Shown in pieces: positions 1 through 64,000 of a stretch of DNA of 64,000 nucleotides; the first letter of the stretch is position 1; each line of letters begins with the position of its first letter. Below the pieces are notes generated by a model. That model was not told the DNA's origin. It did not search any database and worked only from the letters and a program-made list of their open reading frames with translations. The stretch spans positions 97-64,096 of the forward strand of contig LBPS01000008.1 in NCBI GenBank assembly GCA_000990325.1, written 5' to 3'. The position numbers and the translations under genes are program-made. Source of the DNA: Candidatus Nomurabacteria bacterium GW2011_GWE2_34_25 (lineage in GTDB: Bacteria; Patescibacteriota; Minisyncoccia; Phycocordibacterales; UBA9973).

Positions 1-1
1 C

Positions 2-1891
2 TACGGGCGTGTCTGTCCTATCCACACTCCAGAAGGTCCAAACATTGGTCTCATCTTACACTTATCTACTTATGCAAAGATAAATGAATTTGGTATTATT
101 GAAACTCCATATGTCAAAGTCAAGAATGGCAAGATAACTTCTGAAGTTGTTTACCTAAATGCTCTCGAAGAAGAAAAGTACAACATTGCTCATGCAGGTA
201 TCGACTACGATGATAAAGGAAATATATTGGAAGACAAAGTAGAGGCTCGTCTTAAGACAAAGCCAGGTATGATTTCTAAAATGGAAATCGATTTTATCGA
301 CGTAGCTACGAATCAAGCTTTCTCCGTTGCTACGAGTATGATTCCATTCCTCGAACACGATGATGCTCACCGTACACTCATGGGAAGTAATATGCAGAAA
401 CAGGCTCTTCCTTGTATTATCCCTGAGGTTCCTCTAGTTGCCACTGGCATAGAAGAGTTGGCAAGTCGTGATTCTGGACGTTTAATAATTTCAGAAGTAA
501 CGGGTGTTATCTCTTATGTAGATGCCAAGAAGATAACAGTCAAAGATGATAAAGGTAAAGATCATACATACCCACTTATTACATTTTCTCGTACAAACAA
601 TTTCTCAATATTCCATCAGCGTCCTTCTGTCTCTATGGGGGACAAGATAAAGAAGGGAGACGTTCTTGCTGATACAAGCACCACCGATCATGGCCAGATT
701 GCTATTGGACAGAATGCTCTTATTGCCTTTATGTCATGGGGTGGAGCAAACTACGAAGATGCTATTATTCTCTCAGAAAGATTAGTCAAAGAAAGTAAAT
801 TTACAAGTATTTATGTTACAGAATTCGTTTGTAATGTTCGTGACACAAAGCTTGGACCTGAGATAACAACTCGTGATATCCCAAATGTTGGAGAAAATAA
901 ATTAAAAGACTTAGATGAAGATGGTATCATTGTTGTCGGAGCAGAAGTTGTTGAGAACGATATTCTTGTTGGTAAGATTACTCCAAAAGGGGAGACAGAA
1001 CTTACTCCAGAAGAGAGACTCCTACGTTCTATCTTTACTGAAAAAGCTCGCGACGTGAAGGACACATCACTACGTCTTGAACATGGCAAGAAAGGTAGAG
1101 TTACTGGTGTTAAGATATTCTCCCGTGATCAAGGACACAATCTTGAATCCGGAATTATAAAGAGAATCGTTGTTGAAATCGCACAAATCAGAAACATCTC
1201 AGTTGGAGATAAGCTTTCAGGACGTCACGGAAACAAAGGTGTTATTTCAGTTATCTTACCCGAAGAAGAAATGCCATTCATGGCCGATGGTACACCTGTC
1301 GATGTTATTTTGACCCCTCTTGGAGTTCCATCTCGTATGAACTTAGGACAGGTTTTGGAAATGCATCTTGGTTATGCAGCTCATACACTTGGATATCAAG
1401 CTATCGTTCCTCCGTTTTCTTCAGCAACTGTAGATGAAATCAAAGGAGAACTTGTAAAAGCAGGAATGCCAGAGTCTGGGAAAGTAACTTTATATGACGG
1501 ACGTACAGGTGATGCATTTGATCAAGATGTTGCTATTGGATACATGTATATGCTTAAGCTTCACCACATGGTGGAAGACAAGCTTCACATGCGTTCTATC
1601 GGACCTTACTCTCTCATTACTCAACAGCCTCTCGGTGGTAAAGCTCAAGGTGGAGGTCAGCGTTTCGGAGAAATGGAAGTCTGGGCTCTTGAAGGTCATG
1701 GTGCTGCTTACTCACTTCGTGAAATGTTGACAATTAAATCCGATGATATTATGGGTCGCTCACAGACATTTGACGCAATTATCAAAGGGTTACCAATCGG
1801 TGAACCAAATGTTCCAGCCTCATTCAATGTTCTACTTAATTATCTACGCGGACTATCTCTTGATGTCGAATTAAAAAAGTCGAATGAATAA
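2..1891 (+). CDS. rpoB: DNA-directed RNA polymerase beta subunit, C-terminal part (5' end lies outside the window)
   Basis: The frame stays open from base 2. The translation starts YGRVCPIHTPEGPNIGLI, a universally conserved rpoB motif. The 554-aa ORF called at 227 is the same frame. rpoC follows 25 bp downstream. Confidence 0.97.
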   Translation, partial: YGRVCPIHTPEGPNIGLILHLSTYAKINEFGIIETPYVKVKNGKITSEVVYLNALEEEKYNIAHAGIDYDDKGNILEDKVEARLKTKPGMISKMEIDFIDVATNQAFSVATSMIPFLEHDDAHRTLMGSNMQKQALPCIIPEVPLVATGIEELASRDSGRLIISEVTGVISYVDAKKITVKDDKGKDHTYPLITFSRTNNFSIFHQRPSVSMGDKIKKGDVLADTSTTDHGQIAIGQNALIAFMSWGGANYEDAIILSERLVKESKFTSIYVTEFVCNVRDTKLGPEITTRDIPNVGENKLKDLDEDGIIVVGAEVVENDILVGKITPKGETELTPEERLLRSIFTEKARDVKDTSLRLEHGKKGRVTGVKIFSRDQGHNLESGIIKRIVVEIAQIRNISVGDKLSGRHGNKGVISVILPEEEMPFMADGTPVDVILTPLGVPSRMNLGQVLEMHLGYAAHTLGYQAIVPPFSSATVDEIKGELVKAGMPESGKVTLYDGRTGDAFDQDVAIGYMYMLKLHHMVEDKLHMRSIGPYSLITQQPLGGKAQGGGQRFGEMEVWALEGHGAAYSLREMLTIKSDDIMGRSQTFDAIIKGLPIGEPNVPASFNVLLNYLRGLSLDVELKKSNE

Positions 1892-1916
1892 TTACTAATC
1901 ATAATATATAAAACAT

Positions 1917-4900
1917 ATGAAAATAATTGATACAACAAATTTCGACTCAATAACTCTCAAGCTTGCTTCTCCTGAACGTATAAAGGAGTGGTCTTATGGA
2001 GAAGTTACAAAACCAGAAACTATAAATTACAGAACAGGGCGTAGCGAACGCTCTGGACTATTCGACGAGAGAATATTCGGACCAGAAAAAGACTATGAAT
2101 GTTACTGTGGTAAATATCGAAGAATTCGTTATAAGGATATTATCTGTGAAAAATGTGGAGTGGAAGTTACTCGCTCTATAGTTCGTCGTGACCGTATGGG
2201 TCACATTGAGCTTGCAAGTCCTGTCTCACATATCTGGTTTCTACGTGGTGTGCCTTCACGTATGTCTACTTTGCTCAACATTACAGTCTCAGATCTTGAG
2301 AAAGTTATTTATTTTGCTGGATATATTGTTATCAAAGTTTCAGCAGAAGAGAAAGAAACTATCTCAAAGAATTTAGAGAGTGAATTCAAGTCCAAGATTA
2401 AAAGTGCCAACAATGAAGAAGAAAAGGAAAAGCTAAAGGAGCTTCTCTTAAGTACAAAGCGTGAGATAGCCGAGATAGTTCCAGGTAAAGTTTTGAATGA
2501 AATAGCTTATCATCACTTTGGACTCAAATACGGAAGTTGTTTTGAAGCAAGTATTGGAGCTGAAGCTATCTTTACTATTTTCAAGAATTTAGATTTAGAA
2601 AAATTAAAGACCGAGACCTTAGCGATGCTTCCAAAAGCTTCAAGTATAGACAAAGAAAAGCTTGAGAAAAGAATGTCCCTTATCCGTTCAATGCTTCACT
2701 CTGGTATCCGTCCCGAGTGGATGTTCCTGACAGTTATCCCAGTTATACCTCCAGCTTTACGCCCTATGGTGGCTCTAGATGGTGGACGTCATGCAACTTC
2801 AGACTTAAATGATCTTTATCGCCGTGTTATCAACAGAAATAATCGTCTAAAGAAATTAAAAGAAATTGGTGCTCCAGATGTAATCCTCCGAAATGAAAAA
2901 AGAATTCTACAAGAAGCAGTAGATGCCCTTATCGATAATTCTATTGCCAAGCAAAATGATTCTCAGGCTGTCTCTGCTTCACAGAAGCGTGCACTTAAAT
3001 CTTTGTCCGATAACTTGAAGTCCAAGCAAGGTCTCTTCCGTCAGAATTTGCTCGGTAAGCGCGTAGATTACTCTGGGCGTTCTGTTATCGTTGTGGGTCC
3101 TGGACTCAAGCTCAACCAGTGTGGACTTCCTAAGCACATGGCTCTTGAACTTTTCAAACCATTTGTAATTTCTAAAATTCTTGAGACAGAGCTTGCTTTC
3201 AACATTCGTGGAGCCAATCGCTTAATAGAAGAAAGTATTCCCGAAGTTTGGGCAATACTTGAAGAAGTAATTCGTGGTAAGTACGTACTTCTAAACCGTG
3301 CGCCTACGCTTCACAGACTAGGTATTCAAGCTTTCAATCCTATTCTTATCGAAGGTCACGCTATCCAAGTGCACCCTCTAGTCTGTGCCGGATTCAACGC
3401 CGACTTCGATGGAGACCAGATGGCTGTCTACGTACCTCTTTCCGATATGGCTCAAATGGAAGCACGTGAATATATGGCTTCTAACAAGAACTTGCTCAAG
3501 CCTCAAGATGGTTCTCCTATTATTTTACCGAAAATGGATATTGTTCTTGGTTGTTACTGGATGACGAAAACAGTTGATGGTGAAAAGGGTGAGGGAATGT
3601 ACTTTGCAAGTCCCAACCAAGCTATCACAGCTTTCGATCTTGGTATTATTACTTTCCGTGCCAAGATTAAAGTCTTAGGTACAGAAACAGCAAGATACGA
3701 TAAATATGAAAATAAAGTTTTCGAAACAACAGTTGGAAGATTGTTCTTCAACAGTATTTTCCCAAATGATTTCCCTTATTTAAATGAAGAAATAACTATT
3801 AAGAGAATGTCTCTACTTGTCGATGAACTCATTGTTCACTATGGTATAGATGCTACTCCAAAAGTCTTAGATAAAATTAAAGACTTTGGATATCACTATG
3901 CAACTTACTCAGGTGTTACTTGGGGTATTGATAGTGTGACAGTACCAGTTGGTAAAAAAGAAATTGTGAAGAAATTTAGAAAAGAAGAAGAAGTAGTTCG
4001 TGAACAATTCGCAGAAGGTCTCCTCTCAGAAGATGAACAATATCAAAAGGTTATTGAAATATGGGAGCATGCCAAGAAAGAAATAGAAAAGTTAATTCCA
4101 GCAACTCTCGATCCGAACGGTTCCACTTACGATCTTATTACTTCAGGAGCTCGCGGAAGTATGGGTTCCATGGTACAGATGTGTGGTATGAAGGGACTCA
4201 TTGTAAATACTTCAGGAGCCACTCTCGACTTCCCAATTATTCCATCATACATAGAAGGTCTATCACCACTTGAATACTTCATTACAACTCACGGTTCTCG
4301 TAAGGGTGCCGCCGACACAGCTCTAAATACTGCTAAGGCAGGGTACCTTACACGCCGTCTAGTAGATGTCGCTCAGGATGTGGTAGTGACAGAAGAAGAC
4401 TGTGGTACGAAGAATGGAAAGAAAATTGTAGCAATTGGTAATGATTTTGCTAAATACATACATGGACGTGTTTTGCTAGCCGACATAAAAGGGGCTGATG
4501 GTGTTGTCCTATTTAAGAAAGGCACACTCATAATGAAAGAAGATGCAAGACTTCTAGAAAAGGTTGGAGTCAAAGAAGCTTTAGTTCGTACCCCTCTTTC
4601 TTGTGAGACTACTCACGGCATCTGTCGCATTTGTTATGGTCTAGATCTAGGGCGTAACATCATGGTAGAACTTGGACAAGCAGTTGGTATTATCGCCGCT
4701 CAAGCTATCGGTGAGCCTGGAACACAGCTTACTCTTCGTACTTTCCATGCTGGAGGAGTTGCTACTGTCGATATTACGACAGGTCTTCCTCGTGTTGAAG
4801 AAATTTTTGAAAGACGTATTCCAAAGAATCCTGCAATAATTTCTCAGACAGACGGTGAAGTTCTTGAAATTACCGACAATGGGAAAGAGAAGACTATTAA

Positions 4901-5540
4901 AGTTCTCTCAGATACTAAAACTGATGGTAAGAAAAATGAGATGGAGTACACAGTTGCTTTCCGTCGTCAGCCATTAGTTAAAGCAGGCGCTCATATCAAA
5001 AAAGGTGATCTTCTTACTGATGGATCTGCCGATATCAATGAAATAGTGAAGTATGGAGGCAAGGAAGTTGCTGAAGAGTACATCGTAGATGAGATAAACA
5101 AAGTTTATGATTTACAGAGTGCTTCTATTTCCAGAAAGCATATTGAGATAATTATTCGTCAAATGTTCTCACGTAAAAAGATTAAAGATGCAGGCGATAC
5201 TACCTTCTCGCCAGGAGAAATAGTTGAAACTATTGAACTTATAGAAGAGAACAATCGTTTACAGGAAGAGGGTGGAGGTACTCCTGCTACTGCAGGAACT
5301 ATCGTTCTTGGTATTACTGAAGTTTCTCTTACTACCAAGAGTTGGCTCTCAGCTGCTTCATTCCAAAACACAAACAGAGTCCTCATCAACAATGCTATTC
5401 GTGGAGGAGTTGATAATCTACGTGGACTTAAAGAGAATGTTATCATTGGTAATCTTATCCCAGCTGGTACAGGCTTTGGTGTAAAACGTGTAAGTAAAAA
5501 TGAAAAAGAGGAAGTAAACGAAGAAGAAAGTGTTGCTTAG
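1917..5540 (+). CDS. rpoC: DNA-directed RNA polymerase beta' subunit
   Basis: 1207 aa with the Zn-binding CxxC cluster [23 protein letters not shown], the [11 protein letters not shown] catalytic motif, and the classic rpoB-rpoC synteny. Confidence 0.97.
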
Positions 5541-5548
5541 TAAATAAT

Positions 5549-5577
5549 GCCAGCCCTAAGCGTGGCTTAGGACTGGC
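5549..5577 (+). terminator. GC-rich stem-loop after rpoC (gccagccctaagc-gtg-gcttaggactggc)
   Basis: A 13-bp inverted repeat with one mismatch lies immediately 3' of the rpoC stop. No strong T-tract follows. Confidence 0.45.
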
Positions 5578-5598
5578 CGGGCGCAAGTCCTTAAAATT

Positions 5599-7269
5599 AT
5601 GCAAAGCGAAACAAAAAATTGCCAGAATTGCAAAAAAGACTTCACTATAGAGTCGGATGATTTTTTGTTTTACGAGAAAATAAAAGTCCCTCCTCCAACA
5701 TGGTGTCCTGATTGTAGACAGCAAAGACGGTATGCATGGAGAAATGAAAGAACTCTTTATAGAAGAGATTGTAATTTGTGTGGCAAGAGTACAGTTACAA
5801 TTTATTCACCAAATAAAGATTTAAAAGTTTATTGTTTGAAATGTTGGTGGGGAGATGGTTGGGATCCATCATCTTATGGTAAGGATTTTGATTTTTCTCG
5901 ACCCTTTTTTGAACAGTATAAGGAGTTACAAAAAATAGTTCCAAGAATGGCTGTTTTGAGTAAAAATACAATTAATTCAGAATATACCAATCATTGTCGA
6001 GACAACAAGAATGTTTATCTTACTTTTACTTGTACTGATAGTGAAGATATTTCATATTCAACATGGATAATGAAATCAAGAAATTGTATGGATTGTAGTT
6101 ATATTTATGAAGGAGGAGAAAGACTATATGAGTGTATAGATTCACGCAAGGTATATCATTGTCAATATGGAATTCTTTTAGAGAATTGTGTTGATTGCTA
6201 TTATTGTTACGATTGTCATAATTGTAATGATTGTTTCATGTCTTCAAATTTAAGGAATAAAAGTTTTGTTTTTAAAAATCAACAATATTCTCGTGAAGCA
6301 TATTTAGAAAAAATATCTGAATATAATTTAAATTCATATCTAAATCGTGAAAAATTATATAAAGAATTTCTTGATTTTATGGTCTTTAATTCTATCCATC
6401 GTTATGTTATAAGTGAACGTAATGTAAATTCCATTGGCAATATGTTGTTTAACAGTAAAAATGCAATTAATTGTTTTGATTCTGAAGTTATTGAAGATGT
6501 GAAAAATGCATATGCAGTTTTAGTCTTAAAAAATTCAATGGATTTATATCATATTGGATGGAATACAGAATTAGCTTATGAAGATCATGGGTGTACCAAG
6601 ATCTATAATTGTCAGTTTTGTCATCTTTGCTATGATGATTCTCACTTAATATATTGTGATTCTTGCCAAAATAGTCAAAATCTTTTTGGTTGTATTTCGA
6701 TCAAGAAAGGAGAATATATGATTTTAAATAAGAAATACTCAAAAGAAGAATATTTAGAGTTAAAAGAAAAGATAATAGAACATATGAAAAAAATAGGTGA
6801 ATATGGAGAATTTTTTCCACCATCCATTTCCCCAGTTTGTTATAATGAAACGCAAGGTAATTATTATATGCCAGAAACTAAGGAAGAGATTTTATCTCGT
6901 GGTTGGCTTTGGGAAGATAAGATACCAGGTATTTTTGGTAAAGAAACAATTCAACCAGAAGATATTCCAGATAGTATAAAAGATGTAGATAACTCTATTT
7001 CAAAAGAGATATTAAAATGTATTTCTTGTACAAAAAATTATAATATTGTACCAGATGAATTGACTTTTTATCGTCGAGAAGAGATTCCTATTCCAAGAAA
7101 TTGTCCAGAATGTAGATATAAAAAGAGATTTAATTTGCGATTACCTCGTAAGCTCTGGCGTCGTTCCTGTATGAAGGAAGGCTGTAATAACGAATTTGAA
7201 ACTTCATATGCACCAGAGAGGCTTGAGATAGTGTATTGTGAGCAGTGTTATCAACAGGAAGTGTATTAG
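5599..7269 (+). CDS. Cys-rich repeat protein with N- and C-terminal tandem zinc ribbons (paralog 1 of 4)
   Basis: 556 aa. The N-terminus reads CQNCKKDFTI...FYEKIKVPPPTWCPDCR...RDCNLCG...VYCLKCW. The C-terminus reads CISCTKNYNI...FYRREEIPIPRNCPECR...RSCMKEGCNNEFETSYAPERLEIVYCEQCYQQEVY. Internal repeats follow the pattern NCxDCxxCxNLxNKxYxIxNKxYSKEEY. The same architecture recurs at 21768, 38663 and 46757. Confidence 0.8.
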   Translation: MQSETKNCQNCKKDFTIESDDFLFYEKIKVPPPTWCPDCRQQRRYAWRNERTLYRRDCNLCGKSTVTIYSPNKDLKVYCLKCWWGDGWDPSSYGKDFDFSRPFFEQYKELQKIVPRMAVLSKNTINSEYTNHCRDNKNVYLTFTCTDSEDISYSTWIMKSRNCMDCSYIYEGGERLYECIDSRKVYHCQYGILLENCVDCYYCYDCHNCNDCFMSSNLRNKSFVFKNQQYSREAYLEKISEYNLNSYLNREKLYKEFLDFMVFNSIHRYVISERNVNSIGNMLFNSKNAINCFDSEVIEDVKNAYAVLVLKNSMDLYHIGWNTELAYEDHGCTKIYNCQFCHLCYDDSHLIYCDSCQNSQNLFGCISIKKGEYMILNKKYSKEEYLELKEKIIEHMKKIGEYGEFFPPSISPVCYNETQGNYYMPETKEEILSRGWLWEDKIPGIFGKETIQPEDIPDSIKDVDNSISKEILKCISCTKNYNIVPDELTFYRREEIPIPRNCPECRYKKRFNLRLPRKLWRRSCMKEGCNNEFETSYAPERLEIVYCEQCYQQEVY

Positions 7270-7270
7270 T

Positions 7271-7296
7271 TTTTTGACATAAGTCCGACTTATGTC
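7271..7296 (+). terminator. Rho-independent-type hairpin (T-run then gacataagt-ccg-acttatgtc)
   Basis: A 9-bp perfect stem with a ccg loop, preceded by TTTTTT. The AAGTCCGACTT core recurs at 46649. Confidence 0.5.
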
Positions 7297-7328
7297 TGGA
7301 AAGTAAAATTAGGTAATTAATCAAAACA

Positions 7329-9098
7329 ATGAGTACAAATAATAATGTTGAGAAAATCAAAGAAAGGCTTTCCATTGTTGATGTTATTTCTTCGTACATG
7401 CAAGTGGAGCAGTCGGGGAAGAATTTCAAAGCGAAGTGTCCATTTCACAACGAGAAGACGCCATCCTTTTTCATATCTCTAGATCGGGGGACTTACTACT
7501 GTTTTGGTTGTGGAGAGAAGGGGGACATATTCTCTTTCATTCAAAAATTCGAAGGAACAGATTTTATGGGAGCACTGAAATTACTTGCTGAAAAAGCAGG
7601 AGTAACTCTTGAGACAAGGTCTAAAGATTCTGACGGTAAAGATAAGGAAAAGAAAGAACTTTATTATGAAATAATGGATGAAGCCACCAAGTTTTTCGAA
7701 AGTAATTTTGATAAAGAGCCAAAGGCACGCGCATATCTTTTGAGTAGAGGTTTAACAGATGCAACTATTAAGAATTTTCGTGTTGGTTTTGCGAAAGATG
7801 AGTGGAGGTCGCTGTCTGACTATCTAACTACAAAAGGTTATAAAATACAAGATTTGGAAATTGTTGGCTTGGTAAAAAAATCTGAGAAGGGTACATATGA
7901 TCGTTTCCGCTCTAGAATAATTTTCCCTATAAGTGATTCAAGTGGTAGAGTCATAGCTTTCTCGGGGCGTATCTTTGGCAAGGATGATGCAACAGAAGCT
8001 AAATATTTAAATAGTCCCGACACCCCACTTTTCAATAAATCCAATGTACTATTTGGTATAGATAAAGCCAAATTAGCTATTAGGAAGAGAGGCTATAGTA
8101 TTGTAGTTGAAGGACAGATGGACTTGATTCTTTCTCATCAAGCAGATTTTCTAAATACAGTAGCTGTTTCAGGTACTGCCTTTACTGATGACGTTGTAGA
8201 TAATGAAGATAAGATAAATAACTTAGGTTTGATACGCAGACTTTCTTCGAACATTATATTTGCTTACGACGGGGACTCTGCCGGTATAAGGGCTGCTAGC
8301 CGTTCAGCTATCATAGCTTTATCACTTGATATGCAAGTAAAAATAGCTAAATTACCAGAGGGGAAAGATCCAGCAGATATTATAAAAGAGAATCCCGATG
8401 AATGGAAAGAAATTATTAAAAATTCCACAGATATTATAACTTTTCACGTAGATAGAATCTGTAAAAATACAAACGACATAAGGCAAAGAGGTAAGCTCGT
8501 GAGGGATATTATTTTTCCATTTTTAGTCGTAATTAAAAGTTCAATAGATAGATCTTCTTATGTTTCTATAATTAATTCTAAAACAGGTATACCCTCAAGC
8601 GCAATTATTGAGGACTTCATAGTTTATGAAAGGAACCATAAGGTAGAGAACAATACAAGTAAAGATAAAGATATTCTCATAAAAAAAGAAGAATTATCAA
8701 GAAGAGATAATTTAGAAAAAAGACTTTTTGGTATAATTTTCTGGCAAGCACAGAATGACTTAGGTATAGTAGTAGAGGATATATATAAATCACTAGAAGA
8801 AAAAATTGGTAAAGATTTATTCCTACAGATAAGAGATACCCATGAGCCATATAAAGATATTCTCGCATCTGAAGCAGAAATGTGGTATGGTAACAGGATA
8901 AAAGACATATCTCGCGATATTAGAGAGATAATGCTTAATTTAGAAGAGGAAATCCTAAATGAACGTAAAATATTTTTACAAAATCAAATAAATGAACAAA
9001 AGGATAAAGGTGAAGATTTTGACCCCGGTCCCATACTTATAGATTATCAACAAACAGTCGAACGTATAGCAAAAATAAAAAATCATAGATCACAATAA
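7329..9098 (+). CDS. dnaG: DNA primase
   Basis: Zinc-ribbon motif [11 protein letters not shown]...[17 protein letters not shown] motifs VVEGQMD and YDGDSAG, and rpoD lies 4 bp downstream (dnaG-rpoD operon). Confidence 0.93.
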
Positions 9099-9102
9099 TT
9101 TT

Positions 9103-10440
9103 ATGGTAAAAAAGACAAAACAAAAAACAAAAAAGGTAGTTACTAAGAAAAAGGTTATTAAAAAGCCAGTCAAAAAATTGGTTAAAAAAGTTGCACATAA
9201 AAAAATTTCTAATAAAAAGAAAGTTGTAAAAAAAACGAAACAAAAAAACAAAAAAACAGTTACAAAGAAAAAAGTTGTAAAAAAGCCAGTAAAGAAAGTG
9301 GTAAAGAAAACTGTCCCTAAAAAAATATCACCTAAAAGTTTTTCTAAAAAAGAGGCGCTAGAGAAGAGGCAGAAGGACGAAGAAACCAGGGCCGTTCTAA
9401 TGATAGAAAAGGGAAAGAAGAGAGGATTTGTGACTTATGATGAGATTATCAAAGAATTTCCAGATATAGAAACAAACATTTTATTTTTAGATGATTTATA
9501 TGATCGTTTTGCTGTTGCTGGGATTGATGTACTTGAGGGGGGTAATTTGCTTGATACAAGTGGCGACATGGAGAAACTTGCTTTGAAATATAGTAAAGAT
9601 GCTAAGACTTATGATTCGATCCAAATGTATTTAAAAGAGATAGGTCAGTATCCACTGATTGCTGCTGGTGAAGAAAGGGAGCTAGCGAAAAGAATTGAGA
9701 AAGGAGATATAGAAGCCAAGAATTTACTTGCTCGTGCAAATCTTCGCCTTGTTGTTTCCATTGCTAAAAAGTATGTAGGACGAAGTTCAGATCTTACTTT
9801 ACTTGATCTTATTCAAGAAGGGAATCTAGGTTTGTTCAAAGCTGTTGAGAAATTTGACTGGACAAAGGGTTATAAATTCTCAACTTATGCTACATGGTGG
9901 ATTCGTCAGTCTATTACTCGTGCCCTAGCCGACCAGTCTCGTACTATTCGTATTCCTGTTCACATGGTAGAGACAATTTCTAAATACAAGCAGGTAGTCA
10001 GACGTTTGTCTCAAGATTTAGGTCGTGAACCTCTCGTAGAGGAGATAGCCACAGAGATGAATTTGGAAGTTGAGAAGATTCATATAATAGAACAGATCAA
10101 CCAAGAGACTGTATCACTTGAGCAACCAATAGGGGACGATGATGAGAAGTCCACACGAGGTGAATTTATACCAGATGACAAGATTCTTCGACCAGACCAA
10201 GATTCTTCACGCAGAATTCTTTCTGACCAGATAAGAGAAGTACTTGAGACTTTGAGTCCAAAGGAGAGGAAGATTCTAGAGCTTCGCTATGGGCTTATGG
10301 ACGGTGTACAGCATACGCTTGAAGAGGTAGGACAAGAGTTCGGTGTTACTCGTGAACGTATTCGTCAGATCGAAGCTAAGGTTCATGAAAAGCTTCGTAA
10401 TAATGAAAAAATCGCAAGATTAAAGAATTACTTTGATTAA
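9103..10440 (+). CDS. rpoD: RNA polymerase sigma-70 (primary sigma factor) with a lysine-rich N-terminal extension
   Basis: Region 2 ([28 protein letters not shown]) and region 4 ([18 protein letters not shown]) motifs. The N-terminal ~85 aa are an H1-like K-rich tandem repeat. Confidence 0.93.
9106..9340 (+). repeat. Tandem direct repeat (~2 x 120 bp) encoding the K-rich N-terminal extension of RpoD
   Basis: The peptide [29 protein letters not shown] is repeated as [29 protein letters not shown]. The DNA repeats are near-identical. Confidence 0.7.
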
Positions 10441-10453
10441 TTAAAATACAAAT

Positions 10454-10484
10454 AGCACCGCCAACAAGTTGGCGGTGCTATTTG
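10454..10484. terminator. Bidirectional rho-independent terminator (agcaccgccaac-aagt-tggcggtgct + TTTG)
   Basis: A perfect 12-bp GC-rich stem between convergent rpoD (+) and the DsbA-like gene (-), flanked by A and T runs on both sides. Confidence 0.8.
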
Positions 10485-10503
10485 TATTAAATTTCTAATT
10501 GTC

Positions 10504-11268
10504 TTATAAATTATCTGTTGGTTCTACATCATCGGCTGTTTTCATAAGCCCAAAGACTAAATCAATATATTTCCAGAAAGCATTATTATCTTTTAGTTTA
10601 GCCACACATTCAGATGCGGCTGCTTTTTGAAGAGCATATTGACCCTTGCTTGTATTTACATGAACTGGCCAGTGACGATAAATCCAAGCAACCTTACCAT
10701 TTGATTCCGCTACTATCTTTTTTGCGGTCACACTAAATGCTTTACAATAAGGGCATTCAAGATCTGAATACTCTATAATAGTAACTAAGGCATCTAAATT
10801 ACCAATAATATGATCTTTTTCATTTGGTAATGGAATTTCCCCTTTATAATTTGAAATAGCTGTACCGGCTAACATGTTATCTATGGTTGTTTTAACTCCT
10901 TTTTGTTTTTCTGTAACGTCAGGAATATTATAATCATCATATGGAATATTGCCTAGCAGTTCCATTTTTGTTCCATCTTTGCCCACAAGTACAATATATG
11001 GAGTTCCTCTTTGTAGGGCAGGTATATCTTTCATTACAATATCTGCACTAGTTGCGGTTGAACTATATAAATCTTCCAGATTAGTATCTTTCATACAAGA
11101 ATCCATAGCTTCTTTTTTAACTCCAACTTGTTCTGATAAAGTTTTTTCTTTTTCTATCTTATTTCCTACTCCACTACTATTAGTTACTAAAATTGCTATC
11201 ATAATGAGCACTCCTGCAACTATAATAGCTGTAGGTGTATTAATACTTTGTTTTTTTTCGTTTTCCAT
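10504..11268 (-). CDS. DsbA-family thiol:disulfide oxidoreductase (thioredoxin fold) with N-terminal membrane anchor
   Basis: CPYC active-site motif (SDLECPYCKAF), an N-terminal hydrophobic segment, and a thioredoxin-like C-terminal region. Confidence 0.75.
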   Translation of the reverse strand: MENEKKQSINTPTAIIVAGVLIMIAILVTNSSGVGNKIEKEKTLSEQVGVKKEAMDSCMKDTNLEDLYSSTATSADIVMKDIPALQRGTPYIVLVGKDGTKMELLGNIPYDDYNIPDVTEKQKGVKTTIDNMLAGTAISNYKGEIPLPNEKDHIIGNLDALVTIIEYSDLECPYCKAFSVTAKKIVAESNGKVAWIYRHWPVHVNTSKGQYALQKAAASECVAKLKDNNAFWKYIDLVFGLMKTADDVEPTDNL

Positions 11269-11397
11269 TTGATTATTATATCACCCTATAGTTAATTTTG
11301 AAAGTTAAATATTTGATACCTAATTATAAAGATTAAGCATCCAATATCTGTTATAGGACATCATTTAATTAGATAAAGTTATTACCCAAAAATCTCT

Positions 11398-11424
11398 TGA
11401 AATTGTTAATAAATATGATATAAT
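11398..11424 (+). promoter_or_regulatory. Candidate sigma-70 promoter (TTGAAA ... extended -10 TGaTATAAT) for the glycosyltransferase operon
   Basis: Near-consensus hexamers lie roughly 10 bp upstream of the ATG at 11435, implying a very short leader. Confidence 0.4.
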
Positions 11425-11434
11425 ACTAAATATA

Positions 11435-12682
11435 ATGCTTATAACCGATATTCTTCTTTATACTACGATTTTCGCTTCTGTCTATGTACAGGTCCTCTTT
11501 TTGCTATCCTTTTTCGAGAAAAAAGAACTGTTACAAAAGTATAATTTAAATAATATTATTAACGAAAACGAGTTGCCCCCTGTAACTTTTTTGGTTCCAT
11601 GTTGGAATGAAGAAAAAACTATTTCAAAGACGATTAATTCAATTAAAAATTTGACATATCCTGCAAATAAAATTTTCATTCATATGATTGATGATGGATC
11701 TAAAGATAACACCTGGAAAGAATTATCTAAATTTTCAAATGATCCACAGATCTCTATTTTTAAAAAAGAAAATGGTGGAAAATTTTCTGCTCTCAATTAT
11801 TCTCTTCCAGAAGTCAAAACAGAATTTGTTGCTTCGTTTGATGCAGATACAACAATAAATGAAGATGCCTTATTAAAAATTATTTCTTATTTTACAAAAG
11901 ACAAAGACATTTCAGCTGTTGGTGGTTCTATCCTGATAAAATCTCCTAAGACAATGGCTCAAAAAGCTCAAAGTGTTGAATATCAAATGTTTTCCTTTTC
12001 AAAAAAAGTACTTGCGCTTTTAGGAGGCCCTCTGGTTGTACCAGGAGCCTTTTCTGTCTTTAAAATAGATACCTTACGTAAAGTAGGAGGATGGAAGGAT
12101 GGACACGGGCTTGAAGATTTAGAACTTACATACAGGATGCAAGTAAATGGGTATAAGGTTGAACATTCTCATGATTCTATAGCTTTCACTACAGGACCTA
12201 AAACAATTCGTAATTTATTTACACAACGATTACGTTGGGGGTATGGTTTTCTAAAAAATACAAAAGATTACAAATCGGCAATTTTTAATAAGAAATTTGG
12301 TAATTTTGGAATTTTCACCTTGCCTATGAGCTTGATGTCATATTTTATTATTGTAATTGTGTTTGGAATAAGTTGGTATAATATTTTTTTATTTTTATAT
12401 GATAAATTCCTGGTATTAAAGCTCCTTGGTGTTAGAGCTTTATTTGGTCATATTTCTTTTAATTTATTTTACTTTAATACTAAAGCTATTGTCTTTCTAT
12501 CGATTCTTACCATAATATTTTTTGCTATTACTATTATATTTGGTCGTAAAATTTCAAATGTTCGTGAGAAAAATTTTGGACATATATTTTATTTCTTTAT
12601 TTTATATAGTTTAATTGTGCCATTTTGGGTCATAAAAAATATTTGGAATGCTCTTATTTCTAATAGGCCTGCGTGGCGTTAA
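11435..12682 (+). CDS. Family 2 glycosyltransferase (membrane-bound, processive type)
   Basis: DxD region MIDDGSKDNT, the QRLRWGYG motif (QxxRW) and C-terminal transmembrane segments. Confidence 0.8.
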   Translation: MLITDILLYTTIFASVYVQVLFLLSFFEKKELLQKYNLNNIINENELPPVTFLVPCWNEEKTISKTINSIKNLTYPANKIFIHMIDDGSKDNTWKELSKFSNDPQISIFKKENGGKFSALNYSLPEVKTEFVASFDADTTINEDALLKIISYFTKDKDISAVGGSILIKSPKTMAQKAQSVEYQMFSFSKKVLALLGGPLVVPGAFSVFKIDTLRKVGGWKDGHGLEDLELTYRMQVNGYKVEHSHDSIAFTTGPKTIRNLFTQRLRWGYGFLKNTKDYKSAIFNKKFGNFGIFTLPMSLMSYFIIVIVFGISWYNIFLFLYDKFLVLKLLGVRALFGHISFNLFYFNTKAIVFLSILTIIFFAITIIFGRKISNVREKNFGHIFYFFILYSLIVPFWVIKNIWNALISNRPAWR

Positions 12683-12686
12683 TTTT

Positions 12687-13502
12687 ATGTTCTGGAAAAG
12701 ATACTTAATTTCTTTTGCGATAACCATCATCTTCTTTATTGGAGCTTTTTATTTGAGCAATCAGTTGGCTCAAAAAAAGATTGACCAAGTGAGGGTTATT
12801 CAGGACAAGATTTCTACTGATATTTTATCTACTGAAACACGTTTTATACTTCTAGGTTCATCTTCGTGCAAGCATGTTCAGTCCAGTGAAGAATTCGAAG
12901 CAAGTTTAACCGAAGAGCTTTCTGAAATGGCTAGACGTGTTAAATTTATGGAAAGTCAGCTGGGTTATGACGATGAGAGAGTCTTGTTAATAAAAAATCA
13001 ATATTCACTTTTTCAAATTAAAGATTATTTACTACATAGACAAATTGCAGAACGTTGCGGAGAAGAGATTACTACAATTTTATCATTTCACAATTTAACA
13101 TGTTCTGATTGTAAAGAACAGTCTATTGTGTTAGATGAAATACACAATAAATACCCAGCAGTTAGAATCTATTGGTTAGACACAGATAGCAATACTCCAG
13201 CAGTTAAAACATTAGTTTCAATGTTTGATGTTAAGTCAACTCCAACGATAGTCATAGGAGAAAAGAAATATGAAGGATTTCAATCGATAGAAGTATTGTC
13301 AGAAATTTTTGATAATATAGAAAAATTAAAACAAAAAGCGATAGATTTAAAGGCAAAACAAAAAAGTTCAAAACCTACTTCTACTAATATAGTTCCTACG
13401 GTTTCTCCGACATCTAAAAATATAACAACTCCAGTTGTTTCAGATACAGCTACCACCGTAGAATCTAAGACAACAACTAATGCACCAGAAGTCAAGAATT
13501 AA
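12687..13502 (+). CDS. Membrane-anchored thioredoxin-like protein with Ser/Thr-rich C-terminal tail
   Basis: An N-terminal TM helix, a CSDC (CxxC) motif, and a cis-Pro-like STPTIVI motif. The start is chosen at the internal Met and is uncertain. Confidence 0.5.
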   Translation: MFWKRYLISFAITIIFFIGAFYLSNQLAQKKIDQVRVIQDKISTDILSTETRFILLGSSSCKHVQSSEEFEASLTEELSEMARRVKFMESQLGYDDERVLLIKNQYSLFQIKDYLLHRQIAERCGEEITTILSFHNLTCSDCKEQSIVLDEIHNKYPAVRIYWLDTDSNTPAVKTLVSMFDVKSTPTIVIGEKKYEGFQSIEVLSEIFDNIEKLKQKAIDLKAKQKSSKPTSTNIVPTVSPTSKNITTPVVSDTATTVESKTTTNAPEVKN

Positions 13503-13577
13503 TTGAAGTCTTAAGGTGTAAATAATAAAAAACCAAAGATCATATTCTTTGATATTAGAAATATGATTTGTTTATAT

Positions 13578-14642
13578 ATGAAACTTAGCTTAATAATCCC
13601 AACATATAACGAAAAAGAAAACATTAGAATCCTCATTCTTAAATTAGAGGAGGAGTTTAATCTAAATAAAATTGATGGAGAAATAATAGTTGTTGATGAT
13701 AATTCCCCAGATGGTACGGGTATTATTTTAGATGATTTAAAAATGAAATATGTTTTTCTTAGGGTAATTCACAGAGAAGGAAAGTTGGGACTTTCTTCGG
13801 CTGTTGTAGCAGGGTTTAACCTTGCAAAAGGGGATATATTAGGGGTTATGGATGCCGATTTAAGCCATTCTCCCGAAAAGGTCAATGAAATGTATCAAGA
13901 GATAATAAAGGGTGCAGATTTTGTGGTTGGGAGTAGGTATATAAAAGGAGGTAAAATAGAGGGTTGGAATATTTATAGAAAATTATTATCACTAGGCGCA
14001 ACTTTATTTGCTCGAGTTTATACTAGTGTCAAAGATCCCATGTCTGGATTTTTTATGTTTAAAAAAGACCTTTTATTAAACAAAGAAATAAATCCAAAAG
14101 GTTTTAAAATTTTACTTGAATTATTGATTAAATTAGAATACAAACAAATAGTAGAAATACCGATTGTTTTTATAAATAGGACAGTAGGGAAGAGCAAGGC
14201 TGGAACCAGAGAGATAATTTATTATTTAGAAAATTTAATCAAATACCTTCCTTATAAAAAAGAGGTCATTGGAGAATTTTTAAAATTCATATTAGTAGGG
14301 TTAGTCGGAACTTTTGTAAATATAATCATCTTATACTCATTTACTGAATATTATAATGTTTATTATTTATATTCAGCCCTCCTTTCTTTTGTTGTTGCAG
14401 TTACTGTTAATTTCATTCTAAATAAAATATGGACCTTTAATGAGAAAATAGGCTATAAAATATTTCAAAAATACATAAAATTCTTTTCAGTAAGTCTTTT
14501 TGCTCTTTCTGTCAATATATTTTTTTTAATTTTACTAACGGAAGTATTTGGATTATATTATATATATTCTCAGATCCTAGCCATAGGTATGTCTTTAGTT
14601 ATAAATTTTATTGGTAATAAAATTTGGACATTTTGCAAATAA
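13578..14642 (+). CDS. Polyprenol-phosphate glycosyltransferase (DPM1-like GT2 domain) fused to a GtrA-like 4-TM domain
   Basis: MKLSLIIPTYNEKENI...VVDDNSPDGTG...DADLSH motifs, and a C-terminal GtrA-like hydrophobic domain. Confidence 0.8.
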   Translation: MKLSLIIPTYNEKENIRILILKLEEEFNLNKIDGEIIVVDDNSPDGTGIILDDLKMKYVFLRVIHREGKLGLSSAVVAGFNLAKGDILGVMDADLSHSPEKVNEMYQEIIKGADFVVGSRYIKGGKIEGWNIYRKLLSLGATLFARVYTSVKDPMSGFFMFKKDLLLNKEINPKGFKILLELLIKLEYKQIVEIPIVFINRTVGKSKAGTREIIYYLENLIKYLPYKKEVIGEFLKFILVGLVGTFVNIIILYSFTEYYNVYYLYSALLSFVVAVTVNFILNKIWTFNEKIGYKIFQKYIKFFSVSLFALSVNIFFLILLTEVFGLYYIYSQILAIGMSLVINFIGNKIWTFCK

Positions 14643-16108
14643 TAAAAAAAATAAAGGAATACTGGCTTAGTCTTGATAAAATAGATAAATACATTATCTT
14701 ATTGTTAGTTTTTTCTTTTTTAATTAGAATAACTTTTCTAACTTATTCTCCTCTTAGAGGGTGGGATGAAACTGTTTATATGAATTTAGGTAGTGATTTA
14801 AGTCATAATCCTTTCTTCTACTCACTTGAAAAAAGTGGCTGGAATGACTTTATATCAATTCCTGAACCTGTATATGAGTGGCCCAATATTGGATTTAGAG
14901 CTCCTTTGTTGCCATATCTATTATCTATTTTTTATTCTTTAAATCTAATTTTTTTGATTCCATTTTTGATTCCATTTTTTGCAACACTTAGTGTTTTCCT
15001 AGTTTACATTTTAGGCAAGAACATGTTTAATAAGAAAATTGGATTTTATGGTGCTACTCTTTTTTCTCTAGTACCGATAAATATATTGAGTAGTGAAAAA
15101 ATATGGACTGATTCATTGGTTGTCTTTTTTTTACTTCTGACTTTTATTAGTTTCTGGAAAGGTTACGAAAAAAATGATAATAAACATAAGGTATTTTTTG
15201 GTATATTTTTAGCATTATCTTTAATGACTAGATATACAACTCTATGGATTACTCCCGTGTTTCTTCTATACTTCTTGATAAGAGACAAATCTTTGAAATT
15301 TATGCTTGATAAATATCTTTGGAGAGCTATTTTATCATTTTTCGTTGTTCTAATTCCTTGGTTTATTTATGGTTGTGTCTTTTACCAAAATCCGATTGGG
15401 GGCTTTATACACGGTTTTAAGGCAGCTGCTTATTGGGGAGGAGTGCAATCCTGGAGCTTTTTCATTGATAATTCATGGTTAATATTTTCAATTATTGGAT
15501 GGTTATTTTTGTTTTCAATTATTTATATCTTTTACAAGAAAGAGTTTTTAAGAAGAGATATTTATTTGTTGCTACTGTGGAGTCTTTTTTTCTCTTCGAT
15601 AGTTATGGCTATGCCACACAAAGAAGAAAGATTTATAACACCAATAATTCCAGCCATCTGTCTAATTTCTGCATTCTTTGTTTATCAATTAAAAAAATAT
15701 AAGAATATATTTTTTATAATGATATGTTTAACTTTGCTGTATTCATCTTATCTTTTATATAAAGCTAATGTAAAAGAGTCATTAAATACAGTTAATATAT
15801 GTTTTTCGTCAGGAAATAATTTTCTTGCTACAGAAACTGGTGTTGATTCATTAATAATAACAAATCAGGATTCAATCGTTCATTACTATACACAGAGAGA
15901 CACGATTATTTATCCAAAAGTTTGGAGTTTAAAAAATCTTAAAACAACAATAGATGTAATGTACCCATATAGTAATGTTTATGTTTATTTTTCAAACTAT
16001 GACATGTATATACCAAGTAGAATTAAAAATGATCTTGATGAAAATTTTGAGAAGATATATGAATGTAATATAGAAATAGGACATTCTTATGTTTATAAGT
16101 ATAGATAA
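14624..16108 (+). CDS. GT-C family glycosyltransferase (ArnT/PMT-like, family 39/83) integral membrane protein
   Basis: About 12 predicted TM helices and an N-terminal loop typical of dolichyl/undecaprenyl-phosphate sugar transferases. The start is uncertain. Confidence 0.65.
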   Translation: MDILQIIKKIKEYWLSLDKIDKYIILLLVFSFLIRITFLTYSPLRGWDETVYMNLGSDLSHNPFFYSLEKSGWNDFISIPEPVYEWPNIGFRAPLLPYLLSIFYSLNLIFLIPFLIPFFATLSVFLVYILGKNMFNKKIGFYGATLFSLVPINILSSEKIWTDSLVVFFLLLTFISFWKGYEKNDNKHKVFFGIFLALSLMTRYTTLWITPVFLLYFLIRDKSLKFMLDKYLWRAILSFFVVLIPWFIYGCVFYQNPIGGFIHGFKAAAYWGGVQSWSFFIDNSWLIFSIIGWLFLFSIIYIFYKKEFLRRDIYLLLLWSLFFSSIVMAMPHKEERFITPIIPAICLISAFFVYQLKKYKNIFFIMICLTLLYSSYLLYKANVKESLNTVNICFSSGNNFLATETGVDSLIITNQDSIVHYYTQRDTIIYPKVWSLKNLKTTIDVMYPYSNVYVYFSNYDMYIPSRIKNDLDENFEKIYECNIEIGHSYVYKYR

Positions 16109-16123
16109 AAGAAGTTGGAGCCG

Positions 16124-16251
16124 GCAAACGAGTTTCGGTCACAAATCTTTTTCTACTGAAAAAGTTCGCGACCCCGGCTCGGCTCGTCAGCCTGCGCCTT
16201 TCGAATCCTCGTGCCGGCAAAAAAGATGTCATTTAGACATCTTTTTTATTG
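16124..16251 (-). repeat. tRNA-adjacent structured repeat element (copy D), ending in an inverted and a direct copy of the tRNA-Thr 3' end
   Basis: The core on the minus strand (ggctgacgagccgag...ctttttcagtagaaaaag...gtgaccgaaa) is homologous to the cores at 57085, 49320 and 58190. An inverted copy ttcgaatcctcgtgccggc sits at 16200-16218. A direct partial copy gagccggcaaacgag sits at 16126-16140. The hairpin aaaaagatgtc-atttag-gacatcttttt lies internally. Confidence 0.7.
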
Positions 16252-16324
16252 AGCCGGCACGAGGATTCGAACCCCGGACATCCACTTTACAAAAGTGGCG
16301 CTCTACCAACTGAGCTATGCCGGC
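16252..16324 (-). tRNA. tRNA-Thr (anticodon TGT)
   Basis: Cloverleaf GCCGGCA/TGCCGGC acceptor, GCTC/GAGC D-stem, anticodon loop TTTGTAA, and T-loop TTCGAAT. Read by eye. Confidence 0.85.
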
Positions 16325-16394
16325 ATATTTAAAATATGCAAAATTTAACATCCAACCTAACGAAACTACTTTCTTACTAAGCTATACTAGCATA

Positions 16395-16859
16395 TTATAG
16401 GATTTTATCAACTTCACTTATTTCCTTATTAGTTTCAACATCTGTTGATGATTCTAACTTGTCTTCATGTTCTTTTTGAATTTTTTCCTTTACTTTTTTA
16501 ATCTTTATTTTAGACTCAATTACAGCTCTTTGTATAAATGAAATTTTTCTAGAATCAAATATGCCTTCTTTTTTCTTGAATAATTTATTTATTTTTGGCA
16601 ATTTGTTTTGGAATAGAACTTTAGTTTTTGCAACAATGAGGAACCACACTTTCACACTAGAAAGGACTATCCATTGGATAATATGTTTTGTTAAAAATAA
16701 AAATATTTTTTCAAAATATCTAAAAGATAAATTTGGAGTAAATTTATCTTGTTCGTCAATTATGATAATTCTCTTTGTTCTTAATTTCCAATCACGAACT
16801 ATTAGCATTCCAAATGCCAAGATTATCGCTATGAAAAAAATGATAATAATTAAAGTCAT
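16395..16859 (-). CDS. Hypothetical membrane protein
   Basis: An ORF with an N-terminal TM helix immediately downstream of tsf. No recognisable motifs. Confidence 0.35.
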   Translation of the reverse strand: MTLIIIIFFIAIILAFGMLIVRDWKLRTKRIIIIDEQDKFTPNLSFRYFEKIFLFLTKHIIQWIVLSSVKVWFLIVAKTKVLFQNKLPKINKLFKKKEGIFDSRKISFIQRAVIESKIKIKKVKEKIQKEHEDKLESSTDVETNKEISEVDKIL

Positions 16860-16865
16860 AATTAT

Positions 16866-17648
16866 TTAACCAATAACTTCATGAATGAAACTTACGAAAG
16901 TAGCACCTTTCTCTTTGAGTAGATTACCAACAGTTAATTCAGGATTTTTTATAAATGCTTGCTCCATAAGAGTTTGTTCTTTGAAGTAAGTAGAAATCTT
17001 ACCATCTAGCATTTTCTTCTTTATATCTTCAGGTTTATCTGATTCTGCTACTTCTTTTTCAAATACTTCTATAACTTTAGCCTTATCTTCTTCTGTTATA
17101 TCATCTGTTTTTATAAATGCAGGCTTCATTGCTGCTATATGCATAGCTATATCTTTTGCCAATTCTGTTGTTCCTCCTGTTAGAGTCACTATGACAGCTC
17201 TCTTAGTTCCGTGAACATAGCTACCTATTGTAGTCCCTTCCACTAATTCCACTTTTCCAAGCTCAATCTTTTCTCCTACTTTTTGAACCACAGGATTAAT
17301 CATATCTAAAGATTTTATTTGCATAGTTTCTACTCCTTCACTCCACGCTAATTGTGCGAGTTCATTTGCAAGTGCAATAAAGTCTGCATTTCTAGCTACG
17401 AAGTCAGTTTCAGAATGAAGAGTAAGAAGTAAGGCTTTCCCTGTATCTTCAACTACCACAATGATTCCATCGTGGGCAGTACGGTCAGACTTTTTCATTG
17501 CGATACTACTTGATTTCTTTTTAAGAATTATAAGAGCTTTTTCCATATCTCCCTCTGCTTCTTCTAGGGCATTTTTACATTGCATGACAGAGACTCCTGT
17601 ACTATCTCTTAATTCTTTTACTAATTCTGCAGTTATTTTTATAGACAT
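16866..17648 (-). CDS. tsf: Elongation factor Ts
   Basis: The N-terminus reads ITAELVKELRDSTGVSVMQCKNAL, the UBA-like EF-Ts signature. rpsB lies upstream. Confidence 0.93.
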   Translation of the reverse strand: MSIKITAELVKELRDSTGVSVMQCKNALEEAEGDMEKALIILKKKSSSIAMKKSDRTAHDGIIVVVEDTGKALLLTLHSETDFVARNADFIALANELAQLAWSEGVETMQIKSLDMINPVVQKVGEKIELGKVELVEGTTIGSYVHGTKRAVIVTLTGGTTELAKDIAMHIAAMKPAFIKTDDITEEDKAKVIEVFEKEVAESDKPEDIKKKMLDGKISTYFKEQTLMEQAFIKNPELTVGNLLKEKGATFVSFIHEVIG

Positions 17649-17693
17649 AATTTATTATGGATTGGTCATATGACCTTAACAAATAATTTTTTA

Positions 17694-18395
17694 TTACTTC
17701 TTGTCTCCTCCTGCTACACCTTTATTGTAAGCATTTTTGATTTGAGTTAAGAAGAAGCTAATACTAGATACAGAGGCATCATTGGCAATAATAGGGAATT
17801 CGGAGTGCTTGATATTACAGTCTGTATTCATAAGAGAAATAACAGGAAGGTTCATCTTATGAGCTTCAGTCACAGCTATATGTTCTTTTTTAGGATCGAC
17901 AACAAACATTGCATCAGGAGTGCGAGTAATACCAGTAAGACCTTGGAAATTTTTTGTCATGTCATCCATTTCTCTGTCAATTAGGAGCCTTTCTTTTTTA
18001 GTATATTTATCCAAGCCCCCTTTTTCTTTTTGGTCACGGAGGTCAAGAAGCTTAGTGATACGTTTTTTAATTTCAGGGAAATTTGTAAGAGCTCCTCCAA
18101 CCCAACGTTCAGAAACATAAGGCATATTGAGAGAAAGGGCAGTCTCTATAATTTGCTGACGAGCTTCTGCTTTTGTTCCAACGAAAAGTATTGTTTTACC
18201 AGCTTGGGCGAGTGCGGTCACTTTTTCGATTGCTTTATCAAAAAGTTCGTTAGTTTTTTCAATATTTATAATATCTACTCCATTTTTTGTTGCGAAAATA
18301 TAAGGAGTTGTAGATGGATGGCGACGACTCTTTGAATATCCATAATGAGTACCATTTGCAAACATTTCTTCTATAACACTATTTTGTGTAGTCAT
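17694..18395 (-). CDS. rpsB: 30S ribosomal protein S2
   Basis: Motifs FANGTHYGYSKSRRHP, LFVGTK and VVDPKKEHIAVTEAHKMNLPVI. The start is chosen at the internal Met. Confidence 0.93.
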   Translation of the reverse strand: MTTQNSVIEEMFANGTHYGYSKSRRHPSTTPYIFATKNGVDIINIEKTNELFDKAIEKVTALAQAGKTILFVGTKAEARQQIIETALSLNMPYVSERWVGGALTNFPEIKKRITKLLDLRDQKEKGGLDKYTKKERLLIDREMDDMTKNFQGLTGITRTPDAMFVVDPKKEHIAVTEAHKMNLPVISLMNTDCNIKHSEFPIIANDASVSSISFFLTQIKNAYNKGVAGGDKK

Positions 18396-18551
18396 AATTT
18401 TGTTTTCTATGATTAATTTATAATACCTTCCGTTTTTAAGCATCCCAGCTTATTTACAAAGGTCTTTTAAACAAAAAAGTCCTTCACGGAAAGTATTCAA
18501 ATAGTACCAGAAAAAGCATTATTTTGCAAGTTGAAAATAACCTTTTGTTTT

Positions 18552-18580
18552 TTGACTGTAAGGGGTTTTTAGGGTAGTAT
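18552..18580 (+). promoter_or_regulatory. Candidate sigma-70 promoter TTGACT-17bp-TAGTAT driving proS, probably leaderless
   Basis: Near-consensus -35 and -10 hexamers with a 17-bp spacer. The -10 ends about 6 nt before the ATG at 18587. Confidence 0.45.
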
Positions 18581-19846
18581 GTGGGTATGAGACAATCACA
18601 ACTATTCACTAAAACAAAGAAGGAGAGTCCAGCTGACGAAGTATCATTAAATGCTGAACTTTTAATCAGAGCAGGCTTTATTAATAAAGAAATGGCAGGG
18701 GTTTATTCTTATCTACCTTTGGGTTTACGTGTTATAAAGAAGATTGAGAATATTATAAGAGAAGAAATGAATGCTATAGGAGGTATTGAGATGAAAACAA
18801 GTATTATTCAAAGTAAAGAGGTTTGGGAAAAGTCTGGAAGATGGAGTGATGATGTTGTTGATAATTGGTTTAAGACAAAATTAAAAAATGGAACAGAGGT
18901 TGGTTTGTCATTCACAAACGAAGAGGCTTATTCAAACATTTTAAAACAATACATAAGTTCATACAAAGATTTACCTATTTATCCTTATGACTTTAAAGAT
19001 ATATTTAGAAATGAAACAAGAAGTAAATCTGGAATTTTAAGAGGTAGGGAATTTTACTGGAAGGCACTTTATTCTTTTTCTAAGAATGCAGAAGAACATA
19101 ATGTTTTCTACGAGAAATCAAAAGAAGCATATAAAAATATCTTTAATAAAGTTGGCATTGGTCATTTAACTTACCTGACTTTTGCATCTGGTGGAACTTT
19201 CTCAAAATTTTCTCATGAATTTCAGACCATTACTTCTGCGGGAGAAGATACTATATATGTGGATCCCAATAATGGTATTGCTGTAAATAAAGAAGTTTAT
19301 AATGATGAAGTCCTCGAAAGTTTAGGGCTTAAGAAAGAAGATATGGTTGAAAATAAAGCCATAGAAGTTGGGAATATTTTCTCATTGGGGACAAAATTTT
19401 CAACACCTTTTGATTTAAAATATAAAGATGAAAAAGGGGAAGATAATTTAGTTGTTATGGGTTGTTATGGTATAGGATTAGGAAGACTCATGGGGACTAT
19501 TGTTGAGACTCTCTCTGATGATAAAGGTATTATATGGCCAGAGAGTATTGCTCCATTTAAGGTTCATTTATTGTCACTAGGGGATGATGAAAATGTAAAA
19601 AATAGAGCAGAAGAACTTTACAATAGTTTAACAGCGAAAGGAATAGAAGTTTTGTTTGATGACCGCACAGATATAAGTGCTGGAGAAAAATTTGCAGACT
19701 CTGATTTGATTGGTGTTCCTTACCGAGTTGTTGTTTCAAAACGTAGTTTGGCTGATGGAGGTTTTGAAATTAAAAAACGTGTTGAATCTAATGGAAAAAT
19801 AATCACGATCGATGAATTAGTTAATCTACTAGAAGCCAAAAGATAG
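18581..19846 (+). CDS. proS: Prolyl-tRNA synthetase (compact form lacking the bacterial editing insertion)
   Basis: The N-terminus reads MRQSQLFTKTKKESPADEVSLNAELLIRAGFI...YSYLPLGLRV, typical of ProRS. A class II core and a C-terminal anticodon-binding region are present. Confidence 0.85.
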   Translation: MGMRQSQLFTKTKKESPADEVSLNAELLIRAGFINKEMAGVYSYLPLGLRVIKKIENIIREEMNAIGGIEMKTSIIQSKEVWEKSGRWSDDVVDNWFKTKLKNGTEVGLSFTNEEAYSNILKQYISSYKDLPIYPYDFKDIFRNETRSKSGILRGREFYWKALYSFSKNAEEHNVFYEKSKEAYKNIFNKVGIGHLTYLTFASGGTFSKFSHEFQTITSAGEDTIYVDPNNGIAVNKEVYNDEVLESLGLKKEDMVENKAIEVGNIFSLGTKFSTPFDLKYKDEKGEDNLVVMGCYGIGLGRLMGTIVETLSDDKGIIWPESIAPFKVHLLSLGDDENVKNRAEELYNSLTAKGIEVLFDDRTDISAGEKFADSDLIGVPYRVVVSKRSLADGGFEIKKRVESNGKIITIDELVNLLEAKR

Positions 19847-19867
19847 TTACTAGAACCTAATTTATAT

Positions 19868-20914
19868 ATGTTCAAAAAAATATACCAAATGTTTTCTAAT
19901 GATATTGGAATCGATTTAGGAACAGCCAACACGCTGGTGTATTTGAAGGGGCACGGCATCGTTATCAACGAACCTTCTGTTGTTGTTGTAAACCAGAAAA
20001 CAGGTCAGATCGTCGCTGTTGGGGCTGAAGCCAAGCAAATGCTTGGGCGTACTCCAGGTCACGTGCGAGCTATTCGTCCTATTGTCGACGGAGTCATATC
20101 TGATTTTGAAGTCACAGAAGAAATGCTTTCATATCTTATAAATAAAGCTGAGAAAATTTCAAAGAAGTTCATTCGTCCACGTGTGGTTCTGGGAGTTCCG
20201 ACTGGTATAACCAACGTAGAGATAAGAGCAGTAGAAGATGCAGCACGTTCCGCTGGGGCACGTGAAGTTTACATTATCGAAGAGCCAATGTCAGCTGCGA
20301 TAGGGATACGCTTGCCAGTCAAAGAAGCTGTCGGGTCTGTTATTGTAGATATTGGAGGGGGTACTACCGATGTTGCTGTTATTTCACTCTCTGGGGTTGT
20401 TCGTTCAAAGAATTTGAAAATTGCAGGCGATCTTCTTAACCTCAATATTATAAATTACATGAAAGATGAATTTAAATTATTGATCGGAGAAAGAACCGCT
20501 GAAGGGGTGAAGATTGCTATAGGTTCTGCTATTGAAGGTGATTCTATGGAAGCTGAAGTTAGAGGCAGAGATTTGGTTACAGGGTTACCTCGTCAAGTAA
20601 TAGTTACAGATTCAGACATAAGAGAAGCTATTTTGCCTTCAATTATGAGCTTGGTTGATGGGGTTAAAGAAGTGCTTGAAACTACTCCACCAGAAATACT
20701 TTCAGATATTATGCACAGAGGATTAGTTCTTTCAGGAGGTGGAGCTCTTATACGAGGCTTAGATGTTTTACTACGAAAAACATTGAAAATTCCTATCTAT
20801 ATAGCAGAAGATCCACTTACGGCCGTTGCTCGTGGTACAGGTGTGGTGCTCGATGATTTTGATTCTTATCAAGAAGTTTTATTAAACACAGATGATTCAT
20901 CAGTTCCGAGATAA
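19868..20914 (+). CDS. mreB: Rod shape-determining protein MreB
   Basis: Actin-fold motifs IGIDLGTANTLVY, NEPSVV and DIGGGTTD. Confidence 0.93.
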   Translation: MFKKIYQMFSNDIGIDLGTANTLVYLKGHGIVINEPSVVVVNQKTGQIVAVGAEAKQMLGRTPGHVRAIRPIVDGVISDFEVTEEMLSYLINKAEKISKKFIRPRVVLGVPTGITNVEIRAVEDAARSAGAREVYIIEEPMSAAIGIRLPVKEAVGSVIVDIGGGTTDVAVISLSGVVRSKNLKIAGDLLNLNIINYMKDEFKLLIGERTAEGVKIAIGSAIEGDSMEAEVRGRDLVTGLPRQVIVTDSDIREAILPSIMSLVDGVKEVLETTPPEILSDIMHRGLVLSGGGALIRGLDVLLRKTLKIPIYIAEDPLTAVARGTGVVLDDFDSYQEVLLNTDDSSVPR

Positions 20915-21689
20915 AAAACAAATAGCCAAGAGAAAAAGATTAATTAAGAATATTATTTTCTTTGTGGGATTTTTATTGTTAGCTGTTAGTGGAATTCTTG
21001 CGTATACAAGTGGATTAATACACTCTATTGGTAGGCCTATATGGAAGACTAAGATTGCTGTAGAGAATGTAGTAGAGGATACAGGCTATGTTTTTCGCTC
21101 AAAGTCATCGGTTTACAAAGAGAATGAAAATTTATTAAGAGAAAATGCGGATCTTAAAAATTTAATGATTGACTACAATATTTTGAAGAATGAAAACATT
21201 GTTTTGAAAGAATTATTTAATCGCACCTTACCAGAGAACAATCTTGTTCTGTCAAATATTTTAACGAAACCAAATTATTCGCCTTACGATACTATCATTA
21301 TAGATATTGGCGCCAATGAGAAAATTGCAGTTGGAGATAAAGTTTATTCAAATATTGTTACCCCGATAGGAGAGGTAAGTGTTGTATACAATAATTCTTC
21401 ACTAGTCACCTTATATTCCAATCCAGGGCAAGTTACTGAGGCCATGATAGATGGTTCAAATACAAGTGTAGAGCTTGTTGGTCGTGGCGGAGGCAATTTT
21501 GAAATGACAATACCTATCGATTTACCTTTTACAACTGGAGCATTTGTTTATTTGCCAAATATAGAGACGGAGGTAGTAGCTACGATTGAAGATGTTATTT
21601 CTTCTCCCAATGACCCTGTAAAAAAGGTTCTTCTAAGTTCTCCTGTAAATGTACAAAGTCTAAAATGGGTTTTTGTAAAAAGAAATTAA
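20892..21689 (+). CDS. mreC: Rod shape-determining protein MreC
   Basis: Overlaps the 3' end of mreB. It has an N-terminal TM helix, a coiled-coil region and C-terminal beta domains. Confidence 0.7.
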   Translation: MIHQFRDKKQIAKRKRLIKNIIFFVGFLLLAVSGILAYTSGLIHSIGRPIWKTKIAVENVVEDTGYVFRSKSSVYKENENLLRENADLKNLMIDYNILKNENIVLKELFNRTLPENNLVLSNILTKPNYSPYDTIIIDIGANEKIAVGDKVYSNIVTPIGEVSVVYNNSSLVTLYSNPGQVTEAMIDGSNTSVELVGRGGGNFEMTIPIDLPFTTGAFVYLPNIETEVVATIEDVISSPNDPVKKVLLSSPVNVQSLKWVFVKRN

Positions 21690-21707
21690 ACATTGTATAA
21701 TTATAAG

Positions 21708-21735
21708 TATTCTACAATTCTATAGAATTGTAGAA
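21708..21735. promoter_or_regulatory. 28-bp perfect palindrome ATTCTACAATTCTATAGAATTGTAGAAT (candidate operator) upstream of paralog 2
   Basis: Exactly self-complementary, and 33 bp upstream of the start at 21768. Near-identical palindromes occur at 23493 and 48432, with a half-site at 23789. Confidence 0.7.
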
Positions 21736-21767
21736 TAGATTAATCTTAGATAATATTAATTAAATAT

Positions 21768-23465
21768 ATGCAAAGTGAAATTAAAATTTGTCAAAACTGT
21801 AAAAATGATTTCACTATAGATCCTGAGGATTTTTTATTTTATGAGAAAATAAAAGTTCCTCCACCAACCTTTTGTCCACATTGTCGGTTTGTACGACGAT
21901 TAATATGGAAAAACGAACGGTCTTTATATAAAAGAAAATGTGATATGTGCCAAGAAAGTATTATTTCAATGTATAATGAAAAAGTAGCTTTTTATGTATA
22001 TTGTTCTTCTTGTTACAAAAGTGATAAATGGGAAGCAGGAGAATATGCGCAAAACTATGATTTTAGTAAAGCATTTTTTACACAATGGAAAGAATTGTTT
22101 AATAAAGTTTCAAGGCAGTCACTATGGCAATTTGGTGATTGTATAGATTCAGAATATGCTAATTTTGTATATTTTTCTAAAAATGTATATTTAAGTAGTT
22201 CTATTATAGACGGGTCCGAAGATGTATATTTTTCAAATAACGTTGATGGATCAAAACAAGTAATAGATTCATTTAATGTATTAAAGAGCGAATTAATTTA
22301 TCAAAATATCAGTGGAAATAAAAATTATAATTGTCAATACTCATATTGGTCAACTGGATGTATAGATTGTAATTTCATACTTGATTGTAATAATTGCCAA
22401 GATTGTTTTGGTTGTGTAAATTTACAAAATAAAAGATATTGTATTTGGAATATTCAATATACAAAAGAACAGTATGAAGAGAAGATGAAAGAATTAAATA
22501 CAGGCAAGCACTCTTTTGTTGAAGAGTTTTCAAAAATATTTTGGGAATTTACATTAGAATTTCCAAGGAAACATGCAAGAATTATTAATTCTATTGATTC
22601 TACTGGTGATGAGCTTAGAAATAATAAAAATACCTCAAGTTCTTTTAATGTTTATGATTCTGAAAATCTTAAATATACATACAGATGTGTTCACGCAAAA
22701 GATTCCATGGATATTTGTCATTCATATGCAGAGCACGCGTATGAGCATGCTTTTGCTGGTGCTGAGAACAGTCAGAACATTAAATTTGTTATTACAGGAG
22801 AAGTTGCTTTAAGCATGGTTGAGTATTTAGATGCCTGTAAATCTTCCTCTAATCTCTTCGGTTGCATAGGTCTCAAAAACAAACAGTATTGTATTTTAAA
22901 TAAGCAATATACAAAAGAAGAATACGAAGAAATGATACCAAAAATTAAACAACATATGGATGAAATGCCGTATATAGATAGTAAGGGCAGGGTATATAAG
23001 TATGGAGAATTCTTTCCTTATGAACTATGTCCATTTGGATACAACGAAGCTGTTATAAATGATCATTTTCCATTAACCAAAGAAGAAACAATAGAAAGGG
23101 GATATCCATACAAAGAAAAGATAGATAACAAATATACAATTACTTTAAAAGCCAAAGATATACCAGATGATATAAAAGATGTAGACGATTCTATACTAAA
23201 TGAAGTTATAGAGTGTGAAGCATCAGGTAAAGCATTTAAAATAACTCCATTTGAACTTCAATTTTACAAACGTATGAATATTCCCATCCCTAGACTTCAT
23301 CCAGATGAAAGATACAAGAAACGCTTAGCTCTGAGGAATCCGATGACTCTATATACTCGCACTTGTATGAATGAAGGTTGCACAAATACATTTGAGACTA
23401 CCTATGCTCCAAATAGGCCAGAGATAGTATATTGTAAAGAATGTTACCAGAGGGAAGTGTATTAG
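21768..23465 (+). CDS. Cys-rich repeat protein with terminal tandem zinc ribbons (paralog 2 of 4)
   Basis: 565 aa. N-terminal CQNCKNDFTI...FYEKIKVPPPTFCPHCR, C-terminal RTCMNEGCTNTFETTYAPNRPEIVYCKECYQREVY, and internal NCNNCQDCFGCVNLQNKRYCIWNIQYTKEQYEE repeats. Confidence 0.8.
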   Translation: MQSEIKICQNCKNDFTIDPEDFLFYEKIKVPPPTFCPHCRFVRRLIWKNERSLYKRKCDMCQESIISMYNEKVAFYVYCSSCYKSDKWEAGEYAQNYDFSKAFFTQWKELFNKVSRQSLWQFGDCIDSEYANFVYFSKNVYLSSSIIDGSEDVYFSNNVDGSKQVIDSFNVLKSELIYQNISGNKNYNCQYSYWSTGCIDCNFILDCNNCQDCFGCVNLQNKRYCIWNIQYTKEQYEEKMKELNTGKHSFVEEFSKIFWEFTLEFPRKHARIINSIDSTGDELRNNKNTSSSFNVYDSENLKYTYRCVHAKDSMDICHSYAEHAYEHAFAGAENSQNIKFVITGEVALSMVEYLDACKSSSNLFGCIGLKNKQYCILNKQYTKEEYEEMIPKIKQHMDEMPYIDSKGRVYKYGEFFPYELCPFGYNEAVINDHFPLTKEETIERGYPYKEKIDNKYTITLKAKDIPDDIKDVDDSILNEVIECEASGKAFKITPFELQFYKRMNIPIPRLHPDERYKKRLALRNPMTLYTRTCMNEGCTNTFETTYAPNRPEIVYCKECYQREVY

Positions 23466-23492
23466 TAGTTTATTTTATATTATAAATAGTAT

Positions 23493-23520
23493 TCTATAAT
23501 TCTATAGAATTATAGAATAG
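23493..23520. promoter_or_regulatory. 28-bp perfect palindrome ATTCTATAATTCTATAGAATTATAGAAT, 12 bp upstream of the ArsR-like gene
   Basis: Perfectly self-complementary. It shares the TTCTATAGAA core with 21708 and 48432. Confidence 0.7.
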
Positions 23521-23531
23521 AAATAAATATT

Positions 23532-23804
23532 ATGAGAAAAACAAATAGAGAATTAGAAAGAATAGTTAAAGGGTTTGCAAATCACAGAAGAATTGAAATA
23601 TTATTCCTACTAGATAAGAATCCAGATTTGTCTGTTCTTGCGATTTCTGATAGATTGAAGTCTGATTTTAAAAATATTTCAGCTCATATAAGTAAAATGT
23701 ATATTGCGGGACTTTTAGTTAAAAGAAGTATGGGGAATACAGTTTGTCATAAACTTACGAAGCGTGGTAAATCTATTCTACAATTCGTTAGAATTATAGA
23801 ATAG
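23532..23804 (+). CDS. ArsR/SmtB-family winged-helix transcriptional regulator
   Basis: 90 aa containing ANHRRIEILFLL...LSVLAISDRL...NISAHISKMYIAGLL, the ArsR HTH signature. Confidence 0.7.
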   Translation: MRKTNRELERIVKGFANHRRIEILFLLDKNPDLSVLAISDRLKSDFKNISAHISKMYIAGLLVKRSMGNTVCHKLTKRGKSILQFVRIIE

Positions 23805-23806
23805 AT
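23789..23806. promoter_or_regulatory. Half-site copy (GAATTATAGAATAG) of the palindromic motif, upstream of tgt
   Basis: Matches the right arm of the 28-bp palindrome. It lies about 30 bp upstream of the tgt start. Confidence 0.4.
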
Positions 23807-23833
23807 TTATTTTAAATTTAAAAAATATATTAG

Positions 23834-25079
23834 ATGAAAGCGATTGATTTTAAAATAGAAAAAAAGTTGGAAGGATTTTTAGGTAGAGCAGGGACTCTGA
23901 CTACACCTCATGGAGTTATAGAGACTCCATCTTTTGTCGTTGTGGGGACGAAGGGGACAGTCAAAGCTATGACTCCCGAACAGCTCAAGGAGATAGGTGT
24001 GCAAGTTACACTTGCCAATACTTACCATCTTTATTTACAACCAGGAAGTGATTTAGTACGTGAGGCAGGAGGCTTACATAAGTTTATGAATTGGCAGGGG
24101 CCCATGATGACAGACTCTGGTGGATTCCAAGTATTTTCTCTTGGTGTGGCTTACGGCAAAGAGCTTTCCAAAGTTGTTTCTGTAAAGGCTTGCAACCATA
24201 GGGAACGACGGAGTTTCTTTCCGATCACACTTAGATGGATCGCTTCATTATATAACTCCAGAGAAGTCTATCGAGATTCAGCACAACTTAGGAGCCGATA
24301 TTATATTTGCTTTTGATGAATGTACCTCGCCGACAGAAAGTGAACGCTATCAAGATGAAGCATTGTCTCGCACTCACTCTTGGGCCAAGAGGAGTTTGGA
24401 GGAGCATAAGAAACGGGAGGAAGCAAAGCAAGAATATGCGAATTCTTCACGCTTTACCCTAGAGGGGCCCTACGCTGATAAGAATTTTCATATTCCTATT
24501 TCGCCTTGGCCCCAGGCTCTCTTTGGCATTGTCCAAGGAGGACGTAGTGAAGAGCTTAGGAAGAAGTCTGCTAAAGTTATAGGAGAAATGGACTTCGATG
24601 GTTTTGGGATTGGTGGATCTTTTGCCAAAGAGGATATGTCGACTGCTGTAAAGTGGGTCAATGAAGTGCTCCCAGAAGACAAACCTCGCCATTTACTAGG
24701 TATCGGTGAACCGGAAGATCTTTTCTCTGGAGTAGAAAACGGGGTTGATCTTTTTGATTGTGTGGCACCCACTCGTATTGCTCGCAACGGAACGATGTTT
24801 ACAAAGAACGGCAAGATAAATATTTTGAATGCTAAGTTTGTAAAAGATTTTAATCCGATAGACGAAGGGTGCAAGTGTAATACTTGTACAAATTATACTC
24901 GTGCATATCTTTCACACCTCTTTCGTGCTAAAGAAATGCTAGGAGCAACTTTGGCTTCTATTCACAATGTCTACTTTATAACCAATCTAGTAAAACAAAT
25001 GCGCGATGCTATACTAAATGATACGTTTCAAGATTTTAAAAATGAATTTTTAAAAAATTATGACAGACAAAGTATTTAA
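23834..25079 (+). pseudogene. tgt: Queuine tRNA-ribosyltransferase interrupted by a +1 frameshift near 24180 (pseudogene or sequence error)
   Basis: Frame 2 encodes the N-terminal TGT part up to [11 protein letters not shown]. After a TAA at 24183, frame 3 continues with [21 protein letters not shown]...DECTSP... and the C-terminal Zn site CKCNTCTNYTRAYLSHL. The two pieces align end to end with canonical Tgt. Confidence 0.85.
24440..24491 (+). repeat. In-frame palindromic insertion element inside tgt (encodes NSSRFTLEGPYADKNFH)
   Basis: gaattcttcacgctttaccctagaggggccctacgctgataagaattttcat is about 80% identical to a segment inside uvrA at 28637-28690. It is absent from canonical Tgt at this position. 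Confidence 0.65.
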
Positions 25080-27273
25080 ATTAAAGAGTGGGTACAAGCC
25101 CGATGGCGACCAGCCAAAGGCCATAAAAGAGCTTCTGGAAGGTCTTAAGAAGGGTTTTGATAAACAGACGCTCCTAGGTGCTACTGGTACAGGGAAGACT
25201 TTCACGATAGCCAATGTTATCGAAGAGTGGGGGAAGCCGACCTTGGTCATAGCCCACAACAAGACTCTCGCTGCTCAGCTGGCTCAAGAATTTAGGGAGT
25301 TTTTCCCTGATGCCGCTGTACACTATTTTGTGTCTTATTATGATTACTATCAGCCAGAAGCATACATGCCAGTGACCGATACTTATATAGAGAAAGATGC
25401 TCAGATAAACAAAGAGATAGATAGGCTTCGCCATGCCACTACGCAGTCACTTCTTACACGCAAGGACGTTATTATTGTGGCTTCTGTTTCTTGTATTTAT
25501 GGTCTTGGAAGTCCAGAAGAATACGAGAAGGTAAATTTGAAACTTGAAATTGGATCCAAGATTGGAAGGACAGAATTAATGCGAAAGTTACTCGGAGTTC
25601 ATTTTGAAAGAACGAACTCAGACCTTACTCCAGGAACTTTCCGTTCTATTGGAGATAGAGTAGAAGTCATGCCTATATCGGAGACTTTTGTATATCAAAT
25701 AGAATTTGTAGGAGGTGCTATTTCTAAAATTTTAAAAGTAGACCCTGTGTCTGCCCATGTTCTGAAAGAAGAGAGTGGTATTTTCCTTTTTCCAGCCAAG
25801 CACTTTATTACCGAGACAGAGAAAGTAAAAGTGGCATTAAAGAATATTAAACTTGAGCTTACACAACAATTAAAAAAGTTTGAGAAGGAAGGCAAGCTTC
25901 TGGAGGCAGAAAGGATAAAGAGAAGAACCAATTATGATTTAGCAATGATCAAGGAAGTTGGATATTGTAGTGGTATCGAGAATTATAGTAGACAGCTTTC
26001 TGGCAAGAAGGAAGGGGAAGCTCCAGATACACTTCTCTCGTATTTCAAGAGTGATTTCTTAACTATTATCGATGAATCTCATGTGACTCTTCCTCAGCTA
26101 GGTGGTATGTATGCAGGCGATGCTTCTCGCAAGAAGACTCTTGTAGACTTCGGCTTCCGTCTGCCTTCTGCCAAGGACAATAGGCCTCTTAAGTATAATG
26201 AATTTGAAGAAAGAATTGGAGATGTGATATATGTATCAGCAACCCCAAGCGAGACAGAGAGGACAACTAGTGCTCAAGTTGTTGAACAGATTATTCGCCC
26301 AACAGGATTGATAGATCCAGAAATATTGGTAAGACCGGTTTCTGCAACAGAGGCTTCAGAATTTTTGAAAAATAATCGCTTATCCCTACCGAATTCTGAC
26401 AGTAGTCAGAATTCGGCGCGCGTCCACACCTACGATTATTTTTCTAAAAATTCTTTCGCCTCTTATCCTGGCCAAATTGAAGACTTTGTAGAAGAAGCAA
26501 ACCGAGTTATTAAAAAGGGTTTCCGTGCTATTGCTACGACTTTGACCAAGAATATGGCGGAGGACCTAACTTTATTTTTGAAAGAAAAGGGATTCAAAGC
26601 AGAGTACTTACATAGTGATATTAAAACCATAGAGAGAATTCAAATACTTTCTTCTTTTAGAAGAGGGGACTTTGATATTCTTATAGGAGTCAATTTACTC
26701 CGCGAAGGATTAGACTTACCCGAGCTAGCCTTGATAGGAATCTTGGATGCAGACAAGGAAGGTTTCCTTCGTTCGGAAACTTCTCTGATTCAGATTATAG
26801 GAAGAGCTGCTCGAAACGTAGAGGGGAGAGTTGTACTTTATGCTGATCGTATGACCAAGGCCCTAGAGAGTGCCATAGGAGAGACAAATAGAAGAAGAGA
26901 TATCCAGATAGCTTACAACAAGAAGCATGGTATTACTCCCCAGACTATTATAAAAAAGATTAATGATATTACCGAAGAGCTCGAGAACAAGCACGAGAAG
27001 GCGGTGAATGCAGAGCTAGACTTAGATGTAGAATTGTTCAAGAAGACTTTTGTAACAAGTAAAAGTAATAAGGGTAAAGGGGAAAGAGAATCTATCAAGA
27101 ATTTACTTCTTTCAGATGAAGATAGGAACAAATCTATTTATGAAAAAATTATAAAGATAAAAGAGAAGGAAATGAATAAAGCGGTGAAGGAACTAGACTT
27201 CGAAACTGCTGCTATATTACGAGATGAGATTATTATTTTGAATGATAAGTTTTTAAATAAAAATACAAAATAA
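25060..27273 (+). CDS. uvrB: Excinuclease ABC subunit B
   Basis: Walker A GATGTGKTF, helicase motifs, and the C-terminal UvrB/UvrC interaction motif ELDFETAAILRDEI. It carries an extra ~40-aa insertion. Confidence 0.95.
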   Translation: MTDKVFKLKSGYKPDGDQPKAIKELLEGLKKGFDKQTLLGATGTGKTFTIANVIEEWGKPTLVIAHNKTLAAQLAQEFREFFPDAAVHYFVSYYDYYQPEAYMPVTDTYIEKDAQINKEIDRLRHATTQSLLTRKDVIIVASVSCIYGLGSPEEYEKVNLKLEIGSKIGRTELMRKLLGVHFERTNSDLTPGTFRSIGDRVEVMPISETFVYQIEFVGGAISKILKVDPVSAHVLKEESGIFLFPAKHFITETEKVKVALKNIKLELTQQLKKFEKEGKLLEAERIKRRTNYDLAMIKEVGYCSGIENYSRQLSGKKEGEAPDTLLSYFKSDFLTIIDESHVTLPQLGGMYAGDASRKKTLVDFGFRLPSAKDNRPLKYNEFEERIGDVIYVSATPSETERTTSAQVVEQIIRPTGLIDPEILVRPVSATEASEFLKNNRLSLPNSDSSQNSARVHTYDYFSKNSFASYPGQIEDFVEEANRVIKKGFRAIATTLTKNMAEDLTLFLKEKGFKAEYLHSDIKTIERIQILSSFRRGDFDILIGVNLLREGLDLPELALIGILDADKEGFLRSETSLIQIIGRAARNVEGRVVLYADRMTKALESAIGETNRRRDIQIAYNKKHGITPQTIIKKINDITEELENKHEKAVNAELDLDVELFKKTFVTSKSNKGKGERESIKNLLLSDEDRNKSIYEKIIKIKEKEMNKAVKELDFETAAILRDEIIILNDKFLNKNTK
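26355..26475 (+). repeat. In-frame ~120-bp insertion in uvrB containing a 28-bp perfect palindrome (ccgaattctgacagtagtcagaattcgg) plus a segment related to the tgt/uvrA elements
   Basis: The perfect palindrome lies at 26389-26416. The downstream tttctaaaaattctttcgcctcttatcctgg resembles aaaaattcttcgcgctttaccctaaaggg in uvrA. The encoded ASEFLKNNRLSLPNSDSSQNSARVHTYDYFSKNSFASYPG is extra relative to canonical UvrB. Confidence 0.55.
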
Positions 27274-27276
27274 AAA

Positions 27277-27310
27277 AGCCACTCCAGTTGTTGGAATGGC
27301 CTTCGTTTTG
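27277..27310 (+). terminator. Hairpin after uvrB (gccactccag-ttgt-tggaatggc) followed by T-rich tract
   Basis: A 9-10 bp stem with one mismatch, followed by ttcgtttt. Confidence 0.5.
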
Positions 27311-27364
27311 ATTAGACATGTAATGGCGTAACCTGTCTCTTTATTGAGTGAAAAGAATTTTTGT

Positions 27365-27438
27365 AGCCGAAAACGAGGACTCGAACCCGCGACCCCAACC
27401 TTGTCCATGTTGTGCTCTACCAACTGAGCTATTTCGGC
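27365..27438 (-). tRNA. tRNA gene with a non-canonical anticodon and T arm; isotype uncertain (best reading anticodon GAC, Val)
   Basis: Acceptor GCCGAAA/TTTCGGC. The D arm is identical to that of tRNA-Thr at 16252. Anticodon region CAACA-TGGACAA-GGTTG with G at position 33. The T arm pairs only with wobbles and an 8-nt loop. Confidence 0.6.
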
Positions 27439-27478
27439 ATATATTTATTTCAATTCCATATTACTTATTTTGAGATCT

Positions 27479-27507
27479 TTGTCAAGTCTAAGGTTTTGTG
27501 TTATCAT
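27479..27507 (+). promoter_or_regulatory. Candidate sigma-70 promoter TTGTCA-17bp-TATCAT upstream of uvrA
   Basis: Hexamers with a 17-bp spacer about 70 bp upstream of the uvrA start. A weak hairpin lies between promoter and start. Confidence 0.35.
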
Positions 27508-27577
27508 GTTAGTAACTAAATATCAGTATACACCCCCTAAGAACTTTGGGAGGTGTCGTTATGTGTTTAAGTAATTT

Positions 27578-30268
27578 ATGAAAAAAGATACAACAGACAA
27601 AATAATAATAAAAGGGGCTAGAACTCACAATTTGAAGAATATTAGTGTTGAGATGCCGAGGAATAAAATGATAGTTATTACTGGTATGTCTGGCTCTGGT
27701 AAGTCTTCTTTGGCATTCGATACTATATTTGCTGAAGGGCAAAGGCGCTATGTGGAGAGTCTCTCTGCTTATGCTCGCCAATTCTTGAACCAAATGCCGA
27801 AGCCAGATGTCGATGAGATTACTGGTCTTTCTCCAGCTATTTCTATCGACCAGAAGTCTAGGTCGAACAATCCTCGTTCAACAGTTGCAACCATCACAGA
27901 GATATATGACTATCTTCGTGTTCTTTATGCACGTATAGGGCATCCTCATTGCCCCGAGTGTGGCAATGAGATTAAGAAACTTTCCAATGATGAAATACTT
28001 CATTTTGCAATAGATAAGATAAAGAATTTTCAAAAGGATAATAAAAACCCCGTAAAAAAGCAAAGCTTTAACGGGGCGAGGAAAGTATTAGGTGTCGAGT
28101 GGAACGAAGCTCCTGTCTCAATTCTTTCTCCGGTAGTTAGAGGTAGGAAAGGTGAGTACTACCAACTTCTTTATGATTTACTCAACAAAGGTTTTGCCGA
28201 GGTTCGTCTAGATGGACAGATCAAGAAACTAAGAGAGAGGATTGATATTACGAAGACAAAAAAGCACGACATAGAAGTTATAGTAGACACATTCCAAATA
28301 CATGAATTCAAAGACAATGAAAAGGATTCATACTCACGTCTAGCAGAGAGTGTCGAGAGAGCCTTACTTGAATCCGATGGCCTTGTAATTATTAAAATAG
28401 ATGAAGACGAGTACCTTATGTCTTCCAAGTTTTCTTGTGCCAACGATGGTTTCGCTTTTCCTGAGATAGAGCCTAGGCTTTTCTCTTTCAATTCCCCATA
28501 TGGAGCTTGTCCTACTTGTAATGGACTTGGTACGAAGTATTTCGGTGGCACAGAACCTTGTGATGATTGTAAGGGTTTGCGATTACGACCTGAAGCACTT
28601 CATGTATATCTAGGTAAATCCGCTCCGCAGAAGCATAAAAATTCTTCGCGCTTTACCCTAAAGGGCTCCGACGCGGATAAGAATTTTCATGTTTCTGCTC
28701 CGCTAAATATTGTAGACGTTACTAAACTTTCCATTTCAGATGTTGCTGACTTTTTTATTGAACTACAGTTGAACGATCAAGAAAAAGAAATTTCAAAAGT
28801 AGTTATCAAAGAGATCGAGGCACGAATTCAGTTTTTACTAAACGTCGGGCTTGATTATTTATCTCTCGACCGAAAAGCCAATACTCTCTCTGGAGGAGAA
28901 GCGCAGAGAATACGTTTGGCTTCCCAGCTTGGTTCACGACTTGTCGGAGCTTTGTATGTGCTCGATGAACCGACGATAGGTTTACATCAGAGAGACAACG
29001 ACAAGCTTATTAAAACCCTTGAGAATCTTCGTGACTTAGGGAACACTATCATTGTCGTAGAGCACGATGAAGATACTATATATGCATCGGATTATATTGT
29101 AGATATAGGCCCGAAGGCTGGAGTACATGGAGGGCAAGTAATAGTGTCGGATTATTTACAAGATTTACTTGATGCACCAAAGAACGTTTCCAATTCTAGA
29201 ACTTTAGCATATCTTAGAAATGAAGCTAGAATAGAAGTTCCGGAGAAAAGAAGAAATAGCGATAAGGGTAGTATCAAAATAATTGGAGGTAAAATTTTCA
29301 ATATTGATAATCTCAATGCTGAGGTTCCTCTAGGTAAGCTTGTCACTATTACGGGAGTATCAGGAAGTGGGAAGAGTTCTTTCATGTATGAGATTATCCA
29401 CAAGAATCTTCAGGCAAGATATGAAAGGAAGTTTAGAACAGCAAAGATTTTCAACTGCGCATCTTTCACTGGGACGGAGTATGCTTCTCGCGTCGTTCTT
29501 ATCGATCAGTCTCCTATAGGCCGTACTCCTCGCTCCAACTTAGCTACTTACACAGGAGCATTTACTCATATCCGTGATATGTTCGCACTTAGTGAAGAAG
29601 CAAGACTGAAAGGTTGGAAAGCCAATAGATTCTCTTTCAATGTGAAGGGTGGACGCTGTGAGGCTTGTGAAGGGAATGGAGAGGTAGCGGTAGAGATGCA
29701 TTTCTTGCCGACTGTTTACGTCACTTGTGATGTTTGTAATGGTAAAAGATTTGACAAAGAGACTTTGACTGTGAAATATAAAAAGAAAAATATTTATGAA
29801 GTTCTTCAAATGACAGTTGAAGAAGCGATAACTTTCTGGGAAGATATTCCCGCTGTGTACGATCGCATGAAGACGCTTATGGAAGTCGGTCTTGGCTATG
29901 TGAAGCTTGGCCAGTCTGCTACAACTCTTTCGGGTGGAGAAGCACAACGCGTAAAAATTTCTTCAGAATTATTTAGACCGTATGAAGAGAAGACTATTTA
30001 TCTACTAGATGAGCCGACAGTTGGACTTCATTATGATGACGTAGCAAAGTTGCTTGAAGTTTTGAATAGACTTGTGAATAAGGGCAACAGCGTAGTAGTT
30101 ATAGAGCACAATATGGATATTATAAAATGTTCAGATCACATTATAGATATCGGCCCCGAAGGTGGTCTCGGTGGTGGCAAGATTGTAGCAAAGGGAACTC
30201 CTGAAGAAGTTGCTAATAATAAAAATTCACACACTGGTAAATATCTTAAGAAAGTTTTGAAAAAATAG
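27578..30268 (+). CDS. uvrA: Excinuclease ABC subunit A
   Basis: Two ABC ATPase modules (GMSGSGKSSL, GVSGSGKSS, LSGGEAQR x2) and Zn-finger CxxC pairs. Confidence 0.95.
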   Translation: MKKDTTDKIIIKGARTHNLKNISVEMPRNKMIVITGMSGSGKSSLAFDTIFAEGQRRYVESLSAYARQFLNQMPKPDVDEITGLSPAISIDQKSRSNNPRSTVATITEIYDYLRVLYARIGHPHCPECGNEIKKLSNDEILHFAIDKIKNFQKDNKNPVKKQSFNGARKVLGVEWNEAPVSILSPVVRGRKGEYYQLLYDLLNKGFAEVRLDGQIKKLRERIDITKTKKHDIEVIVDTFQIHEFKDNEKDSYSRLAESVERALLESDGLVIIKIDEDEYLMSSKFSCANDGFAFPEIEPRLFSFNSPYGACPTCNGLGTKYFGGTEPCDDCKGLRLRPEALHVYLGKSAPQKHKNSSRFTLKGSDADKNFHVSAPLNIVDVTKLSISDVADFFIELQLNDQEKEISKVVIKEIEARIQFLLNVGLDYLSLDRKANTLSGGEAQRIRLASQLGSRLVGALYVLDEPTIGLHQRDNDKLIKTLENLRDLGNTIIVVEHDEDTIYASDYIVDIGPKAGVHGGQVIVSDYLQDLLDAPKNVSNSRTLAYLRNEARIEVPEKRRNSDKGSIKIIGGKIFNIDNLNAEVPLGKLVTITGVSGSGKSSFMYEIIHKNLQARYERKFRTAKIFNCASFTGTEYASRVVLIDQSPIGRTPRSNLATYTGAFTHIRDMFALSEEARLKGWKANRFSFNVKGGRCEACEGNGEVAVEMHFLPTVYVTCDVCNGKRFDKETLTVKYKKKNIYEVLQMTVEEAITFWEDIPAVYDRMKTLMEVGLGYVKLGQSATTLSGGEAQRVKISSELFRPYEEKTIYLLDEPTVGLHYDDVAKLLEVLNRLVNKGNSVVVIEHNMDIIKCSDHIIDIGPEGGLGGGKIVAKGTPEEVANNKNSHTGKYLKKVLKK
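28622..28703 (+). repeat. In-frame ~80-bp near-perfect palindromic insertion inside uvrA (encodes APQKHKNSSRFTLKGSDADKNFHVS)
   Basis: ccgcagaagcataaaaattcttcgcg...cgcggataagaattttcatgtttctgctccgc has arms of ~25 bp that are reverse complements. Its core matches the tgt element at 24440. The region is extra relative to canonical UvrA. Confidence 0.7.
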
Positions 30269-30345
30269 CAGGGAAACCTGTCCCGTAGGAAGTAATCTTT
30301 CCTTCGGGATATTTGAAAAAGGTTTTGAGGAGGAAATAAAAAAAG

Positions 30346-30372
30346 AGCATCACTTTGTTGTGATGCTTCTTT
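30346..30372. terminator. Bidirectional terminator hairpin agcatcac-tttgt-tgtgatgct flanked by A-run and T-run
   Basis: A perfect 9-bp stem between convergent uvrA (+) and the ORF at 30384 (-). Confidence 0.75.
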
Positions 30373-30383
30373 TGATTTTTAAA

Positions 30384-30701
30384 TTAGTTTAGCCAAAGTC
30401 TGTAGGTTGATGTAATTGTTTCAATAAGGTACTCGTCCTCGTTAATTTTTAAGATCGATACAACTGGACTTGTTATTCCAATACCTCTTTTTTGTCTTAG
30501 TGGGTTGGGATTGTCAATTTCTCTGGTTTTTCTGATTGGCATCCCGGGTCTTATTGGAACGTATAAATCTAACTCAATGATTTTACCAACCTTTGTTTTT
30601 GATTTTTTACCTGGTTTAATGCCGAGCTTTTCAATTTTTGCCTTTGATCCAACCTCTCCTAGTTTTTCAAGGTAGCTACCTGAATTTTCATAACTCTCCA
30701 T
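30384..30701 (-). CDS. Hypothetical protein
   Basis: A 105-aa ORF with a K-rich segment. It sits between terminators and has a plausible promoter. No recognised motif. Confidence 0.4.
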   Translation of the reverse strand: MESYENSGSYLEKLGEVGSKAKIEKLGIKPGKKSKTKVGKIIELDLYVPIRPGMPIRKTREIDNPNPLRQKRGIGITSPVVSILKINEDEYLIETITSTYRLWLN

Positions 30702-30765
30702 AATTCCTCCGTTTTTAACAATTTAACATTTGTACAATATCTATTTTTAATCTAATATAATATAC

Positions 30766-31947
30766 GTGAATAGTCAACAGCTTAAGAAAATAGGGGTACC
30801 AGACAAGCCAGGGGTTTATTTTTTCCGTAAGGACAAAACTATACTTTATATAGGTAAGGCTACTTCGTTGCGGGATAGGGTAAAGAGCTATTTCTCAAAG
30901 GATATCATCGTTACCAGAGGGTCACATATATTAGATATGACGGTAAAAGCGGATAGGGTAGAATGGCAGGAGACGGATAGCGTTCTTGAATCTCTTATTT
31001 TAGAGGCAAATCTTATAAAGAAATTTAAGCCGAAATACAATACTAAAGAGAAGGATAACAAGAGCTTTAATTATGTTTGTATAACCAAAGAAAAGTTACC
31101 CAAAATTTTAATAGTTCGTGGTAGAGGAATGGATAAAAAGTTATATAGCAAAGTCTACGGTCCATTCCCAAATGGTCAGCAACTTAAAGAGGCAATGAAG
31201 ATTATTCGCAGAATTTTCCCATATTTTGACAATGATTCGTTAAAAAGGAATAATAGGGAATTTTACAAACAAATAGGACTAATTCCAGAAAAAGAATTTC
31301 AAGAAAATATAAAGAATATTAAGCTCTTATTTGAAGGAAAGAAGAAAAGTATTGTTATAAATCTTAAAGCTAAAATGGCAGCATTTTCAAAATCAAAAGA
31401 TTTTGAAAATGCTGCCAGAATTCGAGACCAAATATATGCCTTAAATCATATAAATGATATTTCCTTAATAAAAGAGGAAATATATGGAAGTCCGACTTCC
31501 ATATTTCGTATTGAAGCTTATGACGTGGCTCATATGGGAGGCAAGAATATGGTTGGAGTTATGACTGTTGTTGAGAATGGTGAAGTCAATAAAAGTGAAT
31601 ATAAGAAGTTTATTATCAGAACTCAAAGTGATGCCAATGACACAGGCGCACTCGAGGAAGTTCTTTCTCGTAGATTGCGTCATACAGAGTGGGGTTTGCC
31701 TAGTCTAATTGTTGTCGATGGTAGTACCGCCCAAGTAAATGTAGCTAAGAGAGTATTAAGTAGGTACCAGTTTGAGATACCAATAGTCGGAGTGGTGAAA
31801 GATGACAAACATAGACCAAAAGTGATAATAGGTAATGAAGAAATAATTAAAATATACAAAAAGCAGATCCTTCTTGCCAACAGTGAGTCACACAGATTTG
31901 CTATAACTTTCCATAAACAAAAGAGAAATAAAAGTTTTCTAAAATAG
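30766..31947 (+). CDS. uvrC: Excinuclease ABC subunit C, compact form (GIY-YIG nuclease + UVR domain + RNase H-like domain, lacking the C-terminal HhH)
   Basis: PGVYFFRKDKTILYIGKATSLRDRVKSYF (GIY-YIG), YGPFPNG, FENAARIRDQIYAL (UVR), and a C-terminal RNase H-like endonuclease region (EAYDVAHMGG). Confidence 0.85.
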   Translation: MNSQQLKKIGVPDKPGVYFFRKDKTILYIGKATSLRDRVKSYFSKDIIVTRGSHILDMTVKADRVEWQETDSVLESLILEANLIKKFKPKYNTKEKDNKSFNYVCITKEKLPKILIVRGRGMDKKLYSKVYGPFPNGQQLKEAMKIIRRIFPYFDNDSLKRNNREFYKQIGLIPEKEFQENIKNIKLLFEGKKKSIVINLKAKMAAFSKSKDFENAARIRDQIYALNHINDISLIKEEIYGSPTSIFRIEAYDVAHMGGKNMVGVMTVVENGEVNKSEYKKFIIRTQSDANDTGALEEVLSRRLRHTEWGLPSLIVVDGSTAQVNVAKRVLSRYQFEIPIVGVVKDDKHRPKVIIGNEEIIKIYKKQILLANSESHRFAITFHKQKRNKSFLK

Positions 31948-31970
31948 ATTATTGTTGATATAATATATTT

Positions 31971-32969
31971 ATGATAAAAGTTGGGGTTATACGTGGGGGG
32001 ACAAGTGGTGAGTACGAAGTATCTCTTAAGACAGGGAGCAATGTACTTTCTCATTTGAGGGGAGATAAGTTGAGTCAAACATATAAATCTATCGACATTC
32101 TTATCGATAAGGATGGAACTTGGCATATAAGTGGCAAGCCTGTATCGACAGCAGATGTATTCCATTCTGTGGATGTTATCTTCAATGCTTTGCATGGCGA
32201 CTTCGGAGAAGATGGCAAAGTTCAGCAAATGCTTGACCAGTGGAAGATTCCATATACTGGCTCAGGAGCTTTCGCTTCTGCCTTAGGATATAACAAAGTT
32301 TTAGCCAAAGAACAATTTAGTAGACTTGGAGTGAAGACACCCAATCATCTTGTCGTGTCTCAGTATCAAGAAGAGGATGGTGATTTTGAAACTTATGCTG
32401 TAAATGTTGCAAAGCAAATTCACGACAAGTTAGTACCTCCTTGGATAGTGAAGCCTCTTTCTGGTGGTTCTTCTGTTGGTATGAGAATGTGTAGGACTTA
32501 TCCAGAATTAATATCTGCTTTTATGGAAGGGGTAAACATGGAGACCGATGTTCTAGTAGAAGAACTTATAGAAGGGAAAGAAGCGACAGTAGGGGTTATA
32601 AATAATTTTCGTGATAAGGCTGTTTATGTGCTTCCTCCGATTGAGATAAGGATTCCTAAAAGCAAAGATTTTTTTGATTTTGAAGCAAAGTATACTGGAG
32701 TGTCAGAGGAAATTTGCCCTGGCAATTTCTCTCGTAGTGAAAAAGAGGAGCTCGAAAGACTAGCAGGAATTATTCATACAGGACTCAATCTCGATCATTA
32801 TTCTAGAAGTGATTTCATTGTACATCCGAAGAAGGGTATTTATGCGCTTGAAGTGAATACTTTACCAGGGCTAACCAACGAATCACTTGTTCCCAAAATG
32901 CTCAACGCTGTTGGGGCGACTGTCCCTGAATTTATTGATCACATTATTAAACTTGCATTAAAAAGGTAA
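31971..32969 (+). CDS. ddl: D-alanine--D-alanine ligase (copy 1)
   Basis: N-terminal VGVIRGGTSGEYEVSLKTG and ATP-grasp motifs (EELIEGKEATVGVI, LEVNTLPGLT). Confidence 0.85.
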   Translation: MIKVGVIRGGTSGEYEVSLKTGSNVLSHLRGDKLSQTYKSIDILIDKDGTWHISGKPVSTADVFHSVDVIFNALHGDFGEDGKVQQMLDQWKIPYTGSGAFASALGYNKVLAKEQFSRLGVKTPNHLVVSQYQEEDGDFETYAVNVAKQIHDKLVPPWIVKPLSGGSSVGMRMCRTYPELISAFMEGVNMETDVLVEELIEGKEATVGVINNFRDKAVYVLPPIEIRIPKSKDFFDFEAKYTGVSEEICPGNFSRSEKEELERLAGIIHTGLNLDHYSRSDFIVHPKKGIYALEVNTLPGLTNESLVPKMLNAVGATVPEFIDHIIKLALKR

Positions 32970-32970
32970 T

Positions 32971-33798
32971 ATGAAAATTTCTATTTTAGGTTATGGAACT
33001 TTTGGACAAGCTATTGCAACTCGTTTGATAATAAACGAACATGAAATTTTAATAAATGAAGTAAAAGGGAGCGACATGATACTTGTGGCAACTCCTTCGT
33101 ATAGAGTGAAAGAGGCTCTCTTAGAGCATAAAGATTTTATTATAAATCAGAAAATAATAATTTGTTCTAAAGGTTTTAATAAAGATGGGGATCTTATATC
33201 AACTGTCTTAGAAAAGGAATTCCCTCATAATTCAATTTATTTCTTATACGGTCCAACTTTAGCCGAAGGATTAATAAATGGAGATCTTTCAGCCATGGTC
33301 TTAGCTGGTGGAGCTGGTAAAGAAGAAATAAAGAAACAGATTGAATCACAGAATTTGAAAATTGAGTTAAGTAACGATGTAGTTGGAGTTCAAATAGGTG
33401 CTGCCATGAAAAATGTGGTAACTATTTTTGTGGGGATAGCTGAAGGAGCATCGTATGGCCAGAATACTCAAGCCTATATTTTTACTAAAGGATTACAAGA
33501 AATCCAGAAGTTGGGGGTTTCCTTGGGAGCAGAACCCAATACTTTTATGGGGTTAACATGTTCAGGGGACTTGTCTTTACGCTCTAGGAATCGTCTACTT
33601 GGGATTGAGATTGGCAAAGGGAGAAAGATAGAGGATATTTTAGCTAAGAAAAAATATATGCTGGAAGGATTGGCCACAATTAAAAATCACAAAAATATTA
33701 GTAGTAAACTCGGAGTAGAGTTACCGTTTGTTGATATTTTATTTTCGATAATTTTTGAAGGTGCCTCTATTGAGAAAGGGATAAGAAAGATTATATAG
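32971..33798 (+). CDS. gpsA: NAD(P)H-dependent glycerol-3-phosphate dehydrogenase (compact)
   Basis: Rossmann N-terminus ISILGYGTFGQAIA and the GpsA signature GAAMKNVVTIFVGIAEG...FMGLTCSGDLSLRSRNRLLGIEIGKG. Confidence 0.8.
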   Translation: MKISILGYGTFGQAIATRLIINEHEILINEVKGSDMILVATPSYRVKEALLEHKDFIINQKIIICSKGFNKDGDLISTVLEKEFPHNSIYFLYGPTLAEGLINGDLSAMVLAGGAGKEEIKKQIESQNLKIELSNDVVGVQIGAAMKNVVTIFVGIAEGASYGQNTQAYIFTKGLQEIQKLGVSLGAEPNTFMGLTCSGDLSLRSRNRLLGIEIGKGRKIEDILAKKKYMLEGLATIKNHKNISSKLGVELPFVDILFSIIFEGASIEKGIRKII

Positions 33799-34363
33799 TT
33801 TCTGTATTTTCTAATTTGTTTTCTTTTCGAAATAAATCTATCACAAAGAATGTGATCTTAATTCCGTTACCAGATAGATTAAAGAGTATTGCCACAGTGA
33901 AAAGTGACAAAGCCAGACTATTACTCAAAAAAGAAACAGCAATGGCGACAATAGCAGAACCAACAGGGAAGAGAATATGCATGTTAGCATGTTCATTTTC
34001 TTTTTTGGTGAAAGGCATATTTTCTATTGTCCCAGATTTTATCACATAGTTACGCATTTTAAACAGTGTAAGCCCAATGAAAATAATATTTAAAGCAAAG
34101 AAAATAATAGCAGTTTCAGAATTTACATATTGTCCCAAGAAACGAGAAGAGAAAGGTACAAGAGCAACAAAGAAAAGAAAAATTCCATTTAAATTTGAAA
34201 ACTTGGTATCAATATTTTTAGCAAGGACTGAAGCTATGAGGTGATGCGATCTCCAGTAAGTGAAAAGTAAAGAAAAACTAAGTAAATAGCTTAAGAAGAG
34301 GGGTGCCATTTCTACAAGTGTATTTAAGAGATGTTGTTCTGTGACTAATCCTGTATATGCCAT
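33791..34363 (-). CDS. Hypothetical integral membrane protein (about 5 TM helices)
   Basis: Hydrophobic segments throughout. No diagnostic motif recognised. Confidence 0.4.
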   Translation of the reverse strand: MAYTGLVTEQHLLNTLVEMAPLFLSYLLSFSLLFTYWRSHHLIASVLAKNIDTKFSNLNGIFLFFVALVPFSSRFLGQYVNSETAIIFFALNIIFIGLTLFKMRNYVIKSGTIENMPFTKKENEHANMHILFPVGSAIVAIAVSFLSNSLALSLFTVAILFNLSGNGIKITFFVIDLFRKENKLENTETI

Positions 34364-34421
34364 CGGAAAGTTGATCTAATCTTGATTGTTTCATATTTTT
34401 TATTATACCATATGAATTATT

Positions 34422-34956
34422 TTATTTAAATATCTCATCTACAAGAGTTAGAACCCCTTTTCTTGTTTTATTCGAGAAGGGGATTATAAGGTGGTCGCCA
34501 ACCACTTTTTTAATTTCTGCCATTTTTTTATGATAGTCGGATTGCTTTAGTTTATCTATCTTATTAGCCACGATTATGAAGTCTTTATGATGATTTCTAA
34601 GCTCGTTTAGCATGAGTATATCTTTGTCTGTCATGCCGACACCAGCATCGATAATCATCACAACTTTCTTTTGAGTATATATAGAGTTAAAAAGATATGA
34701 ATCTATAAGTTCTCCTATTTTCTCACGACCCAAGCCTGAAGCACGAGCGAAGCCGTATCCAGGCAAGTCTACCAAGTAGAAGGCATTATTTATCAGGAAT
34801 ATATTTATCTCTTGAGTTCTTCCTGGGAAGGAACTAGTACGGGCTTGATTTACCAACGTTCGAGCGCCCTATAAAGGCTATCTGGGGTATACCATCGGCT
34901 AGTATCTCATCATCTCCGACGATACCCTTCATGAATTTTGTAGTTGTTATTAACAT
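34422..34956 (-). pseudogene. engB: Ribosome-biogenesis GTPase EngB/YsxC with an internal deletion and frameshift between the G1 motif and switch region
   Basis: An upstream frame encodes MLITTTKFMKGIVGDDEILADGIPQIAFIGRSNVGKSS, then hits a stop. The main ORF resumes at ARTSSFPGRTQEINIFL...LVDLPGYGFA...NKIDKL. The ~10 residues between GKSS and ARTS are missing, and the frame changes. Confidence 0.75.
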
Positions 34957-35085
34957 ATTCACATATTAACAGATAAATGGTATTTGAGCTAAGTCGTGGT
35001 ATAATTTAATAGGTAGTTAATTGACATAAATATAAAAGGATAATTTAAAGCAGAAGTATTTTATTAATAATTTTTCATAAAATAT

Positions 35086-35517
35086 ATGACAATTTATTTT
35101 GAGTGGTCAGATGATCTTTCTGTTGGAGATGAAGTTATTGATTCTCAACACAAAAGATTATTGATCCAAATCAATAAAATTCTGGACGCCGTTGCTTTTG
35201 GTGTAGATTCCAAAGAAGTTCATGATAACATGATCCCGTTTTTAGATGAGTACATCAAAGAGCATTTTTGTTACGAAGAAGAATATATGAAGCAGATGAA
35301 TTATCCTAATATTAAGAGACACAAAAGAGAACATCATAATTTTATAAAAAATTACATTAAATTTAAAAAAGAATTTGAGAATGGAGCAGACAAGAAAGAA
35401 TTGATATCTAGAGTAGAAATATTTATGGGGACTTGGTGGATAAGACACATAGGAAAGGAAGACAAGGACTACCAGTTATTTTTAAAAAATCAAAAGAAAA
35501 ATAATAAAACACACTAA
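35086..35517 (+). CDS. Hemerythrin-like metal-binding protein (bacteriohemerythrin)
   Basis: His/Glu ligand pattern: HKRL, HF..EE..M, HKREHHNF, WWIRHI. Confidence 0.75.
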   Translation: MTIYFEWSDDLSVGDEVIDSQHKRLLIQINKILDAVAFGVDSKEVHDNMIPFLDEYIKEHFCYEEEYMKQMNYPNIKRHKREHHNFIKNYIKFKKEFENGADKKELISRVEIFMGTWWIRHIGKEDKDYQLFLKNQKKNNKTH

Positions 35518-35520
35518 AAT

Positions 35521-35545
35521 AACCTTATATTATAAGGTTATTTTA
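35521..35545 (+). terminator. Terminator hairpin aaccttata-t-tataaggtt followed by ATTTT
   Basis: A perfect 9-bp palindrome immediately after the hemerythrin stop. Confidence 0.55.
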
Positions 35546-35550
35546 CGCTG

Positions 35551-35624
35551 TGGACCCTACAGGACTCGAACCTGCCACCTCCTCATTGCAAATGAGGCGC
35601 TCTAGCCAGATGAGCTAAGGGCCC
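35551..35624 (-). tRNA. tRNA-Ala (anticodon TGC)
   Basis: Acceptor GGGCCCT/AGGGTCC with a G-U pair at position 3, anticodon stem CCTCA/TGAGG, loop TTTGCAA, and T-loop TTCGAGT. Confidence 0.85.
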
Positions 35625-35698
35625 AGCTAAATATCTCTCTATATTACCGTATTTTTAATTTTTTGCAAGACTGACTGATATTTTTATGTTGTTTTATT

Positions 35699-36994
35699 CT
35701 AGAACAGTGATATTGTCGCCGCTACAGCCGTGATACTCATAAGTATTGTAGCTATCCATCCTAGGGTTTTTGTGATAGGTTTATTTTTAAATTCACCCAT
35801 GATTTTTTGACTACTACTTATTTTTACTATAAAAACAAGAATTACAGGAGCTACTATTCCGTTGGCTATGGCAGAGTAGAGTAGTGCCTTTATGGGATCA
35901 ATACCAATAAAATTTAAAATTATTCCTATAATTATAGAAACAGCTATGACTCCATAGAAAGCATGAGCGGTTTTCCATTTACGATAAAGACCCTCTTTCC
36001 ACCCAAAGCTTTCAGTTATGGCATATGCAGTTGAACCGGCCAAGACTGGTATCGCTAGCAATCCAGTCCCGATGATTCCAATTGCAAAAAGAAGCGTTGC
36101 GAATGATCCCGCAAGAGGTTTCAATGCTAAGGCAGCATCAGCAGCTGTTTCTATGTTTGTGATTCCGTTTACAAAAAGAGTGTTTGCACATACTGCGATA
36201 ATGAAGAACATTACGAGATTTGAGAGGAACATTCCAACCCATATGTCCATTCGCATTTCTTTTATTTCACTATGAGTTGTTCCTTTACGTGAAGCTAAAG
36301 TTTTTTTACCATCCATTATTTCTTCCTCGATTTCCTCTGATGTTTGCCAGAAGAATAAATATGGAGAGATGGTTGTTCCCAGTATTCCAGTTATAAGTAA
36401 AATTTGAGTTTTTGAAAATGTTATATGAGGAATGATTCCGTCACGAAGAAGCAGAGACCAATCCATGTGGATTATAAGGCCAGTAACGATGTATGAGAAG
36501 ACCGCGATAACGAGCCATTTCAAATATTTTGTGTAAATACGATAAGGGACGATTATTTCTAAAAGTAGGCCTGCAATTCCAGTGAAAATAACAAGAAAAA
36601 CAAAAGAAGCCTTTGGAGCTAGTAGTTGCACTGCTTTGGCCATCGCCCCTAAGTCAGCTCCGATGTTTAATGTATTTGCAAAGAAGAGTAATATTGTACA
36701 AATATAAAGAATTTTCTTTGGGAAATTTCTTTTGATATTTGAAGCAAGTCCACGCCCTGTGACCATCGCTATACGAGCACACATTTCTTGGACTGTAGAT
36801 ACAAGTGGATAAATCCAGAGGGCCATCCAGAGTAATCCTGTTCCGTATTGAGCTCCTGTTTGTGAATAAGTAGTGATTCCAGAAGGATCATCATCTGCTG
36901 CTCCTGTTATGACTCCTGGTCCAATTTTTTTAAGATAATCTATTTTATCTTTCGATAAAGATTCTGTATTTTCTACTAATTCTTTTTCTTTCAT
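35699..36994 (-). CDS. mntH: Nramp-family divalent metal (Mn2+/Fe2+) transporter
   Basis: The signature GPGVITGAADDDPSGITTYSQTGAQYG and about 11 TM helices. The start is chosen at MKEKELVEN. Confidence 0.88.
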   Translation of the reverse strand: MKEKELVENTESLSKDKIDYLKKIGPGVITGAADDDPSGITTYSQTGAQYGTGLLWMALWIYPLVSTVQEMCARIAMVTGRGLASNIKRNFPKKILYICTILLFFANTLNIGADLGAMAKAVQLLAPKASFVFLVIFTGIAGLLLEIIVPYRIYTKYLKWLVIAVFSYIVTGLIIHMDWSLLLRDGIIPHITFSKTQILLITGILGTTISPYLFFWQTSEEIEEEIMDGKKTLASRKGTTHSEIKEMRMDIWVGMFLSNLVMFFIIAVCANTLFVNGITNIETAADAALALKPLAGSFATLLFAIGIIGTGLLAIPVLAGSTAYAITESFGWKEGLYRKWKTAHAFYGVIAVSIIIGIILNFIGIDPIKALLYSAIANGIVAPVILVFIVKISSSQKIMGEFKNKPITKTLGWIATILMSITAVAATISLF

Positions 36995-37129
36995 ATGAGA
37001 TGTATTATAACAACAAAAGAGGAGCACAACAAATGAATACTAATTCAATTTGTTGATGTCCGAGAGCCGTTGTTATATCGTACTCGATATACTTTTTATT
37101 ATAATTTGATACAATAAGGGTATCACTTT

Positions 37130-38623
37130 ATGGCACTAAATAAACCAAACAAAATCCAGATTATTAAGTATGCTCCACCACCACCAGATCTTCCAACTTT
37201 AGGTAGGGTAGATCCGAGTGATGTGACCTTTATCGGCCGTACGAATTATGTAGCTTCTTTAGAAGAAAAGAAGTTCGTTTTCGGATTCAAGCGTATTGAT
37301 CGTCGCCGTCATTTATACATTATTGGAAAGTCTGGCGTTGGTAAGTCAAAGCTTCAAGAATTGATGATTCGTCAAGATATAGCTTACGGACATGGTGTCT
37401 GTATTATTGATCCTCACGGAGAGCTTATAGAAGACATCTTGAATTTTATTCCAGAGGAGCGTATTGAAGATGTCTGTATTATTGATCCAGGAGATATAGA
37501 GTTCCCATCTTCATTTAATCCACTTGCAAATATTGATCCAACGTTCAAGCATCAACTAACCCAAGGATTGATCGAAGTTCTCCGTAAGCAATTCGGTGCC
37601 AACTGGACTCCACGTTTGGAGCACGTTTTCCGTTTTACAGTCCTAGCTCTTCTCGATTATCCGTTTGCAACAATGCGTGGGATGATTAGTATGCTTACTG
37701 ACAGAAATTATCGTCAGAAAGTAGTTGAATATATCGAAGACGACATGGTCAAACGCTTCTGGGCAATAGAATTCGCGGACTGGTCTGAGAAGTTCGATAC
37801 GGATGCCATCATCCCTTTGGTGAACAAGCTTGGGCAATTTCTTTCTGACCCAATGCTTCGAAATATTTTCGGACAAAAAGAAAACAAAATAGACCTCGAA
37901 GAAATAATGAACGGACAAAAGATTCTCTTAATCAATCTTTCCAAAGGTAAGATTGGGGAAGAGAATTCATCATTCTTCGGAGCCATGTTCCTAACGAAGA
38001 TTAAGCAAGCGGGTATGGCTCGTGCCAAGCTTGAGCCGAAAGATCGTGCGGACTTTTACTTATATGTCGATGAGTTCCAGAACATTGTTACAGATACTTT
38101 TGAAAACATTCTTTCCGAAGCTCGTAAGTACGGATTGAACCTTATTGTTGCCCACCAGTACGTCGCTCAGCTTTTACCTAAAGTTCAGCAAGCAGTTTTA
38201 GGAAATGTGGGATCTATTATTACCTTCCGTGTGGGAGGAGATGATGCGACGAAGCTCAAGCCAGAGTTTGCTCCAGTTTTCGACGTGAAAGATATGATCA
38301 ACTTAGGAGTGGGGGAATTCTATGTCAAAATGACGATAGATGGAGAGAGTTATGATCCATTTTCTGGAGAAACTTTACAAGTACTCCCCGCTACTCATCC
38401 GTCTTATAGACAAAGAATCATAGAAGCTTCTCGTCGTAAGTACTCCATACCAGCAGGTGATGCACAGAGGCTCATTGCCGAAGAAGAAGCTACTATCATC
38501 CGCAGCGCCCAAGAGAAAGCTGCTATTACAGGAAATAAAAAAGAAGAAAAAGACGAAGACGCCAATGACAATAAAAAAGAAGAAATAAAGAAAGAAGAAA
38601 AAGGAGGGGAACCATTAATATAA
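37130..38623 (+). CDS. Soluble TraD/TrwB/VirD4 (T4SS coupling protein)-like P-loop ATPase, paralog 1
   Basis: Walker A HLYIIGKSGVGKSKL, Walker B-like FYLYVDEFQNIVTD, the RKYGLNLIVAHQYVAQL motif, and no TM helices. It is paralogous to 42952-45225 and has a charged KE-rich C-terminus. Confidence 0.75.
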   Translation: MALNKPNKIQIIKYAPPPPDLPTLGRVDPSDVTFIGRTNYVASLEEKKFVFGFKRIDRRRHLYIIGKSGVGKSKLQELMIRQDIAYGHGVCIIDPHGELIEDILNFIPEERIEDVCIIDPGDIEFPSSFNPLANIDPTFKHQLTQGLIEVLRKQFGANWTPRLEHVFRFTVLALLDYPFATMRGMISMLTDRNYRQKVVEYIEDDMVKRFWAIEFADWSEKFDTDAIIPLVNKLGQFLSDPMLRNIFGQKENKIDLEEIMNGQKILLINLSKGKIGEENSSFFGAMFLTKIKQAGMARAKLEPKDRADFYLYVDEFQNIVTDTFENILSEARKYGLNLIVAHQYVAQLLPKVQQAVLGNVGSIITFRVGGDDATKLKPEFAPVFDVKDMINLGVGEFYVKMTIDGESYDPFSGETLQVLPATHPSYRQRIIEASRRKYSIPAGDAQRLIAEEEATIIRSAQEKAAITGNKKEEKDEDANDNKKEEIKKEEKGGEPLI

Positions 38624-38662
38624 TTACTGATTACAAATTACTAATTAATAATTTAAAAAATT

Positions 38663-40306
38663 ATGAAAAAGATTTGTGAACATTGCCAGAAAGAATTCAT
38701 TATTACTGATATAGAGAAATCTTTAAGTGAAAAGATTGGACTAGAATTATCTACCGTCTGTTCAAGGTGTCTTTTAAAACAGCAGTTGTCTTTTTGGTTA
38801 TTTGGTAAATTTCGTAAAAGTAAATCTGATTTATCAGGTGAGAGTTTTATAACTGTATTACCAGAAAGTCGTTATCCACTTTACTCACTAAAGGAATGGT
38901 ATAGTGATGCTTGGGATGCGATGGATTACGGAGCGAAATACAATCCAAGTGAATCATTTTTTAAACAACTACAATCTCTTCAAGAGAAAGTTCCTCACCC
39001 TCATCAAAATGGAATTAATAATACAGGATGTGATTATTGTGATGATGTTTGGAGTTGCAAGAATTGTTATTTAGCTCGATCTATGGTTGATTGTGAAGAT
39101 CTTTTATATTCTTACCGAAACATTAAGGTTAAAAATTCTATAGATGTAGCTATATGCTTTAGTTCCGAGAGATGTTTTTGTTCTCTTAATTGTATGAATT
39201 CATATAAACTTTTCTATTCTAGAGATTCAAAAGATTGCATAGATTCATATTTTCTTTTTGATTGTCGCAACTGCCAGAATTGCTTCATGTGCTGTAATTT
39301 AAGAGGGAAGAGTTATTGTATAGAGAATGTACAGTATACAAAAGAAGAATACAATGAAAAACTAAAAGATTTTAATTTAGGTTCATATTCTCAAATTAAA
39401 CTGTTTAAAGAACATTTTGAAGAAATGCTTAAAAATGTAGCAATCCATAGATTAAATTTTAATCTTAAAACTTATAATTCTACTGGTAACAATTTATTAA
39501 ATGTAAATAATTGTATAAATTGTAATACTATTTCTGATTCAGAAGATTGTGTTAATTGTACAAGAGGTACTAAAACCAAATCCTCTTTAAATTATGCTGG
39601 ATGTTTTGAAGGAGAGTTGCTAGGTAGTTGTAGTGGTTGTGTGAATGCATATAATTTGAAATATTCTTCTTGGTCTTCGTCAAGATATTCTGAATATTTG
39701 GATTTGTGTATTGACTGTGAATATTGTTTTGGCTGTGTGGGGCTTAAGAAGAAAAAGTATTGTATTTTAAACAAGCAATACACCAAAGAAGAGTATGAAA
39801 AATTAAAAGATGAAATTATAAATAAAATGAAAGAAGACGGAGAGTATGGCAAGTTCTTACCTTACTCTATGAGTCCAGGACCATTCAATTTCTCAACTAG
39901 TTATTTATATTTCCCCAATACGACCAAGGAAGAAATTTTGAAATTGGGTGGTTATTGGCAAGACATAGATGAAAGCAATATAGAGGGTATGTCCACAAGT
40001 GAATTGCCTGACTCTATAGATGATGTGGATGAAAGTATTTGTACCAAAGCATTGATTTGTCCTCTGACTGGTTGGCGTTTCAATATTTCCAACAATGAAT
40101 TAGGATTTTATAAACAGTACAATATTCCACTTCCTCGTAAGCATTTTGATGTAAGAATAAAAGATCTGTTGAAATATTCAACTGTACTAGAAACAACTCC
40201 ATATAATTGTTATTATTGCAAAAACAAAATAGAAGCTTTTTATCCGAGTGAATGGGGGTACAAGAATATTGCTTGCGAAAGTTGTTATCAACAGAATTTA
40301 AACTAA
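38663..40306 (+). CDS. Cys-rich repeat protein with terminal zinc ribbons (paralog 3 of 4, more divergent)
   Basis: 547 aa. N-terminal CEHCQKEFII...VCSRCL, internal CRNCQNCFMCCNLRGKSYCIENVQYTKEEYNEKL and CEYCFGCVGLKKKKYCILNKQYTKEEYEKL repeats, and a C-terminal ...NIACESCYQQNLN. It starts 40 bp after the ATPase at 37130. Confidence 0.75.
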   Translation: MKKICEHCQKEFIITDIEKSLSEKIGLELSTVCSRCLLKQQLSFWLFGKFRKSKSDLSGESFITVLPESRYPLYSLKEWYSDAWDAMDYGAKYNPSESFFKQLQSLQEKVPHPHQNGINNTGCDYCDDVWSCKNCYLARSMVDCEDLLYSYRNIKVKNSIDVAICFSSERCFCSLNCMNSYKLFYSRDSKDCIDSYFLFDCRNCQNCFMCCNLRGKSYCIENVQYTKEEYNEKLKDFNLGSYSQIKLFKEHFEEMLKNVAIHRLNFNLKTYNSTGNNLLNVNNCINCNTISDSEDCVNCTRGTKTKSSLNYAGCFEGELLGSCSGCVNAYNLKYSSWSSSRYSEYLDLCIDCEYCFGCVGLKKKKYCILNKQYTKEEYEKLKDEIINKMKEDGEYGKFLPYSMSPGPFNFSTSYLYFPNTTKEEILKLGGYWQDIDESNIEGMSTSELPDSIDDVDESICTKALICPLTGWRFNISNNELGFYKQYNIPLPRKHFDVRIKDLLKYSTVLETTPYNCYYCKNKIEAFYPSEWGYKNIACESCYQQNLN

Positions 40307-40311
40307 ACATA

Positions 40312-40345
40312 CACAGGTCTGACCTGTGACAGGTTGCATTTTTAT
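40312..40345 (+). terminator. Hairpin cacaggtc-tg-acctgtg followed by T-run
   Basis: It sits directly after the stop of 38663-40306, with gcattttta downstream. Confidence 0.55.
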
Positions 40346-40424
40346 TATATTGTGTTATAGTTTGAGCAAAATTTATCTTTGAAATATAACCAAAATCACC
40401 CACAAAGGAGGGGTTATTCACCAT

Positions 40425-41285
40425 ATGAGACAATTAAAGATTACAAAATCGATCACAATGCGCGAGAGCGCTTCCCTGGACAAGTATTTACAAGAGATTG
40501 AGAAAGAAGAACTTGTAACTCTTGAGGAAGAAGTGGAGTTAGCCCAGCGGATAAAAAAGGGTGATCGGGTAGCACTGGAGAAACTTACAAGAGCAAACTT
40601 GCGTTTCGTAGTTTCTGTAGCTAAACAGTACCAGAATCAGGGATTAAGTTTACCCGACCTTATCAATGAAGGTAATCTGGGATTGATTAAAGCCGCCGAG
40701 AAGTTTGATGAAACCAGAGGGTTCAAATTTATTTCCTATGCTGTATGGTGGATTCGTCAATCCATTTTGCAGGCATTGGCCGAGCAATCCAGAATTGTGC
40801 GGTTGCCTTTGAATCAACTTGGTTCGTTGAACAAAATCAACAAGGCATTTTCCAAACTGGAACAGGAGTATGAACGAAAGCCGACACCCGATGAGCTTGC
40901 CGAATCATTAGATCTCCCTGCCGACAAAGTGGCTGATACCCTTCGTATTTCAGGCCGTCATATTTCTTTTAATGCTCCTTTTGTTGAAGGAGAAGATAAC
41001 AGTTTGTTGGATGTTTTAATCAACAACGATTCGCCAAATGCTGACAGAGGTTTAATGATGGAGTCATTGGCCAGAGAAATTAAACGAGCTTTGGCAACTT
41101 TAACTGAACGGGAAAGCGATATTATTCGGTTCTTCTTCGGAATTGGCTGCCAGGCAATGACCCTTGAAGAAATTGGTGAACGTTTTGGACTAACCCGGGA
41201 ACGTGTACGTCAGATGAAGGAAAAAGCAATTCGCCGGTTAAGACACAGCTCAAGAAGTAAATTATTAAAAACATATCTCGGATAA
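40425..41285 (+). CDS. Compact 286-aa primary-type sigma-70 factor lacking region 1.1 (Bacteroidetes sigma-A-like)
   Basis: [11 protein letters not shown]... N-terminus, region 2 ([27 protein letters not shown]) and region 4 ([20 protein letters not shown]). The length and N-terminus match what I recall of the unusual Bacteroidetes primary sigma. The gene is visibly more G+C-rich than its neighbours. Confidence 0.8.
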
Positions 41286-41296
41286 CGAGATATTAG

Positions 41297-41330
41297 GAGG
41301 GATTCTCACTACATGGGAATCCCTCTTTTT
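41297..41330 (+). terminator. Rho-independent terminator gagggattc-tcactacatg-ggaatccctc + TTTTT
   Basis: A perfect 9-bp stem followed by a T5 run, right after the sigma gene. Confidence 0.75.
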
Positions 41331-41398
41331 GTTTACAAATTCAAGGAGAGTGTTACAATTATATTGTAAAGGTCGTAGTTAGCTTATCTATATATTTT

Positions 41399-41704
41399 AT
41401 GGTTTTTATATATACAACGTGTGAAAATATGGAAGAGGCAAAGAAACTAGGCGGACTTATAATAGATCAGAAGATCGCCGCTTGTGTAGATTTCTGGTCA
41501 ATATCATCTTGTTATAATTGGGAGGGGGAGTCAAAATGCGTAGAACAAGCCATGCTCCTTATTACAACCTTTGAAGCGAAGCTTGATGCTGTGAATCAGA
41601 TAATTTCTGAGAATCATACTTACAGTGTCCCTCTTATTGCTGGGGTCGATGTTCGTCGTATTAATCACCCTTACAAAGAATGGATGATGAAAGAAATAGT
41701 TTAA
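41399..41704 (+). CDS. cutA: Divalent-cation tolerance protein CutA
   Basis: About 100 aa with AACVDFWSISSCYNWEGE...HPYKEW, the CutA1 signature. Confidence 0.75.
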   Translation: MVFIYTTCENMEEAKKLGGLIIDQKIAACVDFWSISSCYNWEGESKCVEQAMLLITTFEAKLDAVNQIISENHTYSVPLIAGVDVRRINHPYKEWMMKEIV

Positions 41705-41705
41705 A

Positions 41706-42137
41706 ATGCCTGACCTTACTAATCAAAAGAAAATATTAATCTTCGGCGTTTTCGATGGTGTCCACGAAGGACATCTTTCTTTTATAAATGAAGCGAGGGA
41801 GCAAGGCAGTCAGCTTGTAGCTATTGTCACTCGCGATAGTATGGTAGAGAAGATGAAAGGTAAGCTTCCTAAATATAATGAAGTAGAAAGAATCAAAAAT
41901 CTTTTAGAAATTCCCGAAGTCGATAGGGTACTCTTGGGCGACTTAGATATGGGTACATATAATATTTTAAAAGAAGTTGCTCCTGATATTGTATTCCTAG
42001 GTTACGATCAGAATGAATTATTTGATGATTTGAATTTAAAAATAAAAGAAGGGTATTTAAATAATATAGAAATTTTACAAGGCAGTCCCCACAAAGCAGA
42101 TACTCACCATTCTTCAATTTTGAATAAAAAAAGTTAG
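41706..42137 (+). CDS. Cytidylyltransferase-fold nucleotidyltransferase (archaeal RibL-type FAD synthase-like)
   Basis: The HxGH motif GVFDGVHEGH, and IVTRDSMVEKMKGKLPKYNEVERIKNLLEIPEVDRVLLGD...PDIVFLGYDQ, which resembles the RibL/GCT family. Confidence 0.6.
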   Translation: MPDLTNQKKILIFGVFDGVHEGHLSFINEAREQGSQLVAIVTRDSMVEKMKGKLPKYNEVERIKNLLEIPEVDRVLLGDLDMGTYNILKEVAPDIVFLGYDQNELFDDLNLKIKEGYLNNIEILQGSPHKADTHHSSILNKKS

Positions 42138-42276
42138 TTTACATATTTCAGTTATGACTGAGATATGTATTTTAAATAAATAGATAAAAAGATAGCCCGG
42201 AACAGTATGTCGTCCGGGCTAAACTCAATTAAAAAACATTACGAACTTATCGAACGTTTCGGCATGCAGTAGTGAA

Positions 42277-42738
42277 TCAAGTAATACTGTTTCCGCCGGC
42301 CAAATTTTCCATGCAAGCGCTGGTCATCAATGCTTTGAGTACATGGCATCCAGATCCATCCCTCAGGTTAGTAGCAACGGCATCATCCACGAAAGTTGTA
42401 AAATTAACACAATTATTACTTGCCAAAAATTGAACAGGTGGTTTGGTTTGTAACACCATAGAAGAAATAACTACACCAGGAGATAGTTCTTGGTTAGCAG
42501 TTTTTAGGATCACTTCATTCGCAACAGTAGCATTTTCCACTCTGGCAGTCGTCTGTGGTAATACTACAACCGGTAAGCTTATTTCCGGAGAAGCAACGGT
42601 CATATCCACTACTACAAAGTGCTTAGCAGGTGGAGATGAATTTGAAGAGCTTGCAATCCCTTTGTTATTTGAAAGCAACACAATACTGGTCACAATCATA
42701 ATAACAAGCATAAGAAAACGACTGAACGATTTCTTCAT
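42277..42738 (-). CDS. Hypothetical secreted protein (signal peptide), G+C-richer than genome background
   Basis: An N-terminal hydrophobic signal segment (MKKSFSRFLMLVIMIVTSIVLL) and no recognisable domain. Confidence 0.45.
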   Translation of the reverse strand: MKKSFSRFLMLVIMIVTSIVLLSNNKGIASSSNSSPPAKHFVVVDMTVASPEISLPVVVLPQTTARVENATVANEVILKTANQELSPGVVISSMVLQTKPPVQFLASNNCVNFTTFVDDAVATNLRDGSGCHVLKALMTSACMENLAGGNSIT

Positions 42739-42878
42739 GTTAATGATTTTAAATGTTAGAAAACAGTACATAATCATCAGTAGATTTCCTAGGTCTACGT
42801 GTATTATGATTATTTATTTTTTCAAATTAAGGATATCATATCTATATAATTCTTGTCAAATATTTTTGGTGGATAAAT

Positions 42879-42909
42879 GTTTAGGGTTTTGCGAAGCAAA
42901 ACCCTAAAC
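42879..42909. promoter_or_regulatory. 31-bp perfect palindrome gtttagggttttgc-gaa-gcaaaaccctaaac upstream of the second ATPase gene
   Basis: A 14-bp perfect stem with a 3-nt loop, located about 45 bp upstream of the start at 42952, between divergent genes. Confidence 0.5.
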
Positions 42910-42951
42910 CCTTTTGTAAATTTATAATTAAAGGTATAATATATTCATATC

Positions 42952-45225
42952 ATGGAAAATGAAATTCCACACAATCGTGACATAACATACTTTGCTAAGA
43001 CGAATTTTCGTAATAGTGACAATATTTTCGGTATTAAGCGTAAGGATCGTCGTCAGCATATGTACATTCTCGGAAAGTCAGGTACTGGTAAGTCTGTTTT
43101 ACTCTCAAATCTAATTGTTCAAAATATCCAAAATGGTGAAGGTGTTTGTGTTGTCGATCCTCACGGAGAGCTTGTCGAAGAAGTCCTGCATCTTATCCCA
43201 GAACACAGAAAGAAAGATGTTATTTATTTCAATCCTGCCGATACTGAATTCCACATAGGGTTCAACGTCATCCAGCTCGATGATCCAAAGTACAAGCACT
43301 TGGTAGCTTCAGGACTCATGGGTATCTTCACGAAGATTTGGGCCAATGCTTGGAGTTCTCGTATGGAGTACATTTTGAACAATGCGATTCTAGCCCTGCT
43401 CGACACCCCAGGTACGACTCTTCTCGGTATTCCACGTCTCTTAGTCGACAAAGATTATCGTCAAATGATCATTGGTAATTTAAAAGATCCAGTTGTGAAA
43501 GCTTTCTGGGTTCACGAGTACGAGCAGTGGCGTGAGCAGTTCAGAAATGAAGCCATCGCGCCGATTCAGAACAAGGTTGGGCAATTCCTCTCCACTTCGA
43601 TTATTCGTAATGTTGTCGGTCAGCCGAAGTCAACGATAGATATTTTCAAAATAATGAACGAAGGCAAGATCTTCCTTGTCAATGTTTCCAAGGGGCGTAT
43701 CGGTGAGGACAATTCAGCTTTGCTTGGAGGTATGATTATTACCAAGATCCAGCTTGCCGCCATGGAGCGTGTGCGTATTCCCGAGGACGAACGTAAAGAT
43801 TTCTATTTATATGTCGACGAATTTCAAAACTTTGCGACTGATTCATTTGCGAACATTCTCTCAGAAGCTCGTAAGTATCGTTTGAATCTGACAGTTGCTC
43901 ACCAGTACACTGCTCAACTTGAGAACAAAGATGGATCGAAGGTTCGTGATGCTGTCTTCGGTAACGTCGGAACCATGATTATTTTCCGTGTTGGTGCGGA
44001 CGACGCAGATTTTCTTGAAAAAGAATTTGAGCCAGAATTCATGGCTCAAGACTTAGTAAACTTACCGAACTTTCACGTTTATCTAAAGCTTATGATAGAT
44101 GGTATTACTAGTCGTCCCTTTTCTGCTTCGACTCTTCCTCCCCTTAAAGTTGATCCGACTTCAGGTGTGAAAGATGCAATCATAGCTTCTTCTCGTAAGC
44201 TTTACACTCGCTCTCGTCAAGAAGTTGAAGATGAAATCTCCAGATGGAGTGGAATGCTTCAAGTGGGTGATGGAGAAGCAAAGTACAAGGCTGACTGTTC
44301 TAATTGTGGCAAGGTTACAATGGTTCCTTTTGAACCTCAGGAAGGCAGACCTGTTTATTGTAAAGAATGTATGTTCAAGATAAAGAGTGGCGAGCTCAAG
44401 CCCGATAGTGGTTTTATTGCTTCTCGTTCTTCTCGCCAAGAAGAGAAAGTTTCAACTGCACCTTTGGCTGCTTTAGGTATAGAATTTGCTGTGACTGATA
44501 CAAACTTTAGAGTTTCAAAGAATCAAGAGCAGACGAATCCGAAAATACCAGAAAGAATTGACAGAAATATTAATACAAATAATAATACCAATAACAATCA
44601 TTACAATAATCATCAGTCGGATACAAATAGGAATCATTTTGTGAAAAATGAAAGGAAGCATTCAGGACCCTCACCACTTTTGAAAGGGTTATTGCAAAAG
44701 ATTGGTATGGGTAATAATAAAGGAGAAGCATCTTCTGTCCCCGAAGCAACAGAAATTAAAAAAGAAGTTCCAGCTCCTATATCTCTCTCTTCACTTAAGA
44801 AAGACACGATAAAAGATGTGAGGAAAGAATTCGTAGCCCCTGTCAAAGAAGCGACAGAGGAAAAGAAAGCATCACTTAAAGACTTGCTTGCAAAGACCGT
44901 AAATCATCATCACGAAGAGCATATTGTCGAAGTCGCCTCGAGGGCGGCAGTCAGAGAAGGCGGGAAGGAAGAGGAAGTTCCTGAAGTTAAAGAAGTAATT
45001 CCTGAAAAGAAAATTGAAATAATAGAAACAAAACCTGAAGTTAAAGAAGAAATATTTATACCTAAAGTAGAGGAAGTCCCTGTAGCACCTCCTTCTGTAC
45101 CATTGCCTCCTAAAAAAGAAGAGATAAAATCGGGTGGAGATGATATTGCGGATTCTCTTGCTTGGCAGAAACGTCAAGTGAAGAAGGAAGTTCCAGAAGA
45201 TGTGCTCCGTAAAGTCTTAGAATAA
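42952..45225 (+). CDS. Soluble TraD/VirD4-like P-loop ATPase, paralog 2, with C-terminal zinc ribbon and long low-complexity tail
   Basis: Walker A HMYILGKSGTGKSVL, FYLYVDEFQNFATD, and RKYRLNLTVAHQYTAQL. A C-terminal CSNCGKVTMVPFEPQEGRPVYCKECMF zinc ribbon is followed by N-rich and KE/P-rich low-complexity sequence. Confidence 0.75.
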   Translation: MENEIPHNRDITYFAKTNFRNSDNIFGIKRKDRRQHMYILGKSGTGKSVLLSNLIVQNIQNGEGVCVVDPHGELVEEVLHLIPEHRKKDVIYFNPADTEFHIGFNVIQLDDPKYKHLVASGLMGIFTKIWANAWSSRMEYILNNAILALLDTPGTTLLGIPRLLVDKDYRQMIIGNLKDPVVKAFWVHEYEQWREQFRNEAIAPIQNKVGQFLSTSIIRNVVGQPKSTIDIFKIMNEGKIFLVNVSKGRIGEDNSALLGGMIITKIQLAAMERVRIPEDERKDFYLYVDEFQNFATDSFANILSEARKYRLNLTVAHQYTAQLENKDGSKVRDAVFGNVGTMIIFRVGADDADFLEKEFEPEFMAQDLVNLPNFHVYLKLMIDGITSRPFSASTLPPLKVDPTSGVKDAIIASSRKLYTRSRQEVEDEISRWSGMLQVGDGEAKYKADCSNCGKVTMVPFEPQEGRPVYCKECMFKIKSGELKPDSGFIASRSSRQEEKVSTAPLAALGIEFAVTDTNFRVSKNQEQTNPKIPERIDRNINTNNNTNNNHYNNHQSDTNRNHFVKNERKHSGPSPLLKGLLQKIGMGNNKGEASSVPEATEIKKEVPAPISLSSLKKDTIKDVRKEFVAPVKEATEEKKASLKDLLAKTVNHHHEEHIVEVASRAAVREGGKEEEVPEVKEVIPEKKIEIIETKPEVKEEIFIPKVEEVPVAPPSVPLPPKKEEIKSGGDDIADSLAWQKRQVKKEVPEDVLRKVLE

Positions 45226-45234
45226 TTTATTTTT

Positions 45235-46626
45235 ATGATTATAAAAAGAATCAAATATTCCGTAATTTTTATTGTAATGCTTTTTGCTTTTTCACACTTA
45301 GCACAAGCTAATCTTGAAATTACCGAAGTGAATTATAATCCAGCAGTTAAAGCTAATCATCTTTGGATAAAAATTTTCAATAATACAACCGATGAGGTTG
45401 ACCTTACTATGTGGTCTGTATCAGATTATGATGGTACTTCATGGCACCATCATGCTATTAATGCAGATGGTTCTTCATTTTTATCTCCCAACTCGTATGC
45501 GATAGTGGCGAAAGCATCTTCTACCACTATTGATGATTTTAAAAGTAAAAATCCTGAAATTTCAGATATGTTATTTTATGGTAATTTAACTATTGAAAAC
45601 GAGGGGGTGTTAGGACTTAGCAATGACAAAAAGACCATTATTAGCAATAAATCATATGGTGGAGCTATTGTACCCTCAGATACAAATTCGGACAGCAATG
45701 CCAGTGATACAAGTAGCACCAGCACAAGTGGAAGTGTTTCAAGTTCTAGTTCATCAAAAGAAGAAACCAAAGTTTATAACATAACAACGAAGATTATTTC
45801 TCCGAAAATTGTAACTGCAGGAGTACCTTTCACTCTTGATCACAATACAACAGGCATAAAGAAGGAAAAGATTATCCTAGGTAAATTCGTTTGGAATTTT
45901 GGAGATGGTATGAAAAAAGAGGGAATTACTTCCGATCCATTTTCTTATATTTATCAGTATCCAGGTGAGTATGTTTTAACTCTTTCATATTCTGGTTCTT
46001 CTTTTAGTGCAAAACCAGATGCGACCGATAGGCTTATAGTAAAAGTTATCTCCTCTGGTATTGTTATAAGTTCAGTTGGTACATTTGCCGACCCGTATAT
46101 AGAAATAGAGAATAATTCAAACTATGAAATGTCTATGAGTAATTTTATTATAAAAGGCAGTGTTCATTATTTTATAATTCCAAACGGTATGATGATACTT
46201 CCTAAGAGCAAATTAAAATTATCCCCTAGAATCACTGGTTTTGATATCAATGATTTGACTTCTATTTCTATTATTGACACTTCTGGGCAGATTTTCGCGA
46301 CTTATCCAAACAAAGTAGCATCAACAATAAAATATTCAACAAGTAAAAATATAAATAATGTCACGTCTGAAAATATTGTAAAGTCAGATATTGCCACCGA
46401 CAATCAGAATGGAAATCCTAACAACGTTATAGATTTGAATAACCTTGGTGTCAGTGCTGTAAATTCAAAAGAGTTTAATTTAAGCAAAGGGGCTTATGCT
46501 TGGTTTGGGCTTGCTGTAATTCTTATCATTGGTATTGCAAGTGTAATTCTTATTCGTCGTAAGGAAGAAATTCCTGACTATGTGGAAGAGACGATAAGTG
46601 CCAAAGACATAACGATAATAGAGTAG
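45235..46626 (+). CDS. Secreted, C-terminally membrane-anchored surface protein with two lamin-tail domains (LTD) flanking a PKD-like domain
   Basis: A signal peptide; LTD-like ITEVNYNPAV...VDLTMWSVSD...SYAIVAK; the PKD signature FVWNFGDG...YIYQYPGEYVLTLS; a second LTD-like segment (YIEIENNSNYEMSMSNFIIKG); and a C-terminal TM helix followed by RRKEE. It starts 10 bp after the ATPase stop. Confidence 0.7.
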   Translation: MIIKRIKYSVIFIVMLFAFSHLAQANLEITEVNYNPAVKANHLWIKIFNNTTDEVDLTMWSVSDYDGTSWHHHAINADGSSFLSPNSYAIVAKASSTTIDDFKSKNPEISDMLFYGNLTIENEGVLGLSNDKKTIISNKSYGGAIVPSDTNSDSNASDTSSTSTSGSVSSSSSSKEETKVYNITTKIISPKIVTAGVPFTLDHNTTGIKKEKIILGKFVWNFGDGMKKEGITSDPFSYIYQYPGEYVLTLSYSGSSFSAKPDATDRLIVKVISSGIVISSVGTFADPYIEIENNSNYEMSMSNFIIKGSVHYFIIPNGMMILPKSKLKLSPRITGFDINDLTSISIIDTSGQIFATYPNKVASTIKYSTSKNINNVTSENIVKSDIATDNQNGNPNNVIDLNNLGVSAVNSKEFNLSKGAYAWFGLAVILIIGIASVILIRRKEEIPDYVEETISAKDITIIE

Positions 46627-46648
46627 CTAGTCACATAGCCACAAGTTA

Positions 46649-46669
46649 GCCACAAGTCCGACTTGTGGC
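46649..46669 (+). terminator. Hairpin gccacaagt-ccg-acttgtggc (shares the AAGTCCGACTT core with the hairpin at 7276)
   Basis: A perfect 9-bp stem with a ccg loop, 23 bp after the LTD gene stop. Confidence 0.5.
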
Positions 46670-46756
46670 TAGAATATAGACAAAGTAACATTAAAACTGT
46701 AAGCTTAATTTATAATTATAATATAAAGACTCCAGCAAGGCTGGTAAAATAATAAA

Positions 46757-48421
46757 ATGGAAACAAAGACTTGTCAAAACTGTAAAAATGACTTCATAAT
46801 TGAGCCAGATGACTTTTCTTTCTATGAGAAAATGAAAGTTCCTGTACCTAAAATTTGTCCAGATTGTCGCTTTAAAATGAGGGCAATGTGGAGAAATGAG
46901 ATGAGTATGTATTCAGGACGAAAGTGCGGTTTATGTGGCAAAAGTGTATTATCTATTTACAATCTCAAATCCCCATTTACAACATATTGTTATGAATGTT
47001 TTTATTCTGAAAAATGGAGTCCCAAAGATTATGCAACTCTATACGATAAGTCACGACCATTCTTTGATCAAATGGGGGAGTTTTTAATTAAAGTTCCTAA
47101 GATAAATTTAGGTATTTCTACTGGAGATGGACCAAATATAAATAGTGAATATGTGAATATGGCTGGAGGATGCAAGAATTGTTATCTTGTTTTTAATACA
47201 AGTCCTGCTGAAGAATTACTTTATTCTAGGGGTGTAAAGAGTGGTATTTTTTCTTCTGACATTTATTTTGGAGTGAAGTTTGAGAACTGTTACGATTGCG
47301 TGAGTATTCAAGAATCAGCCAATGTTTTCTGGGGACAAAACATTATGGGCTGTGTAGATTCCTATTTTATTTTAAATGGTAGTGGTCTCACGAATTGTTT
47401 TGGCTGTGTTAATTTAAGGAATAAAAGTAATTGTTGGTTTAATGAGCAATTAACTTCCGAAGAATATAAAACAAGATTGGGTGAAGTTATGGGTAGCTAT
47501 TCAAAAATATTAGAAGCTCGCAAGAAATTTGAAGAATTTTGTTTACAGCATCCACATAAAGAGAACAATAATTTAAAAACGATAAATTCTGTGGGGGACT
47601 ACTTAACTGAATGCAAAAATGTTGTAAATTCTTTTGAAGTGGCAAAATCAGAAGATTGTCGTTATATTTTTTCATCTAAAATGATTAAGGATTCTTTGGG
47701 AACAACTGGATTTGGGACAAAATCTGAAAGATTACTTGAAGTTGTTGCGACTGGACATTCTAGTAATATTATAGGTTCTTATTGGGCGGAAAATTGTAGT
47801 AATGTAATGTATTCTTTTGATTTGAGAAATTGCCATGATTGTATAGGGTGTGACGCTCTAAAGAATGGTAAATATGCCATTTTTAACAAAGAATATTCAA
47901 AGGAAGAATACGAGGAATTAAAGGCTCATATTGTTAAAGAGCTTACAGAACAGGGGATACATGGGCTCATGATGCCAGTAATTATCGCTCCATTTGCATA
48001 CAATGAAACAATTGCTCAAGATAATTTCTCACTAACCAAAGAGGAAGCATTGGCCCAAGGCTATAGGTGGGAAGATGATATACAGATGACTAAGGGCAAG
48101 GATACAATACAGCTAGATGACATAGAAGATAATATCAAAGATATTAGAGATTCTATAACAAGTGAAATATTGAAATGCATCTCTTGCGAAAGGAATTATA
48201 AGATTACGGAGCAAGAGCTACTTTTTTACAGAAAAATGGTCCTACCTATTCCTCGTCAGTGTTTCTATTGTCGTCATCAGGATAGAATAAAAAGGCGAGG
48301 TCCATATAAATTCTGGGATAGGAAATGTGATCATTGTGATAAAGATATTAAAACCAATTATTCACCAGAACGTAAGGAAATAATATACTGCGAGAAGTGT
48401 TATCAGCAGGAAGTAATATAG
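46757..48421 (+). CDS. Cys-rich repeat protein with terminal tandem zinc ribbons (paralog 4 of 4)
   Basis: 554 aa. N-terminal CQNCKNDFIIEPDDFSFYEKMKVPVPKICPDCR...RKCGLCG, C-terminal CISCERNYKI...FYRKMVLPIPRQCFYCR...CDHCDKDIKTNYSPERKEIIYCEKCYQQEVI, and internal CHDCIGCDALKNGKYAIFNKEYSKEEYEEL repeats. Confidence 0.8.
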   Translation: METKTCQNCKNDFIIEPDDFSFYEKMKVPVPKICPDCRFKMRAMWRNEMSMYSGRKCGLCGKSVLSIYNLKSPFTTYCYECFYSEKWSPKDYATLYDKSRPFFDQMGEFLIKVPKINLGISTGDGPNINSEYVNMAGGCKNCYLVFNTSPAEELLYSRGVKSGIFSSDIYFGVKFENCYDCVSIQESANVFWGQNIMGCVDSYFILNGSGLTNCFGCVNLRNKSNCWFNEQLTSEEYKTRLGEVMGSYSKILEARKKFEEFCLQHPHKENNNLKTINSVGDYLTECKNVVNSFEVAKSEDCRYIFSSKMIKDSLGTTGFGTKSERLLEVVATGHSSNIIGSYWAENCSNVMYSFDLRNCHDCIGCDALKNGKYAIFNKEYSKEEYEELKAHIVKELTEQGIHGLMMPVIIAPFAYNETIAQDNFSLTKEEALAQGYRWEDDIQMTKGKDTIQLDDIEDNIKDIRDSITSEILKCISCERNYKITEQELLFYRKMVLPIPRQCFYCRHQDRIKRRGPYKFWDRKCDHCDKDIKTNYSPERKEIIYCEKCYQQEVI

Positions 48422-48431
48422 ATAATATCTG

Positions 48432-48459
48432 TTCTCTAATTCTATAGAATTGTAGAATA
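48432..48459. promoter_or_regulatory. Near-perfect palindrome TTCTCTAATTCTATAGAATTGTAGAATA, 10 bp upstream of the methyltransferase gene
   Basis: One mismatch from perfect symmetry. It belongs to the same motif family as 21708 and 23493. Confidence 0.65.
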
Positions 48460-48468
48460 AAAAATAAA

Positions 48469-49245
48469 ATGCAAAATAAAAAACAAAAAAACAAAAAGGA
48501 TACTTCATGGAATAGTGTATCGAGTTGGTACGATGAATTGTTGAAAGGGGATGATAGCTATCAAGCGAAGGTTATATTGCCGAATTTACTTCGATTTCTT
48601 GATTTGAAGAAAGGAGAAACAGTTTTTGATCTTGCTTGTGGTCAAGGGTATTTTGCCAATGTTTTTGCTCATAATGGGGCAGATGTTACGGCTTCAGATT
48701 TATCCAAGAATTTAATAGAAACTGCCAAGAAGAATTCTAAAGAAAAAGTTGTTTTCTATATATCACCTGCACATAAGGCGCAATTTTTAAAAGATAGTTC
48801 CGTTGATACTATCGTTATTGTACTTGCTACTCAAAATATTGAAAACATAAACGAAGTCTTTGTTGAATGTAAAAGGGTTCTTAAAAAGAGTGGGCGAATG
48901 GTTCTAGTTTTGAATCATCCAGCTTTTCGTATTCCACAAGGTAGTGATTGGGTTTTTGAAAGTGGAGTTCAATCTCGTATTATTAGCCAGTATCTATCGC
49001 CATCCAAAATATTTATCGATATGACTCCAGGAGAGAAAAATCCAAAGAAGAAAATTAAAACAATATCTTTCCATCGCTCACTTCAAGATTATATGAAGGT
49101 TTTTTCTAAAAGTGGCCTTGTCATCACACGTCTTGAAGAGTGGATCTCGCACAAGCAAAGCGGGTCAGGTCCTCGTCAAATAGCTGAAGATAAAGCTCGC
49201 AAAGAAATTCCTATGTTTATGTGTATAGAGATTAAAAAAATATAA
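48469..49245 (+). CDS. Class I SAM-dependent methyltransferase
   Basis: Motif I VFDLACGQGYF and a post-I acidic residue (TASDLS). Rossmann-fold MTase pattern. Confidence 0.75.
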   Translation: MQNKKQKNKKDTSWNSVSSWYDELLKGDDSYQAKVILPNLLRFLDLKKGETVFDLACGQGYFANVFAHNGADVTASDLSKNLIETAKKNSKEKVVFYISPAHKAQFLKDSSVDTIVIVLATQNIENINEVFVECKRVLKKSGRMVLVLNHPAFRIPQGSDWVFESGVQSRIISQYLSPSKIFIDMTPGEKNPKKKIKTISFHRSLQDYMKVFSKSGLVITRLEEWISHKQSGSGPRQIAEDKARKEIPMFMCIEIKKI

Positions 49246-49291
49246 TTAATAACAAAAAGCTACTTCTCAAATAGCTCTCTTTGATAGCGTA

Positions 49292-49397
49292 TTCTTGAAT
49301 AGTCTTATCAGAGGGGCCGGCGGAGAGTGACGACTCGAGCAATGAGCAAATTTTCAGCAGAAAATTATGCGGACCCTCTGAGAAGAGCTATTCAAGA
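49292..49397 (+). repeat. Structured repeat element copy A (~105 bp), with terminal inverted repeats tcttgaatagtcttatcagagggg / ccctctgagaagagctattcaaga
   Basis: The core ggcggagagtgacgactcgagcaatgagcaaattttcagcagaaaattatgcgg is homologous to the cores at 57085 and 58190 (reverse complement) and 16140 (reverse complement). It lies between convergent genes. Confidence 0.75.
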
Positions 49398-49406
49398 AGA
49401 AGCTTA

Positions 49407-49985
49407 CTAATTTATTTTCTCCAATGCCTTAGGAATTTTATTGAAATCTTTTATAAGAGTTTCTCTCATTCCTCCATTATATAATGCAGCGGCAGGGTGG
49501 TAGAGGGGGAGGAAGGCTTGCTTTTTGCCTAGCTCAGGGATGGATTTGATTAAGAGCTTACCATGCACGTCAGAGATTTTTTCCGTAGGAAAAAATCGAA
49601 GCATTGAATGCCTCCCTAGGAATACAATAAGTTTAGGTGAAATTATTTTTAATTCGGCTATGAGCCACTCATTACATTCTTCTTTTTCATTTGGCTCCGG
49701 ATCTCTATTGTCAGGTGGACGATATTTTACAATATTTGTTATGTAGATATCCTCTCTTTTCATTCCTATACCTTCAAGCATTTCACTAAGGAACTTTCCT
49801 GCTGCTCCTATAAATGGTTTACCACCCTCATCTTCCTTTTTTCCTGGAGCTTCCCCTATAAAGACTATCTCACTTTCCGCATTACCATCGCCAAAAACGG
49901 CTTGTTTAGCAGTCTTTTTAAGATCACAAGTACAATTCTCTTGCCAATATATGTTCAACTTGTCTAATTGTTCTCGTTTTGACAT
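49407..49985 (-). CDS. Family 4 uracil-DNA glycosylase (Fe-S type)
   Basis: GEAPGKKEDEGGKPFIGAAGKFL motif, N-terminal Cys residues (ENCTCDL), and C-terminal HPAAALY. Confidence 0.8.
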   Translation of the reverse strand: MSKREQLDKLNIYWQENCTCDLKKTAKQAVFGDGNAESEIVFIGEAPGKKEDEGGKPFIGAAGKFLSEMLEGIGMKREDIYITNIVKYRPPDNRDPEPNEKEECNEWLIAELKIISPKLIVFLGRHSMLRFFPTEKISDVHGKLLIKSIPELGKKQAFLPLYHPAAALYNGGMRETLIKDFNKIPKALEKIN

Positions 49986-50025
49986 TTCACTATTATAACA
50001 TTTTGTAATTTGATATAATAGAAGA

Positions 50026-50622
50026 ATGCCAGACAAAATCATACTTAATCAAAAATTTTGGAATATGAGAGAAGAAGATCTACCTTGTCTTATTACTTAT
50101 GGGAACAAATCTGGTGGTTCATATTTTTCTGTTGTAACACTTGCCAATTTATTATTAGCTGGATCAAAAGTTTTATTATTTACGGCTTATCCTATGGCTA
50201 AAGATAATTTCTTGGGGCAAATTAAAGGAGGTGGACAAGATGTATCTTATATTTCAAATGAAAGTGAACTAAATAGCAAAACGGGAGCTATTATAATAGA
50301 AAGTGGTAATGAAGAATTATTCTTAAAAGCTCTTGAAAAATTAGATGACATAGAAGATCGTGTAGTTCTAATAAAGAATATTGAAGTATTTGATTCTACC
50401 ACTATTGAAGCTTGTTTAAAACTCAAGAAAGTAATCATTTCAGGTGATATAGATCTTTGTTCTTCCAACAAGCTTATTATGGATAAGCAGTTCAATACAA
50501 TCGTTATTTTTTCTAATCCAAAGGTAACATTATCATTTGATGTTCCAGAATTAGAAAAATATAAAGGTTATTTGTGGAGTATTAATAGTAAGGGCATCGT
50601 CGCTGTCCAAAAAGAAAATTAA
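50026..50622 (+). CDS. Hypothetical protein
   Basis: A 198-aa ORF with no recognised motif. Confidence 0.35.
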   Translation: MPDKIILNQKFWNMREEDLPCLITYGNKSGGSYFSVVTLANLLLAGSKVLLFTAYPMAKDNFLGQIKGGGQDVSYISNESELNSKTGAIIIESGNEELFLKALEKLDDIEDRVVLIKNIEVFDSTTIEACLKLKKVIISGDIDLCSSNKLIMDKQFNTIVIFSNPKVTLSFDVPELEKYKGYLWSINSKGIVAVQKEN

Positions 50623-50638
50623 TTATTATAATAATAGT

Positions 50639-51202
50639 ATGAATACATTATATAAAAGTTCTGCATTTATGACTTATCTTCAATATGTTATAAGTCCAGT
50701 AATATTAGGGTTATGTTTATATGGTTTTTATTATTTTTTTACTACAGGTAATACTGTTGAAAGTATACCAGTGTATTATTTGCCAATAATGGTTTGGGTC
50801 TCAATTGTTGTTATTATAAATATTATAAAATTAAGATATATAGAAGTTATTGCAAATAATATTTTAATTAAAAGTATAAGTGGAGAAAGAGTTTTAGATT
50901 ATAAGGACATAGAATGGATCAATCAGAATATTTTTGGTTCAAATTGGTACATACTTTCAATCAAATATAAAGATATTAAAACAGGTCAATCAAAAAGCAT
51001 TTTTGTATTTCCTGAAATGTATTCTATTAGAGAGAGGATAACAATGTTTGGTGAATTAAACATTACGAAGTATATAAGAGAACAAATCATTAAAGCTAAT
51101 CCTTCATATAATATCGAAAACGAGCCTTCTCGTTGGTATCTAGTTAAGTGGGTTTTCTTGTCTGTCATTCCTTTCCTTTTGGCTTCATTTCTATTGGTTT
51201 AA
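50639..51202 (+). CDS. Hypothetical membrane protein
   Basis: Two N-terminal TM helices and one C-terminal TM helix. No recognised motif. Confidence 0.35.
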   Translation: MNTLYKSSAFMTYLQYVISPVILGLCLYGFYYFFTTGNTVESIPVYYLPIMVWVSIVVIINIIKLRYIEVIANNILIKSISGERVLDYKDIEWINQNIFGSNWYILSIKYKDIKTGQSKSIFVFPEMYSIRERITMFGELNITKYIREQIIKANPSYNIENEPSRWYLVKWVFLSVIPFLLASFLLV

Positions 51203-51206
51203 AAAT

Positions 51207-51449
51207 ATGGTAAAGAATCAATGGAAAAAGGAGAATAATTCACTAGTAAAAACCTTTACATTTAAAGGGTTTGTTGAAGCTGTAGACTTTGTAAACAAGA
51301 TTGTTCCTCTAGTTGAGAAAGTACAACATCATCCAGATATAGAAATTTTCTCTTACAAGAAAGTCAAAGTGAAGCTAACTACACACGAAAAAGATAAAGT
51401 GACAGCAAGAGACACATCTCTATCTAAAAAAATTGATAAAATAAAATAA
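51207..51449 (+). CDS. Pterin-4a-carbinolamine dehydratase (PCD/DCoH)
   Basis: 80 aa with FTFKGFVEAVDFVNKI...EKVQHHPDIE...VKLTTHE, which matches the PCD signature. Confidence 0.75.
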   Translation: MVKNQWKKENNSLVKTFTFKGFVEAVDFVNKIVPLVEKVQHHPDIEIFSYKKVKVKLTTHEKDKVTARDTSLSKKIDKIK

Positions 51450-51467
51450 CAAAATTCCCACCAGTCA

Positions 51468-51510
51468 AACTTAAAACTCCCCTAGGCCGTGCCTAGGGGA
51501 GTTTTAAGTT
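51468..51510. terminator. Bidirectional terminator aacttaaaactcccctaggc-cgt-gcctaggggagttttaagtt
   Basis: A perfect 20-bp stem between convergent genes. Confidence 0.8.
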
Positions 51511-51515
51511 GATTA

Positions 51516-53027
51516 TTATTTCAAGATTTTTATATCAGCACCGATGGCATTTAATCGGTCAGCGATTTCTTCATAACCACGACTTATCATATATATGTTA
51601 CGGAGAATAGAGGTACCAGATGCGCTCAACATTCCGATAAGGATTATCATGGCGGGGCGAAGAGCAGGAGGGCAGACAACTTGAGCTGCCTTGAGAGGTG
51701 TGCCTCCTTGGATATATACTCTGTGTGGATCTGCTAGTGTAATACTGGCCCCAAGGCGGTTTAATTCTGTAAAGTATATAGCACGGTTCTCGTATAGCCA
51801 ATCATGGATCATCGTCTGACCCTTGGCCTTAATGGCAATCGGTACAAAGAATGGAAGGTTGTCCATGTTTATCCCTGGGTAAGGGTTAGCGTGTATTTTG
51901 TCATCTAATGCTTTAAGCTTAGAAGGGAAGACATGCAAATCTATCAAATTTGTTCTGTCATTATAGGATTTATATTTCTTAAGAATTTTGTATTTCAATC
52001 CCATTCTTTTTAATTTTTCAAGTTCAAGAGAAAGGAAGTCAATAGGGCAACGATTGATTATAAGTTCTGAATCAGTTGCAATAGCCGCTGATATGAACAT
52101 CATCGATTCAATAGGGTCTTCACTATTTGTATATTCTATGTCCATATCGATATCTTTTACTCCGTGAACAACAAGAGTTGAAGTCCCAATGCCATCTATT
52201 TGCACCCCTAAATTTTCAAGGAAGAAGCAAATTTCTTGGACCATGTAGTTGGCGCTAGCGAATCTAATAGTCGTTGTGCCGTCTATTTTAGCGACAGCTG
52301 TTAGAATGTTCTCACAAGCTGTATCTCCAGCTTCATACATTATAATGTTTGCTGGTTTAAGCTTCTTAGTCTCTATTTTATATTCTGAATTAGTTGTCTT
52401 TATTTTAGCCCCTAAATCTTCTAGGGCATAAGTGTGAGCTGATATGGTACGCTTGCCAAGTTTGCACCCAGAAGCATGAGGAATAGAGAATGATGGAAGG
52501 AGGTGTATAAGTGGACCGATAAGCATGATGACCGAGCGGGTTATAATAGCGGATTCCACATTTATTTTATCGAGATTAAATTTGACCGGCGGAGTAATCA
52601 ATACAGAGTTGTTGTCTATCCATTTTACAGAAACACCAATACTTTCCAGTATTTCTATGACTCTGTAAACTTCTTCTATACGAGCTATACCATGAAGTGT
52701 TGTTTTACCTTTATTTAGAAGGGAAGCACAGAGAAGACCGACTGCTCCATTCTTGGAAAAGTTGGTATTGATACTACCGCTTAATTTTCGTCCGCCCGTA
52801 ATTTTAAAGTCAATAGATTCATTTATAGAAACAATCTGGTGATTTAGGACCTCACTTATTTTCCCCAATGTTTCAGTACTAAAATTTTGCTCACCCTTTT
52901 CCATTCGGGCCACTGCACTTTGAGAAGTCTCCAATTCTTTGGCAAAAACTTCTTGGGTCATATTCTTCCTTTCTCGTAATTCCTTAATAAAAAGCCCTAT
53001 TTTTTGTTGTTCTGTCTGTTTTTTCAT
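51516..53027 (-). CDS. murA: UDP-N-acetylglucosamine 1-carboxyvinyltransferase fused to an N-terminal XRE-family HTH domain
   Basis: The N-terminal ~60 aa IGLFIKELRERKNMTQEVFAKELETSQSAVARMEKGEQNFSTETLGKISEVL form a Cro/C1-type HTH. The MurA part starts at FKITGGRKLSGSINT...GAVGLLCASLL. There is no Met at the domain junction. Confidence 0.85.
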   Translation of the reverse strand: MKKQTEQQKIGLFIKELRERKNMTQEVFAKELETSQSAVARMEKGEQNFSTETLGKISEVLNHQIVSINESIDFKITGGRKLSGSINTNFSKNGAVGLLCASLLNKGKTTLHGIARIEEVYRVIEILESIGVSVKWIDNNSVLITPPVKFNLDKINVESAIITRSVIMLIGPLIHLLPSFSIPHASGCKLGKRTISAHTYALEDLGAKIKTTNSEYKIETKKLKPANIIMYEAGDTACENILTAVAKIDGTTTIRFASANYMVQEICFFLENLGVQIDGIGTSTLVVHGVKDIDMDIEYTNSEDPIESMMFISAAIATDSELIINRCPIDFLSLELEKLKRMGLKYKILKKYKSYNDRTNLIDLHVFPSKLKALDDKIHANPYPGINMDNLPFFVPIAIKAKGQTMIHDWLYENRAIYFTELNRLGASITLADPHRVYIQGGTPLKAAQVVCPPALRPAMIILIGMLSASGTSILRNIYMISRGYEEIADRLNAIGADIKILK

Positions 53028-53091
53028 AATTTTCTAATAATTATTAATATGTCTATTTACAATTATATCTCATATATGATATAATTGCAAT

Positions 53092-54126
53092 ATGGTGGAG
53101 ATACAAGAATATGTGGATATCAAAAATTACTCGACTCTACATGCAGGAGGGCAATTTCGCTACTTCGCTACTATATCTTCTGTTCAAGAACTTACATCGG
53201 CATGTGCGATCGTTCATGGTGATGTAAAATACAAAAATATTTCTATCTTTATTTTAGGCGGAGGCTCCAATATGATTTTCTCTGATGGAGTTCTTCCGGT
53301 ACTGGCTTTAAAGATTGAGATTAATGGTTTTGAAATAATTAATGAGACAAATGAGTACACCGATATAAAAGTTGGGGCTGGGGAAAATTGGGACCAGATA
53401 GTAAAGATGACTGTCGACATGAATTTGTCGGGAATTGAAGCTCTTTCTGCCATACCAGGAATAGTTGGAGCGAGTCCTGTCCAAAATATTGGAGCTTATG
53501 GATCTGAAGTCAAAGACACAATTTTAGAAGTAGAAGTATTTGATATAAAAAAAGGATTAATCACCATGCTTTCAAACGAAGAATGTAAATTTAGTTATAG
53601 AGATAGTATTTTTAAAAGAGAAGCTAGGGGGAAATATGTTATTACGCAGGTTACATATAGATTGTCAAAATCAATGCCCGTGTTGCCAGATTATCCAGGA
53701 GTCAAGAAATATTTTATCGAAAATAATTTTAATAGTCCAACTCCCAAAAATATTCGTCAAGCGGTTATAAGTATTAGGCAAGGTAAATTACCTAATCCAA
53801 AAGAAATACCAAATGTTGGTTCTTTTTTCAAGAATCCAATAGTAGAGAAAACTATTGCTGATAAAATAAAAATGAAATTTCCTAACGTAAAACTTTTCCC
53901 GATTGACAGGAACTTTACAAAAATTCCGGCTGGTTTTCTTATAGAAAATGCAGGACTCAAAGGAAGGTCTTTTGGAAAAGTTTCTATTTACGAAAAGAAT
54001 GCCCTTGTTTTAATAAATACGCTCGATGCTACATCCCAAGATATAATTTCCGCCCGTGATGAAATTATTAGAATAGTTAAAGATAAATTTGGAATTGAGC
54101 TTGTTCAAGAACCAGAGATTTTATAA
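53092..54126 (+). CDS. murB: UDP-N-acetylenolpyruvoylglucosamine reductase
   Basis: FAD-binding N-terminus (TLHAGGQFRYF...ILGGGSNM) and MurB C-terminal motifs (GSFFKNP, IPAGFLIENAGLKG). Confidence 0.88.
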   Translation: MVEIQEYVDIKNYSTLHAGGQFRYFATISSVQELTSACAIVHGDVKYKNISIFILGGGSNMIFSDGVLPVLALKIEINGFEIINETNEYTDIKVGAGENWDQIVKMTVDMNLSGIEALSAIPGIVGASPVQNIGAYGSEVKDTILEVEVFDIKKGLITMLSNEECKFSYRDSIFKREARGKYVITQVTYRLSKSMPVLPDYPGVKKYFIENNFNSPTPKNIRQAVISIRQGKLPNPKEIPNVGSFFKNPIVEKTIADKIKMKFPNVKLFPIDRNFTKIPAGFLIENAGLKGRSFGKVSIYEKNALVLINTLDATSQDIISARDEIIRIVKDKFGIELVQEPEIL

Positions 54127-54135
54127 TTAAAAATT

Positions 54136-54166
54136 ACAATTAAGAAACGGCCGTTTCTTAATTGTA
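54136..54166 (+). terminator. Perfect palindrome acaattaagaaacgg-ccgtttcttaattgt after murB
   Basis: A 13-15 bp perfect stem 10 bp after the murB stop. Confidence 0.6.
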
Positions 54167-54202
54167 AAACAGCTAAACTTTAAAATTCAGCTGTTTTGTT
54201 TG

Positions 54203-54284
54203 TGCCGGAGGAGGGACTCGAACCCTCAAGTCTTGCGACACGCGATTTTGAGTCGCGCATGGTTACCAATTTCATCACTCCGGC
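54203..54284 (-). tRNA. tRNA-Leu (anticodon CAA), type II with long variable arm
   Basis: Acceptor GCCGGAG/CTCCGGC, anticodon stem CGCGA/TCGCG, loop CTCAAAA, a long variable arm, and T arm GAGGG-TTCGAGT-CCCTC. Confidence 0.85.
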
Positions 54285-54358
54285 AATATTAGTATTCTAA
54301 CAGAAAAGCCAGAAAAATCAATTTTGAAAAATTCTCTTATTTGGCGTATAGTAGTTGT

Positions 54359-55462
54359 ATGGTTCAAAAAGCTAAAAAACTTAAAATAGCCTTAGTGTTT
54401 GGGGGTAAGTCTGTTGAACACGAAGTGTCTTTACAATCAGTTAGAAATATTATAGATGCTCTAGACAAAACAAAATATGAAATTGTTTTAGTTGGAATAA
54501 ACAAAGATGGTTCTTGGAGTTTAAAAGACCGAAACAATTTCTTATTAAATTCAACTAATCCAAAACTTATAGCACTTAATAAAAACAGTACAAAATCAAA
54601 AGACATAGAAAATAGTTTAGCTATAATATCTCAAGAAGAAAAAAGGGGGAAGATTGATGTTGTATTTCCTGTTTTGCATGGACCATATGGTGAAGATGGT
54701 ACAATGCAGGGATTTTTAAAATTGGCTGGGATTCCTTTTGTTGGACCTTCTGTCTTGGGTTCATCTATAGGTTTTGATAAAGATATAACTAAAAGATTAT
54801 TGAGTGAAGCTGGAATTCCAAATACTAAATTTATTTCATTTAGAAATGGGGATGGTATTTCTTTTTTAAAAGTTAAAAAAATATTAGGATTACCAATGAT
54901 AGTCAAACCAGCAAATGCTGGGTCTTCTGTAGGTATTAATAAAATTTCAAATGAGAAAGAATTTAAGAAGGCAATCAAAGAAGCTTTTCTATTTGATTCG
55001 AAAATTATAATAGAAAAATTTATTGAGGGTAAAAGGGAAATAGAATGTGCTGTTTTGGGGAATGAAAATCCAAAAGCTTCTGTGTGTGGAGAAGTTATTA
55101 CTGATTCTAAGCATAAGTTTTATTCTTATGAAGCAAAATATATTGACGAGATAGGAGCTAAACTAGAAATACCTGCCAATATATCAAAAAGTCTTCAAAG
55201 GAAAATTCAAGACCTAGCAATTAAAACATTTAAGGTATTAGAGCTTGAAGGAATGGCTCGAGTGGATTTCTTTATTGATAAAAAAGGTAAAATATTTGTA
55301 AATGAAGTTAATACTATTCCAGGGTTTACAAATATAAGTATGTATCCTGCACTTTGGAAAGCGAGTGGATTGTCGTATACTAAACTAATTGATGAATTAG
55401 TTGATTTAGCGATAGAAAGATTTAATAGAGAGCAGAAACTGAAAACTTCTTATAATAAATAA
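54359..55462 (+). CDS. ddl: D-alanine--D-alanine ligase (copy 2)
   Basis: KIALVFGGKSVEHEVSL, HGPYGEDGTMQGFLKLAGIPFVG, and ATP-grasp motifs. It lies adjacent to alanine racemase. Confidence 0.88.
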   Translation: MVQKAKKLKIALVFGGKSVEHEVSLQSVRNIIDALDKTKYEIVLVGINKDGSWSLKDRNNFLLNSTNPKLIALNKNSTKSKDIENSLAIISQEEKRGKIDVVFPVLHGPYGEDGTMQGFLKLAGIPFVGPSVLGSSIGFDKDITKRLLSEAGIPNTKFISFRNGDGISFLKVKKILGLPMIVKPANAGSSVGINKISNEKEFKKAIKEAFLFDSKIIIEKFIEGKREIECAVLGNENPKASVCGEVITDSKHKFYSYEAKYIDEIGAKLEIPANISKSLQRKIQDLAIKTFKVLELEGMARVDFFIDKKGKIFVNEVNTIPGFTNISMYPALWKASGLSYTKLIDELVDLAIERFNREQKLKTSYNK

Positions 55463-55466
55463 TAAA

Positions 55467-56600
55467 ATGCAAAACAAATCACTTTCATACATAGAAATCT
55501 CAAAAGATAATTTGATACACAATATCAGGCAGTTTAGAGTTCTTTTGAAGAATAAGACGAAAATTGCTGTAGTGGTGAAGGCCAATGCTTACGGTCATGG
55601 AGACATGGAGGTAGCCAAGATCGTAAATCCTTACGTGGATTATTTTCAGGTAGATAGTATAGAGGAGGCCGAGAGAGTAAGAAAGGTAAGCAAGAAACCT
55701 ATTCTAATATTTGGATATACAAATGAAGATGGGGTAAAAAGAGCTATAAAGATAGGGGCGATAATTTCTGCTTTTGATTTGATACATCTTTTGAAGATTA
55801 ATCGTGTTGCAGAAATTTCTAAAAAGAAAATAAAAGTTCATCTTGCGATAGATTCGTATTTAGGCAGAGAGGGTATCATGCCTTCTCAAGTAGAGAATAT
55901 AATAAAAGAAATAAAAAATTTAAATAATATAGTTTTAGATGGAGTATATTCACATTTTGCAAACATCGAGGATACAATGAATTCTACTCATGCCAACAGA
56001 CAGATAGATACATATCATAAGTGTGTAGAGATTTTTAGGGAAAATGGTTACAAAAATATCAATACACACATATCAGCGACTTCAGGGATTTTGGTTTATG
56101 AAAAAGGGGATAATTTACACAGTATTGTTCGTCTTGGTATTGGGCTTTATGGTATGTGGCCAAGTGAACACTTGGAATATTTGAATAAAAAGAAAATAAA
56201 TTTGAAGCCAGTTTTGAAATGGGTCACTCATGTTGCTCAAGTGAAAGTTATCCCTGCCAATCATCCCATAGGTTATGGTCTGACTTACATTACCAAGAAA
56301 GCGACCAAGATAGCCGTCATTCCTCAGGGCTATTACGATGGGCTCACGCGTTCAATGTCTAATAATGGGGAATTCTTGATAAGAGGCAAAAAAGCGAAGA
56401 TTATAGGCCGAGTTGCCATGAATATGATCGTAGTAGATGTATCACACATTAAAGATGTTCGAGCAGATGATGAGGTGGTTATAATAGGCATACAAGGTAA
56501 AGCTAAAATCACAGCTGAAGATATGGCGAAAAGGATGGATACTATAAATTATGAAGTAACTACGAAAATAAGTGCCTTATTGCCAAGAGTGATTATATAA
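55467..56600 (+). CDS. alr: Alanine racemase
   Basis: PLP-lysine motif AVVKANAYGHG and a C-terminal beta domain. It starts 5 bp after ddl. Confidence 0.88.
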   Translation: MQNKSLSYIEISKDNLIHNIRQFRVLLKNKTKIAVVVKANAYGHGDMEVAKIVNPYVDYFQVDSIEEAERVRKVSKKPILIFGYTNEDGVKRAIKIGAIISAFDLIHLLKINRVAEISKKKIKVHLAIDSYLGREGIMPSQVENIIKEIKNLNNIVLDGVYSHFANIEDTMNSTHANRQIDTYHKCVEIFRENGYKNINTHISATSGILVYEKGDNLHSIVRLGIGLYGMWPSEHLEYLNKKKINLKPVLKWVTHVAQVKVIPANHPIGYGLTYITKKATKIAVIPQGYYDGLTRSMSNNGEFLIRGKKAKIIGRVAMNMIVVDVSHIKDVRADDEVVIIGIQGKAKITAEDMAKRMDTINYEVTTKISALLPRVII

Positions 56601-56710
56601 AAGGTGAAAATGTTTAAAATTTACGAGTAGGTGTGGGCGCGCCGTAGCGTAACGAAGTGAAGCGGAGAGGGATAAGCGAGTAAATTTGAAACATTTTCAC
56701 CTTTTATATA
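56593..56710. repeat. 118-bp palindromic element: ~33-bp near-perfect inverted repeats (ttatataaaaggtgaaaatgtttaaaatttacgag) flanking a 48-bp G+C-rich centre containing GGCGCGCC
   Basis: The arms are reverse complements with one mismatch. The centre (gtgggcgcgccgtagcgtaacgaagtgaagcggagagggataagcgag) shares the gcggagag...cgag motif with the repeat cores at 49320 and 57090. Confidence 0.7.
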
Positions 56711-56750
56711 CTAGTTGCATTTTTATGAGTTTTATAGTATTGTATGCAAT

Positions 56751-56909
56751 ATGTCACAAGATAGACTTTTCAAATTAGGCTGTACTAAATGCAAGCGCAT
56801 TAACTACTGGTCAAGCAAAAACAAGAAACTCGTTACTAAAAAGATCGAGCTCAAGAAGTATTGCAAATGGTGTAAAGTAAACACTAAACACAAAGAGGTT
56901 AAAAAGTAA
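56751..56909 (+). CDS. rpmG: 50S ribosomal protein L33
   Basis: 52 aa with Cys pairs (LGCTKCKRINYWSSKNKK...KKYCKWCKVNTKHKEVK). The classic rpmG with tRNA-Trp arrangement. Confidence 0.85.
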   Translation: MSQDRLFKLGCTKCKRINYWSSKNKKLVTKKIELKKYCKWCKVNTKHKEVKK

Positions 56910-56936
56910 AAAATCCCCATCTGGGGATTTTTTACT
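56908..56936 (+). terminator. Rho-independent terminator aaaaatcccca-tctg-gggattttt
   Basis: A perfect stem with flanking A and T runs immediately after the rpmG stop. Confidence 0.8.
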
Positions 56937-56962
56937 TTTTATGCTATATTATGTACGTTATT

Positions 56963-57033
56963 GGGCGATTAGTTTAGTGGTAGAACGATGGTCTCCAAAA
57001 CCATTGGTGGGGGTCCGATTCCTCCATCGCCCG
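56963..57033 (+). tRNA. tRNA-Trp (anticodon CCA)
   Basis: Acceptor GGGCGAT/ATCGCCC, anticodon stem ATGGT/ACCAT, loop CTCCAAA, and T arm GGGGG-TCCGATT-CCTCC. Confidence 0.85.
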
Positions 57034-57035
57034 CA

Positions 57036-57182
57036 AGAAAATAAACAAGATGTTATCTTGTCTATTTTAGATGGAAGAATCGGAAGACGGAGGCTGACGA
57101 GCCGAGTTGGGGTCGAGAGATTTTTCAGCAGAAAAATAATCGTGACCGAAAGTGTAATCACGATTCCTCCATCGTTCGCAGT
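57036..57182 (+). repeat. tRNA-adjacent structured repeat element (copy C), with an inverted and a direct copy of the tRNA-Trp 3' end
   Basis: Hairpin aacaagat-gtt-atcttgt, inverted copy gatggaagaatcg, core ggaggctgacgagccgagttggggtcgagagatttttcagcagaaaaataatcgtgaccgaaag, then direct copy cgattcctccatcgttcg (compare tRNA cgattcctccatcgcccg). Same layout as copy D at tRNA-Thr. Confidence 0.75.
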
Positions 57183-58136
57183 TTATTTCAAAAACTTTTT
57201 TATTTCTTTCAAAGCTTTTGCTTCTTCAGATTTTTTAGTTGGATTTATCCAAATAGTATTTAAATCACGCTTAAACCATGTTTTTTGGCGTTTGGCATAG
57301 TGCCATGTTTCAGTATTTATTTTTTCTATCATATCATCTCTTGAAATTTTCTTTTGTAAATACTGTGCCCCATATCTATATTCAAGTCCTAGAGCCTCCA
57401 TTCTCTTCCATGACAATCCAGCCTTATGAAGATTCTCAATCTCTTTCAGCATTCCTTTCTTAATACGGGCAAGTAGGCGAGCCTGGATTCTCTCTTTTAG
57501 TATTTCATCTGGTACAGTAAGTCCAATTTTTAAAACCTCAAATTTCGGGAGTTTAGAAACCTCTACAAACTCTGCCATGGCAGAGTTTGTAGAGGTTTTA
57601 TTATTTATTATTTTAGGGATTTTACCCAAGGCTTTAGCTATTTCTATAGCACGAATTAGGCGGACAGGATTGTTTATATCAATATTTTTTGCTCTCTCTT
57701 TATCTAACTTTTTTAATATTTTAAAAAGTTCCCCCGTAGATTTTTTAGAAAGTTCTTCGCGAAGTTCCTTATTGGGAGGGACTTCAGGGAAGGTTACTCC
57801 ATTTACAACTGCATCTATGTAGAAGCCTGTACCACCACAAATTATTGGAATCTTTTTATTTTTTATTATTTTTTTGATTTTCTTATCGACGAGTTTTTTA
57901 AAATCAGAGACAGTAAAAACTTTTTTTGGTGAAGCTACATCAAGCAAATGGTGAAGCACACCCTTCCTCTCTTTCTTTGTTATTTTCCCTGTACCCAAGT
58001 CCATACCTTTATACACTTGCCTAGAATCAGCAGAGATTATTTCTCCTCCTATTTCTTTAGCAACTTCCACAGCAAAATCACTCTTACCAGTGGAAGTTTG
58101 ACCTAGAATTACAATAATTTTGGGCTTTATTTTCAT
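57183..58136 (-). CDS. miaA: tRNA dimethylallyltransferase
   Basis: P-loop IIVILGQTSTGKS and motif DSRQVYKGMDLGTGK. The start is chosen at MKIKPK. The longer ORF upstream merely translates repeat copy B. Confidence 0.88.
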   Translation of the reverse strand: MKIKPKIIVILGQTSTGKSDFAVEVAKEIGGEIISADSRQVYKGMDLGTGKITKKERKGVLHHLLDVASPKKVFTVSDFKKLVDKKIKKIIKNKKIPIICGGTGFYIDAVVNGVTFPEVPPNKELREELSKKSTGELFKILKKLDKERAKNIDINNPVRLIRAIEIAKALGKIPKIINNKTSTNSAMAEFVEVSKLPKFEVLKIGLTVPDEILKERIQARLLARIKKGMLKEIENLHKAGLSWKRMEALGLEYRYGAQYLQKKISRDDMIEKINTETWHYAKRQKTWFKRDLNTIWINPTKKSEEAKALKEIKKFLK

Positions 58137-58164
58137 TTTGTGTGTGAATATATAAATTAGCTTC

Positions 58165-58262
58165 TTTCGAAATGCACACATAATTTTCTGCTGAAAATTT
58201 GCTCTTCTCGACCCGTCGGTCTCCGAAAGGCATTTCTTAAGAACTAATTTATATATTCGCAT
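58165..58262 (-). repeat. Structured repeat element copy B (minus-strand orientation) in the miaA upstream region
   Basis: The reverse complement reads ggagaccgacgggtcgagaagagcaaattttcagcagaaaattatgtgtgc. A 26-bp stretch is identical to copy A. It is flanked by imperfect inverted repeats (ctttcgaaatgc / gcatttcttaag). Confidence 0.7.
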
Positions 58263-58294
58263 AAATATCACTTTTTTGCTATAATCAATCTATT

Positions 58295-58597
58295 ATGGGA
58301 TTTAAATCATTTATAACAAAAAAGGCTCTTCAAATGAAGGGAATGTCTGCCGATCAAGCAGAAGCAATAGCAAAGCAACTAGACGAAAATCCGGAAATTG
58401 CCGAGAGTTTAAAGGCTTTAGAAAGCAATAAGGAAGTCAAAGAACTTTTTGAGAAAATTACAAAAGAAATAGAAGAGAAGAAGAAAGCTGGTACGGCTGA
58501 GCAATACGCAGCGATTTTAGTTATGAACAAATACAAAGCTGAAATCATGAAGCATCGCGAAGCCCTCGCTCCACTCCTAAGTTTGATGCAGAAATAA
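58295..58597 (+). CDS. Hypothetical protein (helical, charged)
   Basis: A 100-aa ORF with no recognised motif. Confidence 0.35.
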   Translation: MGFKSFITKKALQMKGMSADQAEAIAKQLDENPEIAESLKALESNKEVKELFEKITKEIEEKKKAGTAEQYAAILVMNKYKAEIMKHREALAPLLSLMQK

Positions 58598-58602
58598 TAT
58601 TC

Positions 58603-59436
58603 ATGATTGGCATTATTTTAGCAACATTGGGAACTTTTTTTGATGAAATCTCTCTTTCTTTTGGAAAGTGGGCTGTATCACACAACAAAGAAAATATTTA
58701 TACTTTTGGTTTTTTAAATTTCTTTTGGATGTTAATAATATTCATTATTTTTGCTATAGCCAAAAATAGTTTTATTTTTGACCCTGCTTCTATACCACTC
58801 TTTATCGTCTTAATAATTTTAGAAATTGCCCAAGTCTACTCGTCTTTAAATGCGATAGTCAAAGCCGACAGAAGTACTTCTGGATTTTTGTTGATTATCA
58901 CGATCCCTCTTTTGTTGATTGTTGATACTTTTTTGGGTTATAAAATAGGGATATATAGTCTATTGGGAGTTGTTGTTATCATAGTTGGTCTTATAATTTT
59001 ACTCACAAATCATGGTTTAAATAAAAAAGGTATATGGTATGTTATCTTCAGTGCTGTGAATGCTGTAGCCACTATCTCTATTTACAAATATTGTATTACT
59101 CATTACAACTCAGTCGAAGCTCAACAGATAATTATTTCTGTTTTCATGCTGATTTTCTTGTACATAATGTCAGTTTGGAAATCAAAAGAAAGTCCCTTAA
59201 AATATATTTTCAAAAAAGAATTTTTTATACGATCAGTTAGTATGGGTATTGGCAGTGTGATTATAAGTTTCGCTTATCTCTTTGCTCCATCTTCAATTAT
59301 AACTTCAGCCAAGAGGGCATCTTCTATTTTGTGGTCTATAATTTCTGGTAATCATTACTTTCACGAAAAGCATATTTTAGTTAAAATTACAGCCTTTCTT
59401 CTAATAATTGTTGGGCTAGCTTTAATGCTTTTTTAA
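58603..59436 (+). CDS. DMT/EamA-like integral membrane transporter (about 10 TM)
   Basis: A uniformly hydrophobic 277-aa protein with an internal duplication pattern typical of the drug/metabolite transporter superfamily. Confidence 0.5.
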   Translation: MIGIILATLGTFFDEISLSFGKWAVSHNKENIYTFGFLNFFWMLIIFIIFAIAKNSFIFDPASIPLFIVLIILEIAQVYSSLNAIVKADRSTSGFLLIITIPLLLIVDTFLGYKIGIYSLLGVVVIIVGLIILLTNHGLNKKGIWYVIFSAVNAVATISIYKYCITHYNSVEAQQIIISVFMLIFLYIMSVWKSKESPLKYIFKKEFFIRSVSMGIGSVIISFAYLFAPSSIITSAKRASSILWSIISGNHYFHEKHILVKITAFLLIIVGLALMLF

Positions 59437-59480
59437 GCTTAATAAAAAATCAGGAGGTAACTTTCGTTACCTCCCTCGAT

Positions 59481-59759
59481 TTATGTTATCTTGGATATTT
59501 CTTCCAATAGATCGGCGCTAGCGTCCGGTTCTACAGGTAATAAAACTTGTTCGGCGGGGAAAGGCCCACAGCAACTTCTTTTATAAAAATCTGATAGTTT
59601 TTTAGCTATCTCTGGGTATTTTGTTTTAAACTCTAAAGAGAAATTTTTTATACCCATCTCTTCAATATCAATAGCTCTATCGCTATCTTTTAGAGTATAA
59701 TAAATCTTGTTACCATCTATACCCTTACTACGAATAATAATCTTTTCAGTTTTTTCCAT
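59481..59759 (-). CDS. Hypothetical protein
   Basis: A 92-aa ORF with no recognised motif. Confidence 0.3.
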   Translation of the reverse strand: MEKTEKIIIRSKGIDGNKIYYTLKDSDRAIDIEEMGIKNFSLEFKTKYPEIAKKLSDFYKRSCCGPFPAEQVLLPVEPDASADLLEEISKIT

Positions 59760-59907
59760 TACGATGGTTTTAAATGGTGAATATTTAATTTAATTATAAT
59801 CCTTTGTACCATACCTGGCAAGAACGTTTTTATAGATTATTTATTTAATTAAAGTTTTTAATAAAATAAAATTATCGAATTTTCAGAAAATCTGCTATAT
59901 TTTAACC

Positions 59908-61020
59908 ATGTCACTATCAATCGGAATTGTAGGTTTGCCAAACGTCGGGAAGTCGACACTTTTTAATGCCCTTACAAAGAAGAGTGTTCCTTGTGAGAAC
60001 TATCCATTTTGCACCATAGATCCATCTGTGGGTGTTGTGGCTGTTCCCGATGAAAGACTTTGGAAGCTGTCCGTTTTTTCAAAATCAACAAAAACAATTC
60101 CAGCAGTTATTGAGTTTGTCGATATTGCCGGCCTTGTAAAAGGTGCTTCAGAAGGCGAAGGACTTGGTAATAAATTTTTAGCAAATATTCGTGAGGTAGA
60201 TGCTATCCTTGAGATGGTCCGCATCTTTCCACTAAAGGGTGACAAGGGCGATGAGATACTTCACGTCATGGGAGACATAGATCCACTTCGTGATATTGAA
60301 ATAATAAATTTAGAGCTTATCTTGGCTGATTTAGAAACGGTAGCGAAAAGGAAGAATAATATTACCAAAGAAGTAAGAAGAGGAGATAAGGAATTTATAC
60401 TAGAGGATGAAGCCCTTGCAAAACTTATACCAACCCTTGAGGCCGGTAAATTAGCGAACACAATAAATTTCACAGAAAAAGAAATAGAAAAAGTTAAACA
60501 ACTAGGACTCTTAACCATGAAGCCATTTATTTATGGACTCAATAAGAGGGCTGGCTCAGAGAATTTAGATGAATCAAATGCTGAAATTTTTAAAGAACTG
60601 ACTGACTATATAGAAAGCATGGGTTCTAGATATGTGGTGATAGATGCAAAGATTGAGCATGAGCTTATGGATTTTGAGGGGGAAGAAAAGGAGATGTTTC
60701 GTAAAGAGCTTGGAGGAGAGGATGATGGGATAAATAGTTTGATTACAGAAGGTTATAAACTTCTAGGTCTTGATACATATTTTACTACAGGAGAAGATGA
60801 AACTCGGGCTTGGACTATCAAGAAGGGTAGTACTGCCCCTGTCGCAGGCATGGCTATACACACAGACTTCAAAGACAAATTTATTCGTGCAGAAGTTGTA
60901 TTCTGGAGTGATTTACTTGAATCAGGAAGCTATGGTGAAGCTCGCTCAAAAGGAAAAGTAAGAACAGAAGGTAAAGAATATATAGTTAAGAATGGTGATG
61001 TCGTAGAGTTCAAAATTTAA
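59908..61020 (+). CDS. ychF: Ribosome-binding ATPase YchF (Obg-family GTPase)
   Basis: IGIVGLPNVGKSTLFNALTK, the NYPFCTIDP G motifs, and a C-terminal TGS domain. Confidence 0.9.
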   Translation: MSLSIGIVGLPNVGKSTLFNALTKKSVPCENYPFCTIDPSVGVVAVPDERLWKLSVFSKSTKTIPAVIEFVDIAGLVKGASEGEGLGNKFLANIREVDAILEMVRIFPLKGDKGDEILHVMGDIDPLRDIEIINLELILADLETVAKRKNNITKEVRRGDKEFILEDEALAKLIPTLEAGKLANTINFTEKEIEKVKQLGLLTMKPFIYGLNKRAGSENLDESNAEIFKELTDYIESMGSRYVVIDAKIEHELMDFEGEEKEMFRKELGGEDDGINSLITEGYKLLGLDTYFTTGEDETRAWTIKKGSTAPVAGMAIHTDFKDKFIRAEVVFWSDLLESGSYGEARSKGKVRTEGKEYIVKNGDVVEFKI

Positions 61021-61595
61021 TGCAAAAAGATTGGCTCAAAGTTGAAAAGGTTTTAAAAAGTGGGGGGATTGCTGTAATTCCTACGGATACTTTGTATGGG
61101 CTAGTTGCGAGTGCATTTGACAAAAAGGCAATAGAGAAAATTTATAAAATAAAAGAAAGGGACAAAAGTAAGGCTTTGATAGTTCTGATTTCTTCCTTCA
61201 AAGATTTGGAGAAATTTGGAATAAAAGTAATTAAGGAGCAGGCCAAAATTTTGGAAAAATTTTGGCCTGGGCAAGTTAGTGTTTTGCTGTCATGCAAGAG
61301 CAATAAATTTAAATATATACATAGTGGGACAGGTGAAATAGCTTTCAGAATGATAGGACCTAGAAACAAAAATTTATATAATCTGTTACGGAAGGTTGGC
61401 CCCATTGTGGCTCCAAGTGCCAATAGAGAAAATGGAAAGCCTGCCGAGACTATAAAAGAAGCTAAAGAGTATTTTGATGATAAAGTAGACTATTATATAA
61501 ATAGTGGTAAAAAAGTCGGGGAACCGTCTACTCTAGTTCGGGTAAAAGAGGGTAAGATTGAGGTACTAAGACAAGGTAGAGTTTTTTTGATATAA
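61020..61595 (+). CDS. tsaC: L-threonylcarbamoyladenylate synthase (YrdC/TsaC domain)
   Basis: VIPTDTLYGL, the hallmark YrdC motif. Confidence 0.8.
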   Translation: MQKDWLKVEKVLKSGGIAVIPTDTLYGLVASAFDKKAIEKIYKIKERDKSKALIVLISSFKDLEKFGIKVIKEQAKILEKFWPGQVSVLLSCKSNKFKYIHSGTGEIAFRMIGPRNKNLYNLLRKVGPIVAPSANRENGKPAETIKEAKEYFDDKVDYYINSGKKVGEPSTLVRVKEGKIEVLRQGRVFLI

Positions 61596-61604
61596 TGGGT
61601 CATT

Positions 61605-62645
61605 ATGGAAACAACAATAAAAAATTCAAAATTAACACCAAGATTCTTCTTTATCTCTCTTGGGGTTATTGTCACTCTTATTACTAGCGTATCTTCGTTT
61701 CTAGTTTTGTTATTTGAGTCTTTAAATAAAAAGTTCCCTGATGCTTTGAATTCTGTCTATCAATATGGGTACAATAGTTACAATTTTGAGACGATTCGTG
61801 CCTCACTTGCTACTCTTATCATATTCTTTCCAGTATTTATATTTATTTCATATCTTTGGCTAAGAGAATCAAAGGAAGATATTGGTTATAACAACCTGAC
61901 TTTACGTAAATGGATGATTTACCTGATTTTATTCTTGGCAAGTCTTTTGATTGTTATAGACTTAGTCACCCTAGTTCGATATTTTGTTTCAGGAGAGATA
62001 ACTACACGATTTATATATAAAGTTTCAGGGACTCTCTTAGTAGCTTTCCTTGTGGATTCATATTATTCACTAAAGATGAGGAATGTAAACTTCAATAGCG
62101 ATAAGTCAAAAAAGTGGGGACTTGTAATTGGAATTATATCAATAATTTTGTTTTCAGGACTAATAGTTTGGAGCTTTGCTGTTATGGGTAGTCCTGCCAA
62201 GCAACGTGCATGGAGACTAGACGAGAGAAGAGTAAATGACTTACAGAGTATTCAATATCAGGTTATAAATTACTGGCAACAGAAAGAGAAGTTACCAGTC
62301 ACACTCTCCGAATTAGCTGATCCTATATCAAGCTTTTCTATCCCCGTTGACCCAGAATTTGAGAAAGGGAAAACTTATGAATATATTCTTGGTGCAGATA
62401 AAAGTAAGCTTTCTTTTGACCTATGTGCCACATTTATGGAAGATATGCCAAAGGGTTGGCAAGAAAATAACTACGGAGGACCAGTCATACCTATGATGGC
62501 AGTAGAGAAGAGAGATATCGCCACTTCTTCAAGTTTTTATCCTTATCCAGGCGGTGGAGTAAACAATTCCTGGGATCATAAGGTTGGACGCACTTGCTTT
62601 ACACGTACTATAGACAAGGATTTATATCCAGTATTTAAGAAATAA
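61605..62645 (+). CDS. Hypothetical membrane protein (4 N-terminal TM helices plus a C-terminal soluble domain)
   Basis: Hydrophobic N-terminal half. No recognised motif. Confidence 0.4.
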   Translation: METTIKNSKLTPRFFFISLGVIVTLITSVSSFLVLLFESLNKKFPDALNSVYQYGYNSYNFETIRASLATLIIFFPVFIFISYLWLRESKEDIGYNNLTLRKWMIYLILFLASLLIVIDLVTLVRYFVSGEITTRFIYKVSGTLLVAFLVDSYYSLKMRNVNFNSDKSKKWGLVIGIISIILFSGLIVWSFAVMGSPAKQRAWRLDERRVNDLQSIQYQVINYWQQKEKLPVTLSELADPISSFSIPVDPEFEKGKTYEYILGADKSKLSFDLCATFMEDMPKGWQENNYGGPVIPMMAVEKRDIATSSSFYPYPGGGVNNSWDHKVGRTCFTRTIDKDLYPVFKK

Positions 62646-62666
62646 AGAGCTTTACTTTAAAACAAA

Positions 62667-64000
62667 ATGAAAAATTACGATCATAGAAAAATAGAAAAAA
62701 AATGGCAAGGCGCATGGGAGAAGGGTAAAATTTACGAAGCCAAAACTGGTATAAAAGGAAAGACCTTTTATGGACTCATAGAATTCCCATATCCATCAGG
62801 AGCTGGTCTTCATGTGGGGCATATTCGTAGTAATACAGCTATGGATATTATCACTCGCAAGCGTATGCCATTAAGATGGGGATAGATCCTGCCAAGGTTA
62901 CCAAGACTAATACCGATATCTTTAGAAAGCAGTTGAAGTCTGTAGGTTTTGGATTTGATTGGTCTCGAGAGATAGACACTACAGATCCAGCATATGTAAA
63001 ATGGACTCAGTGGATATTCTTGCAAATGTACAAGAAAGGTCTTGCTTATAAAGCACGTACTACTATAAACTGGTGTACATCATGTAAGATAGGTCTTGCA
63101 AATGAAGAAGTAGTGGGGGGAGAGTGTGAACGTTGTGGAGGTAAGGTTGTCAAAAGAGAAAAAGAGCAATGGATGCTTGCTATCACTAAATATGCAGATA
63201 GGCTAGACAAAGATTTAGATAAAGTAAATTATTTAGAGAAAATAAAAATTCAGCAGAGAAATTGGATTGGCAAAAGTGAGGGAAGTGAAATTGAATTTAG
63301 CTTTTGTCCATGTGCCATAGAAAATATTCCAAACTTGAAAAAAATTAAAGTATTTACAACCCGTGCTGATACTATTTTTGGTGCTACTTATGTCGTACTT
63401 GCTCCAGAACATGAATTAATAAATGATATAAAATCAAGAATTACAAATTGGAAAGAAGTAGAAACTTATATTAAACAAGTGAAAGATAAGCCAGATATGG
63501 AGAGAACTGCTGAGGATAAAGTAAAGACAGGGGTAGAATTAAAGGGAGTTAAGGCTCTTAATCCTGCTACTAATGAAGAGATACCTATTTGGATTGCCGA
63601 CTATGTTCTATCGACTTATGGGACAGGGGCAATAATGGCGGTACCACAACATGATGAAAGAGACAGAGATTTTGCCACTAAATTTAACTTACCAATAATA
63701 GATAAACCACTAGTAGACGCAAAAGAAATTACAGATAAGGTTCATGGTAAAATTGTCACCAAATACAAACTTCGTGATTGGGTTTTCTCAAGACAAAGAT
63801 ACTGGGGAGAGCCAATTCCTATAATACATTGTGATAAATGTGGATATGTTCCAGTGCCAGAGAAAGACCTTCCTGTGGTATTACCGAAAGTTAAATCATA
63901 TACACCGACCGACAATGGTGAGTCACCTCTGGCTATTATTTCAAAATGGGTCAATACAACTTGTCCTAAATGTAAAGGTAAAGCAAAGCGTGAGACAGAT
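62667..64000 (+). pseudogene. leuS: Leucyl-tRNA synthetase 5' region with an internal deletion and frameshift near 62860 (gene continues beyond the window)
   Basis: Frame 1 reads ...FPYPSGAGLHVGHIRSNTAMDIITRKRM, then hits a stop. LeuS then continues in another frame (YAIKMGIDPAKVTKTNTDIFRKQLKSVGFGFDWSREIDTTDPAYVKWTQWIFLQMYKKGLAY...). The ~19 residues expected between (GYNVLFPMGWDAFGLP) are absent. Confidence 0.8.

What the first reader, a model, noticed from the sequence alone, without database searches (positions are those of the whole stretch)
56593..56710. 118-bp palindromic element with 33-bp arms and a G+C-rich 48-bp centre (contains GGCGCGCC) between alr and rpmG
ttatataaaaggtgaaaatgtttaaaatttacgag and its reverse complement flank gtgggcgcgccgtagcgtaacgaagtgaagcggagagggataagcgag. 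The centre is strikingly G+C-rich for this genome and shares gcggagag...cgag with the cores of the repeat family. This suggests a fifth, rearranged member or a related MITE. It would fold as a 33-bp stem with a structured apical domain, possibly a small RNA or an attenuator for rpmG.
Basis: seen in the sequence. Interest (0 to 1): 0.55.

Follow-up and report, generated by a model that had tools for sequence, protein, structure and literature searches.

The report
Mobile hairpin repeat of CPR bacteria
The palindrome between alr and rpmG is one copy of a large family of about 100-base hairpin repeats, not found in the literature searched, that is spread through the tiny genomes of Patescibacteria, comes and goes at the same few sites (even in frame inside DNA-repair genes), and is not a regulator of rpmG.

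Summary
There is a 31-bp inverted repeat (one mismatch) around a 55-nt GC-rich centre. It is identical in four independent assemblies and none is expected by chance.

It is not a rearranged member of the window's other repeat family. It belongs to a distinct family of over 130 copies in low-GC CPR/Patescibacteria contigs. Each copy has:
- a long AT-rich stem whose sequence differs between copies but stays paired;
- a closing CGAG/CGAG (tandem G·A) module;
- a near-invariant purine-rich internal loop (UAGGUGUGGGCGCG / AGGGAUAAGCG);
- a variable apical hairpin.

A second copy sits in frame in uvrB in this window, as a 43-aa insert.

In relatives, the alr–rpmG spacer holds the element in either orientation, or another palindromic family, or nothing. 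A promoter-like block next to rpmG is kept in every case. So it is an insertion-polymorphic, probably selfish hairpin element, similar in behaviour to Rickettsia palindromic elements and REPs. It is not an rpmG attenuator or sRNA.

Mismatch patterns show that one strand is selected to fold, which points to a single-stranded intermediate. The mobilising enzyme is unknown; a Y1 (IS200/RAYT-like) transposase found in related contigs is only a candidate. The same sites in uvrA, uvrB and tgt carry interchangeable elements in close relatives, and uvrC and tsaD each host a copy in related contigs.

The parts
56588..56716 (+). Whole palindromic element (129 nt) in its widest extent; motif strand is the + strand
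   Evidence: Stem extension, 35 of 40 positions paired. R1 covariance model gives 82.8 bits, E 5e-19, for 56608-56696.
56594..56624 (+). Left arm of the long stem (P1); overlaps the alr stop codon TAA at 56598-56600
56625..56627 (+). GAG: 5' half of the closing module. It pairs with CGA at 56677-56679 as G.A, A.G, G-C.
   Evidence: GAG/CGA in 85 copies, replaced by Watson-Crick TCG/CGA in 26 copies. Columns 18-20 with 83-85.
56628..56641 (+). Conserved 5' strand of the internal loop, TAGGTGTGGGCGCG (GGCGCGCC spans 56636-56643)
   Evidence: Near-invariant in 94 aligned copies. TAGGTGTGGGC was imposed by the search pattern, but copies found independently keep at least 90% of it. U21.G82 changes to C-G in L157, L112 and L142.
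56642..56665 (+). Variable apical hairpin P2 (CCGTAGCGTAACGAAGTGAAGCGG; GCGUAAC-GAA-GUGAAGC with G.A/A.G pairs)
   Evidence: 71 distinct central segments. Several are clean Watson-Crick hairpins, for example GCAAGC-TAAT-GCTTGC and CCGAATCC-GCTG-GGATTCGG.
56666..56676 (+). Conserved 3' strand of the internal loop, AGAGGGATAAG
56677..56679 (+). CGA: 3' half of the closing module
56680..56710 (+). Right arm of P1
55467..56600 (+). alr (alanine racemase). The position of its stop codon is conserved in 12 relatives.
56715..56750 (+). Conserved promoter-like block TTGCAT..TTTTATAGTAT directly upstream of rpmG and downstream of the element
   Evidence: Conserved in all relatives, whatever occupies the spacer. 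Not called by the strict sigma-70 scan. Promoter function is inferred.
56751..56909 (+). rpmG (ribosomal protein L33), followed by its own terminator hairpin at 56900-56941
26338..26472 (-). Second family member in the window, in frame inside uvrB. Encodes a 43-aa insert between residues 427 and 429 of B. caldotenax UvrB.
   Evidence: R1 gives 62 bits for 26359-26453, minus strand. PDB alignment. Sequence and translation.
24430..24497 (-). Short sister-family element, in frame in tgt
28629..28696 (-). Short sister-family element, in frame in uvrA; 83% identical to the tgt copy
   Evidence: (D14).

Best explanation
The element is one copy of a dispersed, non-coding, insertion-polymorphic hairpin repeat found in CPR/Patescibacteria genomes. 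I estimate very roughly 20 copies per genome.

How I think it works:
- The unit that is copied is the whole palindrome. The arms only need to pair. The conserved asymmetric internal loop plus the CGAG/CGAG module is probably what a trans-acting enzyme recognises (inferred).
- Copying probably goes through a single-stranded form in which the motif strand folds (inferred).
- In a densely coding genome, copies survive only where a 90-130-nt hairpin is tolerated. That means immediately after stop codons and, if the copy is stop-free and a multiple of three, in surface loops of proteins. The same sites are therefore used again and again, and elements there get flipped or replaced.
- At this locus the copy is a passenger between the alr stop codon and the rpmG promoter-like block. 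At most it acts incidentally as a hairpin terminator or insulator for alr transcripts (inferred).

Shown: family membership, structure and covariation, strand asymmetry, presence/absence and replacement at orthologous sites, and in-frame copies.
Inferred: selfish mobility, a single-stranded intermediate, and the enzyme.
For: Family size and structure:
- 133 pattern matches in 127 low-GC contigs.
- R1 hits up to 92 bits, with 2-4 copies on some contigs.
- Outer stem is 89% paired; 18 of 20 pairs show double changes; covariation score 0.775 against 0.159 when shuffled and at most 0.26 when slid.

Strand asymmetry:
- G.T 51 against A.C 21 (p 5e-4), and purine-purine 32 against pyrimidine-pyrimidine 6.
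- The motif strand folds better than its complement in 95 of 96 copies.

alr-rpmG spacer in 12 relatives:
- same orientation: window, L160, L142, L223;
- inverted: L107 type at 92% Alr identity, and L226;
- empty: L165;
- other palindromic families: L181, L213.

In-frame copies:
- The same sites in uvrB, uvrA and tgt in related contigs, plus single sites in uvrC and tsaD.
- Among 120 close UvrB homologues, at least 25 have the site empty, 10-11 carry this family, and about 65 carry other inserts.
- In relatives at 88-92% UvrB identity, the tgt, uvrB and uvrA sites carry different palindromic families, or nothing.

Other:
- Two short-form copies in different genes of the window are 83% identical, arms included.
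- Y1_Tnp genes occur in three related contigs.
Against: - No target-site duplication or conserved target motif was found.
- No autonomous parent element was found. There is no demonstrated link between this family and the Y1_Tnp genes, whose flanking hairpins are different.
- Arms and apical hairpins of vertically inherited in-ORF copies keep pairing through compensated changes, for example window against L120 uvrB. This could mean selection at the locus. It could also come from template-switch self-correction or gene conversion.
- The core is highly conserved even in copies found independently of the search pattern. A host function would also explain that.
- No whole genome could be surveyed, so copy number is only an estimate.
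Confidence: 0.7

Rival explanations
1. A host-serving cis element. The hairpin, with its conserved purine-rich loop, would be a recruited RNA or DNA module kept by the host at gene ends. Possible roles are a bidirectional terminator, a protector of mRNA 3' ends, an RNase III or protein-binding site, or a chromosomal protein-binding site. Its mobility would then be secondary.
For: - Intergenic copies lie within about 0-15 nt of a stop codon.
- The outer arm consensus reads A-tract, G/C-containing base, T-tract.
- The core is very strongly conserved across CPR lineages, and pairing is maintained in orthologous copies.
- The loop strands contain non-canonical-pair modules typical of protein-binding RNA.
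Against: - The site can be empty, or filled by unrelated families, in close relatives.
- Orientation relative to neighbouring genes is mixed. In tandem-gene contexts 27 copies are antisense and 12 sense; in ORFs 9 are in each orientation. Most transcripts would therefore carry the complement of the conserved loop.
- The terminator scan does not call this element.
- Copies inside ORFs cannot act as terminators.
Confidence: 0.2
2. One reading: a small RNA, or a leader/attenuator, that controls rpmG.
For: - It lies 41 nt upstream of the rpmG start, on the same strand.
- It has a very stable fold.
- The left arm contains an SD-like AAGGTG followed by ATG.
Against: - The closest sequenced relative (92% Alr identity) carries it inverted.
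- L165 lacks it.
- L181 and L213 carry other families at the same place.
- A conserved TTGCAT..TATAGTAT block lies between the element and rpmG in every case.
- There is no promoter asymmetry on the motif side across 80 copies.
- There is no Rfam match.
- The same element also sits inside uvrB.
Confidence: 0.03
3. A rearranged member of the window's other repeat family (the GGCTGACGAG...TTTTCAGCAGAAAA elements at 16133, 49290, 57074 and 58141).
For: - It shares GCGGAGAG..GA..CGAG.AAATTT with 49290-49400.
- It has the same lifestyle: a member of that family occupies the alr-rpmG site in L181.
Against: - The R1 model does not hit those copies even with filters off and E up to 10.
- The architecture differs: those elements have a longer core with an internal TTTTCAGCAGAAAA hairpin.
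- More than 130 true relatives of the finding share none of those features.
Confidence: 0.04

Closest known systems
Rickettsia palindromic elements (RPE; Ogata et al. 2000, recalled from memory)
   Same: - Palindromic repeats of about 100-150 nt, dispersed in a small, streamlined genome.
- Found both between genes and in frame inside housekeeping genes, where they add a peptide segment without destroying the protein.
- No transposase of their own, and no clear target-site duplication.
   Different: - The host phylum is unrelated (Patescibacteria), and sequence similarity was not tested.
- Here the conserved part is a central asymmetric loop, while the arms vary freely.
- The same sites are repeatedly emptied, flipped or refilled by several families in close relatives.
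REP / REPIN elements with RAYT (Y1 HUH) transposases (PMC3116915, PMC3479197)
   Same: - Short hairpin-forming repeats near gene ends, with many copies.
- Strand-specific folding, as expected for a single-stranded DNA substrate.
- A GTAG word (in GAGTAGG) next to a hairpin.
- Y1_Tnp genes flanked by small hairpins occur in related contigs.
   Different: - REPs are extragenic; these also sit in ORFs.
- In REPINs the paired REP arms are the conserved part and the middle varies. Here it is the reverse.
- The hairpins flanking the Y1_Tnp genes (..TAGG-CAAGA-CCTA..) are not this family.
- The match to NCBIfam REP_Tyr_transpos is below its cut-off (41-42 bits against 80).
Bacterial MITEs (Correia/NEMIS, RUP, ERIC; recalled from memory)
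   Same: Small, non-autonomous palindromic repeats that can be co-transcribed with neighbouring genes and can form long RNA hairpins.
   Different: MITEs have conserved terminal inverted repeats and a target-site duplication, and derive from an identifiable IS. None of these three features was found here.
Intrinsic (rho-independent) bidirectional terminators
   Same: Position just after a stop codon, and an A-tract / stem / T-tract outline in about half of the copies.
   Different: - The stem is 30-40 bp and AT-rich, and the 'loop' is a 55-nt structured core.
- The terminator scan does not call it.
- Copies also occur inside ORFs.

Membership tests
New CPR hairpin-repeat family (defined here by model R1) | Long variable paired stem, CGAG/CGAG or TCG/CGA closure, UAGGUGUGGGCGCG, apical hairpin, AGGGAUAAGCG | tested here: met
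   56608-56696 scores 82.8 bits, E 5e-19. It was one of the 94 sequences used to build the model, so the independent support comes from the 116+26 hits in other contigs.
Window's other repeat family (16133, 49290, 57074, 58141) | Core GGCTGACGAG..CGAG plus internal hairpin ATTTTCAGCAGAAAAT | tested here: not met
   The internal hairpin and the CTGACGAG word are absent from 56588-56716. Only GCGGAGAG..CGAG is shared. R1 does not match those copies.
Rickettsia palindromic elements | Dispersed palindromic repeat of 100-150 nt with copies in frame in protein-coding genes | tested here: met
   43-aa clean insert in UvrB against PDB 2fdc. In-frame copies in uvrA, uvrB, uvrC, tgt and tsaD.
Rickettsia palindromic elements | Sequence homology to the RPE-1..n consensus; Rickettsiales host | not tested
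   No RPE reference sequences were at hand. The host here is a Nomurabacteria-like CPR MAG, so membership by descent is unlikely. The claim is 'works like', not 'is'.
REP/REPIN-RAYT | Conserved GTAG head 5' of a short imperfect palindrome; conserved arms with a variable spacer | tested here: not met
   GTAG occurs inside the loop (GAGTAGG), not at the 5' end. The arms vary and the centre is conserved.
REP/REPIN-RAYT | Exclusively extragenic | tested here: not met
   18 of 111 copies span long ORFs.
REP/REPIN-RAYT | A RAYT gene flanked by copies of the same repeat | tested here: not met
   Y1_Tnp genes in L204, L214 and L242 are flanked by a different small hairpin, AGGCAAGACCT. The window's own genome could not be searched.
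MITE | Conserved terminal inverted repeats and a target-site duplication | tested here: not met
   The outermost arm sequence is copy-specific. Flanking direct repeats are no longer than expected by chance.
Intrinsic terminator | Short GC-rich stem, 3-8-nt loop, U-tract | tested here: not met
   Not reported by the scan. Only the rpmG terminator at 56900-56941 is reported.
Any Rfam 15 family (including ribozymes, 6S, SRP, leaders) | Covariance-model match | tested here: not met
   Nothing at gathering score in the window. Nothing meaningful at E up to 10 for 56500-57250.
Integron attC site | Conserved R''/L''...L'/R' boxes (RYYYAAC...GTTRRRY) at the ends of an imperfect palindrome, just after a cassette ORF | tested here: not met
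   By reading the sequences, the ends are variable and show no GTTRRRY or RYYYAAC boxes. No dedicated pattern search was run, and no integrase context was seen.

The most novel reading that the evidence does not exclude
Patescibacteria may carry a previously undescribed system of interchangeable hairpin 'cassettes'. It has at least five sequence families, including this one. The cassettes repeatedly occupy, flip, replace and vacate the same few positions, both just after stop codons and in frame in loops of UvrA, UvrB and Tgt (UvrC and TsaD also host copies). One strand is selected to fold, with tandem G.A modules and a near-invariant purine-rich loop. This would imply a dedicated single-strand machinery, possibly a RAYT-like Y1 enzyme or an RNA-based route, that targets specific sites rather than inserting at random. 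It might also imply a host use for the elements.
Probability: 0.35. Interest if true: 0.75.

Novelty: new variant of a known kind. Interest (0 to 1): 0.62.

Why it matters
CPR/Patescibacteria genomes are among the smallest and most streamlined known, and selfish repeats are not expected to thrive in them. Here a hairpin repeat family is spread across several CPR lineages and tolerated inside essential DNA-repair and tRNA-modification proteins. It turns over faster than about 10% protein divergence.

This matters for four reasons:
- Annotation: 20-55-aa 'variable loops' in CPR proteins may be mobile DNA rather than protein evolution.
- Strain typing: the sites are presence/absence markers.
- Mobile-element biology: the conserved-centre, free-arm architecture, the strand-specific fold and the site re-use all need a mechanism.
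- Experiment: a defined about 50-nt core is a ready bait for finding the enzyme or binding protein.

For the original question, it removes a false lead: this is not an rpmG riboregulator.

Tried and rejected
1. Known RNA families. Rfam at gathering score and at E up to 10 found nothing. A hammerhead-like reading of the neighbouring CUGACGAG family also got no Rfam support.
2. Own promoter. Counts of -10 and -35-like words upstream of the motif strand equal those on the other side. The sigma-70 scan finds none near the element.
3. Target-site duplication or target motif. None was found.
4. Host terminator idea. I considered that the outer arms were a pre-existing host terminator into whose loop the element had inserted. 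The empty site in L165 has no such hairpin.
5. Phage origin. Two viral-contig pattern hits lack stems and are not matched by R1.
6. Apical hairpin thermodynamics. The z-scores are weak (mean -0.9), because many P2 stems rely on G.A pairs. Support for P2 is therefore qualitative.
7. 5S rRNA relationship.
   - This copy shares four 8-mers and thirteen 6-mers with E. coli 5S rRNA (p about 1e-4 to 3e-3).
   - Only 19% of family cores show such a signal.
   - The matched helix IV words are E. coli-specific.
   - No CPR 5S sequence was available.
   - This is left unexplained and is not claimed.
8. First G.T / A.C count. The first count (102 against 34) was biased by my stem-extension rule. It was redone with Watson-Crick-only scoring (51 against 21).
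9. Link to Y1_Tnp. The alignment between the L242 uvrB insert and the hairpin flanking the Y1_Tnp gene is weak (22 of 30).
10. Literature. Six full-text searches found no description of such elements in CPR.
11. First genome scan. The pattern was too loose; most of the 118 hits were chance matches in high-GC genomes.
Full report
**1. The observation**

The sequence is as described. Arms 56594-56624 and 56680-56710 are 31 nt long with one mismatch, and they enclose 55 nt. With weaker outer pairs the palindrome spans 56588-56716. The centre holds GGCGCGCC (56636-56643) and reaches 65% GC, in a window that averages 27-41%.

The arm sequence matches only its partner, with 0 expected in shuffles. 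Both strands fold far better than shuffled controls: -41.4 kcal/mol (z -6.2) and -35.8 kcal/mol (z -8.5).

The flanking genes are alr and rpmG, by Pfam. The alr stop codon (56598-56600) lies inside the left arm. The same sequence is present in four independent assemblies, so it is not an assembly artefact. The window comes from MAG GCA_003446925.1. Its closest named relatives are Candidatus Nomurabacteria.

**2. What it belongs to**

The core recurs, reverse-complemented and with entirely different arms, inside the uvrB ORF at about 26360-26455.

A pattern scan of GTDB genomes found mostly chance hits in high-GC genomes. It also found seven true relatives in low-GC CPR MAGs labelled Nomurabacteria, Parcubacteria, Paceibacterota and Saccharibacteria. 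In all there are 133 copies in 127 loci, 120 of them unique. The median stem is 29 bp, the median length 103 nt, and the median locus GC 0.36.

The shared architecture is:
- a long AT-rich stem that is different in every copy;
- a closing GAG/CGA module (tandem G.A/A.G plus G-C; 85 copies), or Watson-Crick TCG/CGA (26 copies);
- a 5' loop strand UAGGUGUGGGCGCG;
- a variable apical hairpin (71 distinct versions);
- a 3' loop strand (G/U)AGGGAUAAGCG.

On an alignment of 94 copies the 20-bp proximal stem is 89% paired, and 18 of 20 pairs show changes on both sides. Its covariation score is 0.775, against 0.159 for shuffles and at most 0.26 for slid controls. Part of the core's invariance was imposed by my search pattern. 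However, copies found independently on the same contigs keep at least 90% of it.

A covariance model (R1) run over the whole window with filters off finds only two real members: the finding (82.8 bits) and the uvrB copy (62 bits). Two shorter in-frame elements in tgt and uvrA score marginally. They are a sister family (GAG-UCGCGUCGGAGCCCUU-UAGGGUAAAGCG-CGA) that is also seen between genes elsewhere.

The window's other repeat family (16133, 49290, 57074, 58141) is not matched. It shares only a short GC-rich word with the finding.

**3. One strand matters**

Stems were redefined with Watson-Crick-only scoring, to remove a bias in my first count. Mismatches on the motif strand are then G.T 51 against A.C 21 (p 5e-4; 32 against 12 by copy). 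Purine-purine mismatches number 32, against 6 pyrimidine-pyrimidine.

The motif strand is predicted to be more stable than its complement in 95 of 96 copies with RNA parameters (-41.0 against -32.5 kcal/mol) and in 92 of 96 with DNA parameters. The U.G pair next to the closing G-C becomes C-G in variants.

So the strand that carries UAGGUGUGG... is the one selected to fold, either as RNA or as single-stranded DNA.

Three observations argue against an ordinary RNA gene or a cis-regulator:
- There is no promoter signal specific to the motif side.
- The motif strand is more often antisense to neighbouring genes (27 against 12 in tandem-gene contexts) and more often on the locally C-rich strand (44 against 21, p 0.006).
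- Copies in ORFs are split 9 to 9 between the two orientations.

**4. Behaviour at orthologous sites**

*alr-rpmG spacer.* Twelve contigs carry the same alr-rpmG junction. The position of the alr stop codon is conserved in all of them. So is a block TTGCAT...TTTTATAGTAT just upstream of rpmG. What lies between them varies:

| Contig(s) | Alr identity to window | Spacer content |
|---|---|---|
| window, L160 | 100%, 86% | This family, same orientation, similar arms, different apical hairpin |
| L142, L223 | 75%, 79% | This family, same orientation, other arms and core subtype |
| L107 type | 92% | Same apical subtype as the window, but inverted and with other arms |
| L226 | 75% | This family, inverted |
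| L165 | 78% | Nothing (TAA-TC-TTGC) |
| L181 | 74.5% | A member of the TTCAGCAGAA family |
| L213 | 75.5% | A third palindromic family |

The arms are absent from the empty site, so they belong to the insert.

*uvrB.* The window's UvrB has a clean 43-aa insertion between residues 427 and 429 of B. caldotenax UvrB. Among the 120 closest UvrB homologues (75-99% identity), this exact site is:
- empty in at least 25;
- occupied by this family, always in the same orientation (NRLSL...RAHTYDF), in 10-11;
- occupied by other 20-55-aa inserts, of several recurrent types, in about 65.

*Close relatives at the DNA level*:

| Contig | UvrB identity | uvrB site | tgt site | uvrA site |
|---|---|---|---|---|
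| window | 100% | This family | Short form | Short form |
| L242 | 92% | Different palindrome | Short form | Short form |
| L243 | 89% | Empty | A fourth family | A fifth family |
| L244 | 88% | The fifth family | Similar to the fourth family | Not determined |
| L120, L207 | not measured | This family | This family (L120) | This family |

L207 also carries this family in uvrC, and tsaD hosts it in L015 and L138.

*Recent copying.* The two short-form copies in the window (tgt and uvrA) are 83% identical over about 85 nt, arms included. This is what copying from one site to another would leave.

**5. Interpretation**

The element is an insertion-polymorphic, multi-copy hairpin repeat. The simplest reading is a selfish, non-autonomous mobile element.
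- Its conserved loop would be the recognition module for a trans-acting enzyme.
- Its arms need only pair.
- Its surviving copies are restricted, by selection in a dense genome, to stop-codon-proximal positions and permissive protein loops. This would explain the re-use of sites.

Flips and mosaic copies could arise in several ways: re-insertion, ectopic conversion between palindromic copies (which can align in either orientation), or template switching within quasi-palindromes. The last is an established mutational mechanism, and it would also keep arms complementary without selection. These steps are inferred, not shown.

The strand-specific fold suggests a single-stranded intermediate. A 218-aa Y1_Tnp (IS200/RAYT-like) gene is present in three related contigs, including the closest relative. 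It scores 40-45 bits in Pfam (above the cut-off) and 41-42 bits against NCBIfam REP_Tyr_transpos (below its cut-off of 80). It is flanked by small hairpins of its own. Those hairpins are a different sequence and are rare, so the enzyme is a candidate class only.

At this locus the element lies upstream of the conserved promoter-like block. It is therefore most likely part of the alr 3' end and may act as an incidental hairpin terminator. The outer-arm consensus reads A-tract, stem, T-tract, but the terminator scan does not call it.

**6. Comparison with known elements, and novelty**

In behaviour it is closest to Rickettsia palindromic elements (in-frame copies in housekeeping genes) and to REP/REPIN elements (strand-specific hairpins near gene ends). 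It fails the defining features of the following:
- REP/REPIN: GTAG head at the 5' end, conserved arms, extragenic location, flanking RAYT gene.
- MITEs: conserved termini and a target-site duplication.
- Intrinsic terminators.
- attC sites.
- Every Rfam family.

Six full-text literature searches found no description of such elements in CPR. The library is incomplete, so this is not proof of novelty.

I rate it a new variant of a known kind. The finding itself is 'just' one repeat copy, but the family and its cassette-like turnover inside UvrA, UvrB and Tgt are unexpected.

**7. Limits**

The copy number of very roughly 20 per genome is extrapolated from one copy per 32-42 kb.
- No expression data exist.
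- RNA and single-stranded DNA cannot be told apart.
- The enzyme is unidentified.
- Translation of the inserts is inferred only from their being stop-free and in frame.

Noticed in passing
window 16133-16210 (-), 57074-57151 (+), 49290-49400, 58141-58263; L181 about 1500-1720: A second palindromic family (core GGCTGACGAGCCGAG..GGGGTCG..ATTTTTCAGCAGAAAAA..GTGACCGAAA). Two copies lie just downstream of tRNA-Thr and tRNA-Trp. Their outer arms copy the 3' end of the neighbouring tRNA, once inverted and once direct, as with att sites of tRNA-targeting integrative elements. The CUGAnGA...GAAA words look hammerhead-like, but Rfam gives no hit.
   Followed up: partly
window 24183-24190 (tgt, ORFs 23834-24316 and 24363-25079): tgt is split by a frameshift caused by a 53-nt deletion relative to the 92%-related genome L242, so it is probably a pseudogene in this MAG.
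   Followed up: yes
UvrB homologues P0001-P0120; L242 6279-6368, L243 6261-6323, L244 6261-6413: One loop of UvrB (after VRP, before GQIEDF) is a hot spot. In proteins 75-99% identical it is either empty or holds any of at least six recurrent insert types of 20-55 aa. The ones inspected at the DNA level are palindromic.
   Followed up: partly
L242 1-575; L214 4840-5579; L204 4116-4832: Y1_Tnp (IS200/RAYT-like) genes of 218-220 aa, flanked by small hairpins with a CAAGA loop (for example AAAACCGACTAGG-CAAGA-CCTAGTCGGTTTT). In L242 the gene sits between rpsB and a tRNA synthetase gene, a junction that is uninterrupted in the window.
   Followed up: partly
window 56628-56679 against E. coli rrf: This copy's core shares CCGTAGCG, GAAGTGAA, GAGTAGG and GTGTGGG with E. 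coli 5S rRNA (13 shared 6-mers, p about 1e-4 against shuffles). Type-2 cores share GCGAG.GTAGGGA with the 3' strand of 5S loop E. Only 19% of family cores show such a signal, and no CPR 5S sequence was available. It may be coincidence.
   Followed up: partly
window 21708-21737, 23490-23519, 23774-23803, 48430-48459: A 30-bp near-perfect palindrome, TATTCTACAATTCTATAGAATTGTAGAATA, recurs next to four paralogous ORFs of about 550-565 aa (5599-7269, 21768-23465, 38663-40306, 46757-48421). It looks like a shared operator site.
   Followed up: no
window 57557-57598: A perfect 19-bp hairpin (AAACCTCTACAAACTCTGC....GCAGAGTTTGTAGAGGTTT) lies inside the miaA ORF. It may be another in-frame palindromic insert.
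   Followed up: no
window 56602-56630: The left arm of this copy reads AAGGTGAAAATG TTT AAA ATT TAC GAG TAG: an SD-like site followed by a 6-codon mini-ORF that ends in the conserved TAG of the core. This was seen in this copy only, so it is probably fortuitous.
   Followed up: no
L213 about 4840-4945 and 5243-9364: At the alr-rpmG site L213 carries a third palindromic family (core CTTCCTCCTTAACCCCATTCCTCGCGATTACGCTCGGAACGGCACGCCCCCGCCCGTCGG). Nearby are ORFs that, from their N-terminal sequences alone, look like a large serine recombinase and a primase (not checked against a domain library). They may belong to an integrated element.
   Followed up: no
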